A stretch of DNA of 64,000 nucleotides from Mobula hypostoma (GCF_963921235.1 NC_086110.1:9610001-9674000); one strand, 5' to 3'; shown: positions 1 to 64,000, counted from the stretch's first letter. Notes: generated by a model from the letters alone, not told the origin. Program-made: numbers and translations.

Positions 1-440
1 GTGTTTAGCAGTATTTGATTTGCTTTTTAGCTGGTTCAGCATAACAGTGTGGACCAAATGGCCTGTTTTTGTGTTATACTGTTTGATGTTATATGATTTC
101 GAATGTTGAAAGGCATGGACAGAGTGGATGTGGCAAAGTTGTTTCCCATGATGGGGGTGTCTAGTACCAGAGGGCATGACTTGCGAAGAAATTATTTCAG
201 TCAGAGGGTGGTGACTCTATAGAATTTGCTGCCACGGGCAGCAGTGGAGGCCAAATCATTCGGTGTATTTAAAGCAGAGATTTATCTGAGTAGCCAGGGC
301 ATCAGAGGTTATGGTGAGAAGGCGGGGGAGTGGGGCTAAATGGGAGAATGGATCAGCTCATGATAAAATGGAGAAGCAGACTCGATGGGCCGAATGGTCG
401 ACTTCTCCTCCTTTGTCTTATGGTCTTATGGTCTATTCTA
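1..440 (+). mobile_element. CR1 LINE 3' fragments
   Basis: Matches the C-terminal ORF2 and 3'UTR of the longer CR1 copies in this window (ttcagtcagagggtggtga, gatgggccgaatgg, tcttatgg tail repeats). Confidence 0.75.
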
Positions 441-606
441 TATATTCGAACCTGGCCAGGGAGAGACCGTGATCAACAGCTCTGATCAAGGCAGAAGAGG
501 GCTGAAACCGGCAGGCACGTAAGGGGACGTGGAAGCTCATAATTTTTACTAAAAAAATTTCCCTGTCCCCTAAAACCCTCACTAATTTTTAAAGATACAC
601 CGTAGA

Positions 607-3600
607 TTGCTACCTGTGTTACATGCCAGTGAGGGTAGGAATAGGATGCTCTGGAGGATGAACAAGTGGCTGAGGAACTGGTGTAGGGGACAGGGTTTCA
701 GATTTCAGCATAATTGGGACCTCTTCTGGGGCAGGTGGAACCTGTACAAGAGAGACGGGTTACACATGAACAACAGGGGGACCAATATCCTTTCAGGGAG
801 GTTTGTTAGTGCTATTGGGTAGGCTTTAAACTAGATTTGCAGGGGCATGGGAACCAAACTGCCAGAGCAGACAGTGTGGCTGGGGTGAAAATAAATGCTG
901 TTAAAAGTTCAAGCAAATCCGCTAATAGAAAGGTTGTGAGTGGTGGTAAAAATCTTCTGAGGTGTATATATTTCAATGCTAGGAGTATTGCGGGGAAGGC
1001 GGATGAGATGAGGGCGTGGATTGACACATGGAATTATGACGTTATAGCAATTAGTGAAACTTGGCTACAGGAGGGGCAGGACTGGCAGCTTAATATTCCA
1101 GGGTTCCAATGTTTCAGATATAATCGAGGCAGAGGAATGAAAGGTGGGGAAGTAGCATTACTTGTTAGGGAAAATATTACAGCAGTGCTCAGGCAGGACA
1201 GATTAGAGGCTTGTCTACTGAGTCCTTATGGGTGGAGCTGAGAAACAGGAAAGGTATGGCCACATTAGTGGGATTGTATTACAGACTACCCAATAGTCAA
1301 CAAGAATTGGAAGAGCAAATCTGCAGGGAAATAGCAGGCAACTGCAGGAAACATAAAGTTGTGGTGGTAGGGGATTTTAATTTTCCATATATTGATTGGG
1401 ACTCTCATACTGTTAGGGGTCTAGATGGTTTAGACTTTGTAAAATCTGTTCAGGAAAGTTTTCTAAATCAATATATAGAGGGACCAACTAGAGGGGATGT
1501 AATATTGGATCTCCTGTTAGGAAACGAGTTAGGACAAGTGACGGAAGTCTGTGTAGGGGAGCACTTTGGTTGCAGTGATCATAACACCATTAGTTTCAAC
1601 TTGATCATGGACAAGTATAGATCTGGTCCTAGGGTTGAGGTTTTTAACTGGAAAAGGCCAAATTTGAAGAAATGAGAAAGGATCTAAAAAGCGTGGATTG
1701 GGACAGGTTGTTCTCTGGCAAGGATGTGATCGGTAGGTGGGAAGCCTTCAAAGGAGAAATTTTGAGAGTGCAGAATTTACATGTTCCTGTCAGGATTAAG
1801 GGCAAAGTGAATACGAATAAAGAACCTTGGTTCTCAAGGGATATTGCAACTCTGAAAAAGAAGAAGAAGGAGTTGTATGACATGTATAGGAAGCAGGGAG
1901 TAAATAAGGTGCTTGTGGAGTATAAGAGGTGCAAGAAAATATTTAAGAAAAAAATCAGGAGGGCTAAAAGAAGACATGAAGTTGCCTTGGCAGTCAAAGT
2001 GAAGGATAATCCAAAGAGCTTTTACAGTTATATTAAGAGCAAAAGGATTGTACGGGATAAAATTGGTCCTCTTGAAGATCAGCGTGGTCGGCTATGTCCG
2101 AAACCAAAGGAAATGGGGAAGATCTTAATTAGGTTTTTTGCATCTGTATTTACTAAGGAAACTGGCATGAAGTCTATGGAATTAGGGGAAACAATTAGTG
2201 AGATCATGGAAACTGTGCAGATCGAAAAGGAGGAGGTCCTTGGTATCTTGAGGAATATTAAAGTGGATAAATCCCCGGGACCTGACAGGGTGTTCCCTCG
2301 AACCTTGAAGGAGACTAGTGTTGAATTTGCAGGGGCCCTGGCAGAAATATTTAAAATGTCGCTGTCTACAGGTGAGGTGCCGAAGGATTGGAGCGTGGCT
2401 CATGTTGTTCCGTTGTTTAAAAAAGGATCGAAAAATAATCCGGGAAATTATAGGCCGGTAAATTTAACGTTGGTAGTAGGTAAATTATTGGAGGGAGTAC
2501 TAAGAGACAGAATCTACAAGCATTTGGATAGACGGGGACTTATTAGGGAGAGTCAACATGGCTTTCTGCGTGGTAGGTCATGTTTGACCAATCTATTAGA
2601 GTTTTTCGAGGAGGTTACCAGGAAAGTGGATGAAGGGAAGGCAGTGGATATTGTCTACATGGACTTCAGTAAGGCCTTTAACAAGGTTCCGCATGGGAGG
2701 TTAGTTAGGAAAATTCAGTCGCTAGGTATACATGGAGAGGTGGTAAATTGGATCAGACATTGGCTCAATGGAAGAAGCCAAAGAGTGGTAGTAGAGAATT
2801 ACTTCTCCGAGTGGAGGCCTGTGACTAGTGGTGTGCCACAGGGATCAGTGCTGGGTCCATTGTTATTTGTCATCTATATCAAAGATCTGGATGATAATGG
2901 GGGAAATTGGATCAGCAAATTTGCTGATGATACAAATATTGGAGGTGTACTAGACAGCAAGGAAGGTATTCAGAGCCTGCAGAGTGACTTGGACCAGCTG
3001 GAAAAATGGGTTGCAAAATGACAGATGGAGTTTAATGCAGACAAGTGTGAGGTATTTCACGTTGGAAGGACAAACCAAGGTAGAACATACAGGGTTAATG
3101 GTAAGGCACTGAGGAGTGCAGTGGAACACAGGGATCTGGGAATACAGATACAAAATTCCCTAAAGGTGGCGTCACAGGTAGATAGGGTCGTAAAGAGAGC
3201 TTTTGGTACATTGGCCTTTATTAATCAAAGTATTGAGTATAAGAGCTGGAATGTTATCATGAGGTTGTATGAGGCCGAATCTGGAGTATTGTGTTCAGTT
3301 TTGGTCACCAAATTACAGGAAGGACATAAATAAGGTTGAAAGAGTGCAGAGAAGGTTTACAAGAATGTTGCCGGGACTTGAGAAACTCAGTTACAGAGAA
3401 AGTTTGAATAGGTTAGAACTTTATTCCCTGGAGCGTAGAAGAATGAGGGAGATTTGATAGAGGAATATAAAATTATGATGGGTATAGATAGAGTGAATGC
3501 AAGCAGGCTTTTTCCACTGAGGCAAGGGGAGAAAAAAACCAGAGGACGTGAGTTAAGGGTGAGGGGGGAAAAGTTTAAAGGGAACATGGGGGGGGGGGCT

Positions 3601-3830
3601 TCTTCACACAGAGAGTGGTGGGAGTATGGAATGAGCTGCCAGACGAGGTGGTAAATGAGGGTTCTTTTTTAACATTTAAGAATAAATTGGACAGATACAT
3701 GGATGGGAGGTGTATGGAGGGATATGGTCCGTGTGCAGGTCAGTGGGACTAGGCAGAAAATGGTTCGGCACAGCCAAGAAGTGCCAAAAGGCCTGACTGT
3801 GCTGCAGTTTCTATGGTTTCTATGGTTTCT
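607..3830 (+). mobile_element. CR1 LINE: ORF1 esterase-like tail plus frameshifted ORF2 (APE endonuclease + RT)
   Basis: ORF1 tail (DGLHMNNRGTNIL); EN motifs YFNARSI, ISETWL, GDFNFP, SDHN; RT motifs [32 protein letters not shown] split across 5-6 ORFs; ends in (ttctatgg)n. Confidence 0.93.
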
Positions 3831-4245
3831 AGGGGGCATCACAACCTGGTATGGAAGTTGTCCTGTCGAAGACCAAAAGAAGCTGCAGAAGATCGTGAAC
3901 ACGGCGCAGCACTTTACAATCTTCAGTCCGCGGACTGACTTTACACCGCACGCTGTCGGAGCAGTGCTGCAGGTCGATAAGATGGTTAAGAAGCTTTATG
4001 GAATGCTTGCTTTTATTAGTCGAGGCACTGATTTCAAAAGTCAGGTGTTTATGTCGCAAATACCCAGTCAACAGACTTTTCGTCCCTCTTCCCTCCGGGA
4101 GAAGATTCAGGAGCTTGAAGACTCGTACGGCCAGATTTGGGAACAGCTTCTTTCCAACTGTGATAAGACTGCTGAACGGATCCTGACCCGGATCTGGGCC
4201 GTACCCTCCAAATATCCGGGCCTCCCTCTCGACATAAGCCGGGAA
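3831..4245 (+). mobile_element. Mosaic of short Rex1/Babar-like and CR1 3' fragments
   Basis: DQKKLQKIVNTAQ and (other frame) LFVPLPSGRRFRSLKTRTARFGNSFFPTVIRLLN are Rex/Babar-type C-termini; VDKMVKKLYGMLAFISRG is CR1. Confidence 0.7.
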
Positions 4246-6897
4246 GATGTGGAATCGATATGGGTAGAGCTGCGTTACACTAAGGGGCAGAAGACGCTGG
4301 TGGGAGTTGTGTACAGGCCACCTAACAGTAGTAGTGAGGTCGGAGATGGTATTAAACAGGAAATTAGAAATGTGTGCAATAAAGGAACAGCAGTTATAAT
4401 GGGTGACTTCAATCTACATGTAGACTGGGTGAACCAAATTGGTAAAGGTGCTGAGGAAGAGGATTTCTTGGAATGTATGCGGGATGGTTTTTTGAACCAA
4501 CATGTCGAGGAACCGACTAGAGAGCAGGCTATTCTGGACTGGGTTTTGAGCAATGAGGAAGGGTTAATTAGCGATCTTGTCGTGAGAGGCCCCTTGGGTA
4601 AGAGTGACCATAATATGGTGGAATTCTTCATTAACATGGAGAGTGACGTAGTTAATTCAGAAACAAAGGTTCTGAACTTAAAGAGGGGTAACTTTGAAGG
4701 TATGAGACATGAATTAGCTAAGATAGACTGGCAAATGACACTTCAAGGATTGACGGTGGATATGCAATGGCAGGCATTTAAAGGTTGCATGGATGAACTA
4801 CAACAATTGTTCATCCCAGTTTGGCAAAAGAATAAATCAAGGAAGGTAGTGCACCCGTGGCTGACAAGAGAAATTAGGGATAGTATCAATTCCAAAGAAG
4901 TAGCATACAAATTAGCCAGAGAAAGTGGCTCACCTGAGGACTGGGAGAAATTCAGAGTTCAGCAGAGGAGGACAAAGGGCTTAATTAGGAAGGGGAAAAA
5001 AGATTATGAGAGAAAACTGGCAGAGAACATAAAAACGGACTGTAAAAGCTTTTATAGATATGTAAAAAGGAAAAGACTGATAAAGACAAATGTAGGTCCC
5101 CTGCAAACAGAAACAGGTGAATTGATTATGGGGAGCAAGGACATGGCAGACCAATTGAATAATTACTTTGGTTCTGTCTTCACTAAGGAGGACATAAATA
5201 ATCTTCCAGAAATAGTAAGGGACAGAGGGTCCAGTGAGATGGAGGAACTGAGCGAAATACATGTTAGTAGGGAAGTGGTGTTAGGTAAATTGAAGGGATT
5301 GAAGGCAGATAAATCCCCAGGGCCAGATGGTCTGCATCCCAGAGTGCTTAAGGAAGTGGCCCAAGAAATAGTGGATGCATTAGTGATAATTTTTCAAAAC
5401 TCGTTAGATTCTGGACTAGTTCCTGAGGATTGGAGGGTGGCTAATGTAACCCCACTTTTTAAAAAAGGAGGGAGAGAGAAACCGGGGAATTATAGGCCGG
5501 TTAGCCTAACTTCGGTGGTGGGGAAACTGCTGAAGTCAGTTATCAAGGATGTGATAACAGCACATTTGGAAAGCGGTGAAATGATCGGACAAAGTCAGCA
5601 TGGATTTGTGAAAGGAAAATCATGTCTGACGAATCTCATAGAATTTTTTGAGGATGTAACTAGTAGAGTGGATAGGGGAGAACCAGTGGATGTGGTATAT
5701 TTGGATTTTCAAAAGGCTTTTGACGAGGTCCCACATAGGAGATTAGTGTGCAAACTTAAAGCACACGGTATTGGGGGTAAGGTATTGGTGTGGGTGGAGA
5801 ATTGGTTAGCAGACAGGAAGCAAAGAGTGGGAATAAACGGGACCTTTTCAGAATGGCAGGCGGTGACTAGTGGGGTACCGCAAGGCTCAGTGCTGGGACC
5901 CCAGTTGTTTACAATATATATTAATGACTTGGATGAGGGAATTAAATGCAGCATCTCCAAGTTTGCGGATGACACAAAGCTGGGTGGCAGTGTTAGCAGT
6001 GAGGAGGATGCTAAGAGGATGCAGGGTGACTTGGATAGGTTGGGTGAGTGGGCAAACTCATGGCAGATGCAATTTAATGTGGATAAATGTGAAGTTATCC
6101 ACTTTGGTGGCAAAAATAGGAAAACAGATTATTATCTGAATGGTGGCCGATTAGGAAAAGGGGAGGTGCAACGAGACCTGGGTGTCATTATACACCAGTC
6201 ATTGAAAGTGGGCATGCAGGTACAGCAGGCGGTGAAAAAGGCGAACGGTATGCTGGCATTTATAGCGAGAGGATTCGAGTACAGGAGCAGGGAGGTACTA
6301 CTGCAGTTGTACAAGGCCTTGGTGAGACCACACCTGGAGTATTGTGTGCAGTTTTGGTCTCCTAATCTGAGGAAAGACATCTTTGCCATAGAGGGAGTAC
6401 AAAGAAGGTTCACCAGATTGATTCCTGGGATGGCAGGTCTTTCATATGAAGAAAGACTGGATGAACTGGGCTTGTACTCGTTGGAATTTAGAAGATTGAG
6501 GGGGGATCTGATTGAAACGTATAAGATCCTAAAGGGATTGGACAGGCTAGATGCGGGAAGATTGTTCCCGATGTTGGGGAGGTCTAGAACGAGGGGTCAC
6601 AGTTTGAGGATAGAGGGGAAGCCTTTTAGGACCGAGGTTAGGAAAAACTTCTTCACACAGAGAGTGGTGAATCTGTGGAATTCTCTGCCATAGCAAACTG
6701 TTGAGGCCAGTTCATTAGCTATGTTTAAAAGGAAGTTAGATATGGCCCTTGTGGCTACAGGGGTCAGGGGGTATGGAGGGAAGGCTGGGTTCTGAGTTGG
6801 ATGATCAGCCATGATCATAATAAATGGCAGTGCAGGCTCGAAGGGCCGAATGGCCTACTCCTGCACCTATTTTCTATGTTTCTATGTTTCTATGTTT
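4246..6897 (+). mobile_element. 5'-truncated young CR1 LINE with uninterrupted ORF2 (partial EN + complete RT)
   Basis: Open from EDVESIWVELR through [34 protein letters not shown] to VVNLWNSLP; 3'UTR gggccgaatggcct and (tatgtttc)n tail at about 6870-6897. Confidence 0.95.
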
Positions 6898-8597
6898 ATT
6901 TTGCACTACCTTACTTCCCATTTTTCTATTTTCTATTTATGATTTATAATTTAAATTTTTAATATTTACTAATTTTAACTATTTTTTAATACTTATGATA
7001 TTTAGTATTTGTAATTCAGGGAGTGTGAAGCGCAGAATCAAATATCGCTGTGATGATTGTACGTTCTAGTACCAATTGTTTGGCGACAATAAAGTATAAT
7101 GTATATTATTCCATCGGGCAGGAGGTACAAAAGCATGATGACCACACCACCAGGCTCAGGAACGGCTACTTCCTTTCAGCCATTCATTTCTTGAACAGTG
7201 CTGCTCACCCCAACCCTACCTTAGCATACCAACACGGTGACCACTTTGCATTGCAATAGACATTAAGAACATTGGACATTACAACACAGTATTAGCCTCA
7301 GATCTATTTAATCCTCCTCTCCTATATAGCTCATTATATCTCTATCATCCATGTGCCTAAGAGTTTCCTAAATGCCCCTAATGTTTCCGCCTCTATCACC
7401 ACCAATAGAAGCACATTCCTCGCACCCAGGACTCTATTAAAAAAAGCAAACTTTTGAGTTTCTACAGCATTTTATGTCTGTTGCTTTGGATTTTCACCAT
7501 CTGCAGATTTTCTCGTTTTTGTGTTATTACTTAAAATAGAACATAGAATAGTACAGCACAATACAGGCCATTCGGCCTACGATGTTGTGCCGACCCTCAA
7601 GCCCTGCCTCCCATATAAGCCCCCAACTTAAATTCCTCCATATAACTGTCCAGTAGTCTCTTAAACTTCACTAGTGTATCTGCCTCAGCACTGACTCAGG
7701 CAGTGCATTCCACGCACCAACCACTCTGTGAGTAAAACACCTTCCTCTAATATCCCCCTTGAACTTCCGATCCCTTACCTTAAAGCCATGTCCTCTTGTA
7801 TTGAGCAGTGGTGCCCTGGGAAGAGGCGCTGGCTATCCACTCTATCTATTCCTCTTGATATCTTGTACTCCTCTATCATGTCTCCTCTCATCCTCCTTCT
7901 CTCCAAAGAGTAAAGCCCTAGCTCCTTTAATCTTTGATCATAATTCATACTCTCTGAACCAGGCAGCATCCTGGTAAATCTCCTCTGCACCCTTTCCAAT
8001 GCTTCCCCATCCTTCCTATAGTGAGGTGACCAGAACTGCACACAGTACTCCAAGTGTGGCCGAATCAGAGTTTTATACAGCTGCATCATTACATCGCGAC
8101 TCTTAAACTCTATCCCTCGACTTGTGAAAGCTAACACATGATAAGCTGTTTTAACTACCGAATGCACCTGTGAGGCAACTTGCAGGGATCTGTGGACATG
8201 TACCCTCAGATTCCTCTGCTCCACCACACTACCACGTATCCTGACATTTAATTTGTACTCTGCCTTGGAGTTTGTCCTTCCAAAGCGTACCACCTCACAC
8301 TTCTCCCGGTTGAACTACATCTGCCACTTCTCAGCCCACTTCTGCATCCTATCAATGTCTCTCTGCAATCTTTGACAATCCTCTACACTACAGCACCAAC
8401 CTTTGTGTCGTTGCAAACTTGACAACCCACCCTTCTACCCCCACATCAAGGTCGTTAATAAAAATCACGAAAAGTAGAGGTCCCAGAACAGATCCTTGTG
8501 GGACACCGCTAGTCACAACCCTCCAATCTGAATGTATTCCCTCCACCACGACCCTACCGTGTGGAACCTTGTCAAATGCCTTACTAAAATCCATATT

Positions 8598-10181
8598 CAA
8601 ACCACATTTCCAGAAAAGTTGGGATATTTTCCAAAATGCAATAAAAACAAAAATCCGTGATATGTTAATTCACGTGAACCTTTATTTAACTGACAAAAGT
8701 ACAAAGAAAAGATTTTCAATAGTTTTACTGACCAACTTAATTGTATTTTGTAAACATACACAAATTTAGAATTTGATGGCTGCAACACGCTCAACAAAAG
8801 TTGGGACAGAGTTAAAATACGATTGAAAAGTTCACAGAATATTCAAGTAACACCGGATTAGAAGAACTCCACATTAAGCAGGCTAATTGGTAGCAGGTGA
8901 GGTATCATGACTGGGTATAAAAGTAGCGTCCATCAAAGGCTCAGTCTTTGCAAGCAAGGATGGGTCGTGGCTCACACCTTTGTGCCAAAATTCGTGAGAG
9001 AATTGTCAGTCAGTTCAAAAGGAACATTTCTCAACGCAAGATTGCAGAGAATTTAGGTCTTTCAACATCTACAGTAGATAATTTTGTGAAAAGATTCAGA
9101 GAATTCAGAGACATCTCAGTGCGTAAAGGGCAAGGTCGGAAACCACTGTTGGATGTGCATGATCTTCGAGCTCTCACGCGGCACTGCCTATGAAACCTTC
9201 ATGCTACTGTGACAATTATAGGCACCTGGGCTCGGGAGTACTTCGGAAAACCATTGCCACTCAACACAGTCTGTCGGTGCATCCAGAAATGCAACTTGAA
9301 ACTGTATTACGCAAGGAGGAAGCCATACATCAACTCTATGCAGAAACGCCGGTGAGTTCTCTGTGCCCGAGCTCATCTCAGACGGACCGAAGGACTGTGG
9401 AACCGTGTGCTGTGGCCAGATGAGTCCACATTTCAGCTAGTTTTCGGAAAAAACAGGCGTCGAGTTATCCGTGCCAAAGATGAAAACGACCATCCAGATT
9501 GTTATGAGCGAAAGGTGCAAAAGCCAGAATCTGTGATGGTATGGGGGTGTTTCAGTGCCCACGGCATGGGTGAGTTTCATGTATGTGAAGGTACCATTGA
9601 CTTTGAGGCGTATATTAGGATTTTAGAAGACAGATATGTTGCCATCAAGGCGACGTCTCTTCCCGGACGTCCATGCTTATTTCAGCAGGACAATGCCAGA
9701 CCACATTCTGCACGGGCTACAACAGCGTGGCTTTGTAGACACAGAGTGCGTGTGCTTGACTGGCCTGCTGCCAGTCCAGATATATCTCCTATTGAAAGTG
9801 TATGGCACATCATGAAGAGGAGAATCAGACAACGGAGACCACGGACTGTTGAGCAGCTGAAGTCTTATATCAAGCAAAAATCTACTACAACTAGTATCCT
9901 CAGTTCCAAAACGATTATAAAGTGTTATTAAAAGGAAAGGTGATGTAACATAAAGGTAAACATGCCTCTGTCCCAACTTTTGTTGAGGGTGTTGCAGCCA
10001 TCAAATTCTAAATTTGTGTATGTTTACAAAATACAATTAAGTTGGTCAGTAAAACTATTGAAAATCTTTTTTTTTTGTACTTTTTTCAGTTAAATAAAGG
10101 TTCACGTGAATTAACATATCACAGATTTTGGTTTGTATTGCATTTTGGAAAATATCCCAACTCTTCTGGAAATGGGGTTTG
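8598..10181 (+). mobile_element. Tc1-family DNA transposon (IR/DR type, DD34E), frameshifted transposase
   Basis: About 215-bp TIRs (caaaccacatttccagaaaagttggga ... tcccaactcttctggaaatggggtttg), each with inner and outer direct repeats; TA at the right end; transposase from ATG 8960 with GRKP, W(P)DESTF, QQDNARPH and SPDISPIE (34 residues between D and E). Confidence 0.95.
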
Positions 10182-11346
10182 TAGATCACATCCACTGCAC
10201 TACCCTCCTCTATATGCCTGGTCATCTACTCAAAGAACTCTATCAGGTTCGTTCGACAGGATCTGCCCTTCGCAAAGCCATGCTGACTGTCCCTGATCAG
10301 ACCATGATTCTCTAAATGCCCCGAGATCCTATCTCTAAGAATCTTTTCCTACAGCTTTCCCACCACTTACGTAAGGCTCACTGGTATATAATTACCCGGA
10401 CTATCCCTACTACCTTTTTTGAACAAGGGGACAACATTCGCCTCCCTCCAATCCTCCGGTACCATTCCCGTGGACAACGAGGACATAAAGATCCTAGCCA
10501 GAGGCTCAGAAATCTCTTCCCTCGCCTGCTGGAGCAGCCGGGGGAATATCCGTTAGGCCCCACGGACTTATCCGTCCTAATGTATTTTAACAACTCCAAC
10601 ACCTCCTCTCCCTTAATGTCAACATGCTGCAGAACATCAACCTCACTCATATTGTCGTCACCATCATCAAGTTCCCTCTCATTGGTGAATACCGAAGAGA
10701 AGTATTCATTGAGTTCCTCTCTCACTTCCACAGCCTCCAGACACATCTTCCCACCTTTATCTCTAATCGGTCCTACCTTCACTCCTGTCATCCTTTTCTC
10801 CTTCACATAGTTGAAGAATGCCTTGGAGTTTTCCTTTACCCTACTCACCAAGGCCTTCTCATGCCCCTTTCTTGCTCTTCTCAGCCCCTTCTTAAGCTCC
10901 TTTCTTGCTTCCCTATATTCCTCAATAGACCCATCTGATCCTTGCTTCCTAAACCTCATGTATGCTGCCTTCTTCCACCTGACTAGATTTTCCACCTCAC
11001 TTGTCACCCATGGTTCATTCACCCTGCCATTCTTTATCTTCCTCACCGGGACAAATTTATCCCCAACATCCTGCAAAAGATCTCTAGACATCGACCACAC
11101 GTCCATAGTACATTTCCCTGCAAGAACATCATCCCAATTCACACCCGCAAGTTCTAGCCTTGTAGCATAATAATTTGCCCTTACCCAAATAAAAATTTTC
11201 CTGTCCTCTCTGATTCTATCCTTTTCCATGATAATGCTAAGGGCCAGGGAGCGGTGGTCACTATCCCCCAGATGCTCACCCACTGAGAGATCTGTGACCT
11301 GACCCGGTTCATTATCTAGTACTAGATCTAGTATGGCATTCCCCCT

Positions 11347-14300
11347 ATTCCTATAGATGCTGCTTGGCCTGCTGCGTTCACCAGCAACTTTGATGTGTGT
11401 TGCTTGAATTTCCAGCATCTGCAGAATTCCTGTTGTTTGCGTTTAAATTCACTACTGCGAAGCCTCTTCCGGTGATGCCTACACCGAAGAAGTTTAGATC
11501 CTCTCTTCGACGGGAGTTCAGTGAAACCATCTCTCACTGCTCCCCATCTGTAATTTCTTCGGCTCTTCAACTTTTCGACCACACTTTGACTCAAACTCGC
11601 TATCACAGCCATGTATCCTTTCTTGGAACGTGCCTCCGTCGCCAACTTACTCCAGTTGGCTTTAGGTTTCGTTTCCAAGCCTCTCAATTTGGACCTTCTG
11701 AGGATCCCAGGTACTCACATTTTATTGACTCTGCCTCTCGCCGCTTCTCCCGTCAAGCTCTGAAGGCGACGCTCTCCGCCATGAGGAGGTACTTGGTGTC
11801 CCTATCCCAGACCCTTCCACACCTTCGGGACACTTTCTTCGCCGTCTGTAATGGTCCGACCCGTTATTTCATCCTCCGTCGGATCCACGCCTGCAATCGC
11901 CGTTTTTTTGACTTTGTCATGTTAGGCAAAGATCGCAAGATCTTACATCTACGGACTCCAGAGCCTGCCGGCCCCGACGCTAGCAGGCATGAACTTTCAA
12001 TTGCGGTCCCTGCCATTGATCTCGACGGCTCCAACACCTCAGGACATATTCAAAACCCGGACTCCAGCAACGACCATGGACACATTCGAAGTGATTACGC
12101 AACCACCAACTGCAACTCCAGCCTTGAACACCAGGCCGGGTCTTTATGTGCTGCTGTTGTGACTCCCGTCTCCCCTTCCCCCACCACCACTCCGCAGCCC
12201 CGTCTTCCTCAGACCCCACCGTCAACTCCTGGGCCCTCAGAGGCTCCATCTTTCTCTCACCCCAACCCTCCCCTCTCCACTGACACCCCCAGCCTCCCCC
12301 CTCCCCCCTCTGATCCCAGTTCTCATCCGTGCCGGGTCTTTACCATCCCCTCCGACCTTCAACTGTCGGAGGCAGAACGCTCTGTTCTCAGTAAGGGCCT
12401 CACCTTTGTCCCCCTTCGCCCACACCTCAGCGAGTTCCGTGTTCGCCACGATGCGGAACTTTTCTTCCGCCGTCTCCGTCTCCGAGCCTACTTCTTCAGC
12501 AAGGACTCTTCCACCCCCACCGATGACCCCTTCTCTCGTCTTCAACCCTCCTCTTCTTCATGGACACCCCGCTCTGGTCTTCTGCCTGCTCTGGATCTCT
12601 TTATTGCCAACTGCCGACGGGACATCAACCGTCTCGACTTCACCGCACCTTGTCCCCATTCCAACCTCACTCCTTCGGAACGCTCTGCTCTCCACTCCCT
12701 CCGCACTAATCCTAACCTTATTATTAAACCCGCTGATAAAGGGGGTGCTGTTGTAGTCTGGCGTACTGACCTCTACCTTGCCGAGGCACAGCGACAACTC
12801 GCGGATACCTCCTCTTATTTACCCCTCGATCGTGACCCCACTAAGGAGCACCAGGCCATTGTCTCCCACACTATCAACGACTTTATCCGCTCAGGGGATC
12901 TCCCATCCACTGCTACCAACCTTATAGTTCCCACACCCTGCACTTCCCGTTTCTACCTCCCACCCAAGATCCACAAACCTGCCTGTCCTGGCCGACCTAT
13001 TGTCTCAGCTTGCTCCTGCCCCACCGAACTCGTTTCTGCATACCTCGACACTGTTTTATCACCCCTTGTTCAATCCCTTCCGACCTATGTTCGTGACACT
13101 TCTCACGCTCTTAAACTTTTCGATGATTTTAAGTTCCCTGGCCCCCACCGCTTTATTTTCACCATGGATGTCCAGTCCTTATATACTTCCATCCCCCATC
13201 AGGAAGGTCTCAAAGCTCTACGCTTCTTTTTGGATTCCAGACCTAATCAGTTCCCCTCTACCACCACTCTGCTCCGTCTAGCGGAATTAGTCCTTACTCT
13301 TAATAATTTCTCCTTTTGCTCCTCCCATTTCCTCCAAACTAAAGGTGTAGCTATGGGCACCCGTATGGGTCCTAGCTATGCCTGCCTTTTTGTTGGCTTT
13401 GTGGAACAATCTATGTTCCGTGCCTATTCTGGTATCTGTCCCCCACTTTTCCTTCGCTACATCGACGACTGCATTGGCGCTGCTTCCTGCACGCATGCAG
13501 AACTCGTTGACTTTATTAACTTTGCCTCCAACTTTCACCCTGCCCTCAAGTTTACCTGGTCAATTTCCGACACCTCCCTCCCCTTTCTAGATCTTTCTGT
13601 CTCTGTCTCTGGAGACAGCTTATCCACTGATGTCTACTATAAGCCTACTGACTCTCACAGCTATCTGGACTATTCCTCTTTTTACCCTGTCTCTTGCAAA
13701 AACGCCATCCCCTTCTCGCAATTCCTCCGTCTCCGCCGCATCTGCTCTCAGGATGAGGCTTTTCATTCTAGGACGAGGGAGATGTCTTCATTTTTTAAAG
13801 AAAGGGGCTTCCCTTCCTCCACTATCAACTCTGCTCTTAAACGCATCTCCCCCATTTCACGTACATCTGCTCTCACTCCATCCTCCCACCACCCCACTAG
13901 GAATAGGGTTCCCCTGGTCCTCACCTACCACCCCACCAGCCTCCGGGTCCAACATATTATTCTCCGTAACTTCCGCCACCTCCAACGGGATCCTACCACT
14001 AAGCACATCTTTCCCTCCCCCCCCCTCTGCATTCCGCAGGGATCGCTCCCTACACAACTCCCTTGTCCATTCGTCCCCCCCCATCCCTCCCCACTGATCT
14101 CCCTCCTGGCACTTATCCGTGTAAGCGGAACAAGTGCTACACATGCCCTTACACTTCCTCCCTTACCACCATTCAGGGCCCCAAACAGTCCTTCCAGGTG
14201 AGGCATCACTTCACCTGTGAGTCGACTGGGGTGATATATTGCGTCCAGTGCTCCCGATGTGGCCTTTTATATATTGGTGAGACCCGACGCAGACTGGGAG

Positions 14301-14952
14301 ACCGCTTTGCTGAACATCTACGCTCTGTCCGCCAGAGAAAGCAGGATCTCCCAGTGGCCACACATTTTAATTCCACATCCCATTCCCATTCTGACATGTC
14401 TATCCACGGCCTCCTCTACTGCAAAGATGAAGCCACACTCAGGTTGGAGGAACAACACCTTATATTCCGTCTGGGTAGCCTCCAACCTGATGGCATGAAC
14501 ATTGACTTCTCTAACTTCCACTAGGCCTCACCTCCCCCTCGTACCCCATCTGTTACTCATTTTTATGCACACATTCTTTCTCTCACTCTCCTTTTTCTCC
14601 CTCTGTCCCTCTGAATATACCTCTTGCCCATCCTCTGGGTCACCCCCTCCCCCCCATCTTTCTTCCCGGACCTCCTGTCCCATGATCCTCTCGTATCCCC
14701 TTTTGCCTATCACCTGTCCAGTTCTCGGCTCTATCCCTCCCCCTCCTGTCTTCTCCTATCATTTTGCATCTCCCCCTCCCCCTCCAGCTTTCAAATCCCT
14801 TACTCACTCTTCCTTCAGTTAGTCCTGACGAAGGGTCTCGGCCTGAAACGTCGACTGCGCCTCTTCCTATAGATGCTGCTTGGCCTGCTGCGTTCACCAG
14901 CAACTTTGATGTGTGTTGTTTGAATTTCCAGCATCTGCAGAATTCCTGTTGT
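11347..14952 (+). mobile_element. Penelope-like retroelement (RT + GIY-YIG endonuclease) with terminal direct repeat (pseudo-LTR)
   Basis: RT motifs KPADKG, TMDVQSLYTSIP, GVAMGTRMGPSYA, RYIDD; C-x4-C-x2-C linker (CKRNKCYTC); GIY-YIG VIYC...LYIGET...RFAEH; about 90-bp direct repeat tcctatagatgctgcttggcc...gaattcctgttgtt at both ends. Confidence 0.95.
14822..14856 (+). ncRNA. Minimal hammerhead ribozyme motif in the Penelope pseudo-LTR
   Basis: Core CTGACGA (14825-14831), stem II aggg-tctcgg-cct, GAAAC (14845-14849), GTC cleavage triplet; hammerheads are an established feature of Penelope pLTRs. Confidence 0.75.
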
Positions 14953-15529
14953 TGGCATTTCCCCTGGTCAGCCTGTCCACATACTGTGACAGGAATGTGT
15001 CCTCGACCCACTTAACAAACTCTGCCCCATCTAAACCCTTGGAACTAATCAGGTGCCAATCAATATTGGGGAAGTTAAAGTCACCCATGATTACAACCCT
15101 GTTATTTTTGCACCTTTCCAAAATCTGCCTCCCAATCTGCTCCTCTGTATCTCTGCTGCTACCAGGGGCCCTATAGAATACCCCCAATAGAGTAACTGAT
15201 CCCTTGCTGTTCCTGACTTCCACCTATATTGACTCAAAAGAGGATCCTGCTACATTACCCACCCTTTCTATAGCTGTAAGAGTATCCATGACCTGTAATG
15301 CCACCCCTCCTTCCCTTTTTTCCGCCCTCTCTATCCCTTTTAAAGCACTGAAATCCAGGAATATTGAGAATCCATTCCTTATCCACTAATTTCATTTTTG
15401 TGTGTTTTTTTTATGCATTTGGTATCATTTATGTTTCTCTTACGAATCCTGCTGATAGCTACATGGGTGCGTTTTATTAAGAGCTTGACTTTGACTTATT
15501 CATGGTTTCCATGTGCCGACTACAGGGAG

Positions 15530-18500
15530 TAAGGAAGTAAGTTGAGACGCAGGACCGCAAAGGTCGTAATCTCGGGATTACTGCCTGTGCCATGTGACAG
15601 TGAGTATAGGAATAGAATCAGGTGGAGGATAAATGCGTGGCCGAAGGTTTGGAGCAGGGGGCAGGGATTCATATTTCTGGATCATTGGGACCTTTTTTAG
15701 GGTCGGTGTGACCTGTACAAAAAGGTTGCACTTGAATCGCAGGGGGACAAACATCCTGGCGGGGATGCTTGCTAAGGCTACTGGGGAGAGTTTAAACTAG
15801 AATTTTTGGGGGTGTGGGATCCGAACGGAATAGACTGGGGAGAGGACGTTTTCTCACAAATAGAGAAAGCTTGTAAACAGTGCGAGAGAGAGGATAGGCA
15901 GGTGATACAGAAGGGACGCGCTCAGACTGAACGATTGAGATGTGTCCATTTTAACGCAAGGAGTATTCTCAACAAAGCGGATGAGCTTATAGCGTGGATC
16001 AGTACTTGGAGCTATGATGTGGTGGCCATTACAGAGACCTGGATGGCTCAGGGATAGGAATGGTTAGTTTAAGTGCAGGGTTTTAGATGTTTCATAAAGG
16101 ACGGGTAAGGAGGCAAAAGAGGTGGGACGTGGCAGTGTTGATCAGAGACAGTGTCACCGCTGCAGAAAAGGTGGATGCCATGGAGGGATTGTCTGTGGAG
16201 TCTCTGTAGGTGCAGGTTAGGAACAGAATGGGGTCAATAACTTTGCTGGGTGTTCTTACAGGCCGCCCAATAGTAACAGGGATACAGAGGACCAGGTAGA
16301 GAACCAGGTCCTGGAAAGGTGTAATAATAGCAGAGCTGCCGTGATGGGAGATTTTAATTTCCCAAATATTGAATGGCATCTCCCTGGAGCAAGGGGTGTA
16401 GATGGGATGGAGACGGTTAGGCGTGTTCAAGAAGGTTTCTTGACACAGTATGTAGATAAACCCAAAAGAGGAGAGGCTGAACTTGATTTGGTATTGGGAA
16501 ATTAACCTGGTCAGGTGTCATGCTCTCAGTGGGAGAGTATCTTGGAGATAGTGATCATAATTCTATCTTATTTACAATAGCATTGGCGAGAGATAGGAAC
16601 AAACAAGTTAGAAAAGCATTTAATTAGTGTAAGGGGAATTATGAGGCTATCACGCAAGGAATTGGAAGCTTAAATTGGAAACAAGTGTTCACAGAGAACA
16701 GTACGGAAGAAATGTAGCCAATATTCAGGAGATATTTGTGTGGAGTTCTACATCGGTACGTTCTAATGAGACAGGGAAGTTATGGTAGGGTACAGGAATC
16801 GTGGTGTACAAAGGCTGTAGTAAATCCAGTCAAGAAGAAAAGAAAAGCTTACAAAAGGTTCAGTGAGCTAGGTAATGTTAGAGATGCAGAAGATTATAAG
16901 GCTAACAGGAAGGAGCTTAAGAAAGAAATTTGGAGTGCCAGAAGGGGCCATGCGAAAGCTCGGAGGGCAGGATTAAGGAAATCCCCAAGGCATTCTACAA
17001 GTATGTGAAGAGCAAGAGGATAAGTTGTGAAAGAATAGGATCTATCAAGTGTGACAGTGGGAAAGTGTGCATGGAACCGGAGGAAATAGCAGAGGTAATT
17101 AATGAATACTTTAATTCAGTATTCACTGTGGAAAAGGATGTCGGTGATTGTAGCGACTGCAAAGCTTGAGCATGTAGATATTAAGAAAGAGGATGTGCTG
17201 GAGCTTTTGGAAAGCATCAAGTTGGATAAGTCGCCAGGACCGGATGAGGTGTACCTCAGGCTACGGCGGGAGGCGAGGGAGAAGATTGCTTAGTCTCTGG
17301 TGATGATCTTTGCATCATCAATGGGGACGGGAGAGGTTCCGGAGGATTGGAGGGCTGCAGATTTTCTTCCTTTATTCAATAAAGGGAGTAGAGATAGCCC
17401 AGGAAATTATAGACCAGTGAGTCGTAACTCAATGGTTGAGAAGTTGATGGAGAAGATCCTGAGAGACAGGATCTATGAACTTTTGGAGAGGTATAATATG
17501 AGTAGGAATATTCAGCATGACTTTGTCAAGGGTAGGTCGTGCCTTAGGATCCTGATTGAATTTTTGAGGATGGGAATAAACACATTAATGAAGGAAGAAC
17601 AGTAGGTGTAGTGTATATGGATTTCAGCAAGGCATTTGATAAGGTACACCATGGAATGCTTATTGACAAAGTAAGAAGGAACGGAATCCAAAGGGACATT
17701 TATTTGTGGATCCAGAGTTTGCTTGCCCACAGAAGGCAAAGAGTGGTTGTAGACGGGTCATATTCTGCATGGAGGTCGGTTTCCAGTGGTGTGCTTCAGG
17801 GATAAGTTCTGGGACGATTACTCTTCCTGGTTTTTATGACCTAGATGAGGGAGTGGAGGGATGCGTTAGTAAGTTTGCTGATGCCACAAAGTTTGAAGGT
17901 GTTGTGGATAGTGTAGAGAGCTCTCAAACTTTCCAAAGGGACATTGATAGAATGCAAAACTGGGCTGAGAAGTTCATCAACTTCTCAAACCAGATTAGTG
18001 TGAAGTGGTTAATTTTGGTAGGTCAGATATGATGGCAGGATATAGTATTAATGGTTACACTCTTAGCAGTGTGGAGGATCACTGGGAACTTGGAGTTCGA
18101 GTCCATTGGACGCTCAAAGCAGCTGCGCAGGTTGATTCTCTGGATAAGAAGGTGTACGGTGTGTTGGCCTTCATTAAACGTGGAATTGAATTTAGGAGCC
18201 GAGAGGTAATGTTGCAGATATATAGGACCCTCGTCAGACCCCAGTTGGTGTACTGTGCTCAGTTCTGGTCGCCTCACTGCAGGAAGAATGTGGAAGCTAT
18301 AGAAAGGGTGCAGAGGAGATTTAGAAGGATGTTGCCTTGATTGGGAAGCATCCCTTATGAGAATAGGTTGAGTGAACTCGGGCTTTTCTCCTTGGAGCGG
18401 CGTAGGATGAGAGGTGACCTGATAGAGATGTATAAGATAATGAGAGGCATTGAACATGTAGATAGCTAGAGGCTTTTTCCAAGGGCTGAAATTGCTGCCA

Positions 18501-18790
18501 TGAGAGGACATAGGTTTAAGGTGCTGGGGAGCAGGCACAGAGGAGATGTCAGGGGTACGTTTTTTACTTAGAGAGTGATGACTGCACGAAAAGCGTTGCC
18601 GGCAACCGTGGTGGAAGTGGATACGATAGGGATTTTTAAGAGACTATTCAGTAGGTCCATGGAGCTTAGAAAAATAGGGGGCTATGGGTAAACCTAGTAA
18701 TTTCTAAATTAGAGACATGTTCGGCACAACTTTGTGGCTCGAAAGGTGTGTATTGTGCTGTAGGTTTTCTGTGTTTCTATGTTTCTATGT
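15530..18790 (+). mobile_element. Decayed CR1 LINE (ORF1 tail + ORF2 with many stops and frameshifts)
   Basis: [30 protein letters not shown] remnants; (tatgtttc)n tail at about 18770-18790. Confidence 0.9.
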
Positions 18791-18919
18791 CTCTGGAAGT
18801 CTTCCGCGACCAGTTGGCACGGCAGAGGATGGAGAGGATCCTGGATACGGATGCCAATATTTTAGTTTAATGTATACCCAATTGAGAACGATATTCTAAA
18901 TATGCAACTTGGTAACTAC

Positions 18920-19370
18920 ACCAGGATGCTGCCTGGTTTAGAGAGTATGCATTATGATCAGAGATTAAGGGCGCTAGAGCTTTATTCTTTGGAGAGAAGG
19001 AGGATGAGAGGAGACATGGCAGATATATACAAGATATTAAGAGGAATAGATAGAGTGGATAGCCAGAGCATCTTCCCCAGGGCACCACTACTCGGTCCAA
19101 GAGGACATGGCTTTAAGGTAAGGGGTGGAAAGTTCAAGGGGGATATTAGAGGAAGTTTTTTTTACTCAGAGAGTGGTTGGTGCGTGGAATGCACTGCCTG
19201 ATTCAGTGGTGGAGGCAGATACACTAGTGAAATTTAAGAGACTACTAGACAGGTATATGGAGGAATTTAAGTTGGGGGTTATATGGGAGGCAGGGTTTAA
19301 GGATCGTCACAACATTGTGGGCCGAAGGGCCTGTACTGTGCTGTACAATTCTACGTTCTATGTTCTATGC
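18920..19370 (+). mobile_element. CR1 3' fragment
   Basis: TRMLPGLESMHYDQRL...; 3'UTR gggccgaagggcct; (ctatgtt)n tail; closely similar to 34990-35455. Confidence 0.88.
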
Positions 19371-19479
19371 TCTATAATTTTTAAAGACAGACGTTAGCCG
19401 GCAGTCTGGCACAGATTCCAGCTTTGCTTCGGTATCTTACTGCCGTACTGCTGTCTAACCTAATTTTGTAATCTGATAT

Positions 19480-19600
19480 CAAAAGCAAGAGAAAATCTGA
19501 AGATGTTGGAAATCAAAGCAACACACACAAAATGTTGAAGGAAATCAGCAGGCCATGACCCGGTTAATGTTTCGGTTCAAGACCCTTCAGCAGGTCTCAC
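19480..19600 (-). mobile_element. Penelope pseudo-LTR remnant with degenerate hammerhead core
   Basis: Reverse complement reads cctgctgaagggtcttgaaccgaaac ... tgtgtgtgttgctttgatttccaacatc, similar to 14822-14940. Confidence 0.6.
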
Positions 19601-20349
19601 GTTTTATGGGTGATCAAATAGAGCGTAGAACTGTGATTAAAGTGATGAAAATAAATTACAAAAGTAAACATTGAATAAAATGTATTGGAAAGAAAATATT
19701 TAGGAACATAATTTCATAGCCGTATAACTGAATTGCTATTCAATGGAAATTCTGGAATTAATGTTCAAATCTATGAAATGGGGATTGAGGATCTGGAATA
19801 ATGAGAAATCTTGAACATGAACTTTGATGGGGACTTGTGAACTGATAGTTGGCGGTTGCAAAATGGCAAATTAACGTCTAATGAAATTTTGTATGAGTAA
19901 GAACAGTGAATGAAACCCTCTTTTATTGTTTCCGTTGAAACAGTGGGTAGCAGACAGAGCCTGAAATGCAGACACAGAAATCTTGAAAGGGCCACGCTGG
20001 TATTTTGGTAGAGAGGTCGAGCTAATCTGCTTTGAATATCAGAAAGGAGTCATAAAAAGAAACACACTGTAGCACCGTATTTGACATTATTTTACCTGCT
20101 GCCTTTGTAGAATGTAATTACTATTCCACTTTAAGGTAGTACCAAACAAGGATCTGCAACCATGTTTGATGAGTACCTTAATAAATTGTAGAATTACTTC
20201 AATAGTTAAATTTAATATCAGGGAAATATATGTAATATACATCCTGATATTCTTGTTCTTCGCAGACATGCATAAAACAGAAGAATGCCCCAAAGAATGA
20301 GTGTCATTTAAAACGTCGCAACACAAAGCCCCCAGCTCTTCCCTCCCAG

Positions 20350-20582
20350 CATTAAAGCCAGGACCAAAAGGCTCCGGGACAGCTTCTTCCACCAGGCCAT
20401 CCGACTGATTAAGTCACCCTGATACAACTGTATTTTTATGCCTCATTGACTGTCTTGTTGCACATATTATTTACACAATTACTGTAATTATACACATTCA
20501 GACGGAGACGTAATGTAAAGGTTTTTACTCCTCATGTATGTGAAGGATGTAAGAAATAAAGGCAATTCAGTTCAATTCAGTA
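20350..20582 (+). mobile_element. Rex/Babar-like LINE 3' end with (ttcaa)n-type tail
   Basis: RDSFFHQAIRL-type sequence and tail; same family in reverse at 49255-49745. Confidence 0.6.
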
Positions 20583-20727
20583 GAAAATCCCCCATTGGAC
20601 AATTCGACATGCACAGGATCTCTCTCCCTAATAAAGAGTAAAAGATATGTCTCCTTTCACAGCGAGAAGGAGACACAGCAAAGCAACTCGCAGATTTACG
20701 GTGTTAAAACTCTGGCTGTGGGAGTTG

Positions 20728-20730
<3 letters not shown>

Positions 20731-20768
<38 letters not shown>

Positions 20769-20872
20769 AGGAGGAGGAGAAGAAGGAGCAGGAAGGGTAG
20801 GAAGGGATGGGGTGGAAGAGGAGGAGGGGAAGGAGAAGAGAAGGGAGAAAGGAGGAATAGGGAGAGGGAGAT
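20731..20872. repeat. (GA)16 microsatellite followed by a polypurine tract
   Basis: Directly visible. Confidence 0.95.
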
Positions 20873-21080
20873 CGAGATTCGCCCAGTACAGAGCCTCTGA
20901 TAGCTGATCAGCTGTTCCCAATGTTCCGTTTTTTGACGTGACGCTACTGCCGGCGGCACCGGCTTAGAATCAGACGTCCACAGGCCCGCGAAACCTCGGA
21001 ACTCCAAAGGAGCGCTAGTTTTCTGGTCCGTATCCTTAGGATAAAGAAAAACGGCCGGTTGTGGGCCATGGGAAGCGGGT
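20873..21080. promoter_or_regulatory. CpG-rich patch with tandem CRE/ATF half-sites (candidate promoter or enhancer)
   Basis: Locally dense CpG in a CpG-poor background; TGACGTGACG at 20934-20943. Confidence 0.35.
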
Positions 21081-22363
21081 CCTACTGTTGAAAAGAACTA
21101 ATGTCTAAGTGTAACTCTAGGTCAGGGTCTTCAACCGAACCCCATCCACCCAGAGAAGGAAAAGGAGAGACATGAAAGACAGAACTTAAGTTGTTTTCGG
21201 ATATGAACTCGAGTCGCTATTGTGTGCCATAGTAAATCTTAACTCAATTAGCTAATTCAGCTATTTGAGAAACTTTGTCTTTAAGTGGCGAAGAGGCAAA
21301 AGAAAGTTCCATGGATATAAAAAGGGTTTCTGTCTGCCAACTGTGTTGCATAATAGTAACTGGACCGTTGTAACGGTACAGCAATATTCTTGACGGATTA
21401 TGGCCGAATTTTTGGAGTGAGAAGCTGTATTTCGCAGATGGAATTTGAAAATTCCTTCTGCATACCTCCTGCTTCCTCAACAATACCTACCTCTCCACCT
21501 GTATTTGTATCATATGCAGACTTTGCTTCGAAACCATCATCTACCGTCGATATCATTAACATATAATGTGAAAAGTAGCGGATTTAGCATCGATCCCTGC
21601 AGAAGGCCATGAATCGCCCGCAGCCTATATACTTACTTGTGTAAATATTCGTTTAATGACTCGCTCACACTATGATTCTAAGCCTAGTTTTCTCACTTCT
21701 TATTTCCACAATCGTATCCCCTTTCTAGTTAGGTTCTTGTTTACAATATACATTTTGATATGTGTATAAGACCTTAAAATCCATAAAATCCTGCTCGCCA
21801 AGGACATTTGCTGGTCCCTTTTGACTTCCCTAATCACTTGTTTCCATTGTATTTTGTGTTCTTTTTATTTTCTTCATAAAAGATCCAGATCTCTAGTAAT
21901 CCCACAAATAAATTTCACCCCATTTCATCCAAGTTGCTGCATTTAGCAAAGCACTTGTGGCAATTTATAATGAAAACCAAAGTGAAATAAACATTACAAA
22001 CAAGTATTCATCGCTTGAAACCCGGATTTAGGAAATAGTACACAAAATTTAAAAAAAAACTATTTTCTGTTTATTTTACCATTCAGGTTTTGTTGTAAGT
22101 TCATATGCGTCAATGCATTGAAGTGATCTTTGCTGTTCAACGCTAGAACGTTTTCGTCTGTTACAATGTAAATGCTAAATTTGAACTTAACGCATTGGTG
22201 TTTTGAACTGTGTGACAGGACCACATCCTGCACGTTAGCTCGGCTTCGTTAAATTGGTAAACAAACAAATTTAGCTGACTATCCACCTTAAATTCTACTA
22301 ACCATTTATATTTTATCTGTACTGACATTTCAGCTACTCAAACCATATGCATTGCTTTGTCTA

Positions 22364-22688
22364 TACGAGGGGTGATTTATAAGTTCATGGCCTAAGCTGG
22401 AAGGAGTCAGTTTTAGTAAACGTAGCACTTCTATTTTTCAACATAGTCCCCTTCTACATTTACACACTTAGTCCAGCAGTCGTGGAGCATACGGATCTTA
22501 GACCTCCAGAAAGTTTCAACAGCAGGGGTGATTGATAAGTCCATGGCCTAAGGTAGAAGAAGATGAGTTTTTCAACTCCCGGTACATACACATGCATTTC
22601 TATTCTTTGGGTGATTATGCAGAAAGTTTGAAGTTAATAACTCATCTCCTTCTACCCTAGGCCAGGAACTTATCAATCACATCTCGTA
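22364..22688. mobile_element. Mariner-type non-autonomous element (MITE)
   Basis: TA-flanked inverted ends cgaggggtgatttataagttcatggcctaag / ctaggccaggaacttatcaatcacatctcg; third TIR copy at about 22525-22570. Confidence 0.8.
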
Positions 22689-24256
22689 TAGTTCATCTTG
22701 CCATTACTAAAACATTACTGAAGTAAATAAAAAAACACAGCAGCAGATAAACAGTAAGGCAATATTCACGACCAGTTTTTTTTTCATTTTGAATTTTTCT
22801 TTGGTGATGAGGTCGGAAATTGGTGTTGGGTTTGGAGACTCAGCATTCAAGTCAAATCGAATTTTGGAAACTCAGAAGCTGACTGGTTTCTCCTCAAGAA
22901 ATTTGAAGCTCTTCGTAAACATAATGCATAACTGACTGTTGTGTGTATGCATTAAACGAGAAAAGGACAATATTAGTCAAGTTCTTACTCTTCTAAACAA
23001 GAGCATCATTAGTAAGTTTTCGAATACATGCATGAAAACGAGATATACTTGGCTTGGGGCGGGGTGGGGTGGTCAGCAGTTGATTCAAAGTACCAAAATG
23101 AGTCATGAAGCTTCCTGCAGCATTACAGGCTTCATGATTCTCCATACGCCGCGGGGAGATATGATACTTCGAAGTCATAATACAACTGGACTCTCCAATC
23201 ATTTGCCAGGTTAAAGTGTCAAGTAGAGTTATCCCACTCAGTGTTGGTATCACCGCAAGTTCTGAACGATGGTAAGAGAGTCAAACTCCACAGGTTAAAA
23301 ATGAGTAGGTATGAACAATTTGTATGATACTGTAAATAAACAGATTTTTTTTTAGGTGTTCAATTTGAAGATATTTGACTGCAGCGATACTAGTAATATG
23401 GCAGGACTGAAAGAGTAAATTAATGTCATTATTCGTACACACATAACCTTAAATATTCTAAAACTGTTTTAGTGACATTGTAAATAACCACATTTGCCGA
23501 GCACGTCCAATAGCTCGAAAAGAACGATACTCTTGCCGTACAAGGAGAGAAGTGAAAGTTCACTCAATTCACTGATATGCAGGATTGTCGAGTATGGAGA
23601 TAAGGGGAGATGGAGCAGGCTATGCCTGTCGTCTCTTGAGTTTGCAATAATGCGAATTGGTTTTATTCACATGAGCAGAATACAATGGAAACTTTTTAGA
23701 ACCTAGGGGAGTTAGCACGTGGAACTCGAATTGACAGTTCAAATATATGAAGCTAGCCATTCAGAACAGAAAAGAGAACAATATTGCTGTCATCTAGTGG
23801 ATAGTGAATCCATGATATTAATCGAGCAGAGCAATTGAGTATAGGAACTGCAGAGGACGACGCAATTTTACATCTAGAGTAATAAGGTGAGGTTTTCCTT
23901 AGTAGTGAAATAGAACTTCATTGATTGGCGGAGTAGACAAGAACAAAAATTACCGATTGCTCTTCCTGTCACGTATATTTCTGAGTTGACTTGTTATTGG
24001 CGTGTTCTAAGTACTTATCAAAAACGGACTGTCTGCAGCTATAATTCTGTGGCTAGCTTGACCTTACTTTAGAATAAACAACTTCAGTTTCTCCCATTTG
24101 TTTGTGTGTCTGCAGCCCAGCATATTCTGTATTCCACCGGTTCTTTCTTCCAGTCAATGTCAAGGTCGCATAAGACAACTCGTCATTTGAATTTTCTTGT
24201 ACTGTCTGTAAACATAACAAAAATAATGTTAGATAGTTGTTTACGCTCTGTGTATG

Positions 24257-24439
24257 TTACTGCTCGCCTTCCATGACAATCATTTCTTCAGCCGTTTCAA
24301 TCACTATCGCTTTCGCTGACTTATTACATAGCCTCACCTGACCAAATGCGATTTTTTCACGATCGCCTTTTCGTCCTGGTGTATTCTTAAATCTCCTGAA
24401 GTCTACGGCGGAGTAACAAGCTATCGGAGATTCCGTTTT
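24257..24439 (-). CDS. IgSF receptor copy 1: last coding exon, cytoplasmic tail with ITIM-like motifs
   Basis: Acceptor ctgtgcag; KTESPIACYSAVDFRRFKNTPGRKGDREKIAFGQVRL...EGEQ*; YxxV motif plus Y-to-F degenerate IAFGQV; candidate AATAAA at 23667-23662. A possible donor cag|gtgagg lies within the exon. Confidence 0.6.
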   Translation of the reverse strand, partial: KTESPIACYSAVDFRRFKNTPGRKGDREKIAFGQVRLCNKSAKAIVIETAEEMIVMEGEQ

Positions 24440-24774
24440 CTGCACAGTTTGGGACGAACAATTGTTATTTGGCTACTTAGCTTAATTTGTTCAGTATTAT
24501 TGTCAAATGTTAAATAGATTAACCTAAATTTGAGATATAGATTAATATACGTATTTATACACATAAAACTACGAATGTGAAGGCATTGTAGCCATTAAAT
24601 TAAACATGTGACTATTGGCCTTAAATGAAAGGTTTTAAAAGCCGGACAGCTTCAAATACATAAAAAAATAAAATTATTCTACTAAATTAAAAAAAAATGA
24701 CAACAGTTATCAAGGTACATTGACAAAATAAGAGATAACTTAGCTTACGCCATTTAAGTCCATTGGGTGAAATG

Positions 24775-26360
24775 TATTTCCAGAAAAGTTGAGATATTTT
24801 CCAAAATGCAATAAAAACAAAAATCTGTGATATGTTAATTCACGTGAACCTTTATATAACTGAAAAAAGTACAAAAAAAGATTTTCAATAGTTTTACTGA
24901 CCAATTTAATTGTATTTTGTAAACATACACAAATTTAGAATTTGATGGCTGCAACACACTCAACAAAAGCTGGGGGACAGAGGCATGTTTACCATTATGT
25001 TACATCACCTTTCCTTCTAATAACACTTTTTAATCGTTTTGGAACTGAGGATACTAATTATAGTAGATTTGCAATTGGAAATTTTGTCCATTCTTGCTTG
25101 ATATAAGACTTCAGCTGCTCAACTGTCCGTGATCTCCGTTGTCTGATTCTCCTCTTCATGATGCGCCATACATTTTCAATAGGAGATAGATCTGGACTGG
25201 CAGCAGGCCAGTCAAGCACACGCACTCTGTTTCTACAAAGCCACGCTGTTGTAGCCCGTGCAGAATGTGGTCTGGCATTGTCCTGCTGAAATAAGCATGG
25301 ACGTCCGGGAAGAGACGTCGCCTTGACGGCAACATAGGTCTCTCTAAAATCCTAATATACGCCTCAGAGTCAATGGTACCTTCACATACATGCATCTCAC
25401 CCATGCCATGGGCACTGATGCACCCCTATACCATCACAGATGGTGGCTTTTGCACCTTTCGCTCATAACAATCTGGATGGTCGTTTTCATCTTTGGCACG
25501 GATAACTCGAAGTCTGTTTTTTCCGAAAACTAGCTGAAATGTGGACTCATCTGACCATAGCACACGGTTCCACAGTCTTTCGATCCGTCTGAGATGAGCT
25601 CCGGCACAGAGAACTCACCGGCGTTTCTGCATAGAGTTGATGTATGGTTTCCTCCTTGCGTAACACAGTTTCAAGTTACATTTCTGAATGCAGAGACGGA
25701 CTGTGTGGAGTGACAATGGTTTTCCGAAGTACTCCCGAGCCCAGGTGCCTATAATTGTCACAGCAGCATGACGGTCTCTTAAGCAGTGCCGCGCGAGCGC
25801 TCGAAGATCACGCACATTCAACAGTGGTTTCCGACCTTGCCCTTTACGCACTGAGATGTCTCTGAATTCTCTGAATCTTTTCACAATATTATCTACTGTA
25901 GATGTTGAAAGACCTAAATTCTCTGCAATCTTGCAATGAGAAATGTTCCTTTTAAACTGACTAACAATTCTCTCACGAATTTTGGCACAAAGGTGTGAGC
26001 CACGACCCATCCTTGCTTGCAAAGACTGAGCCTTTGATGGACACTACTTTTATACCCAGTCATGATACCTCACCTGCTACCAATTGGCCTGCTTAATGTG
26101 GAGTCTTCCAAACTGGTGTTACTTGAATATTCCGTGAACTTTTCAATCGTATTTTAACTCTGTCCCAACTTTTGTTGAGTGTGTTGCAGCCATCAAATTC
26201 TAAATTTGTGTATGTTTACAAAATACAATTAAGTTGGTCAGTAAAACTATTGAAAATCTTTTCTTTGTTAAATAAAGGTTCACGTGAATTAACGTATCAC
26301 AGATTTTTGTTTTTATTGCAATTTGGAAAATATCCCGACTTTTCTGGAAATGGGGTTTTA
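24775..26360 (-). mobile_element. Second Tc1 copy of the same family, in an intron of the receptor gene
   Basis: Same TIRs and transposase N-terminus (MGRGSHLCAKIRERIVSQF) as 8598-10181, opposite orientation, frameshifted. Confidence 0.94.
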
Positions 26361-26454
26361 CATACAAATAAATTAGTGCCAAATACATGCCTTATCACTA
26401 GTTGAATCGTTTATTCTGACTGGCTAAATACGTAACTATACAAGCATAAACAGT

Positions 26455-29400
26455 TAGAAGCATAGAAAAATAGAAAAACTATAGCACAGTATTGGCCCAA
26501 CGACCCACTATGCTGTGCCGAACATGTACTTACTTTAGAAATTACGTAGGGTTACACATAGCCCTCTATTTTTCTCAGCTTATCCTGGAGTCTCTTAAAA
26601 GACCCTATCGTATCCTCATCCACCACCATCACCGGCAGCCCATTCCACGCACTCACCACTCTCTGCCAAAAAACTTACCCCTGACATCTCCTCTGTACCT
26701 ACTTCCAAGCACTTTAAAACTGTGCCCTCTCGTGATAGCCATTTCAGCCCTGGGAAAAAGCAAGGCCAAGTTCACTCAACCCATTCACTCATTGAGCCAT
26801 GCTCCCTAATCCATGCAACATCCTTGTAAATCTCATCTGCACCCTTTCTATATTTTCCATATGCTTCCTGTAGTGAGGTGACCAGAACTGAGCACAATTT
26901 CCAAATGGTGTCTGACCAGGATCGATATATCTGTAACATTACCTCTCGGCTCTTAAACTCAATCCCATGATTGATGAAGGCCAATGCACTCTATGCCTTC
27001 GTAACCAGAGAGTCAACCCGCGCTGCATGCTTTGAGTGTCCTATGGACTCGGACCCCATATCACTCTGATCCTCCACACTGCACAATACTGCCATCATAT
27101 TTAACCTACCAAAATGAACCATTTCGTACTTATCTGGGTTGAACTCCATCTGTCACTTCTCAGCCCAGTTTTGCATCCTCTCGATGTCCTGCTGCAACCT
27201 CTGACAGCCCAAACCTGACACTACCCACAACACCCCCAACCTTTGTGTCATCAGTAAATTTACTAACCCATCCCTCCTCTTCCTCATCCAGGTCATGTAT
27301 AAAAATCACGAATGGAAGGGGCCCCAGAACAGATTCCTGAGGCACACCACTGGTCACCAAACACTATGCAGAATATGACCGATCTACAACCACTCCTTGC
27401 CTTTCGTGGGCAAGCCAGTTCTGGATCCACAAAGCAAAGTCGCCTTGGATCCCATGCCTCCTTAATTTCTCAATAAATCTTACATGGGGTACCTTAACAA
27501 ATGCATTACTGAAATCCATATACACTACATTTACCTCTCTACCTTCATCAACGTGTTTAGTCACATCCTCAAAAAATTCAATCAGGCACGTAAGGCACGA
27601 TCTGCCTTTGACAAAGTAATGCTGCCTATTCCGAATCATATTTTGCCTCTTCAAATGGTCGTAAATCCTGCCTCTCATGATTTTTTCCGTCAACTTACGA
27701 GCCACTGAAGTAAAATTGTCATGGGGGGGAGGGGCGCTGGTGGCGGACCCAAATGCAAGACACAGACACTGAAGTACTAGGAAAAGGACTTGACAAGCGA
27801 GCTGGGACAAGAACACCAACTTGGGCTAGGACATTGGCTAGGCAAGCGGGACCAGGACAAGGAACTGGGAAGTAGGAGCCTGGGCTTGGACCCCAAGCCG
27901 GAGACTGGACAAGGATCCAGAACCTGGGTCTTGATTCGGGCTCGGATCCCAGAAGTAGGGAAGGACATGACGTGGCTACAGGACTGGACATGTCTTAGGT
28001 TCTTCATGGCCTGGGTTCTTCGACGCAAGGACATTTTGAGGCTTGGGTTCTTCGAGGCGAGTACGTGACAAGGCTTCAGTTCGGAATCCGAGCCAGAGAC
28101 AAGACAATGACCGAGAACCTGGGTCTTGACTCGGGCTCGGACTCCGGGACTAAGCAAAGACATGACGTGGTCTTGGGAGACAGGATTGGCGAAGCTACAG
28201 GACAGAATGAGAGACTCCTAGACAAGACGAAGGAACTCCAATTCAGAACGAGGGATCTCCAGCACAGGATGAAGCACATGGACAGGACGAGAACACGAAG
28301 CCTTGACTTGGTACTCAGGAACAGCCGAGCCTTGGTCTTGGGACAACAGAAACCTCGGAACCTTGGATTTGCAACGACAGGAACGCAGACCACAGAGTCG
28401 TGGTCTTAGGGAGGACAGGAACACAGAGCCTTGGTCTAGAGCACGGGAACATGGAGCCTTGGACTTGAGAGACAGGAACACAAGGACATGGAACACAGAG
28501 CCGGGACCCCTCCATGGGAACAGGACATAGGGCCGGGACTCACACACAGAATGCTGAACACGACGAGACGGTTCCCAACATTAGGTAGTGGTAAACGGCC
28601 GGACCTACCTAGCGAAGGCGTGGATACAGAGACAGTTCCAGCCTAACGATAGACAGTTCTTTATCTTGACACAGCAAGGCTCCGGTCTCGCTCCAATGGT
28701 TGAATTTGATAAGGTTGCAGGCAAGGCTCCAGACACAGGTTGCAAGCAAGGCTTCAGAAGGAAGAGGAAGGGAAGGGAACAGTCCAGCCTTAGGGTAACG
28801 GCAAAGACGGCCTGACTTACCCCACGGAGGCGAGGACGGGATACTGACGAGATAAACCAGCAACCACACTCGAACCCAGGGCCACTTATATTCCCAACCT
28901 CATGACGAGTATCAGGTGCCTATGATTAAGCCCAACTGGTACAAGGGACAGCCGAAAAACCCGGAGTCCGGAGCCCACGGACCGGACCATGAACCGGAAT
29001 ACTGACTTCACGGACCGGACTATGATAAAGATTCACTGGTCTATAATTTCCTGGTCTATCTCTACCTCCATTCTTGAATAAGAGAAGACCATCTGCAATC
29101 CTCCAATCCTGCGGAACCTTTCCCATTCCCACTGATGATGCAAAGATCATTGCCAGAGATTCAGCAATCCCCTCCCTCGCCTCCCACAGTAGTCTGGGGT
29201 ACATCTCGTCTGGTCCCGGAGACTTATCAATCTTGATGCTTTCCAACAGCTCCAGCACATTTTCTTTCTTAATTTCTATATGTTCAAGCTTTACAATCTG
29301 CTCTAAGTCATCCCTATAACTACCAAGATCCCTTCCGTAGGGAATACCGAAGAAAGTATTTATTAAGTACCTCAGCTATCTCCTCCGGTTCCATATACAC

Positions 29401-29620
29401 TTTTCCACTATCACACTTGATTGGTCTTATTCTCTCACATCTTATCCTCTTGCTCTTCACATACTTGTAGAATGCCTTGTGGTTTTCTTTTATCTATGGC
29501 CCCTTCTGGCTCTCTGAATTTCATTCTGAAGCTCTTCATGCTAGCCTTATAATCTTCTAGATCTCTATCATTACTTAGTATTTTTTGAACCTTTTGTAAG
29601 CTTTTCTTTTCATCTTGACT
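26455..29620 (-). mobile_element. Decayed CR1 LINE (intronic), interrupted by a solo LTR
   Basis: RT remnants [28 protein letters not shown]; tail repeat at about 26455-26480. Confidence 0.88.
27717..29027 (-). mobile_element. Solo LTR-like element with internal tandem repeats
   Basis: Ends TGTCA...TGATA (degenerate TG..CA); inserted into CR1 motif PVNL|TSV; flanks aaaat/aagat; repeated gagccttggtcttgggac units. Confidence 0.7.
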
Positions 29621-29726
29621 GGATTAATAACTATTGGTTATAATGTGAATATCGTTAATTCTGTCCATATTACATCATCCATTGAACGGCCACAATATAC
29701 GGTACTAAATGAATGCATGAACGAAC

Positions 29727-29764
29727 CTCACGTCGATTCGCTTCCGTAACGCATTCCTCTTTAC
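29727..29764 (-). CDS. IgSF receptor copy 1: probable short cytoplasmic exon (G-KEECVTEANRRE)
   Basis: Acceptor tttcgtttcag; donor GAG|GTTCGT; phase 1 to 0 links TM exon to tail exon; same 38-nt exon conserved in copy 2 (GNEECLREGNRRE). An alternative donor gtgagg lies 5 nt earlier. Confidence 0.5.
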
Positions 29765-29899
29765 CTGAAACGAAATATGACATGAAAATGTAGCACCATC
29801 GACTCGAGTTGTTAACTCAGTGATTACAAAGATATTTATAATAATACACTAATTTCAGCATCTGTGGAATCTTGTGCTAAGGATAATTATATTTATGAA

Positions 29900-30200
29900 A
29901 CATGTCACAGAGGCGCAATAGGAAGTGCCTAGAATTCCGGCGATCGGTTCAGTATTCACTACAGAATAGGATCTTGGTGATTGTAGGGATGAATTACAGT
30001 GGACCTGTAATATCAGATGCTACTACGTCATCCAAGTAATGACATGTGTTTCTCTAAGATGCACCACAGTCCTCCCGCATCCATACTCATACAGGTTAGG
30101 CGACTTTAAATTTCCTGAAGTGTGTGCATTTCGCAGGACATAGTGAGCATAACGTTACAGGAAAATAAATTGGAGCGTCGGATCAATAGGAATCTTGCGA
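29900..30200 (+). mobile_element. Old tRNA-derived SINE remnant (HE1/V-SINE-like); counterpart at about 46840-47060
   Basis: cacagtg(g)cgca...ttgcctcac head and cctccc(a/g)catc...ggttagg body, by recall of family consensus. Confidence 0.5.
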
Positions 30201-30774
30201 GGGGAGGCGGAAAACACAACAGGCCGAAGATTCGATACCTATATGTGTATCTGCAGATTCTGCTTACTCCAATCCGGAAATGAAAGTAATCGCTCGGGAT
30301 ACCAATGGAATACAAGGGTAGAGAATGGAACAGCTATTTCATGTCACAGTCTTCCATGCACGACTGAGTATTTTGGTTGAGCATTTTATGAGGTATCTCA
30401 TAAATAACGTGGGTTCCAAACACTCCGCCGCAGGTTGCACCAAATCTCTCGGCTGAAAGAGTAAATGGGTTTTACTATCTTTGATGTAATCCTTACAGAA
30501 TCTTCCATCGTTTCCGCAGTCCGTCGGAGCTCATGCTGAATTTCTGGTTCTTATTTCGGTGGCTTCGAAACAGTACCAGTTAATGTTCTCTTTTCAATTT
30601 CTGGCGGAGAATAGAATGACTGGCTTCTATTAAATGTCTGAAATACGTGATACAGACTTTGGAGGCGAAAAAGAGTACTGAAGCTCCACTGAAATCGCTG
30701 AAATGTTTTTCCTCTTGTTTGTTGTTCTTTTTTTGTCCTGACTGTAGATTTGAAAGATGTTCTTTAAAACTTAC

Positions 30775-30888
30775 CCTTATTTTCCTGCTTTCGGTACCAC
30801 GTTCCAATGATGATTATCAGTAGTAGAAACGCCAGTCCACCCACCGCACAACCGGGAACCCAAGAGGAACGGGTTTTGCCAGAGGAAC
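30775..30888 (-). CDS. IgSF receptor copy 1: transmembrane exon
   Basis: ctccag| GSSGKTRSSWVPGCAVGGLAFLLLIIIIGTWYRKQENK |gtaagt; 114 nt, phase 1-1; not in the ORF track frame. Confidence 0.88.
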
Positions 30889-31451
30889 CTGGAGATTGTA
30901 AGAATATACGTTGTGGAAGCTGCGAAGTAATTACATAATTCACGTTTTTGGGAGTAGGTGAAGGATGGCTGCTGGTGCTTGTGCTGGTGACGGCGTTGGG
31001 GTGTGTGAATAAGCGGATGAACCCGCAGCACAGATTAGGGAAGAAATAAGAGAGAAAAAGTAAATAAAATGCATGGCGACTTTAGTTTTTTAGCAAAATA
31101 AACCCAGACATTGTTCTTCCATCGGACAGCTGAATTATGTTGAATTGATCTGAGACTCCCTGTAACTCAAGGCTGCTCAACAAACATGATAGGAGTATTG
31201 TGGGTGGGGTTGGGAAGAGTCTGAAACAATTTTCCATTCAGAGATTGATAATATATTAAATCATAGCTTGTTATGTTATAAACCCAGCCACTCCCCCCCC
31301 CCTACACACACACACACACACACCACTGCGACACAATCATATCGAAGATGGCAAACCCGCCTTTCATTTTGAACGGATAGAAATTTAGAAATATGTATTG
31401 GAAATTTCAACAAGTGATAGTACTAATAACCCGCGCAACGGTGGGAATCTT

Positions 31452-31456
31452 CCTGC

Positions 31457-31502
<46 letters not shown>
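31452..31502. repeat. (TG)n microsatellite; shorter (CA)n at about 31304-31322
   Basis: Directly visible. Confidence 0.9.
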
Positions 31503-31503
<1 letters not shown>

Positions 31504-31922
31504 GTTTGTATGTCTGTGAAACATGATGGAAGTTCGAGGTCAAGCCGAAGCTTCTTCAAACACTGCAACTGAAAGGAACGGAATCACTGGTATAGGATGG
31601 AATTCTGGTGATCAACCAGTGCACAGAAAAAAAAACATCAAATCACATGGGTGGAAACGCAAATTATTAAAATAGATGCACTTGTTTCTCTAAGTTGTAA
31701 AATACAGAAAAGAGTTTGAATGTAAATGACAGTCACGGGACAATGCGCTCATTGTTTACTGCCTTGCAACACATGGAATTCGATATTAAATAAAAGCCTT
31801 CAATACTACGTTGTACTTAACATTTCCAATTCAATTAAGTTGAATTTTCCTCGCGACCAGTAACAAACAGTGATAGTATATTGTATGTATATTTGATGTA
31901 TTAACAAGAAATGGCCTCGTAC

Positions 31923-32225
31923 CTTGGTTAGATTTGGAAATAGAATGGACTGCTACCGCTGAAATATTGAGGGAGACATGAGACACCGAACAGGTATAAT
32001 TTGTGTCGTTCTGGACCGGCTGTGTCTCCTTCAAGTTGCTCGAAACCACATAAAGTCCGTCGTTGTCCTTCCTTACCTTGGTGTGTATGCCTAATGCTAT
32101 TTCAATGCCATTTTTATACCAAGTAAGCGAGAAATTCTTGGGATAAAAGGCAGATGTTTCACACACGATAATGAAAGTTGTAGCTGAATTTCTTTTCGCG
32201 GAAATCTTCAGTGGCGTTGGAACTG
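31923..32225 (-). CDS. IgSF receptor copy 1: Ig C1-set domain exon
   Basis: ccgcag|...IVCETSAFYPKNFSLTWYKNG...GLYVVSSNL...YTCSVSHVSL...|gtacga; 303 nt, phase 1-1; C1 hallmarks C-x4-FYP, W, YxCxVxH. Confidence 0.93.
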
Positions 32226-33224
32226 CTGCGGAACAGATAGTGGAAAACATATTAAATGATGTTGCGATAGTGAAATACTTCCTGTTAATTAAGCACAAGT
32301 CTATTAATTCTGAAGGTTGCATTTGAAGGAATGATATTAATAGATTCTATATCAGTTATTAATGCCCGATTCATGGTCATACTACACGACAGCATTTGCT
32401 GTTTCTCACTATCTCAACGATAATGACGCCACTTCGGATATTCATATTGTGGTTTTCCGAAGAAAACCCTCAAAGAGTCAGTAGCTCAACGAAACAGAAT
32501 TTGATTCTCATGGACAGTGAACACTGAACTGCAGTACAATGATGTGAAAATGAGTAAGTCAGCTGCTACATCATAAAATTCCCTGTCGTGGTACAGAAGT
32601 GGGTGAAAATGATATATTGTTTCCAAATACGTCGCAGCATCATACCATTTGCAAACTATGAAATTTGTTGAAAGAGTGCTCGCTTTAGTTTTGAGTTTTA
32701 CACGCTCCAGTTCACCATGCCGAGTAATTCCCTTTCAAATCCGTTACATTTAATCTATACTTCTCAACGACTTCTCATCAATAAATAATACATTAATCAG
32801 TAAGAGATTCGATTACAGTGGTAGAGGCTTTGGAACTTGGGCCTTAATCCAGACAAGTTTCATGTAATGCCTATTGGGAAGTCATAAGGTGGCAGGAAAC
32901 ATACAATAAATGCTGGGGCGCTAAGAAATGTTTTCAACGGTCAAACCTTTAGACTCAAATTCCTGTAAAGTGGCAACAGAGGATGGCGCAGGAAGTTTAC
33001 TTTTATAGGTAAACAGGTAGAATATAAAATATGTAATAGTGCATGAAATATTATCTCAGACCGGTTAAACAACATTCGGATTATTCGTAACAGTCTGGTT
33101 TGCACAATATAAGAACTATGTACTTTGCCGGAGGGAGTGGGGAACACTCGCAGTTTTTTTTTTCTTGAATGGGGAGGAATGTTGTTCTGAAGTCAGATGA
33201 GGTCATTTCAAACCGTGTGTTTGA

Positions 33225-34170
33225 AACATAGAGACATAGAAAACCTACAGAACAATACGGGCCCTTCGGCCCACAAAATTGTGCCGAACATGTCCCGACC
33301 TTAGAAATTACAAGGCTTACCTATAGCCCTCTATTTTTCTAAGCTCTATCCAAAAGTCCCTTAAAAGTCCCTATCGTATCCGCCTCCACCACCGATGCCG
33401 GTAGCCTATTCCACGCCCTCCCCACCCTCTGCGTAAAATCCTTACCCCTGACATCTCCTCTGTACCTACTTCCCAGCACCTTAAACCTGTGTCCACTTGT
33501 GGCAACCATTTCAGCCGTGGGAAAAAGCCTTTGACTATCCACACGATCAATGCCTCTCATCATCTTATACACTCTATCAGGTCACCTCTCATCCTCCGTC
33601 GCTCCAAGGAGAAAAGGCCGAGTTCACTCAACCTATTCTCATAAAGCATGCTCCCCAATCCAGGCAACATCCTTGTAAATCTCCTCTGCACCCTTTGTAT
33701 GGTTTCCACATCCTTCCTATAGTAAGGCAACCGGAACTGAGCTCAGTACTCCAAGTGGGGTCTGACCAGGGTCCTATATAGCTGCAACATTACCTCTCGG
33801 CTCCAAAATTCCATTCCACAATTGATGAAAGCCAATCTTAACCACAGAGTCAACATGCGCAGCTGATTTGAACGTCCTATGGACTCGGACCCCAAGATCC
33901 ATCTGATCCTCCAAACTGCCGAGAGTCTTACCATTAATATTATATTCTGCCATCATATTGACCTACCAAAATGCACCAGTCACACTTATCTGGGTTGAAC
34001 TCCATCTGCCACTTCTCAGCCCAGTTTTGCTTGCTGTCAATATCCTGCTGTAGCCTGTGACCACCCTCCACACTATCCACAACACCTCCAACCTTTGTGT
34101 CATCAGCAAACGTAATAACCCATCCCTCCACTTCGTCATCCAGGTCATTTATAAAAATTACGAAGAGTAA
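33225..34170 (-). mobile_element. CR1 3' fragment in the V-C1 intron
   Basis: FADDTKVGG, RPHLEY remnants; 3'UTR with tail at about 33225-33245. Confidence 0.85.
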
Positions 34171-34719
34171 GATTTTGAAACATGTCATTTTTGAATACAT
34201 CTTTCCGGACTTAAGCAAGTAGACTGTCTAATTTACTTTAGGATTTATGATTTGATTTTATAACATCCTACGCTCGTGTTTATCATTGCCTAATTACAAG
34301 TTCCAAAAAACAGGAACGTTTATCGTGTAACTAATTTATCCAGGAAATTATATCCATTGGGTTTCACATAAGCCCTTTCAAAAAACAAACAGCGGAGGGA
34401 AAAATAAAGTGCCACAAGGGAACCGATCAGAGGCTAAACAAATTTTGAAATTTGTGATATTTTGAAGCACTGTCTTCAAAAAATGGAGGTGCTGAGAGAT
34501 TTCAGTAAGGAATTGCAAAGTTTTCATGCTTGATTACCCTTCGTTGCCGCCACTACTATTGGAAGGATTATATCCTTATCTGGCAACCCTTTACGATTTA
34601 ATCTACTATAATCCAACGATTCTCCAAATAGTATCATTCTTTGGAATTTACAGACAGATATTTCTGTATCACAGATCCATGGAAAGGCGTAGAGGAATAA
34701 GGATTAAAACAGTAACAGT

Positions 34720-35455
34720 ACAAAGTAAATGGCAGGATATTTGGTAGTGTGGAGGAGCAGAGGGATCTCGGGGTACATGTCCACAGATCCCTGAAAGTTG
34801 CCTCACAGGTGGATAGGGTAGTTAGGAAAGTTTATGATGTGTTAGCTTTCATAAGTCGAGGGATAGAGTTTAAGAGTCGCGATGTAATGATGCAGCTCTA
34901 TAAAACTCTGGTTAGGCCACACTTGGAGTATTGTGTCCAGTTCTGGTCACATCACTATAGGATGGATGTGGAAGCATTGGAAAGGGTACAGAGGAGATTT
35001 ACCAGGATGCTGCCTGGTTTAGAAAGTATGCATTATGATCAGAGATTAAGGGAGCTAGGGCTTTACTTTTGGAGAGAGGGAGGATGAGAGGAGACATGAT
35101 AGAGGTGTACAAGATAATAAGAGGAATAGATAGAGTGGAAAGCCAGCGGCTCTTCCCCAGGGCACCACTGCTCAATACAAGAGGACATGGTTTTAAGGTA
35201 AGGGGTCGGAAGTTCAAGGGGGATAATAGAGGAAGGTTTTTTACTCAGAGAGTGGTTGGTGCGTGGAATGCACTGTCTGAGTCAGTGGTGGAGGTAGATA
35301 CACTAGTGAAGTTTAAGAGACTACTAGACAGGTATATGGAAGAATCTAAGGTGGGGGCTTATATGGGAGGCAGGGTTTGAGGGTCGGCACAACATTGTGG
35401 GCCGAAGGGCCTGTACTATGCTGTACTATTCTATGTTCTATGTTCTATGTTCTAA
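34720..35455 (+). mobile_element. CR1 3' fragment in the V-C1 intron
   Basis: RDLGVHVHRSLK...RPHLEYCVQFW; (ctatgtt)n tail. Confidence 0.88.
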
Positions 35456-35689
35456 GTAACGTGACATCTCTGGTTGCTAATAATAGAGAACAGACTGCAG
35501 ATTATGACATATTTGACATATTTTGTGGATCTGGTGATTCCTTGCAACCCTTCAGACCCTCTCGTATTCGCAAACAGTGGATAGAGCGATGGAGAATGAA
35601 TGATAAAGGACATCTTCATAAGCGTCTGTTTCTTGGCGTATATTCTTTATAGTTAATAGATAATTTATTCGCCTATTAATTTAACTTAC

Positions 35690-36010
35690 CATTCACTTTT
35701 AGAAGTGAACCAGTTCCATTTCTTGCAGACAGTCCTTTGCGGGTCACTGAACAGAAATACAGTCCAGAATCTTGGATCATTACTTGTTGCAACTCAAAGT
35801 ACCAAGTTCTTGTACCTCTCAGACCAGAACTTTTTCTGTTGCCGATGCCTGTCCGTTGGTAATTATTCTCGCCCTGTTTCCACCAATGCACTTTCGTCCA
35901 GGATTGATCCTGAGAAATGGGAAATAAGCAGTAGAACGTGACGTTCCCTCCTTTGGATACAACCGCTTCTTTGGGCAATTGAGTTACACTGAACGTACTC
36001 TGATCCGCAG
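35690..36010 (-). CDS. IgSF receptor copy 1: Ig V-set domain exon with J-like G strand
   Basis: ttttccttgacag|...FSVTQLP...VTFYC...VHWWKQG...DSGLYFCSV...NGTGSLLKVN|gtaagt; 321 nt, phase 1-1. Confidence 0.93.
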
Positions 36011-38171
36011 CTGTCAAGGAAAAGTTAGGTTGGTTAAATTATCAATGAAATGAATTTTTTAATAAATGTGACCGACTGTACACCTGAATCACAGTTAGAC
36101 TCAATATCATGGAAGCTAACCAGAGATTGATTTATAAATTATGGAACGCAGAAAATGAATAAAGCTATACCTATGTAAATGTTCCAACTGACTGCCAGGA
36201 GGAGCAGCATACTTGACATCCTGCCGAACAGATCAAGCTAATGAGTCTGTAGATGCACGACTTTAATCGGAGAGTGGGGGAGTGGTTTGCATTCTATAAA
36301 GGATGATTCATATCCTGTCTTTGAATGGGGTGGTGTAGTTACAGCGATCGATTCGTAAGTCAGTGACTTACCAGAGTACGGGTAATAATACATGTAATAA
36401 TTCGATTTTTTGTTGCTACTCTCTTTACTAGCACACATGTTGTTTCACTGATGATGTTAGATCTGGAAATAGTGTAAATGTCACAAGGTTTTAAAACTTC
36501 TTTAATCGTTATTTTAGCATGCCTTTATGGATCTACAATACCAAATTTTCACAACCTTTGCACATTTAAGGACTTTTATAATAATTTTGAATATTAATAG
36601 TGAATATTTAGGGTGCATTGACGAGTGAACAAATACTGAAAATGCTGGTTCTTAAGCCGAGCGACTCAGTCGGCGATCATGAATGTGTGGTCAGCGTTGA
36701 ACAGACAATTTTTCTGGACCACATCGAGTTTGAAAAGAAGGATTGTTGGAACCAAAGAGAAACGTTAGGATAGATGCGTCCCCGGGGTTGTGAAGTTCAG
36801 TTTCCTAGCAGAGAATTGGAAGGTGGCATAGAATAAGTTGTTGCGTTGTTCAAGAAAGGTAATAGGAACGCTCCTGTGATTATAGATCGGTGAGTCTTAT
36901 TTGAGTGGTGGGAAAAGCATTGGAGAGGATTCTTAGGGACACGATTTATTAGAATTTGGAGAAACAAAACACTTTCTCTCCTTTCCGATATACACAGTTA
37001 TTCCTACACTCACTCAAACCTCACTAATCTATTTCCTTCACCTCCTTTACGCATTCCTTTTTCCATGTACTTTATTGAATGGCTCCATTTTCTCATCCTA
37101 TCTATCTTCACCCACGACCCGGACATCACTCTATGCTCTACTTCCTCTCATGACCTTCAGCCATTGTCGTTTCCATCAATCACCTCTATTAACCACCACG
37201 ATTAATGCAGCATTGTTTCTTCATCAGTACTCAATTGTGACTGGGGACGAATCGTGATAACACAGTAAGATCTATGACATTGAAGACAACAAACTGTTCT
37301 AGAGTATACCCACTATAACGAAAGCTCCTCCAAATATTTATGGATCGACAGGGGAAGCATCCATAGAACCAGACTGCAGAGAACAAATTCCCGGGTGCCG
37401 TTTGCTGTCCTGTACTCAAGAGCGCACTATCTGGTATATATCCCTGCAAAGTGAAACATCAGCAACAACCTATCGGAGATTCAGGTGGCTCCCAGTTTGC
37501 CATTTTCTTTCGTTGTTAATCTTTTTAAAAATTATGTGCAATATATAAACAATGCCAGAATATTGCTTTATTCCCTGAAGCAGATAGCGTTCTTTCAGTT
37601 ACGCGTTATTTAAGAGCTCATTATTCATAGTCGATTACTGAACCAAATTCCAAGGTATTCAGTAACAAGTTGTGCTTAATGAGTAATACGATATTTTGCA
37701 GGAAAAGATGGATATATTCAAGCAAAATAATGGTTACAGATTGGATCATATTTGATTAGTACACATAAATATTTTCTCTAATTACAGTGCAGTTTTATAC
37801 AGGAAAAGCAGCTTGGGAATTTCAGATCATGTCTTTTGTGCAAGTCTAATAACGTGCTAAGCATTATCAAATGAGGGGAAAACATTAACTGAAAGCCTGT
37901 AGTCTGATTTTAACGAAGTGCTATTCTTTCATTCCTAATTCCAATGAACAGAGTAATATTTAGGACAAGATGTTGTTCTGTAGCTATAATTGTATTCCAC
38001 TGAAATGCGCTGGCATTAGCGTAATTGTAGTTTAAATGAAATGAAATAGATTTTGGTTTATGTGGGCGTATCAGAATGGTATTAACTGAAGTGCCAAAGG
38101 TGTTTGAATTGTCGTGCAATGATAACCTCATATATTCTTGGGTAACGCTCGCAGGAAAGATTGGATTACTC

Positions 38172-38380
38172 AGTGAATGCAGCAGGCCAGGCAGCATCTT
38201 TAGGAAGATGCACAGTCGACGTTTCGGGCCGAGACCCTTCGTCAAGGCTGACGAAGTGTCTCGGCCCGAAACGTCGACTATACCTCTTCCTAGAGATGCT
38301 GCCTGGCTTGCTGCATTCACCAGCAACTTTTATGTGTGTTGCTTGAAATTCCAGCATCTGCAGATTTCCTCGTGTTTGGA
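38172..38380. mobile_element. Inverted pair of Penelope pseudo-LTR fragments
   Basis: Arms 38172-38244 and 38249-38320 are inverted copies, each with a (c/t)tgacgaag..tctcggcccgaaacgtcgac core. Confidence 0.85.
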
Positions 38381-40359
38381 TTACTCAGTTTGGATTGTCC
38401 GGGAGCCTTTTCGAGACTACAATTTCAGGATGCAAATGAAACTACTTGAAAGAGAATTTTTTACCTAATCCTATAAAGTATTAAGAAAGTGAAATGTAAT
38501 CTAAATTATTGTTTCCAATCCGCATTGACTGGGGAGTACAAGTGAGGAAATCGTGGATCCACTTTCACAAGGAGGCGTCGATACTTTTGTCTTGGAGCTT
38601 AATAATTAGGTTCAAATGAATGATGTTGAATATTGAGCAGTAGTCAATAATGAACACCATAGTCTGTGCCTATCCTTTATACGCGGCTTTCGGAGGCCAT
38701 ATCTAGACTTCTTCTAATTTCCAGAGTTGCCAGACCTTAACGCCACCGGTCTAGACCTCAGCAGATTGCGGATCCTTTGACTTGTCCAGGAGTTCTAGTT
38801 GCGGAAGACACTGAAAGATTTTGTGTGAGCACACTCGCCCCCGAGTGTCTTTATAAAGACCGTGACAACCGTTGCGTATTCTACATCCTCTGATGAATCG
38901 CAGCGTGCAGATCGCAGATGGCAAACGACAGCAATTCAGAAAATTTATTTCTTGTAATTTTTGAACTGTGCAAAACGTCGGGGTATATCGCGTGCGCCAT
39001 CTTGTTTAATTTACAAATAGATTATTCAGTTAATTTTATTCACAGAATGGTGTAGAACCCTACAGAACTGCAACTGGAACTTTATGCTCAAGTCTGACTG
39101 AATACTGACACGAAGTATTGCTCTCTATGAATTGGGATTAATTGGGCTTGGTTATACTCTTCAGAATTTCAAAAGAATGAAAGGCGATGTCGTTGAATTA
39201 TGCTTTCGGAGCCTGAATAGGTAAATGTCAAGATGATATGCTCGCCGGCTGTGTTTTCCAGTACGAGGTATCGCAGTTTCGAAAGCAGAAGGAACGTTCG
39301 AATCGGAAAAAGGAAGTGCATTCACCTTCATGTATAATTTTTTTTTACGTATCTCACTGTCACATTGTTGTGATAATAGTCGCGTATATTCTGAACTTCG
39401 ATGGGCAGTTTATAAATTACTGTTTTCAATGGATGCAGAATTAATGTGTTGAGCCTGGAGAAGCTTTTATAACCAAAGTTTATAACCAAGTTCTAAGGAA
39501 AGGAGGGTATCAAAATGAGAGATTGCTGGTGAATCGTTCCTCGCAAATTTTGCCTCACCAGTTTAGTATTTCTAACAAGGATTTTAACATTAACTCTGAA
39601 TTAAGTTACCATTATCCTTGATTTCTTCATATAAATTAAATCTAAACCAATCGGTTTGGTTATATTCGGCTGAACGTGCGTTTCAGCACATGGAATAAAC
39701 GGATCAACTGATGAAGCATTTTGTATCTTCGTGCAAAAAGACCACCACAGCATTCTGGCCTTTTTCGAAAAGTGCGGGGGGAAAATCGCGCCTCAAAGTG
39801 TCACACAATGACAGTCTCGAACAAAAGTGAGTATGAGAACTACAAGCGATATTTCATGCCAGCAATATGCATACGGGAGGTCCTCACTGGCCGGAAAAAT
39901 AATTAGTTAAGCCAAACGTTAAAAAAAAACTGTGACTGCAGAAGCCAGAGTCTCTGCGCCGCGCAATTCAAATTTCAACACCTCTGAGCCACCTCAATAT
40001 ACTGTACATACCATTGTCCAGCTGAATAAATTTTCAACAATCCAAAATAATCATGATATCACCAGCACAAAATAACCATCGAAGAACGGAACAATGCAGT
40101 TATTCTTCCAGACTTACACGTAGACTGTAGTGTATAATATTATGCATACACACCACAGTCGTTCGCTTATTCTACTTCAACACGGTCCCGCAAAACAGCG
40201 ACCACTATCTCTAAGGAGAGTGGCGGCAGTGGCAAAGAAACGTCGCTGTTTTCGGAATACTGTACACTTATATATCTGGTGTTTCGTCATGATATTGAGA
40301 AAGTCCTTGTAGACAATAGTGAACTGTACTCTGGAATAGCTTTCACCAGATAGACCGAC

Positions 40360-41850
40360 GGTACACTCAATATGTCGTTTCTATTTCCTACCGATCATCC
40401 ACAAACCTAAAATTCCGGGTGAGCCTACTGTTTCTGCGTGTTCCTGTCAAATTGAACATGTGCCCACAACCCTGACTCCATCTCATACCCTTGATCAGTC
40501 CCTCCCCCCACCCCACTACATCCGAGCCACTTCACATGCTCTCGATATTCTTAAGTACTTTGAATGCTTTGGCCCTGATCGCCCCATTTCACCATGGATT
40601 TCCAATCCCTGTAAATTTCTATTCACCGTTAAGAAGCCCTTAAACATAGAACATAGAATAGTACAGCACAATGCAGGCCCTTCGGCCCACAATGTTGTGC
40701 CGACCCTGAAACCCTGCCTCTCATATAACCCTCCACATTAAATTCCTCCATATACCCTTCTAGTAGTCTCTTAAATTTCACTAGTGTATCTGCCTCCACC
40801 ACTGACTCAGGCAGTGCATTCCACGCAGCAACCACTCTCTGAGTAAACAATCTTCTTTTAATATCCCCCTTGAACTACCCACCCCTTACCTTCAAGACAT
40901 ATTCTCAACTTCTTTCTTGACAACAGCCCCGACTATTTCCGTCATCACTACCTCCTCTGCCTGGTAGAACAGCTCCTAAGCCTCAACAATTTCTCTCCCA
41001 CTTTCTCCAAACTCAAGTTGCAGCCATAGGCACCCGAATGTGCCCCTGCTGTACCTGCCTTTTCGGTGGCTACGTGTTCCAAACATCCCCTTGTAATGCT
41101 TCTCAATTCTTTCAACGCTGCATTGACGACTGTTTTGATGATTGATTGATTCATGCATCCATGCTGAACATATCAATTTAATCAGCTTTGCTTCAAACTC
41201 TGACCTTAAACTCACTTTGTCCATTTCCGACACCTTCTTCCTTTCCTCAGCCGGTGCTCAACCCATCTTCCTGGTTCTGTGACGAGGATAGAATTGTCAC
41301 CAGTCATCCCAAGTGCCTCTGAATACAACCTATCATTCTCTGCAACTTGCAATTTCTTCAACCCTACCACCAAACACACAGCAACACTTCACCTGCGAAT
41401 ATGTTTGGGTCGTCTACAGTATTGGGTGTTCTTGATGAGGCTTCCTCTACATTGCTGAGTCCCGACGTAGATTGGGAAGCCGCTTGACCGAGACCATCAG
41501 CTCCATCCGCAAAAGAAGCAGGATTTCCCGCTGGCCAACCATTTCAATTCCTGTCCCACTTCCTATTCAGACATGTCGGTTATTGACCTCCATTTCTGCC
41601 ATGATGAGGCCACCCCAGTCTGGAGGATCAACACCTCATATTCCCTCTAGCTAGGGACCAAACTGATATGTGATTTCTTCTGACATCATGCCGCTTGTAT
41701 TCCACCCCGTCCCCATCCTCTTAATCTGGCATCAGTCCCCTTTCTTTCCAGTCCTGATGAGGGGTTTCGGCCCAAAATATCGACTCTTTAGTCATTTCCA
41801 TAGATGCTGCCTGAGATGTTGTGTTCCTCCAGCATTTGGGCGCGTTAAAA
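40360..41850 (+). mobile_element. Decayed Penelope-like element fragments, with a CR1 3' fragment at about 40640-40880
   Basis: Similar to the RT, GIY-YIG and pLTR parts of 11347-14952; degenerate core cctgatgaggggtttcggcccaaaa at about 41752-41777. Confidence 0.75.
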
Positions 41851-42319
41851 TGCCTATGTTGTTAAGGACAATAGAAATGGGAAAATAAGCCATGGTCTCC
41901 AAGAATAGATCTAAAAAGAGCAATAATTTTGTGTTTGTGCAACAACGAATATATATTTCATTTTAAATGAGTCTTTCCAAACACCGTTTGCAAATCTGAA
42001 ATAATTCATATGTTTTCCTATTGAACGTCTCTTTCTGTTGTAATGGATTTGATGCATGGATTCACAAAACAAAACGAAATAATTCAGGAACAATGTCAGA
42101 GTTATCTTAAGTTCGTGGTTAATTTCAAGTTAATTATCATCCGACTGTTTATATTTACAAGCAGCTTTCATCTGGACCACAGTGCACTCACAATTCACAT
42201 GTAATATACAGCACATAAAACACATACCACAAATACGTTAATAAAATGTAATTCAAAACGCATTTGATTTGCACAACACACGTAAAAAGTAAACGGTAAA
42301 CAATTCGCTACCCTGGTGA

Positions 42320-42950
42320 CGAGACCTCGATTGTGGCAGGGTATTAATTAGCCTCACAGCGTTGGAAAAGAAGCTGATACCCAGTCTAGCCTGACGCTCC
42401 TATACCTGCATTGTGAAGCCAATATGTCAAAGACATTGTGGAATAACATCCTCAGCATAGCTTCGTGCTCTACATGTACCACGTCTCCGATAAATACCAT
42501 AAATTAGCATAGATAGCATAAATTGGGGTGTGTGTATTGTGGGGGGGGGGGGGGGGACCGTGGTGATCCTCTCAGCGGGTTTTATTATCCTCTGTAAGGT
42601 CTTGTGGCCCGATGCCTTACATTTTCCGTGCTATACAATGATGCAACCAGAAAGGACAGTCTCATTGGTGGTCTTGGAGAAAGTTGTTTGAATAGGGGCG
42701 TGGAGACTTGAAAGCCTCAGTCTTTTTGTGTCTTCTTGAATAATGAGAAGGTGTTATGGGTTCAGGTTAGTTCCTCCGTCATGTGCAGCCGAGGAATATT
42801 GTACTCTTCACTTTCTCCATTGAAGAGGAACCTCTTTACTGGTGGGAGTAGAAACCTCCAAAATTGCCTGAATTTTTGCCTGAACAGGAGCCAACCTACC
42901 TTGACGCAAAACGTAACCAAGATAGGTCACAGTGGCATGGCCACATTCAC
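42320..42950 (-). mobile_element. Rex/Babar/L2-like LINE fragment
   Basis: Resembles the other Rex-type fragments (vdfr...ssf.flg-type region); degenerate. Confidence 0.5.
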
Positions 42951-42956
42951 TTTTAG

Positions 42957-44340
42957 CTAAGTTAACAGTAAGGTTGGCTTTTCAGAGCCTTTCAAACAGC
43001 TTTTCCACTGCAGAGATATGTACTTCCCTGTGACTAAGTCATCAATATAGGCATCTGTGTGTTTTAACCTTTGAATTACATAATTAATCATTCTCTGGAA
43101 AGTTCCTGGAGCATTCTTCACTTCAAATTGCAGAACATTGTATTCATATAACCCAGATGGCGTTACAAATGCAGAAATTTCTCTACCTTTATCCGTCAAT
43201 GGAATACACCGGTACACTTTTAACAGATCAGTCTTTGTAAGAAACTTAGCTTTTCCAACCTTATCCACACAATCATCTACCCTAGGCTTTTGTTAGAGCA
43301 CTTACCTTTCTGTAATCAGTACAAAACATCTGGTTTAGGCACCATGACACAAGGCGAACTTCACTCCGAAGTAGAAGGCATAATAAAATCATTTTCTAAC
43401 ATACACTTAATTTCTTGCTCGGCAAGAGTACATTTTTCCACGTTCATTCGATATGAATGTTGCTTTATGGGTTTGGCGTTTTCAACCTCTACATCATGTG
43501 AGGCTACAGTGTTTTTTTTTGGAACGTATGGAAATAAATCCCTAAATTTCATAATTAACTGCTTTATTTGCTGCCGCTGCTGTGGCTGCAAATGAGCCAA
43601 TTTCTCATCAATATTTTCCAAAATTGTCGAATTTGTTAGACTGGCAGAAATAATGTTTGGTTTAAAATCAGCCTCAGATGGACCAACTACCAAGTTCCCA
43701 GGGAGGTCAGACTCATTGTTATTGAGACCAACAGTCATAGCGGCGGATTGTTTTTCATAATATAGTTTTATCATGTTTACATGACAAAGCTGCTTTGGCC
43801 TTTGTCGATCTGGTATTTTTACCAAATAGTCCACATTATTAACTTTAGATATTATCTCTTAAGAACCATGAAATTTAGCTTGAAAAGGGTTCGCTTACAC
43901 AGGGAATAGAGCCAGCATCTTATCTCCCGGCTTGAATGACCTCATTCTAGCTTCCTTTTCATACTAAGTTTTCATTCTTTCCTGAGCAAATTTTAAATTT
44001 TCCCTTGCTAAGCTGCAAGTTTTTTGCAATATTTCCTTAGATTTTAAGAAACAATCCAGCAAATTACTATGTAGTGTTGTGTTAACCCACTGTTCTTTTA
44101 ACAATTGCAAAGGTCCTCGGACTCTGTGCCCTAACACAGGTTCAAAGGGACTAAAGCCTAGGGACTCCTGCACTGACTTCCGTACTGTAAATAAAAGCAA
44201 ATGAACTCCCTCATCCCAATCCTTCTCATTTTCAACACAACACGTCCTAATCATGGTTCTGAGGATAGAATGGAACTTTTCTAAGGCTCCTTGTGATTCT
44301 GGATCGTACGCAGGCGAGGTAATCTGCTTGGCTCCCAATA
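42957..44340 (-). mobile_element. Gypsy-type LTR retrotransposon pol fragment with integrase upstream of RT (Gmr1-like)
   Basis: 5' to 3' on minus strand: integrase (SPAYDPESQGALEKFH), integrase tail (HVNMIKLY), RT N-terminus (KPIKQHSYRM), RT (LTKTDLLKVY...FVTPSGLYEY...KNAPGTFQR...YIDD). Confidence 0.88.
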
Positions 44341-44819
44341 AACTACCTGCTAGAATAATCCAGGCATAAAATTTCTTCCTTGATTTGACTGGATTTCTTT
44401 AGATAACCCACAAACAAACAAAAGGAAACATGTAGAATTTAGGAAAACACGTGTTGCAATATATAATAGAAACAAAAAAGTTAAATAATCATTTCCAAAC
44501 AAGCATTTACATAGTTTCATTGCATAAAACGCAGATGTAGGGAACACTACGCAAATTTTTAAAAATATGGATTTTCTGTTGATTGCACCCTTCAAGCTTT
44601 GAAGTGACCTTTGGTGTTCAACACTAGAACTTTTTAGGCTGTTGTAATATACATCCTAAATTTTGGTATTTCAGAGCATGACGGGGCCACATTCCACATG
44701 TTACACAAATAAACTGTTCAACTTCGTTAAAGCTGGTAGACAAACAAAAATAGCTAAATATATACACCTTAAATGTTGCTACCATTTATAATCTTATCTG
44801 TACTTTCATAGACTGATAC

Positions 44820-45410
44820 TGTCACCAGGTTCGGATAAGGCCCAAGTGTGGAGTGAGAGACACTGAAGCAGGTCGATAGTTCACAGACTTTCATGCAAAC
44901 AGTGTTAAAAGGAAAAGAAAATAATAAACGCTAGACCAAGCAGGACCGTTAACTAAATCTCTCAAATGGAAAGCGAAGCCTACACTGTAAAGAAAGCCTA
45001 CACTGAAAAGAAAAACTAAGAATAAAAGCTTACGGGTAGTCTTCAGAGTCTGTTGACTCGACAGCTCAATTTCTCAGGAAAGGCGGAATACAAGCAGGCA
45101 ACGAAGCGTTGCTGTGTCCAAGTCTCGACAAATACTACGCCGGAATGAATAGAGTTAAATACTATCACTATGAAATAATAATTAGCTGACACGTGCATAT
45201 TCACGAACGCAATTGCCGTATCTGCTGCGCTGCCGAATCCATAGTTGGGACAGGGCCGCCCTCTCTAGGCGCAGCCCCTGAGGTGCCACAGACCTGTGTC
45301 TGCTGGAAGTCCCGAATGAGGGACTTGTCCAAGATGCCCTTCAGTGATGCTAGTAGACAAGTGCCATCGTGTACATTGCTAACATCAGAGTCAAAGTCTT
45401 CCATGTAGGG
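44820..45410 (-). mobile_element. Gypsy 3' end: integrase/chromodomain-like tail, PPT and 3' LTR (about 45252-44820)
   Basis: KGILDKSLIRDF...GAAPREGG followed by purine tract agagagggcggccc then TGTC...TGACA. Confidence 0.65.
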
Positions 45411-46656
45411 ACAGAAACAAGAGCTTATACAGAGGTAGCTCTACCAAATGATACCATGAGTCGAATCATTCTCAAAATACGGAGCCTCTGCTTGCACCTA
45501 ACTGGGCATCTGCTTTAAGGATAAAACTAACACAGAATTCCTGATCCTATCAAAATCAACTGAATAAACTTAAATTGAAAACACCCGAAAACTGTATTAG
45601 AAAGAGCGAGTTGCTTGAGGAAAGCACAAGAAACTCTTAAACCATAAATAACTGTTGTTAAACTACAATTAACCAATTCAGGTGCTCTAAAAATCTCAGA
45701 GCCCAATGCTCTGATGCCCTGCCAGGCCTGAAGTAGTTACTACAGGATCCTCCTCCCTATAGCTGGCCCCTGATGGCCCAGAACGACCTGAAAACTCGAG
45801 ATCCAGGGATGACCCGAGATATCTGGGAACTTGAGAGGGAGGCATGGGGAACTCGAGAGGTAGGGAGCCTTGGGGATCCAGAAAGACTGCGAGACCTGGG
45901 AACCCCAACAGACTGAGAGATCAGAAAACCTCGAGTAAGATCAAGAAGCCTTGGGTGGGACCGAGAGGGAGACTTGGGCGTCCTAGAGATGGGGAGGACG
46001 TTGAAAAACCCTGAACACATTGAATAAGCCTTGGAAACAATCGGAAGCATAAAAACCTTGGGAACATAGAAAAGTCCTTGGGAAAACTTGAAAACATGAA
46101 ACTTGAAACATAGAGAAGGAAACTTTTCAAATCTTACTCACAGTAATTTACCTTTCACAATTTTTTTCCAGCGGGAATTTGGATATGCTGTCAATTTTAC
46201 AGATCAAGGCAGCAGTATTATTATGATATGTTAAACGGGTTTACCCAAAATAGAGATACGGACTAACTTATGCAATAATATACTGAATACTCCGTACGTT
46301 AAGGCATTGCGTCAACCAAGCAAGCTTTTAAACATGTCAATATTGGTCTTGAATGACTGTTTTAAAATGCACGGCAGCTTCCGAAACGAAATGATTCTAT
46401 TGAATGCAAAAAAAAGTAGTTATCTGAGTACATTTTCAAGACGACATACAAATGTAATTTAATTTACGTAATTTCAGTACATACAATAAAATGCATAAAT
46501 AAATTAATTGATGACAAATACTTCTCTGAACATGATTTGAATCATTCATTGAGACTGGCCAACTGCATAATTTGTATCGTTAATTCTGTCCAGATCACAC
46601 TATCCATTGAATGGCCACAATTTACGGCGATAAATGAATGCACGTACTGTATAAAC

Positions 46657-49600
46657 CTCACGACGATTCCCTTCCCTAAGACATTCTTCATTACCTGGAA
46701 CGAAGTACAATAACACGAAAATGCAGCACCATTGACTGAATTGTTAATGAAATAGTTATAAAGATGTTGATAGTAACACACACATTGCAGAATCTACATA
46801 ATTTCTTGCCCGGAAGATATTTATAGACAGATTTTTGTCTAACGGGTCACAGTGACGCAATAGTAATACCATTGCCTCACATTCGAGTAATCACATGTGT
46901 TCCTCTAAGGTGCTCTAGAATCCTCCCACATCGATAGTCATATAAGTTAGGTGAAGTGGTAACACTAAAAATCCTGGAATGTGTTATTGACAGGAGAATC
47001 GTGGCCGTACCTTGTTACAGGGATATAAATTGGAGCGTAGGATCAATAAGCATCCTCTGATATCAAGCTGAAAACATAATGCACCGAATGTATTAGTATC
47101 TATTTGAGTAACTACAAAATTTGATAAAAATTCCAAACATCTTTTGTTTCAACCAATTTCATTTTCTTGTTCCGGAAATGAAAATAATTGTTTGTGATAC
47201 CAACGGAATATAGGGCTAGAAAATGGGAATAGATTATTAACATCACGTGATAGTCTTCCATTCACGACGCAGTAAGTTCTCTCTGTTTATAGTTCTAATG
47301 TCACATATCCGACATTTGCATTTATGGTTAATCTGTTTGGATCTAGGATGGCTTTTTTTCACTTTTGGTTGAGTATTTTATGAGGTATCTGATTAACTAA
47401 TGTCGGTTTCGTATAGTATGCGGCAGGTTGGCAAAATGTGCTTTACTGCAGTTGGTGTGCTCCTTTCATCATATTGCCTTGGTTCCATCTGCTGCCATGT
47501 GCGAGGACTCACGCTGAATTTCAAAATGATCCTCTACGTTTTGGTATGGGTCGAAGGAGTCACAGGACACGGTCTAAGTCCTCTTCAATTTCTGGCCGAG
47601 AATAAAATGCCCAGTTTCTGTTAAATATCTGAAATACGTGGCCCAGGCATTGAAAGCCGCACAGATTATTTAAGCTCCAGTACGATTGTGCTGTCCTGGA
47701 AGAGGTCGTTGAAATAGTTTTCGCTTTGTCCATCTTGTGGATTTAGAAGATGCTCTTTAAATTTTACCCTTACTTCCCTGCTTTCGGCACCGCGTCCAAA
47801 GGATGATCGTCAGCACCAGAATCGCAAGTCCTCCAAATGCACAAACGGTCACTCAAGTGGAAAGGCATTTGCCAGAGGAATCTGAGGTTAGGAAAACATA
47901 CGTCATGGAAGCTGTGAAGTCAATACATAAGTCTATTTTTTTGAGAGGAAGTACGGTAAAAGGTGGCTGCTGGTGTTTATGGCATGCTGTGTGTGAATAA
48001 GTGGATGTCAGCAACACAGAGAAACGTAAAAATAAGAGAAGAACTTAAAAAACAGAGCGTCTTGTTCAGCAAAATATACCCTATGTTATTCTAATATTGG
48101 TTAGAAGAATTATGTTGAATTGATCTGAGGTTTGCTGTAGCTCAAGTTTGCTTGAATGCACGTTATATGCATATGATCGGTGGACAGGAAATGATCTAAT
48201 GTACCTTAAGCCACCTTCCCATTACGAGATTGATAATTTATTAACCTATAGGTTGTAGTGTCATAAGCTCTCTTCTTCACAATCTTTCATTTCATTTAGA
48301 AATATGTATTGGAAATTTCCAGAAGTGAGAGCAGAAGTGACCTGTCTGCACACCGGTAGGAGTCTATCTCTGCGTGTGTGTGTGTGTGTACGCGCGCGTG
48401 CTTGAGAGAATCTGGAGGTAAAACAGAAACTTCTTCAAAGTTCAACTGAAAGGACGATTTCACTGGTAAAGAATGATATCGTGTGGTTTTAATATGTTAC
48501 GCAGAAGAAACACACGGGAGGAAACGCAAATTATTAAAATATATAAACTTGTTTCCCAATTTTGTAGAACATATCAAAGAATTTAGATGTAAACTACAGG
48601 CACAGAGCAATGCTTTTGCTGCTGTCGGTTGTGCAACACGTGGAATTCCATGTTAAATAAAAGCCCTTCAACAATACGCAGTATTTAAAATTTTCAATGA
48701 AATAAGGTGAATTTTCCTCGAGGTTACTAACAAATGGTGATATTATTTTGTATATGTATTCGAGAAAATAACAAGAAATGGTATCTTACCTGGTTCGATT
48801 TGGAAATAGAATAGATGGCTACCGCTGAAGCAATGAGGGAGACTTGAGATACCAAACAGGTATAATTTGTGTCGATCTGAGGTGGCTGCATCTCTGTCAA
48901 TTTGCTCAAAATTCATAAAGGACCTCCATGTTCTTCCATATCATGGTCAGTATACCCAATCTATTTCTATGCCATTTTAATACCAGCTAACTGAGCGGTC
49001 CTTGAGTAAAAGGCAGCTGTTTCACACACGAGAATGAAAGTTGTAGCTGTAGTATTTTTCGCAAAAATCTTCAGTGGAGTTGGAACAGTTACAGAAGAGA
49101 AAATGCTAATGGGCGTTTCGATATTGAAACATTTTCCTTAAGTTACCCTTATTCCATTAACTATGATGGTTGCATTTCGGAATCTAATTAAACGAATCAC
49201 CCGAGAGAGAGAGACTCCATATTTGTTTGACACAGATAGCGACGAGTAAACTGAGTTGAATTGAATTGAATTGACTTTATTACTCACATCTTTCATAACG
49301 AGTAAAAATCTTTACGTTATATCTCCGTCTAAATGTGCAATATATAATTTATAGTAATTTATAATAAATAGTATGTACAATAGGATAGTCAATATAACAT
49401 AGAAATACAGGTGTGTCAGCGTGAATTAATCAGTTTGATGGCCTGGTGGAAGAAGCTGTCCCGGAGCCTGTTGGTACTGGTTTTAATGCTGCGGTACCGT
49501 TTCCCCGATGGTGGCAGCTGGAACAGTTTATGGTTGGGGTGACTCGGGTCCCCAATGATCCTCCTGGGCCCTTTTTACCCACCTGTCTGTAAGTGTCCTG

Positions 49601-50603
49601 AATAATGAGAAGTTCACATCTACAGATGCGTTGGGCTGTCCATATCACTCTCTACAGAGTCTTGCGATTGAGAGAAGTATAGTTGCCATACCAGGCAGTA
49701 ATGCAGCCAGTCAGGATGCTCTCACATGTGCCGCTATAGAAAGGTCTTAGGATTTGGGGGACAATGCCAAATTTCTAAAGCCACCTGATGTGAAAGAGGC
49801 GCCTTTTTCACCACACAGCCGTAATGTACAGGCCAATTATTTGAAAAAGAGTAAATTATTGCTTTATAATAAAATAGTGTATGCAGAAGTGGGTAAAAAT
49901 AATATATCGTTTTCAAATTCGCCAACTAGTAGCACCATATCATTCGCAAACTACAGTATGTCTTTTATTGACGGAATGCTCGGTTCAGTTTTGAGATTTC
50001 CGCGCTCCGGTACACAATCCCAAGTAGCTGACGTGTCTTTTAAATCCTTTACACGCTGCCTTTTAAATCATTTTTGTTAATTCTATACTTCTATTGGAAT
50101 ATCAAACAGTAGATTAAACTGTCAGAGATTAGATTACAGAGGTAGGAGTATTGCAAATTGAGGTTTAATAGGGCAGTACCAAATAATGCGTTTTGGGAAT
50201 TCTTCAGGTGATAGGAATCATACAATAAATGCTGGGGTGCTACGTGGTGCTGTTCAGCACGGAAAGCTTGGTGACTCAAGCTCTTGTAAAGCGGCATCAC
50301 GCTGTACTTAACATTTTCAATTAATTCATGTGCATATTCCTAATAAGGTGCATATTTTCTCAAATCTTTATATATATATACACACATAGTATATTATCAC
50401 TAACAAATAATGCAACTCTGTCAAGTTGCTTGAAACTTCCGTGTGCGTCCTTATCCTGGTCTCTATGTCCAATCCTATTTCGATGCCATTTTTACACCAA
50501 ATAAGTGAGAGGTCCTTGGGATAAAAGGTTGTTGTTTCACACACGAGAATGAAAGTTGCAGCTGTAGTATTTGTTGCGAAAATATCCAATGGAGTTGGAG
50601 CAG
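46657..50603 (-). pseudogene. IgSF receptor copy 2 (decayed paralog): truncated C1 (50603-about 50420), C1 (49088-48790), TM (47881-47768), short exon (46694-46657)
   Basis: Exons and introns align with copy 1; the 49088 C1 has acceptor AG changed to AA and a 1-nt deletion; TM exon has in-frame TGA (47855-47853); no V exon or tail exon found. Confidence 0.85.
49255..49745 (-). mobile_element. Rex/Babar-like LINE 3' fragment between the two C1 exons of copy 2
   Basis: (aattg)n tail at about 49255-49275; TTRFRNSFFHQA-type sequence in reverse. Confidence 0.7.
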
Positions 50604-52114
50604 CTACGGAACAGAAAATGGGAAAAATGTTAAATGATTTTCATTAAATTAACCTCGGGTCCATTAATTAAGATGGTAAAATTTGAAGAAATGTTGTTGT
50701 TGTTATTATTATTATTATTATTATTAACTATATCAGCTTGTAATTCACGATCCAGATTCAAATTAGACGACGGCATTTGCTGTGTTTCACGAACTCAGCG
50801 ATAATAACGCGACTTGAAATATTCATATTGCATTTTTTTTGGAGTCCAGAGATTTAACCAAATCACCTCGAGAGAGGGTAACACGAAGAAACTCTAGATT
50901 TGTTTCACTCGGATAGTGACGAGTAAACTACAGTTTAATTATCTGAAAATGAGAAAGTAAGCTGCTTTATAATTAAATATCCTGGACAGAAGTGCCTGAA
51001 AGGAATATATCGTTTTCAATTTCGCGGATTGCAGCACCATGGCAATTACAAATTACAGTATGTCATTTATTGGATGAGTGTGTGGTTCAACTTTGAATTT
51101 TCCATGCTCCAGTACACAATGTCGAGTAGCTGACAGGCATTGTATTACACACTGCCTTTTAAATTCTTTACATTTATTCTATATTTCTTTGGGAATGTTA
51201 AACAGTAAAGTAAGCAGTCAGTGATTAGATTACAGAGGTAGAATAATTGTAAATTGGGGTTTTAAAGAGCAAGTGGCATGTAAGTATCTGGGAAGTCGTC
51301 AAGGTGCGGGAATCATAATAAATGCTGGGATGCTACGGGATGCTGTTTGGGATTCATGTTCCTGTAAAATGGCAACAAAAGATGTTGCAAAGTGCTTACT
51401 TTCATGGGTTATCAGATAAATTATAGAAGTTGGAATGTTATATGGGAATTTTTGCTTCAGATTGGTTAAACAGTATTTGCGTTAATCGAGACAGTCTGCT
51501 GTTTATGATATAGGAAGGATGTATTATGCCAGCAGGGGCGGGGAAGACTCAGCAAGCCGTTTTCTTGGATTGGGTGGATTTTGGTTATGAACAAGGATGG
51601 TATCGCCTGAGCTTCTTCCTCCGAACCAATGAGGTTAAGATTGACCTATGTGTCGAAGCCTGGAAAGACTTAATAGTTGCAACGTGGTAGGAAAATTAGA
51701 AGCAAGCCGTCGTATGTTTGGAAAAAGGGGAGGAATTTTCAAAAGGATTTGGGTGAGATTTGAGAGGAACTCAAAACGAATGGAGCTGGTGTAATCTGAA
51801 GCAGTTATACGATTAGGAGGCATTTGGACAGGGCTTAATAATGTAGGATGTTGATTGTAGTGGTAGTAAGATGGTGCAGATCCTCGATGTTTTAAGCACT
51901 AACTTCAAGAAATCAAAGTGCAGAGAGATCCCTACAGGAAATCGCAGAGTCTTCATGCTTCCCCACTGGGGTGTAGGGTAAAGGGCAGGACCTCCAGGGC
52001 TACGTCTCACGATTGCTACCCGTGCCCCGTGCTACTGATGCCAGAAATAGGAAGCTATACAGTGGCTAAGGAGTTGGTGTAGGAGGGAGGGCATAGGATT
52101 TTTAGATCATTGGA

Positions 52115-53215
52115 TCTGTATTTCCCGCTGAAATTGCATCCCTGACTTCCTAACTGGAAGACCACAGTATGTGCGGATTGGTGATAACATATCCTCCTCA
52201 CTGACGATCAACACTGGTGCACCTCAGGGGTGTGTGCTTAGCCCTCTGATCTACTCTCTGTATACACATGACTGTGTGGCTAGGTGTAGCTCAAATACCA
52301 TCTACAAATTTGCAGGCTATACAACCATTGTTGGTAGAATCTCAGGTGGTGACGAGAGTATGTACAGGAGTGAGATATGCCAACTAGTGGAATGGTGTCA
52401 CAGCAACAACCTGGCACTCAACGTCAGATGAAAGTGCTGATTGTGGACTTCAGGAAGGGTAAGCCAAAGGAGCACATACCAATCCTCATAGAGGGATCAG
52501 AAATGGAGAGAGTGAGCAGCTTCAAGTTTCTCGGTGTCAAGATCTCTGAGGATCTAACCTGGTCTCCACATATCGATGTAGTCTAAAGAAGGCAAGACGG
52601 CGGCTATACTTTATTAGGGGTTTGAAAAGCTTTGGCATGGTAGCAAATACACTAAAAAAACTTCTATAGTTGTACAGTGGTGAGCATTCTGATAGGCTAC
52701 TTCACTGTCTGATATGGAGGGGCTACTGCACGGGACCAAAAGAAGCTGCAGAAGGTTGTAAATCTAGTCAGCTCCATTTTGGGCACTAGCCTACAAAGTA
52801 CCCAGGACATCTTTAGGGAGCGGTGTCTCAGGAAGGCAGCGTCCATTATTAAGGATCTCCAGCACCCAGAGCATGCCCTATTCTCACTATTACCATCAGT
52901 TAGGAGATACAGATGCCTGAAGGCACGCACTCAGTGATTCAGGAACAGCATCTTCCCCTCTGCCATCCGATTCCTAAAAGGACATTGAAGCTTCTGACAC
53001 TACCCCATTTTTTAAATATACAATATTTCTGTTTTTGCACATTTAAAAAAATACAGTATACGTAATTGATTTACCTGTTTATTTATTATTGTTTTATTTT
53101 ATTTATTATTTTTCTCTCTCTGCTAGATTATGCATTGTATTGAACTGCTGCTGCTAAATTAACACATTTCACATCACATGCCGGTGATAATAAATCTGAT
53201 TCTGATTCTGATTCT
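52115..53215 (+). mobile_element. 5'-truncated Rex1/Babar LINE
   Basis: [43 protein letters not shown] remnants; (attctg)n tail. Confidence 0.88.
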
Positions 53216-53439
53216 AAATCTTCCTAAGAAGGTTAGACCTGCACAGCAGAGACCAGGCCATACCTATCTTGTTGAATATTTACTTTGAAACTAATGCATT
53301 GTGATTAATAGATGCAAAGTGTTCCCCTACACAAACGTCTGTCGCCTACCCAGTCTCATTCCATAATACCAGAACAGGTATCACACACTCTGTCATTGGG
53401 GCCACTGTGTACTGATTAAGGAAACTTTCCTGAATACAT

Positions 53440-54400
53440 TTGACAATCTCTATCCAATCTATTTCTTTTTTACAATATGGAAGTTCCAGTCAGTATGAGG
53501 AATGCTAAAATCACATGCTTCAACAACCTTATTTTTTGCAACATTCTGCAATCTCTGTGCATTTTTTTACCTTTTATATCACCCGGATTGTTGAGCAGTC
53601 TGTAATATAGCCCTATTAACGTGGCCACACACTTCTTATTTCTCAGTTCCACCCATAACGCCTCACTAGAAGAGTTTTCCACTCTGTCCAGACTGAACAC
53701 TGCCGTGATATTTTCCCTAACTAGTAACGCCACCCCTCCTCCTTTAATTCCTCTCACTCTGACACGTCAAATGGAATCCCAGAATACTGTGCTGCCAGCC
53801 CTGCCACTCCTGCAAACAAGTCGCACTAATGGCTGCAATATCATAATCCCATGTGTTCACTGCGCTTAAATGCCTTTCCTACGATACTTCTTTCATTGAA
53901 ATATAGTAGCTTAGGACATCAGCCGTACCGTGCTTAAATCTTTCATTCCGGACTTTTTCTGAGGTCTTAACAACTATCTTCACAAGCTCTCCACTATATG
54001 TTCCGGCACTCTGGTTCCCATTCCACTGCGACTGTAGTTTAATCCACATCCTCGCCTCCCTCCACCCCTTCTCGCTAGGATATTATCCGCACCTCCACCC
54101 ACCCGCAAGTTCAGGTGAAAACCGTCTCTTCTGTACAGATCCCAGCTTCCCTAGAATTAAGCCTAATAACCCAAAATTCTTATGCCCTCCCTTCTACATC
54201 AACTCCTTAAGTACGTGTTAAACTGTATAAACTTCCTACGTCGAATCTCACTAGCAAGTGGCACGGTTAGCAATCCTGACATCATGACCATGGATGGCTT
54301 TAACTTAACACTTGTCTCCCTGAATTCATTTTGCATAACTTCATCACTCTTCCTACCTATGTTATTGCTACCTACGTGCACTATTCACCCGCCCACCTAA
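53440..54400 (-). mobile_element. CR1 5' fragment (ORF1 esterase-like tail + EN start)
   Basis: HVGSNNIGRK...VMMSGLLTVP; GGGVALLVREN...LWVELRNKK. Confidence 0.8.
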
Positions 54401-54999
54401 GAATGCTGAGGAAGCTGAAGATAGCTGAGCTCTGCACATCTAAACTGGTGTCCTTCTATAGATGCGCAGTAGAGAACATACTAACATTCTGCACCACTAC
54501 ACGTATAGAACCTGCTCTGCAGGAGACAGGGAGGCTCTACAACGGGTAGTCAAAACTACCCAATGCATCATCAGTACACGCCTACCCGCCATCAATTTCC
54601 GAAAGGTGTTGGAAAAGGACCAACATCATGAAGGATCGCAACCACCCTACTCGTGCACTGTTTGTCCCATTCCCATCGGGAAGCAGGCTGCGTAGCATCC
54701 ACACCAATCTCACCAGAATCAAAATCAATTAGCTTCCCCAGCGGTAAGGCTGATCAACACCTCTTTTCACTCAACCCCCTTTAACAGTCCCCTCCACCAC
54801 TATTTTATCGTTTCCTGCAAGAGTCACCTCATGTACAGACACTCGTCTGCCTATCGTTACTTTATGGACATACGATTAGCCGGTGTATATGAGGTATCAT
54901 GCATTTATATTTATTATGTTTTTTTATAATTGTGTTCTTATTATTGCGGCAGAGAGGAGAAAAAAAAACTTTTGAGGTGTTGTGTAACACCTATTGGAC

Positions 55000-57900
55000 C
55001 ATTCTTTCTTTTTCAATGTTTTTATTAGTTTGAACATCATATACATTACAAAAAAATAAATGCAGAGCGATTGGGATTGTATTAATTAAAAATTATTATA
55101 TTATAAGAGTATACAGTACAGTCAAGTAACACATAGTTAGTAAACCTCGCAAAATCACACAAATTAGCAATAAAATATATAAAAGGTATACATAAAATAC
55201 AAAAGCATCGTAAAAAAAAAGAAGAAGAAAAATATATATACCCCATTAGAAAAAAAACGAATCTACCCAAACTAAAAGACAACTAATAAAAAGAAAAAGA
55301 AAGGGCTATTATGATACCATAGATAGAACCAATAGTGTCGCCACTTCTGCTCCTCTCCCCATATACTGAATTCACAAAATAGATTTGGAAAGGGTCAAAT
55401 TACATCATGTGGAAATACTCTCCAAGTCTCATCAAATTTAATAGATGGGTCATAAATGACACTTTTAATTTCTTCTAGATTTAAACAATACATAGTTTGA
55501 GAAAACAAATGAAATGTAGTAGGAGGATTAATCTCTTTCCCATTCTATAGTATAAATCTTCTAGCCATTAGAGTAACATAAGCAATCATCCGACAAGCTG
55601 AAGAGGTCAAATGATGTTTTCCTATCATTGGTAAACCAAAGATGGCAGTAATATGATGAGGTTGTAAATCAATATTCAAGACAGTTGAAATAATACCAAA
55701 AATATCGTCCCAATATTTCCTCAATAAAGGGCAAGACCAAAGCATATGAGTTAATGAGGTTATCTCAGAATGACATCACATACAGGGCTTATATGAGAGT
55801 AACAACGAGCTAATGCTTAGCACATACAGAGGAAGAGTTAACTAGTTGGAAAATTTTTTGCCATTTCTCAGTAGGTAAGGTAAGCTTAAGATCCCATTCC
55901 CAATCATCCTTATCATATTATAAATAATTGCTATTGAACCTTTCTGAAAAAGGTTTAAATCCAATTTTTTTCCCACTATATCAGTAGAATATGAAATCGG
56001 AAAGATAGCAAGAATAGTATTTTAAAAATTTCTAATCTGTAAATATCTAAAATATATGATCTAGGTAAATTATATTTATTAGATAATTGTTCAAAAGACA
56101 TAAAACAATTGTCTAAAAATAAATCAGAAAAACGTATTATACCTTTTGTTTTCCAGACTAGATAGGCTTGATCCAAAAAGGAGGGATGAAAGAGAAAGTT
56201 GGATACAATAGGGCTTGCTAAAATAAATTGATTCAATCCAAAAAAATTTCGAAACTGAAACCATATTCGAAGAGTATATTTAACTATTGGGTTATCCATT
56301 TGTTTGTCCAGTTTAGAAAAGGGAAAAGGAAGTGGGGTCCCTAAAATAGAACCCAATGAAAATCCTGAAACAGAATTACATTCAAGATTAACCCATTTTG
56401 GACCTGGAACTGTATCCCAATTCCATGTCCAAAATTTTAAATAACGAATATTAATCGCCCAATAGTAGAATCTAAGGTTTGGCAATGCTAAGCTACCATC
56501 GTTTTTGGGCTTCTGTAAATATCTTTTACCAAGTCTAGGATTTTTATTCTGCCATAAGTATGAGGAAATCTTTGAATCCACATTATCAAAAAAAGATTTC
56601 GGAATAAAAATTGGCAGTGCTTGAAGTAAATATAGAAACTTAGGTAAAATAATCATCTTAACAGCGTTGATCCAACCAATTAATGACAAGAACATTGGTG
56701 ACCATTTAGTAATCAAACATTTAATCTGATCAAGTAACAGTAAAACATTAACCTTCAATAAACCCTTAGGCTTCTTAGTAATTTTGACTCCTAAATAGGT
56801 AAAATGATCAGTAACTAATCTAAATGGTAAACATTTATAGTTTGGAACCATCATATTTAACGGAAAAAAGTTCACTCTTATTAAGATTCAGTTTGTAACC
56901 AGAAAATTTACTAAACTTATTCAACAAGGATAGAGTTGCAGGAATGGGTTTTTCTGGGTCAGAAATATATAATAGTAAATCATCTGCATATAATGGTAAC
57001 TTATGTACAGTATCTCTTTCCCACGAGTAATACCAAAGATATTTGGTGAATCTCGAATAGCAATTGCTGAAGGTTCTAAAGCAATATCAAATAATAAAGG
57101 ACTTAAAGGACAACCCTGCCTAGTGCTACGAAATAATCGAAAAAGGGAGATCTTTGATTATTAGTCAAAACCGAAGCTAAAGGAGTATGATATATCAGTT
57201 TAATCCAGGATATAAATATCGGGCTAAAATTAAACTTCTCAAGCTTATTAAATAAATATGGCCATTCAACTCTGTAAAAAGCTTTCTCAGCATCTCATGA
57301 AATAACACATTCTGAAGTTCTCAGTGAAGGAGTATAAATAATATTTATTAATCTCCAAATATTAAAAGATAAATAACGATTTTTAATAAATCCAGTTTGA
57401 TCCGCAGAAATAATTTGAGTTAATATTTTTTCTAACCTAGATGCTAGTATTTTAGAAAAAAAATTTGAATCGACATTCAATAAGGATATCGGTCTATATG
57501 ATGCACATTCAGTAGGATCCTTATTTTTTTAAGTAAAGAAAATAGAGGCTCCATAAAATGATTGAAGTAGTTTACCTATAATAATTGCACTTCTAAAAAC
57601 TCTGTATAACTGGGGAGAAAGAATAGAAGAAAAAAACTCTATTCTGCTGTATAGCCATCTGGGCCGGGTGATTTGTCAGAATTCATTGAAGAAATAGCAC
57701 CCATTATTTCTTCGTCCGTAATAGGTGTTTTTAACTTTAAACGTTCTTCGGGTGTTAATTTCGGAAAGTTCAATTTCCTTAAAAAGTCATGCATCTCCCT
57801 AGGATCATGAGAAAATTCTGACTGATATAAAGATGTATAAAATTCTTGAAAAGAGTTATTAAGCTCATCATGATCAACTGTTAAAGTATCATTAGGTTTA

Positions 57901-58430
57901 CGAACCTTAGTAATTTGACGTTTAACTGAAGTTGTTTTAATTGATTGGTTAATAATTTACCAGATTTATCACTATGTATCTAAAACTCACTTCTTGTATT
58001 CATTAGTTGATTTTCTATTGACGATGTTAAGAGTAAACTATGCTCCATTTGAAGTTCAACTCTCTGTTAGTAAAGCTCCTCATTAGGAGCAGTGGCATAT
58101 TGTTTATCAATGTCTTTAATCTTATCAACCAACACAAGTATTTCATTCTTAGTGCGTTTTTTCAATCCAGCCGAGTAGGAAATGATCTGACCACGGATAT
58201 AAGCTTTAAATGTGTCCCATATAACCCCAATGGGAATTTCGTCCGTAGTATTAGTTTTAAAAAAAAAGTCAATCTGAGCCTTAATAAATTTTACAAAATC
58301 TGAGTCTTGAAGTAAATTGGAATTAAAACGCCATTGTGTAGTATTAAAAGACATAACATCACCTGAGAGAACCATTGTATCAAAGTGGGAGCAGAGGCAT
58401 CTTTCCATTTTAATAGAATTGCCCTTCGAG
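55000..58430 (-). mobile_element. Decayed L1-clade LINE ORF2
   Basis: WRFNSNLLQD, WDTFKAYIRG, KSPGPDG, RPISLLNVD, QTGFIKNR, YLGVKIT, GWINAVKMIILPK, HMLWSCP; A-rich tail near 55000-55030. Confidence 0.9.
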
Positions 58431-59089
58431 CCAATAACGTGACAAATGCAATTACGTATTGGTCTGATATAGAAATACCGTGAATATATTGACTGTACAT
58501 CGGAACATGCTGTGAAATGTGCCGCCGTCGTTAATAACCAACACACCCAAGAATATGCTTGGTGCAACTCGCAGTCGCCTCATATTCCAGCGCCACTTTG
58601 CCCACCTTTCTCCGCATTAAAATACAGAACACATCAAAGCAGAACATAACAAGCGACAAATCAACAACTTTTAAAGAAGTATCATTCCTTTCTCCCTCTC
58701 ACACATACACCCACGGGCACACACAGTCTTCTAATCCCTGATCAGGGCATCTTCGGCCTCGGCATCCAGCAGTCTCCTGTGCTCTCCGCAGGGGATACAC
58801 AGAGATTTGCAGACTCCATCTCTCTCCATTGAACATCGACTTCTGGAGTTAAGATCCACTTTCGGGCTTAGATCTGGACTATTGATACCATCTGGCTAAA
58901 GAGATCCATCCTCTTCTGTTCCAAGGGGACGTCCTTCTATTATGAGTAAACTCTCCCACGATTGGATGCATACTCTGGACGTCCCTCTATATAGGCATTT
59001 TCAATATTCTGTAGGATGCAATGTGTGATTGCACGTCCACCCCCACCCCGCATTCTTCAAAACTTCAGCGAGTACAAACACATGAGATC

Positions 59090-60330
59090 ATCCTTGCATT
59101 CCCATGATCATTCTCGTAAACTTATTATCGGCCCTCTCCAAAGTCAACGCATTCTTTGTTAGATATTGATCCGAAAACTGATCCAACTGTGACCCGACCA
59201 ATACCTTGTAAGCCTCAGTATTCCGTTATCCCTTTTATATTCTAGGCTTCGTGAAATGAATGCCAACATTACATTAGCCTTTACTTCCAGCAGCTCAACA
59301 CGCCCCTTAACCTGCACTAGGACCCCAAGTCGTGTTTTTTTGCACTCCTGATTTCTAAATTAGCTCCCTGTTTAGAAAATAGTGTATGCCTTTACTCCTT
59401 CTAATAAAGTTCATGACCATGCACTTCCCTACACTGTATTCTATCTGCAACATTTTGCCCATATTGCTCATCGATCCACCAGCTTCTGCAGACTTCGTGT
59501 TTCCTCAACGATACCTACCCCTCCACGTATCTTTGTATCATTCGGAAAACTTAGCCTCAAGCCATAAATTTCGTCATCCATATAATTAACATATAACATG
59601 AAATGTAGCAGATCCAGCACCGATCCCTGTGGAACAGGGCCGCCTATCTACTTCTGCAAATATTCGCCCACATTCCCTCACTCTAGCCCTAATTTTCTCA
59701 CTTCTTACCTGCGTTGTCCTACCCTGTTTTTAGTTATGCTCTTGGTTTCATAGCCATGGAATCATAGAATACTACATCACAGAAAGAGGCCGTTCGGTCC
59801 GGCCAATCTGTGCAGAACCATTTAAACTACCTAGTCCAAACGACCTACACTTGAACCATATTCCCCCCGCCCACCATACCACTCATATCGATGTACATAT
59901 CCAAACTTCTCTTGAACGTTGAAATCGAGCTCGCTTGCAGCATTGTGCTTCCAGCGCTTCCACGCCTTCAAAACCCTCCGAGCGAAGACTCTTGATTTGC
60001 CTAAACAACTTACTTTCAACCTTAACCCATGACCTCTGGTTGTAGTTCCACCCAACTTGAGTGGAAAAAGCCTACCTGCATTAACTCTATTTATAGCCCT
60101 CATAATTTTGTATACCTCTTTCTAACCTCCACTCAATCGTCTATGTTCCCAGCATTAATGTCGTAACCTATTAAATGTTTCCTTATAAATCAGATCCTGC
60201 AGTCCTGGCAACAATCTCGTAAATTTTCTGTCTTCTCTTTCGATCTTAATTGCATGTTTACTGTAGGTAGGTGACCAAAAAATGCACACAATGGTCCACA
60301 TAAGGCCTCACCAAAGTCCTGAAATTTTTT
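59090..60330 (-). mobile_element. CR1 3' fragments
   Basis: RT C-terminal and 3'UTR remnants (RVNAGRLFPL...). Confidence 0.7.
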
Positions 60331-60639
60331 CAACGAAGCATAGCCACGAGAAATTCTGAAGATGCTGGAAATCCAAAGCGACACATACAAAATATTGCAG
60401 GAACTAGCAAATCAGGAATCATCATCGATGGCAGTAGGCGCTTCGGACGGGACCTGTCTTCAATACTGGAAAGGAAGGGGTAAGACGCCAGAATAAAAAG
60501 GTAGAGGAAGAGGAAGGAGGATGGTTAAAAGGTGATTGCTGAAACCGGATTGGTAGGAAAGATAAAGAAGGGCTTAAGTAGGAGGAATCTGATAGAGAGG
60601 AGACTGGATCATAGGAGGAGATCAACATTCTTGCGGGCA

Positions 60640-61250
60640 GGTTTGTTAGAACTGCTGGGGAGGGTTTAAACTAACCTGGCAGAGGGTTGGGAACCGGAGT
60701 GAAGGGATTCTGGGGCTAACATATAAGGAGCGTTTGTCAGCTCTTGGAGGGGCTAACATATGAGGAGCGTTTGTCGGCTCTTGGAGGGGCTAACATATGA
60801 GGAGCTTTTGTCGGCTCTTGGATTGTACTCGTTAGAGTATAGAAAAATGAGAGGGGATCTCATAGAAACATTTCCAATGTTGAAAAGGTTGGACAGAGAA
60901 GATGTGGAAAGGTTGTTTCCCTCAGTGGGTGAGTCCAGGACAAGAGTCCATAGTCTTAGAAATAGAGGGTACCCAGTTAAAACAGAGATGAGGGGAAATT
61001 TTTTTAGGTCGTGGATTTGTGGAATTCGTTGCCACATACAGCTGTGGAGGCTCGATCATTGAGGGTGTTTAAGGAAGAGATTGACAGGTATCTAATTAGT
61101 CAGGGTATCAAGGGATATGGGGAAAAAGTCGGAAATTGGAACTAGATGGGTGAATACTTTAGCTCATGAGTGAGCTGCGGAGCAGACTCGATGGGCCGAA
61201 TGGCCTACTTCTGCTCCTTTGTCTTGTCTTGTGATCTTGTGATTCAGGAA
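60640..61250 (+). mobile_element. CR1 ORF1-end stub fused to a CR1 3' fragment, with 3 x 37-bp tandem repeat at 60712-60822
   Basis: ggggctaacatatgaggagcgtttgtcggctcttgga x3; LYSLEYRKMRGDLIE; 3'UTR. Confidence 0.8.
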
Positions 61251-61339
61251 AGTAAAAATGGCAAAAAAGTGAAGATAGCGTGCAGTCATATTGTCGGTAG
61301 GGCAGACAGGTGATGGGACTTAGTTGCAGCCAAAAGGCC

Positions 61340-63860
61340 AAGCATCAAATCATTAGGGATACAGAACCAGAAAGGATTGTAAATACGGTACTCAAGGTGT
61401 TGTATCTAAATGCACGTAGCATAAGAAATAAGCTGGATGATCTTATTGCAATATTACAGATTGCCAGGCATCATGTTGTGGCCATCACTTAATCTTGGTT
61501 GAAGGATGGTTGTAATTGGAAGCTGGATGTCCAAGGTTACACGTTATATAGGAGGGATAGGAAGATAGGCAGAGGGCGTGGTCTGGCTCCACTGGTAAAG
61601 AATGGCATCAAATCAGTAGAAAGATGTGACATAGAATCAGAAGATGTTGAATCCTTGTGGGTTGGAATAAGAAACTGCAAAGGTAAAAGGGAGTTGATGG
61701 CAGTTATATACAGGCCTCTCAACAGTGGCTGGGAGGTGAACCAGAAGTTACAACAGGAAATAGAAAAGTAGAAGGAGCTGCTGGCAGAGATGTCAGCAGG
61801 GAAGCAATGGCGTCTGTTTCTGTGGAAAATAAGGAAGGTGAAGGATATGTGTATTTCAAAAATGAAGGAGTACTCAAATGGTAAAATAGTACAACTGTGG
61901 CTGAAAAGGGAATTCAAAGCTATTGTAAAAGCAAAACAAAAGACACACAACAAAGGAAAAAATTAGTGGGAAGATAAAGGTTTGGGAAGTTTTTAAAAAT
62001 CTACAGAGAGCAACTAATAAAAACACTAGAATGGAAAAGATGAAATATGAAAGCAAGCTAGCAAATAATATCAAAGTGGATAGTAAAAGTTTTTTCAAGT
62101 ATGTTGAAAATAAAAGAGAAATGAGAGTGGATATAGGACCACCAGAAAATGAGGCGGGAGAAATAATAACGGTGGACAAGGGCGTGGCTGCTGAACTAAA
62201 TGAGTAGCTTGCATCAGTTTTCACTGTGGAAGACACTGACAGTATGCGTGATATTTTAGTGTATGAAGGAAGCGAAGTAGGTGATGTTACTGTTACAAGC
62301 GAAAAGGCGCTCAAAAAGCTGAAACTCCGAAAGGTACATAATTCACCCGGACCAGATAAACCGCACTCTAGGGTTCTGAAAGAGGAGGCATTAGAAATAA
62401 TCTTTCAAATATCATTGGACTGTGGCTTGCTGCCAGAGGACTAGAAAATTTCAAGCGTTAATCCACTTGTTAAGAACGGAGGAAGGCAACAGAAAGGAAA
62501 TTATAGGCCAGCTAGCCTGACCTCAGTAGTTGGGAAGATGTTAGAATCAATTGTTAAGGATGAGGTGATGAAGTTCTTGGTGACACAGGACAAGGTAGTG
62601 CAAAGTCAGCATGGTTTCTTTCATGGAAAATCCTGCCTGGCGAACCTGTTGGAATTCTTTGAGGAGATTACAAGTAGGATAGATAAAGGGGATGCTGTGG
62701 ATGTTGTATATTTGGACTTTCAGAACGTGCCACACATGAGGCTGTTTACAAAGTTAAGAACCCATGGTATTGCAGGTAAATTATTAACGTGGTTAGAGCA
62801 TTGGCTGATTGGTAGAAGGCAGCGAGTGGGAATAAATGGATTCTTTTCTGTATGGCTGCCAGTGACTAGAGGTGTTCCGCAGGGACTGGTGTTCGGACCA
62901 CTTCTTTTTATTCTGTATATAAATTATTTAGTTCATGGAATAGATGGCTTTGTTGCCAAATTTTCAGATAATACGAAGATTGGTGGAGCAGCAGGTTGTG
63001 TTGAGGAAACAGGTACGACGGAGAAGGCCTTAGACTGATTATGAGAATAGGCAAGAAAGTGACAAATGAAATATTATGTTGGAAAATGCATGGTCATGCA
63101 CGTTGGTAGTAGAAATAAATGAGCGGACTATTTTCTAAACAGGGAGAAAATCGAGGAATCTGAGACGCAGGGATACGTCGGAATCCTTCTGCAGAACACC
63201 CTGAAGGTTAACCTGCAAGGTGAGGAAGGCAAAAGGCCATGATCGCATTGATTTCAAGAGGTCTTAGAATACAAGAGCAAGGATGTGATTCTGAGGCTTT
63301 ATAAGGCACTGGTGAGGACTCGCCTTCGTTATTGTGAACAGTTTTGGGCCCCTCATCTTAGAAATGATGTGCTTCCATTGGGGACGGTCCAGAGGAGGTT
63401 CACAAGGACGATTCCAGGAAGGAAAGGGTTTTCAGACGAGGAACGTTTGATAGCTCTTGGTCTGTACTCAATAGAATTGAGAAGGATGAGTGGGGAGAGT
63501 CTTGTTGAAACCTTTCGAATGTTGAATGTCCTAGACAGAGTAGATGTGGAAAGGATGTTTCCCATGGTGGGAGAATCTAGGACAAGAATGCACAGCCTCA
63601 GAATAGACGGGCGTCCTTTCAAAACAGAAATACGGAGAAATTTCTTTAGTCAAAGAGTGGTGAATTTGTGGAATTTGATGTCAAATGCATCTATGGAGGC
63701 CAGATCGTTGGGTGTATTGATAGCTTCTTGATTGGACATGGCATCAAAGTTACGGGGAGGAAGCCAGGAACCTGGGGTTGAGGAGGAGATAGAAAAAAGT
63801 ATTGAATGACAGAGTAGACTCAATGGGTCAGATGGCTTTATTCAGCTCCTATGTCTAATA
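61340..63860 (+). mobile_element. Decayed CR1 LINE ORF2 with internal deletions
   Basis: LYLNARSI, RPLNS, PGPD, VYLDF, GVPQGLVFGP, KFSDN; 3'UTR. Confidence 0.88.
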
Positions 63861-64000
63861 ATCCTATCGTCTTATGGAGAAATAGAAGCAGGATGGTATC
63901 CAAGGGGTGGCAATAGTCAGGTGAGAAAAGGCGAGGCCAGATTGTTGAATAGAAAGGTGGAGGTCGGTGCAAATTATTTTACCGGAAGATTCGTGCCATC

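Follow-up and report, generated by a model that had tools for sequence, protein, structure and literature searches.

The window, a 64,000-nt stretch of Mobula hypostoma DNA (GCF_963921235.1 NC_086110.1:9610001-9674000), carries on its minus strand an apparently intact gene whose sequence predicts a type I V-C1 immune receptor with an inhibitory-type tail (Table 1). Seven coding exons (leader, V, C1, stalk/TM, a 38-nt exon, and the cytoplasmic exons cy1 and cy2), all bounded by AG/GT, splice into a coding sequence of 1080 nt with one open frame and a predicted product of 359 aa, and stops, frameshifts, and splice-site defects were found in none of the seven.

Table 1. Positions of the receptor gene's coding exons and of the neighbouring features, counted from the first nucleotide of the window
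Feature	Position	Strand	Details
Leader exon, coding part	36171..36219	-	ATG at 36219; MSSMLLLLAVSWNIYI + 1 nt; GT donor; phase 1
V exon	35690..36010	-	321 nt; phase 1 in and out; AG/GT; no stop
C1 exon	31923..32225	-	303 nt; phase 1 in and out; AG/GT; no stop
Stalk + TM exon	30775..30888	-	114 nt; phase 1; AG/GT; no stop; GSSGKTRSSWVPGC-AVGGLAFLLLIIIIGTWY-RKQENK
38-nt cytoplasmic exon	29727..29764	-	(G)KEECVTEANRRE; boundaries tttcag/GT...GAG/gttcgt; phase 1 to 0
Cytoplasmic exon cy1	24338..24439	-	102 nt; phase 0; KTESPIACYSAVDF...IAFGQ; GT donor at 24337
Last coding exon cy2	24053..24205	-	150 nt + stop codon; three tyrosine motifs
Tc1/mariner-type DNA transposon copy, intron 5	24776..26358		HTH_23, HTH_Tnp_Tc3_2, and DDE_3 matches
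LINE reverse-transcriptase fragments, intron 5	26455..29625		RVT_1 match; related copies elsewhere in the window
LINE 3' fragments, intron 2 (V-C1)	33223..35454		RVT_1 match
Decayed paralogue, upstream of the gene	46567..51591	-	~70% identical and colinear with 29640-33191; about 11 kb away

The leader is split from the V exon by an intron of 160 bp and is identical to the N-terminus of the Hypanus sabinus orthologue P0175 at 15 of 16 residues; its residue 12 is Trp, the orthologue and the paralogues having Gly there. The V exon encodes a V-set domain (Pfam E 6e-7) with the canonical cysteines in TFYC and LYFC, the tryptophan in HWWKQGE, and a J-like G strand (NGTGSLLKV) that is germline-joined within the same exon, and it matches P0175 at 93 of 107 residues. 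A C1-set domain (Pfam E 1.5e-12), with the motifs IIVC...LTWYKNG...YTCSVSH, occupies the C1 exon, which is identical to Hemitrygon P0179 at 90 and to Hypanus P0175 at 86 of its 101 residues. The TM core, AVGGLAFLLLIIIIGTWY, is uncharged; the short stalk before it ends in a conserved Cys at the outer boundary of the membrane, and a stop-transfer sequence of basic character comes behind it. The stalk/TM exon agrees with Hemitrygon P0179 at 32 of 38 residues and bears the motif W..GCA.GGL.FLVL of the family consensus. The 38-nt exon is also present in the RefSeq protein P0075 and in family members (GNEECFTEANRSE and similar), and skipping it produces a 17-residue frameshifted end without a tyrosine motif. 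Identity to Hemitrygon P0179 continues through cy1 (28/34) and cy2 (45/50), where the C-terminal QTHKQMGETEVVYSKVRSS is fully identical.

A preliminary description of this DNA had placed canonical, phase 1, stop-free V, C1, and TM exons here and had read from them a type I receptor with a single V and a single C1 domain, an uncharged TM, and a YxxV tail; all three exons are present on the minus strand, and the present model supports that reading. The gene is longer than the extent proposed there (24257-36010), as the leader exon lies upstream and cy2, with LSYATL, TEYAGL, and VVYSKV, lies below 24257. The further suggestion that a 38-nt exon and a tail exon complete the frame was right in that both exist, and wrong in that the exon with the YxxV motif (24439-24338) is not the last: the stop at 24257, taken to end the tail, was reached by reading through the GT donor at 24337, and the true last exon is 24205-24053.

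The cytoplasmic tail, 98 residues after the TM, begins with RKQENK (residue 257), ends at residue 359, and contains four tyrosines, in YSAV (Tyr284), LSYATL (Y321), TEYAGL (Y337), and VVYSKV (Y353); the second tyrosine of the family (VYAQ) is a Phe in cy1 of this gene. The strict ITIM consensus fits two of the four, LSYATL and VVYSKV, and TEYAGL is ITSM-like, since with Leu at +3 it falls outside the strict ITSM definition of PMC12151841. Tyrosines are spaced by 16 residues (Y321-Y337 and Y337-Y353), compared with about 24, judged by eye, in the shark and other ray members. The segments CYSAVDF, LSYATL, TEYAGLQ, and VVYSKV align with shark, ray, and chimaera tails, and the motifs xxYAAxD, LTYATL, and TEYAELQ recur from chimaera to rays. 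A database search with the six-tyrosine Callorhinchus tail alone returned Callorhinchus proteins only, and a search of the PDB with the tail gave one chance Sel1 match and nothing else; the motifs are too short for database-wide significance.

Most of the gene is already in RefSeq, under the name SIRP-alpha-like, and dozens of predicted paralogues and orthologues are public; the gene is therefore not hidden, and the view of it as a candidate under-described system is not supported. The RefSeq protein XP_062923447.1 (P0075, Mobula hypostoma) corresponds to residues 94-359 of our model, with 100% identity over the 266 C-terminal residues, a match that places the exon model far beyond chance, and its splice chain V-C1-TM-38nt-cy1-cy2 has the same junctions. 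Its start is a Met inside the V exon, the leader and the initial 76 V residues being left out, and 5' transcript support may thus be weak or absent; the full-length model of 359 aa corrects this N-terminal truncation. The spliced protein is 84-87% identical to stingray proteins, Hypanus supporting the leader and V exons and Hemitrygon the whole tail.

As had been described, the introns are filled with transposons, among them a Tc1/mariner copy (HTH and DDE_3 matches) and LINE reverse-transcriptase fragments. A second Tc1/mariner copy, at 8599-10173, is 92.8% identical to that of intron 5, and the intron-2 LINE fragments have copies of 81-92% identity at 17.8-19.4 kb and at 7.5-8.3 kb. The decayed paralogue retains an intact 38-nt exon (46657-46694); a stop interrupts its TM exon (47769-47879), and its C1 exon (48790-49086), with the AG acceptor lost, contains frameshifts and stops. 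There is a second, truncated C1 copy at 50416-50598, but neither V nor ITIM exons turned up for this paralogue. This dead copy, riddled with defects, shows the form that decay takes at the locus, in contrast to the clean open reading frame of the gene. A 13-nt match to the end of the V exon at 42944-42956 was rejected as a second V exon, since it lies directly against a retroelement ORF and no V is detected at that place by tblastn. Within the 64-kb window there are no flanking single-copy genes.

By its sequence the V-C1 gene is one more member of a large multigene family of sharks, rays, and chimaeras, here called the chondrichthyan VJ-C1 'SIRP-like' receptors, whose members carry RefSeq names of the PTPNS1-like, TAPBPL-like, and NCR3LG1-like kinds and share an architecture of VJ-type V, C1, and TM followed by a tail that is either short or ITIM-bearing. 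Chondrichthyans account for all 41 of the family proteins that were named, and no bony-vertebrate, bird, or bony-fish protein was among the V-plus-C1 matches of an exhaustive V-domain search or a profile search. The V motifs of the family (TFYC, WWKxGE, QDSGxYxC, and the J-like GNGTGSxLxV) appear in the gene as TFYC, HWWKQGEN, QDSGLYFC, and NGTGSLLKV, and its V domain aligns without gaps to 62 family V domains. Its C1 domain has the family pattern PTPLK...LVCET..FYP...LTWYKNG...YTC.VSH and agrees with it in every invariant column (P, C, W, C, and H), and its tail has that of the long-tailed subtype, a 38-nt exon followed by exons bearing xxYAAxD, LxYATL, and TEYAxLQ. A maximum-likelihood tree built from 67 V-C1 ectodomains makes Hypanus P0175 the sister of the gene (SH-aLRT 90) and puts the gene within a clade of stingrays and devil rays (100) and within one of sharks plus rays (99). 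P0175 is itself a short-tailed relative with an Arg at the outer end of its TM. A literature search found no published description of a chondrichthyan VJ-C1 SIRP-like family.

Several known systems resemble the family in part. NKp30 (NCR3) is likewise a non-rearranging receptor with a VJ-type V domain. It has a single V and no C domain, with a charged (Arg) TM for CD3-zeta/FcR-gamma pairing, so the likeness fails on architecture, the gene having a C1, an uncharged TM, and ITIMs. The chicken PRARP (putative remnants of an antigen receptor precursor), which Fu and colleagues reportedly described in 2019, is said to belong to the non-rearranging VJ-type IgSF receptors and to have an inhibitory tail. 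In sharks, NKp30 is multigene (PMC12227049). UrIg and UrIg2, non-rearranging VJ-C antigen-receptor-like genes of elasmobranchs (PMC12227049), share with the gene a germline-joined VJ exon, a split leader, a C1-type domain downstream, and a restriction to cartilaginous fishes; UrIg2 differs in having 9-11 C domains and no ITIM tail described (PMC12227049), compared with one C1 and an inhibitory-type tail here, and the V-C elbow predicted for the family differs from that of UrIg2 (rmsd 11 A to 9dmx). TAPBPL has the same IgV-IgC1 pair (fold match with TM-score 0.70, 23% identity), but the gene lacks an N-terminal tapasin domain and an ER-type tail, and the 'tapasin-related protein-like' auto-name of several members reflects the shared V-C1 unit only. 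In rearranging antigen receptors (Ig/TCR), V and J are encoded apart and RAG joins them at recombination signal sequences; here a single exon ending at a GT donor holds both the V framework and the J-like strand without a break, and a rearranging identity was rejected on these grounds. Pairing geometry of the TCR/Ig kind was rejected as well, given that Ig light chains and TCR-beta match per domain and not as a unit (TM-score 0.40, rmsd > 9 A).

Given these features, we consider it probable that the gene is an intact member of a multigene, non-rearranging VJ-C1 IgSF receptor family, found here only in cartilaginous fishes. Affiliation beyond that family rests on profile scores against the PDB and on fold matches, in which neither the lead of SIRP-alpha nor that of B7-H6 is decisive; V-only and C1-only family profiles were discarded as guides, as the summed scores of multi-domain proteins (titin, IgG heavy chains) dominate their ranking. 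The gene resembles the SIRPs in its N-terminal V-set domain, which bears a J-like strand, its C1-set domain, its type I TM, and the several ITIM-type tyrosines of its tail, and the short-tailed family members with a basic residue at the TM are like SIRP-beta. The gene might be a true orthologue of the bony-vertebrate SIRP-alpha, the CD47-type 'don't-eat-me' receptor, from which one C1 was lost, and SIRP-alpha (2wng) is indeed the top match of the family profile in the PDB (101 bits, E 6e-28), colinear over V plus C1. Of the Swiss-Prot fold matches, the SIRPs also rank first in structure-based sequence identity (24%), the four tail tyrosines alternate between xTYAxL and xEYAxxQ, motifs that the human SIRP-alpha tail resembles, RefSeq naming agrees, and domain number is plastic in the family, as in Amblyraja P0022 with its recently duplicated C1. 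We nevertheless regard such orthology as unlikely. The profile lead is small, UrIg2 following 4 bits behind (97 bits) and an Ig chain at 93 bits; SIRP proper has a V-C1-C1 ectodomain, whereas a single C1 stands here between V and TM, tblastn finding no second intact C1 within the gene. Taken alone, the V domain is nearer to shark VNAR and TCR V domains than to the SIRP V, which is absent from its best 60 PDB matches (the PD-L1 V reaches only E about 1e-4), and UrIg2 is the best single-sequence match of the C1 domain, which also matches Ig constant domains, SIRP-alpha, and SIRP-gamma. Neither the V-domain nor the profile search returned bony-vertebrate proteins, the tail search gave matches in Callorhinchus only, and each genome holds many members where a single conserved gene would be expected.

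The fold comparisons bear on a different reading, in which the gene would be a B7-H6/B7-like ligand shown to NKp30-like receptors and its tail would be secondary. They were made with a confident AF2 model of the P0175 ectodomain (monomer, pLDDT 88.9), P0175 being an orthologue 84% identical to the window protein and not that protein itself; the modelled ectodomain forms an extended V-C unit like those of B7-H6, PD-L1, and SIRP. VIA-align, run twice independently, both times ranked B7-H6 (NCR3LG1) first among the structural matches (Z 16.9 and 17.0; rmsd 2.9-3.5 A across 190-193 residues; identity 24-25%), and B7-H6 was also near the top of the Swiss-Prot fold matches. Several members are auto-named 'NCR3 ligand 1-like' in RefSeq, and the two-domain V-C ectodomain, extended geometry, and phase 1 exon plan are shared with B7-H6 and the B7/butyrophilin family. 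The Z-scores are flat, however, Rst, PD-L2, Neph1, B7-H3, and butyrophilins scoring 15-16.5 against the same predicted monomer of the orthologue, which indicates an extended V-C geometry of a generic kind. By profile score, SIRP, UrIg2, and Ig chains come out ahead of B7 proteins, none of which, B7-H6 included, is among the best 60 PDB matches of the family profile, and the J-like GxGxxLxV strand together with the conserved multi-ITIM tail, ITSM-like site included, points to a signalling receptor, so that a ligand of this kind seems very improbable. The earlier idea of a cartilaginous-fish SIRP/NKp30-like family thus survives in its chondrichthyan scope and, by sequence, in its SIRP element, with B7-H6 nearest by fold; the NKp30 element does not. 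There is also little probability that the gene, as one copy in a birth-and-death cluster, was silenced recently or was never expressed and is a pseudogene that only looks intact, as might be read from the truncated RefSeq model, the decayed paralogue, the transposon-packed introns, and the Trp in the leader. Against this stand seven exons free of defects and tail exons 82-90% identical to those of Hemitrygon, from a different ray family, with an identical C-terminus, a conservation that implies purifying selection; the dead neighbour is only ~70% identical and full of defects.

If the intact-receptor reading is correct, the V domain would, on the pattern of SIRP-alpha, PD-1, and further ITIM receptors, bind a ligand on another cell or a pathogen, upon which Src-family kinases would phosphorylate the tail tyrosines. 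The tandem SH2 domains of SHP-1 or SHP-2, whose SH2 binding sites are, according to PMC12151841, conserved between sharks and humans, would then bind at the ITIM and ITSM-like sites, and the leucocyte bearing the receptor would be less strongly activated. The short-tailed relatives with an Arg in the TM, such as Hypanus P0175, suggest a system of paired inhibitory and activating receptors subject to gene birth and death, of which the decayed copy upstream would be a casualty.

A wider reading joins two proposals and, taken jointly, strikes us as improbable. The family may be a surviving ancestral VJ-C1 lineage, SIRPs and, after RAG invasion, antigen receptors both descending from a non-rearranging ancestor; and the mode of signalling may flip between species at the orthologous locus, which would be inhibitory (uncharged TM, ITIM tail) in Mobula and Hemitrygon and would have an Arg TM and short tail in the Hypanus models. 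Were this true, the locus would be a naturally occurring case in which an orthologue changes between the roles of brake and accelerator, and the toggle would be skipping of the 38-nt exon or retention of the intron that follows it.

What is gained here is a well-resolved family member with an adjacent dead copy, plus a full-length model. The family is already in public annotation, and it takes more than a single locus to open either of the questions on which germline-joined V-C1 families bear, namely the birth and death of paired inhibitory and activating receptors and the nature of the early jawed-vertebrate non-rearranging relatives of antigen receptors.

Seven coding exons were located on the reverse complement of the window and joined into a coding sequence of 1080 nt whose only stop is terminal, yielding a protein of 359 amino acids. 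All internal exons are bounded by an AG acceptor with a preceding pyrimidine tract and by a GT donor. Splicing is in phase 1 after the leader, V, C1, and transmembrane (TM) exons, and the 38-nt exon returns it to 0. The V exon encodes a V-set domain (Pfam, E 6e-7) with a canonical Cys-Trp-Cys triad and a J-like strand (NGTGSLLKV) joined in the germline, and the C1 exon encodes a C1-set domain (Pfam, E 1.5e-12) bearing the YTCSVSH signature. The TM segment, AVGGLAFLLLIIIIGTWY, is uncharged, preceded by a Cys and followed by RKQENK. The five exons proposed in the preliminary description (V, C1, TM, 38-nt, and a YxxV tail exon) are all real, with AG/GT sites and an open frame, but the leader exon, 160 bp upstream of V, had been missed. 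The YxxV exon (cy1) is likewise genuine but not terminal: its frame had been read through the donor to a stop at 24257, whereas splicing at its GT donor (24337) leads on to a final exon (cy2) lying below the start coordinate then assigned to the gene. Judged by its sequence, the gene is real and apparently intact.

Features of the receptor gene, its decayed paralogue, and mobile elements, in window positions
Feature	Position	Strand	Details
Leader exon	36219-36171	minus	49 nt
V exon	36010-35690	minus	321 nt
C1 exon	32225-31923	minus	303 nt
Stalk/TM exon	30888-30775	minus	114 nt
38-nt exon	29764-29727	minus	
cy1 exon	24439-24338	minus	102 nt
cy2 exon	24205-24053	minus	153 nt including stop
Decayed receptor paralogue	46567-51591	minus	~70% identity, colinear with the 38-nt exon to C1 region; 11 kb upstream of the receptor gene
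Paralogue 38-nt exon	46657-46694	minus	intact
Paralogue TM exon	47769-47879	minus	carries a stop
Paralogue C1 exon	48790-49086	minus	AG acceptor lost, frameshifts
Paralogue extra C1 copy	50416-50598	minus	truncated
Tc1/mariner copy in intron 5	24776-26358		HTH and DDE_3 domains
934-aa ORF, then overlapping 153-aa ORF	11397-14524	plus	GC-rich stretch, strong negative GC skew
LINE ORF2, 996 aa, intact-looking	3703-6693	plus	Exo_endo_phos_2 endonuclease and RVT_1, E 4.5e-33

With the V exon as query, an exhaustive HMMER search returned the RefSeq protein XP_062923447.1, 'tyrosine-protein phosphatase non-receptor type substrate 1-like [Mobula hypostoma]', which matches residues 94-359 of our model at 100% identity and shares exactly its V-C1-TM-38nt-cy1-cy2 junctions; the gene, thought to be hidden, was thus already in the public annotation. 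This RefSeq protein starts from a Met inside the V exon, and the annotation is therefore truncated at the N-terminus. The leader and the part of V without a RefSeq model are supported by the sequence of the Atlantic stingray (Hypanus sabinus) orthologue P0175, with identities of 15/16 in the leader, 93/107 in V, and 86/101 in C1. The red stingray (Hemitrygon) orthologue P0179 has an identical C-terminus and matches the window gene in C1 (90/101), TM (32/38), the 38-nt exon (10/13), cy1 (28/34), and cy2 (45/50). Because the tail exons are conserved between ray families, the comparison argues for purifying selection on them and against a pseudogene.

When a shark member or a 15-sequence profile served as query, the significant full-length matches were all chondrichthyan V-C1 proteins, and about 80 of the 139 matches to the V exon have the V-plus-C1 architecture. 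All 41 listed family proteins come from sharks, rays, or chimaeras (names looked up for 30 representatives), which bears out the earlier suggestion of a cartilaginous-fish-specific family, and the members within each species lie on one chromosome. Their automatic names conflict, ranging over SIRP-alpha-like, SIRP-beta-1-like, tapasin-related-like, NCR3 ligand 1-like, Ig lambda-like, and MHC class II beta-like. The literature searched, with incomplete coverage of key papers, yielded no account of this family; the label 'under-described system' is nevertheless not supported, since public annotation already predicts most of the gene and dozens of its relatives. The window gene, correctly sensed in the preliminary description yet already annotated, adds a member to an unstudied, publicly predicted family.

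In a maximum likelihood tree of 67 ectodomains (SH-aLRT support), the window gene is sister to P0175 (90), and the pair falls within a five-member stingray and devil-ray clade (100) that includes the Mobula paralogue P0153 and within a 13-member clade that also takes in sharks (99). Long ITIM-tailed and short-tailed members are intermixed across the tree. Domain number is altered in two members, and the domain count is therefore plastic: P0022 from Amblyraja radiata (493 aa) is V-C1-C1 with two nearly identical C1 domains, the product of a recent exon duplication, and the catshark model P0150 from Scyliorhinus torazame (413 aa) is V-V-C1 with two V domains. RefSeq XP_062923438-443 of Mobula hypostoma represent the five isoforms of a V-C1 gene named 'tapasin-related protein-like'; since these accession numbers directly precede that of the window gene, the two are probably close chromosomal neighbours, the former from a different, older family branch.

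As to the wider affinities of the family, the best solved-structure match of its profile was SIRP-alpha (2wng; 101 bits, E 6e-28), aligned over V and C1, followed by UrIg2 (97 bits), an Ig chain (93 bits), and SIRP-gamma (87 bits). Taken alone, the window C1 matched UrIg2 first, and the window V matched shark VNAR and TCR V domains. Structures were compared using an AF2 model of the P0175 ectodomain (pLDDT 88.9), chosen because the spliced window protein lacks a single reference. The predicted fold is an extended V-C unit whose Swiss-Prot matches at TM-scores of 0.68-0.75 were PD-L1, B7-H6, SIRP-beta, SIRP-alpha, TAPBPL, and butyrophilins; Ig light chains and TCR-beta matched this model domain by domain only (TM-score 0.40). 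B7-H6 ranked first in two VIA-align runs (Z 16.9 and 17.0), with the lower Z-scores flat at 15-16.5. Sequence thus leans to SIRP and the modelled fold leans marginally to B7-H6, neither decisively. Membership in SIRP proper fails on domain number, with orthology to SIRPs at most putative, and identity with UrIg, a rearranging receptor, or NKp30, to which the gene had been likened, fails on architecture.

The decayed paralogue directly attests to birth-and-death evolution at the receptor locus; no V or ITIM exons belonging to it were found within the 64-kb window. A (GT/AC)n microsatellite lies at 31450-31500 in the live gene and at 48370-48400 in the dead copy, and its equivalent intron position in both makes it older than the duplication. 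The introns are transposon-filled, as had been described, with LINE reverse-transcriptase fragments accompanying the Tc1/mariner copy in intron 5 and more LINE fragments in intron 2. The Tc1/mariner-type copy is 92.8% identical to another at 8599-10173 in the opposite orientation, and short pieces of ~208-215 bp also match the ends of both, a pattern that fits terminal repeats. By eye, the ORFs at 11397-14524 recall the arrangement of Penelope-like elements, the first resembling a retroelement polymerase (YIDDCIG) and the second a Cys-rich, GIY-YIG-like endonuclease; they had no Pfam match at E 1e-5. The intact-looking LINE may be a recently active element.

The receptor tail carries four tyrosines, which we classified by the motif definitions of PMC12151841: Y284 lies in CYSAV, Y321 (LSYATL) and Y353 (VVYSKV) in canonical ITIMs, and Y337 (TEYAGL) in an ITSM-like motif with Leu at +3. 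Across the family, from Callorhinchus to rays, the motifs xxYAAxD, LTYATL, and TEYAELQ can be recognised. In the window gene, Phe replaces the second family tyrosine (VYAQ becoming IAFGQ), and the tyrosine spacing is 16 residues versus ~24 in most relatives, as read by eye; both features may tune signalling output. Skipping of the 38-nt exon would leave a predicted 17-residue tail with no motif, and retention of the following intron would give EVRSCIHLVPY..., the donor read-through being EVRSCIHLVPYIVAVQ... and then a stop. Alternative processing could, speculatively, yield tail-less receptor forms. The read-through end is similar to the C-terminal ends of short isoforms annotated for the Hypanus paralogue P0001 (SEVCSCVHIAPYNLVIQ), and intron retention at this point may be a conserved route to such forms. 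The architecture and the conserved tail are observed directly, and receptor function is inferred. SHP-1 and SHP-2 are reported to have conserved SH2 pockets in sharks (PMC12151841). Engagement of a ligand would be followed by phosphorylation of the tail tyrosines, which would recruit SHP-1/SHP-2 to the tail and inhibit the cell.
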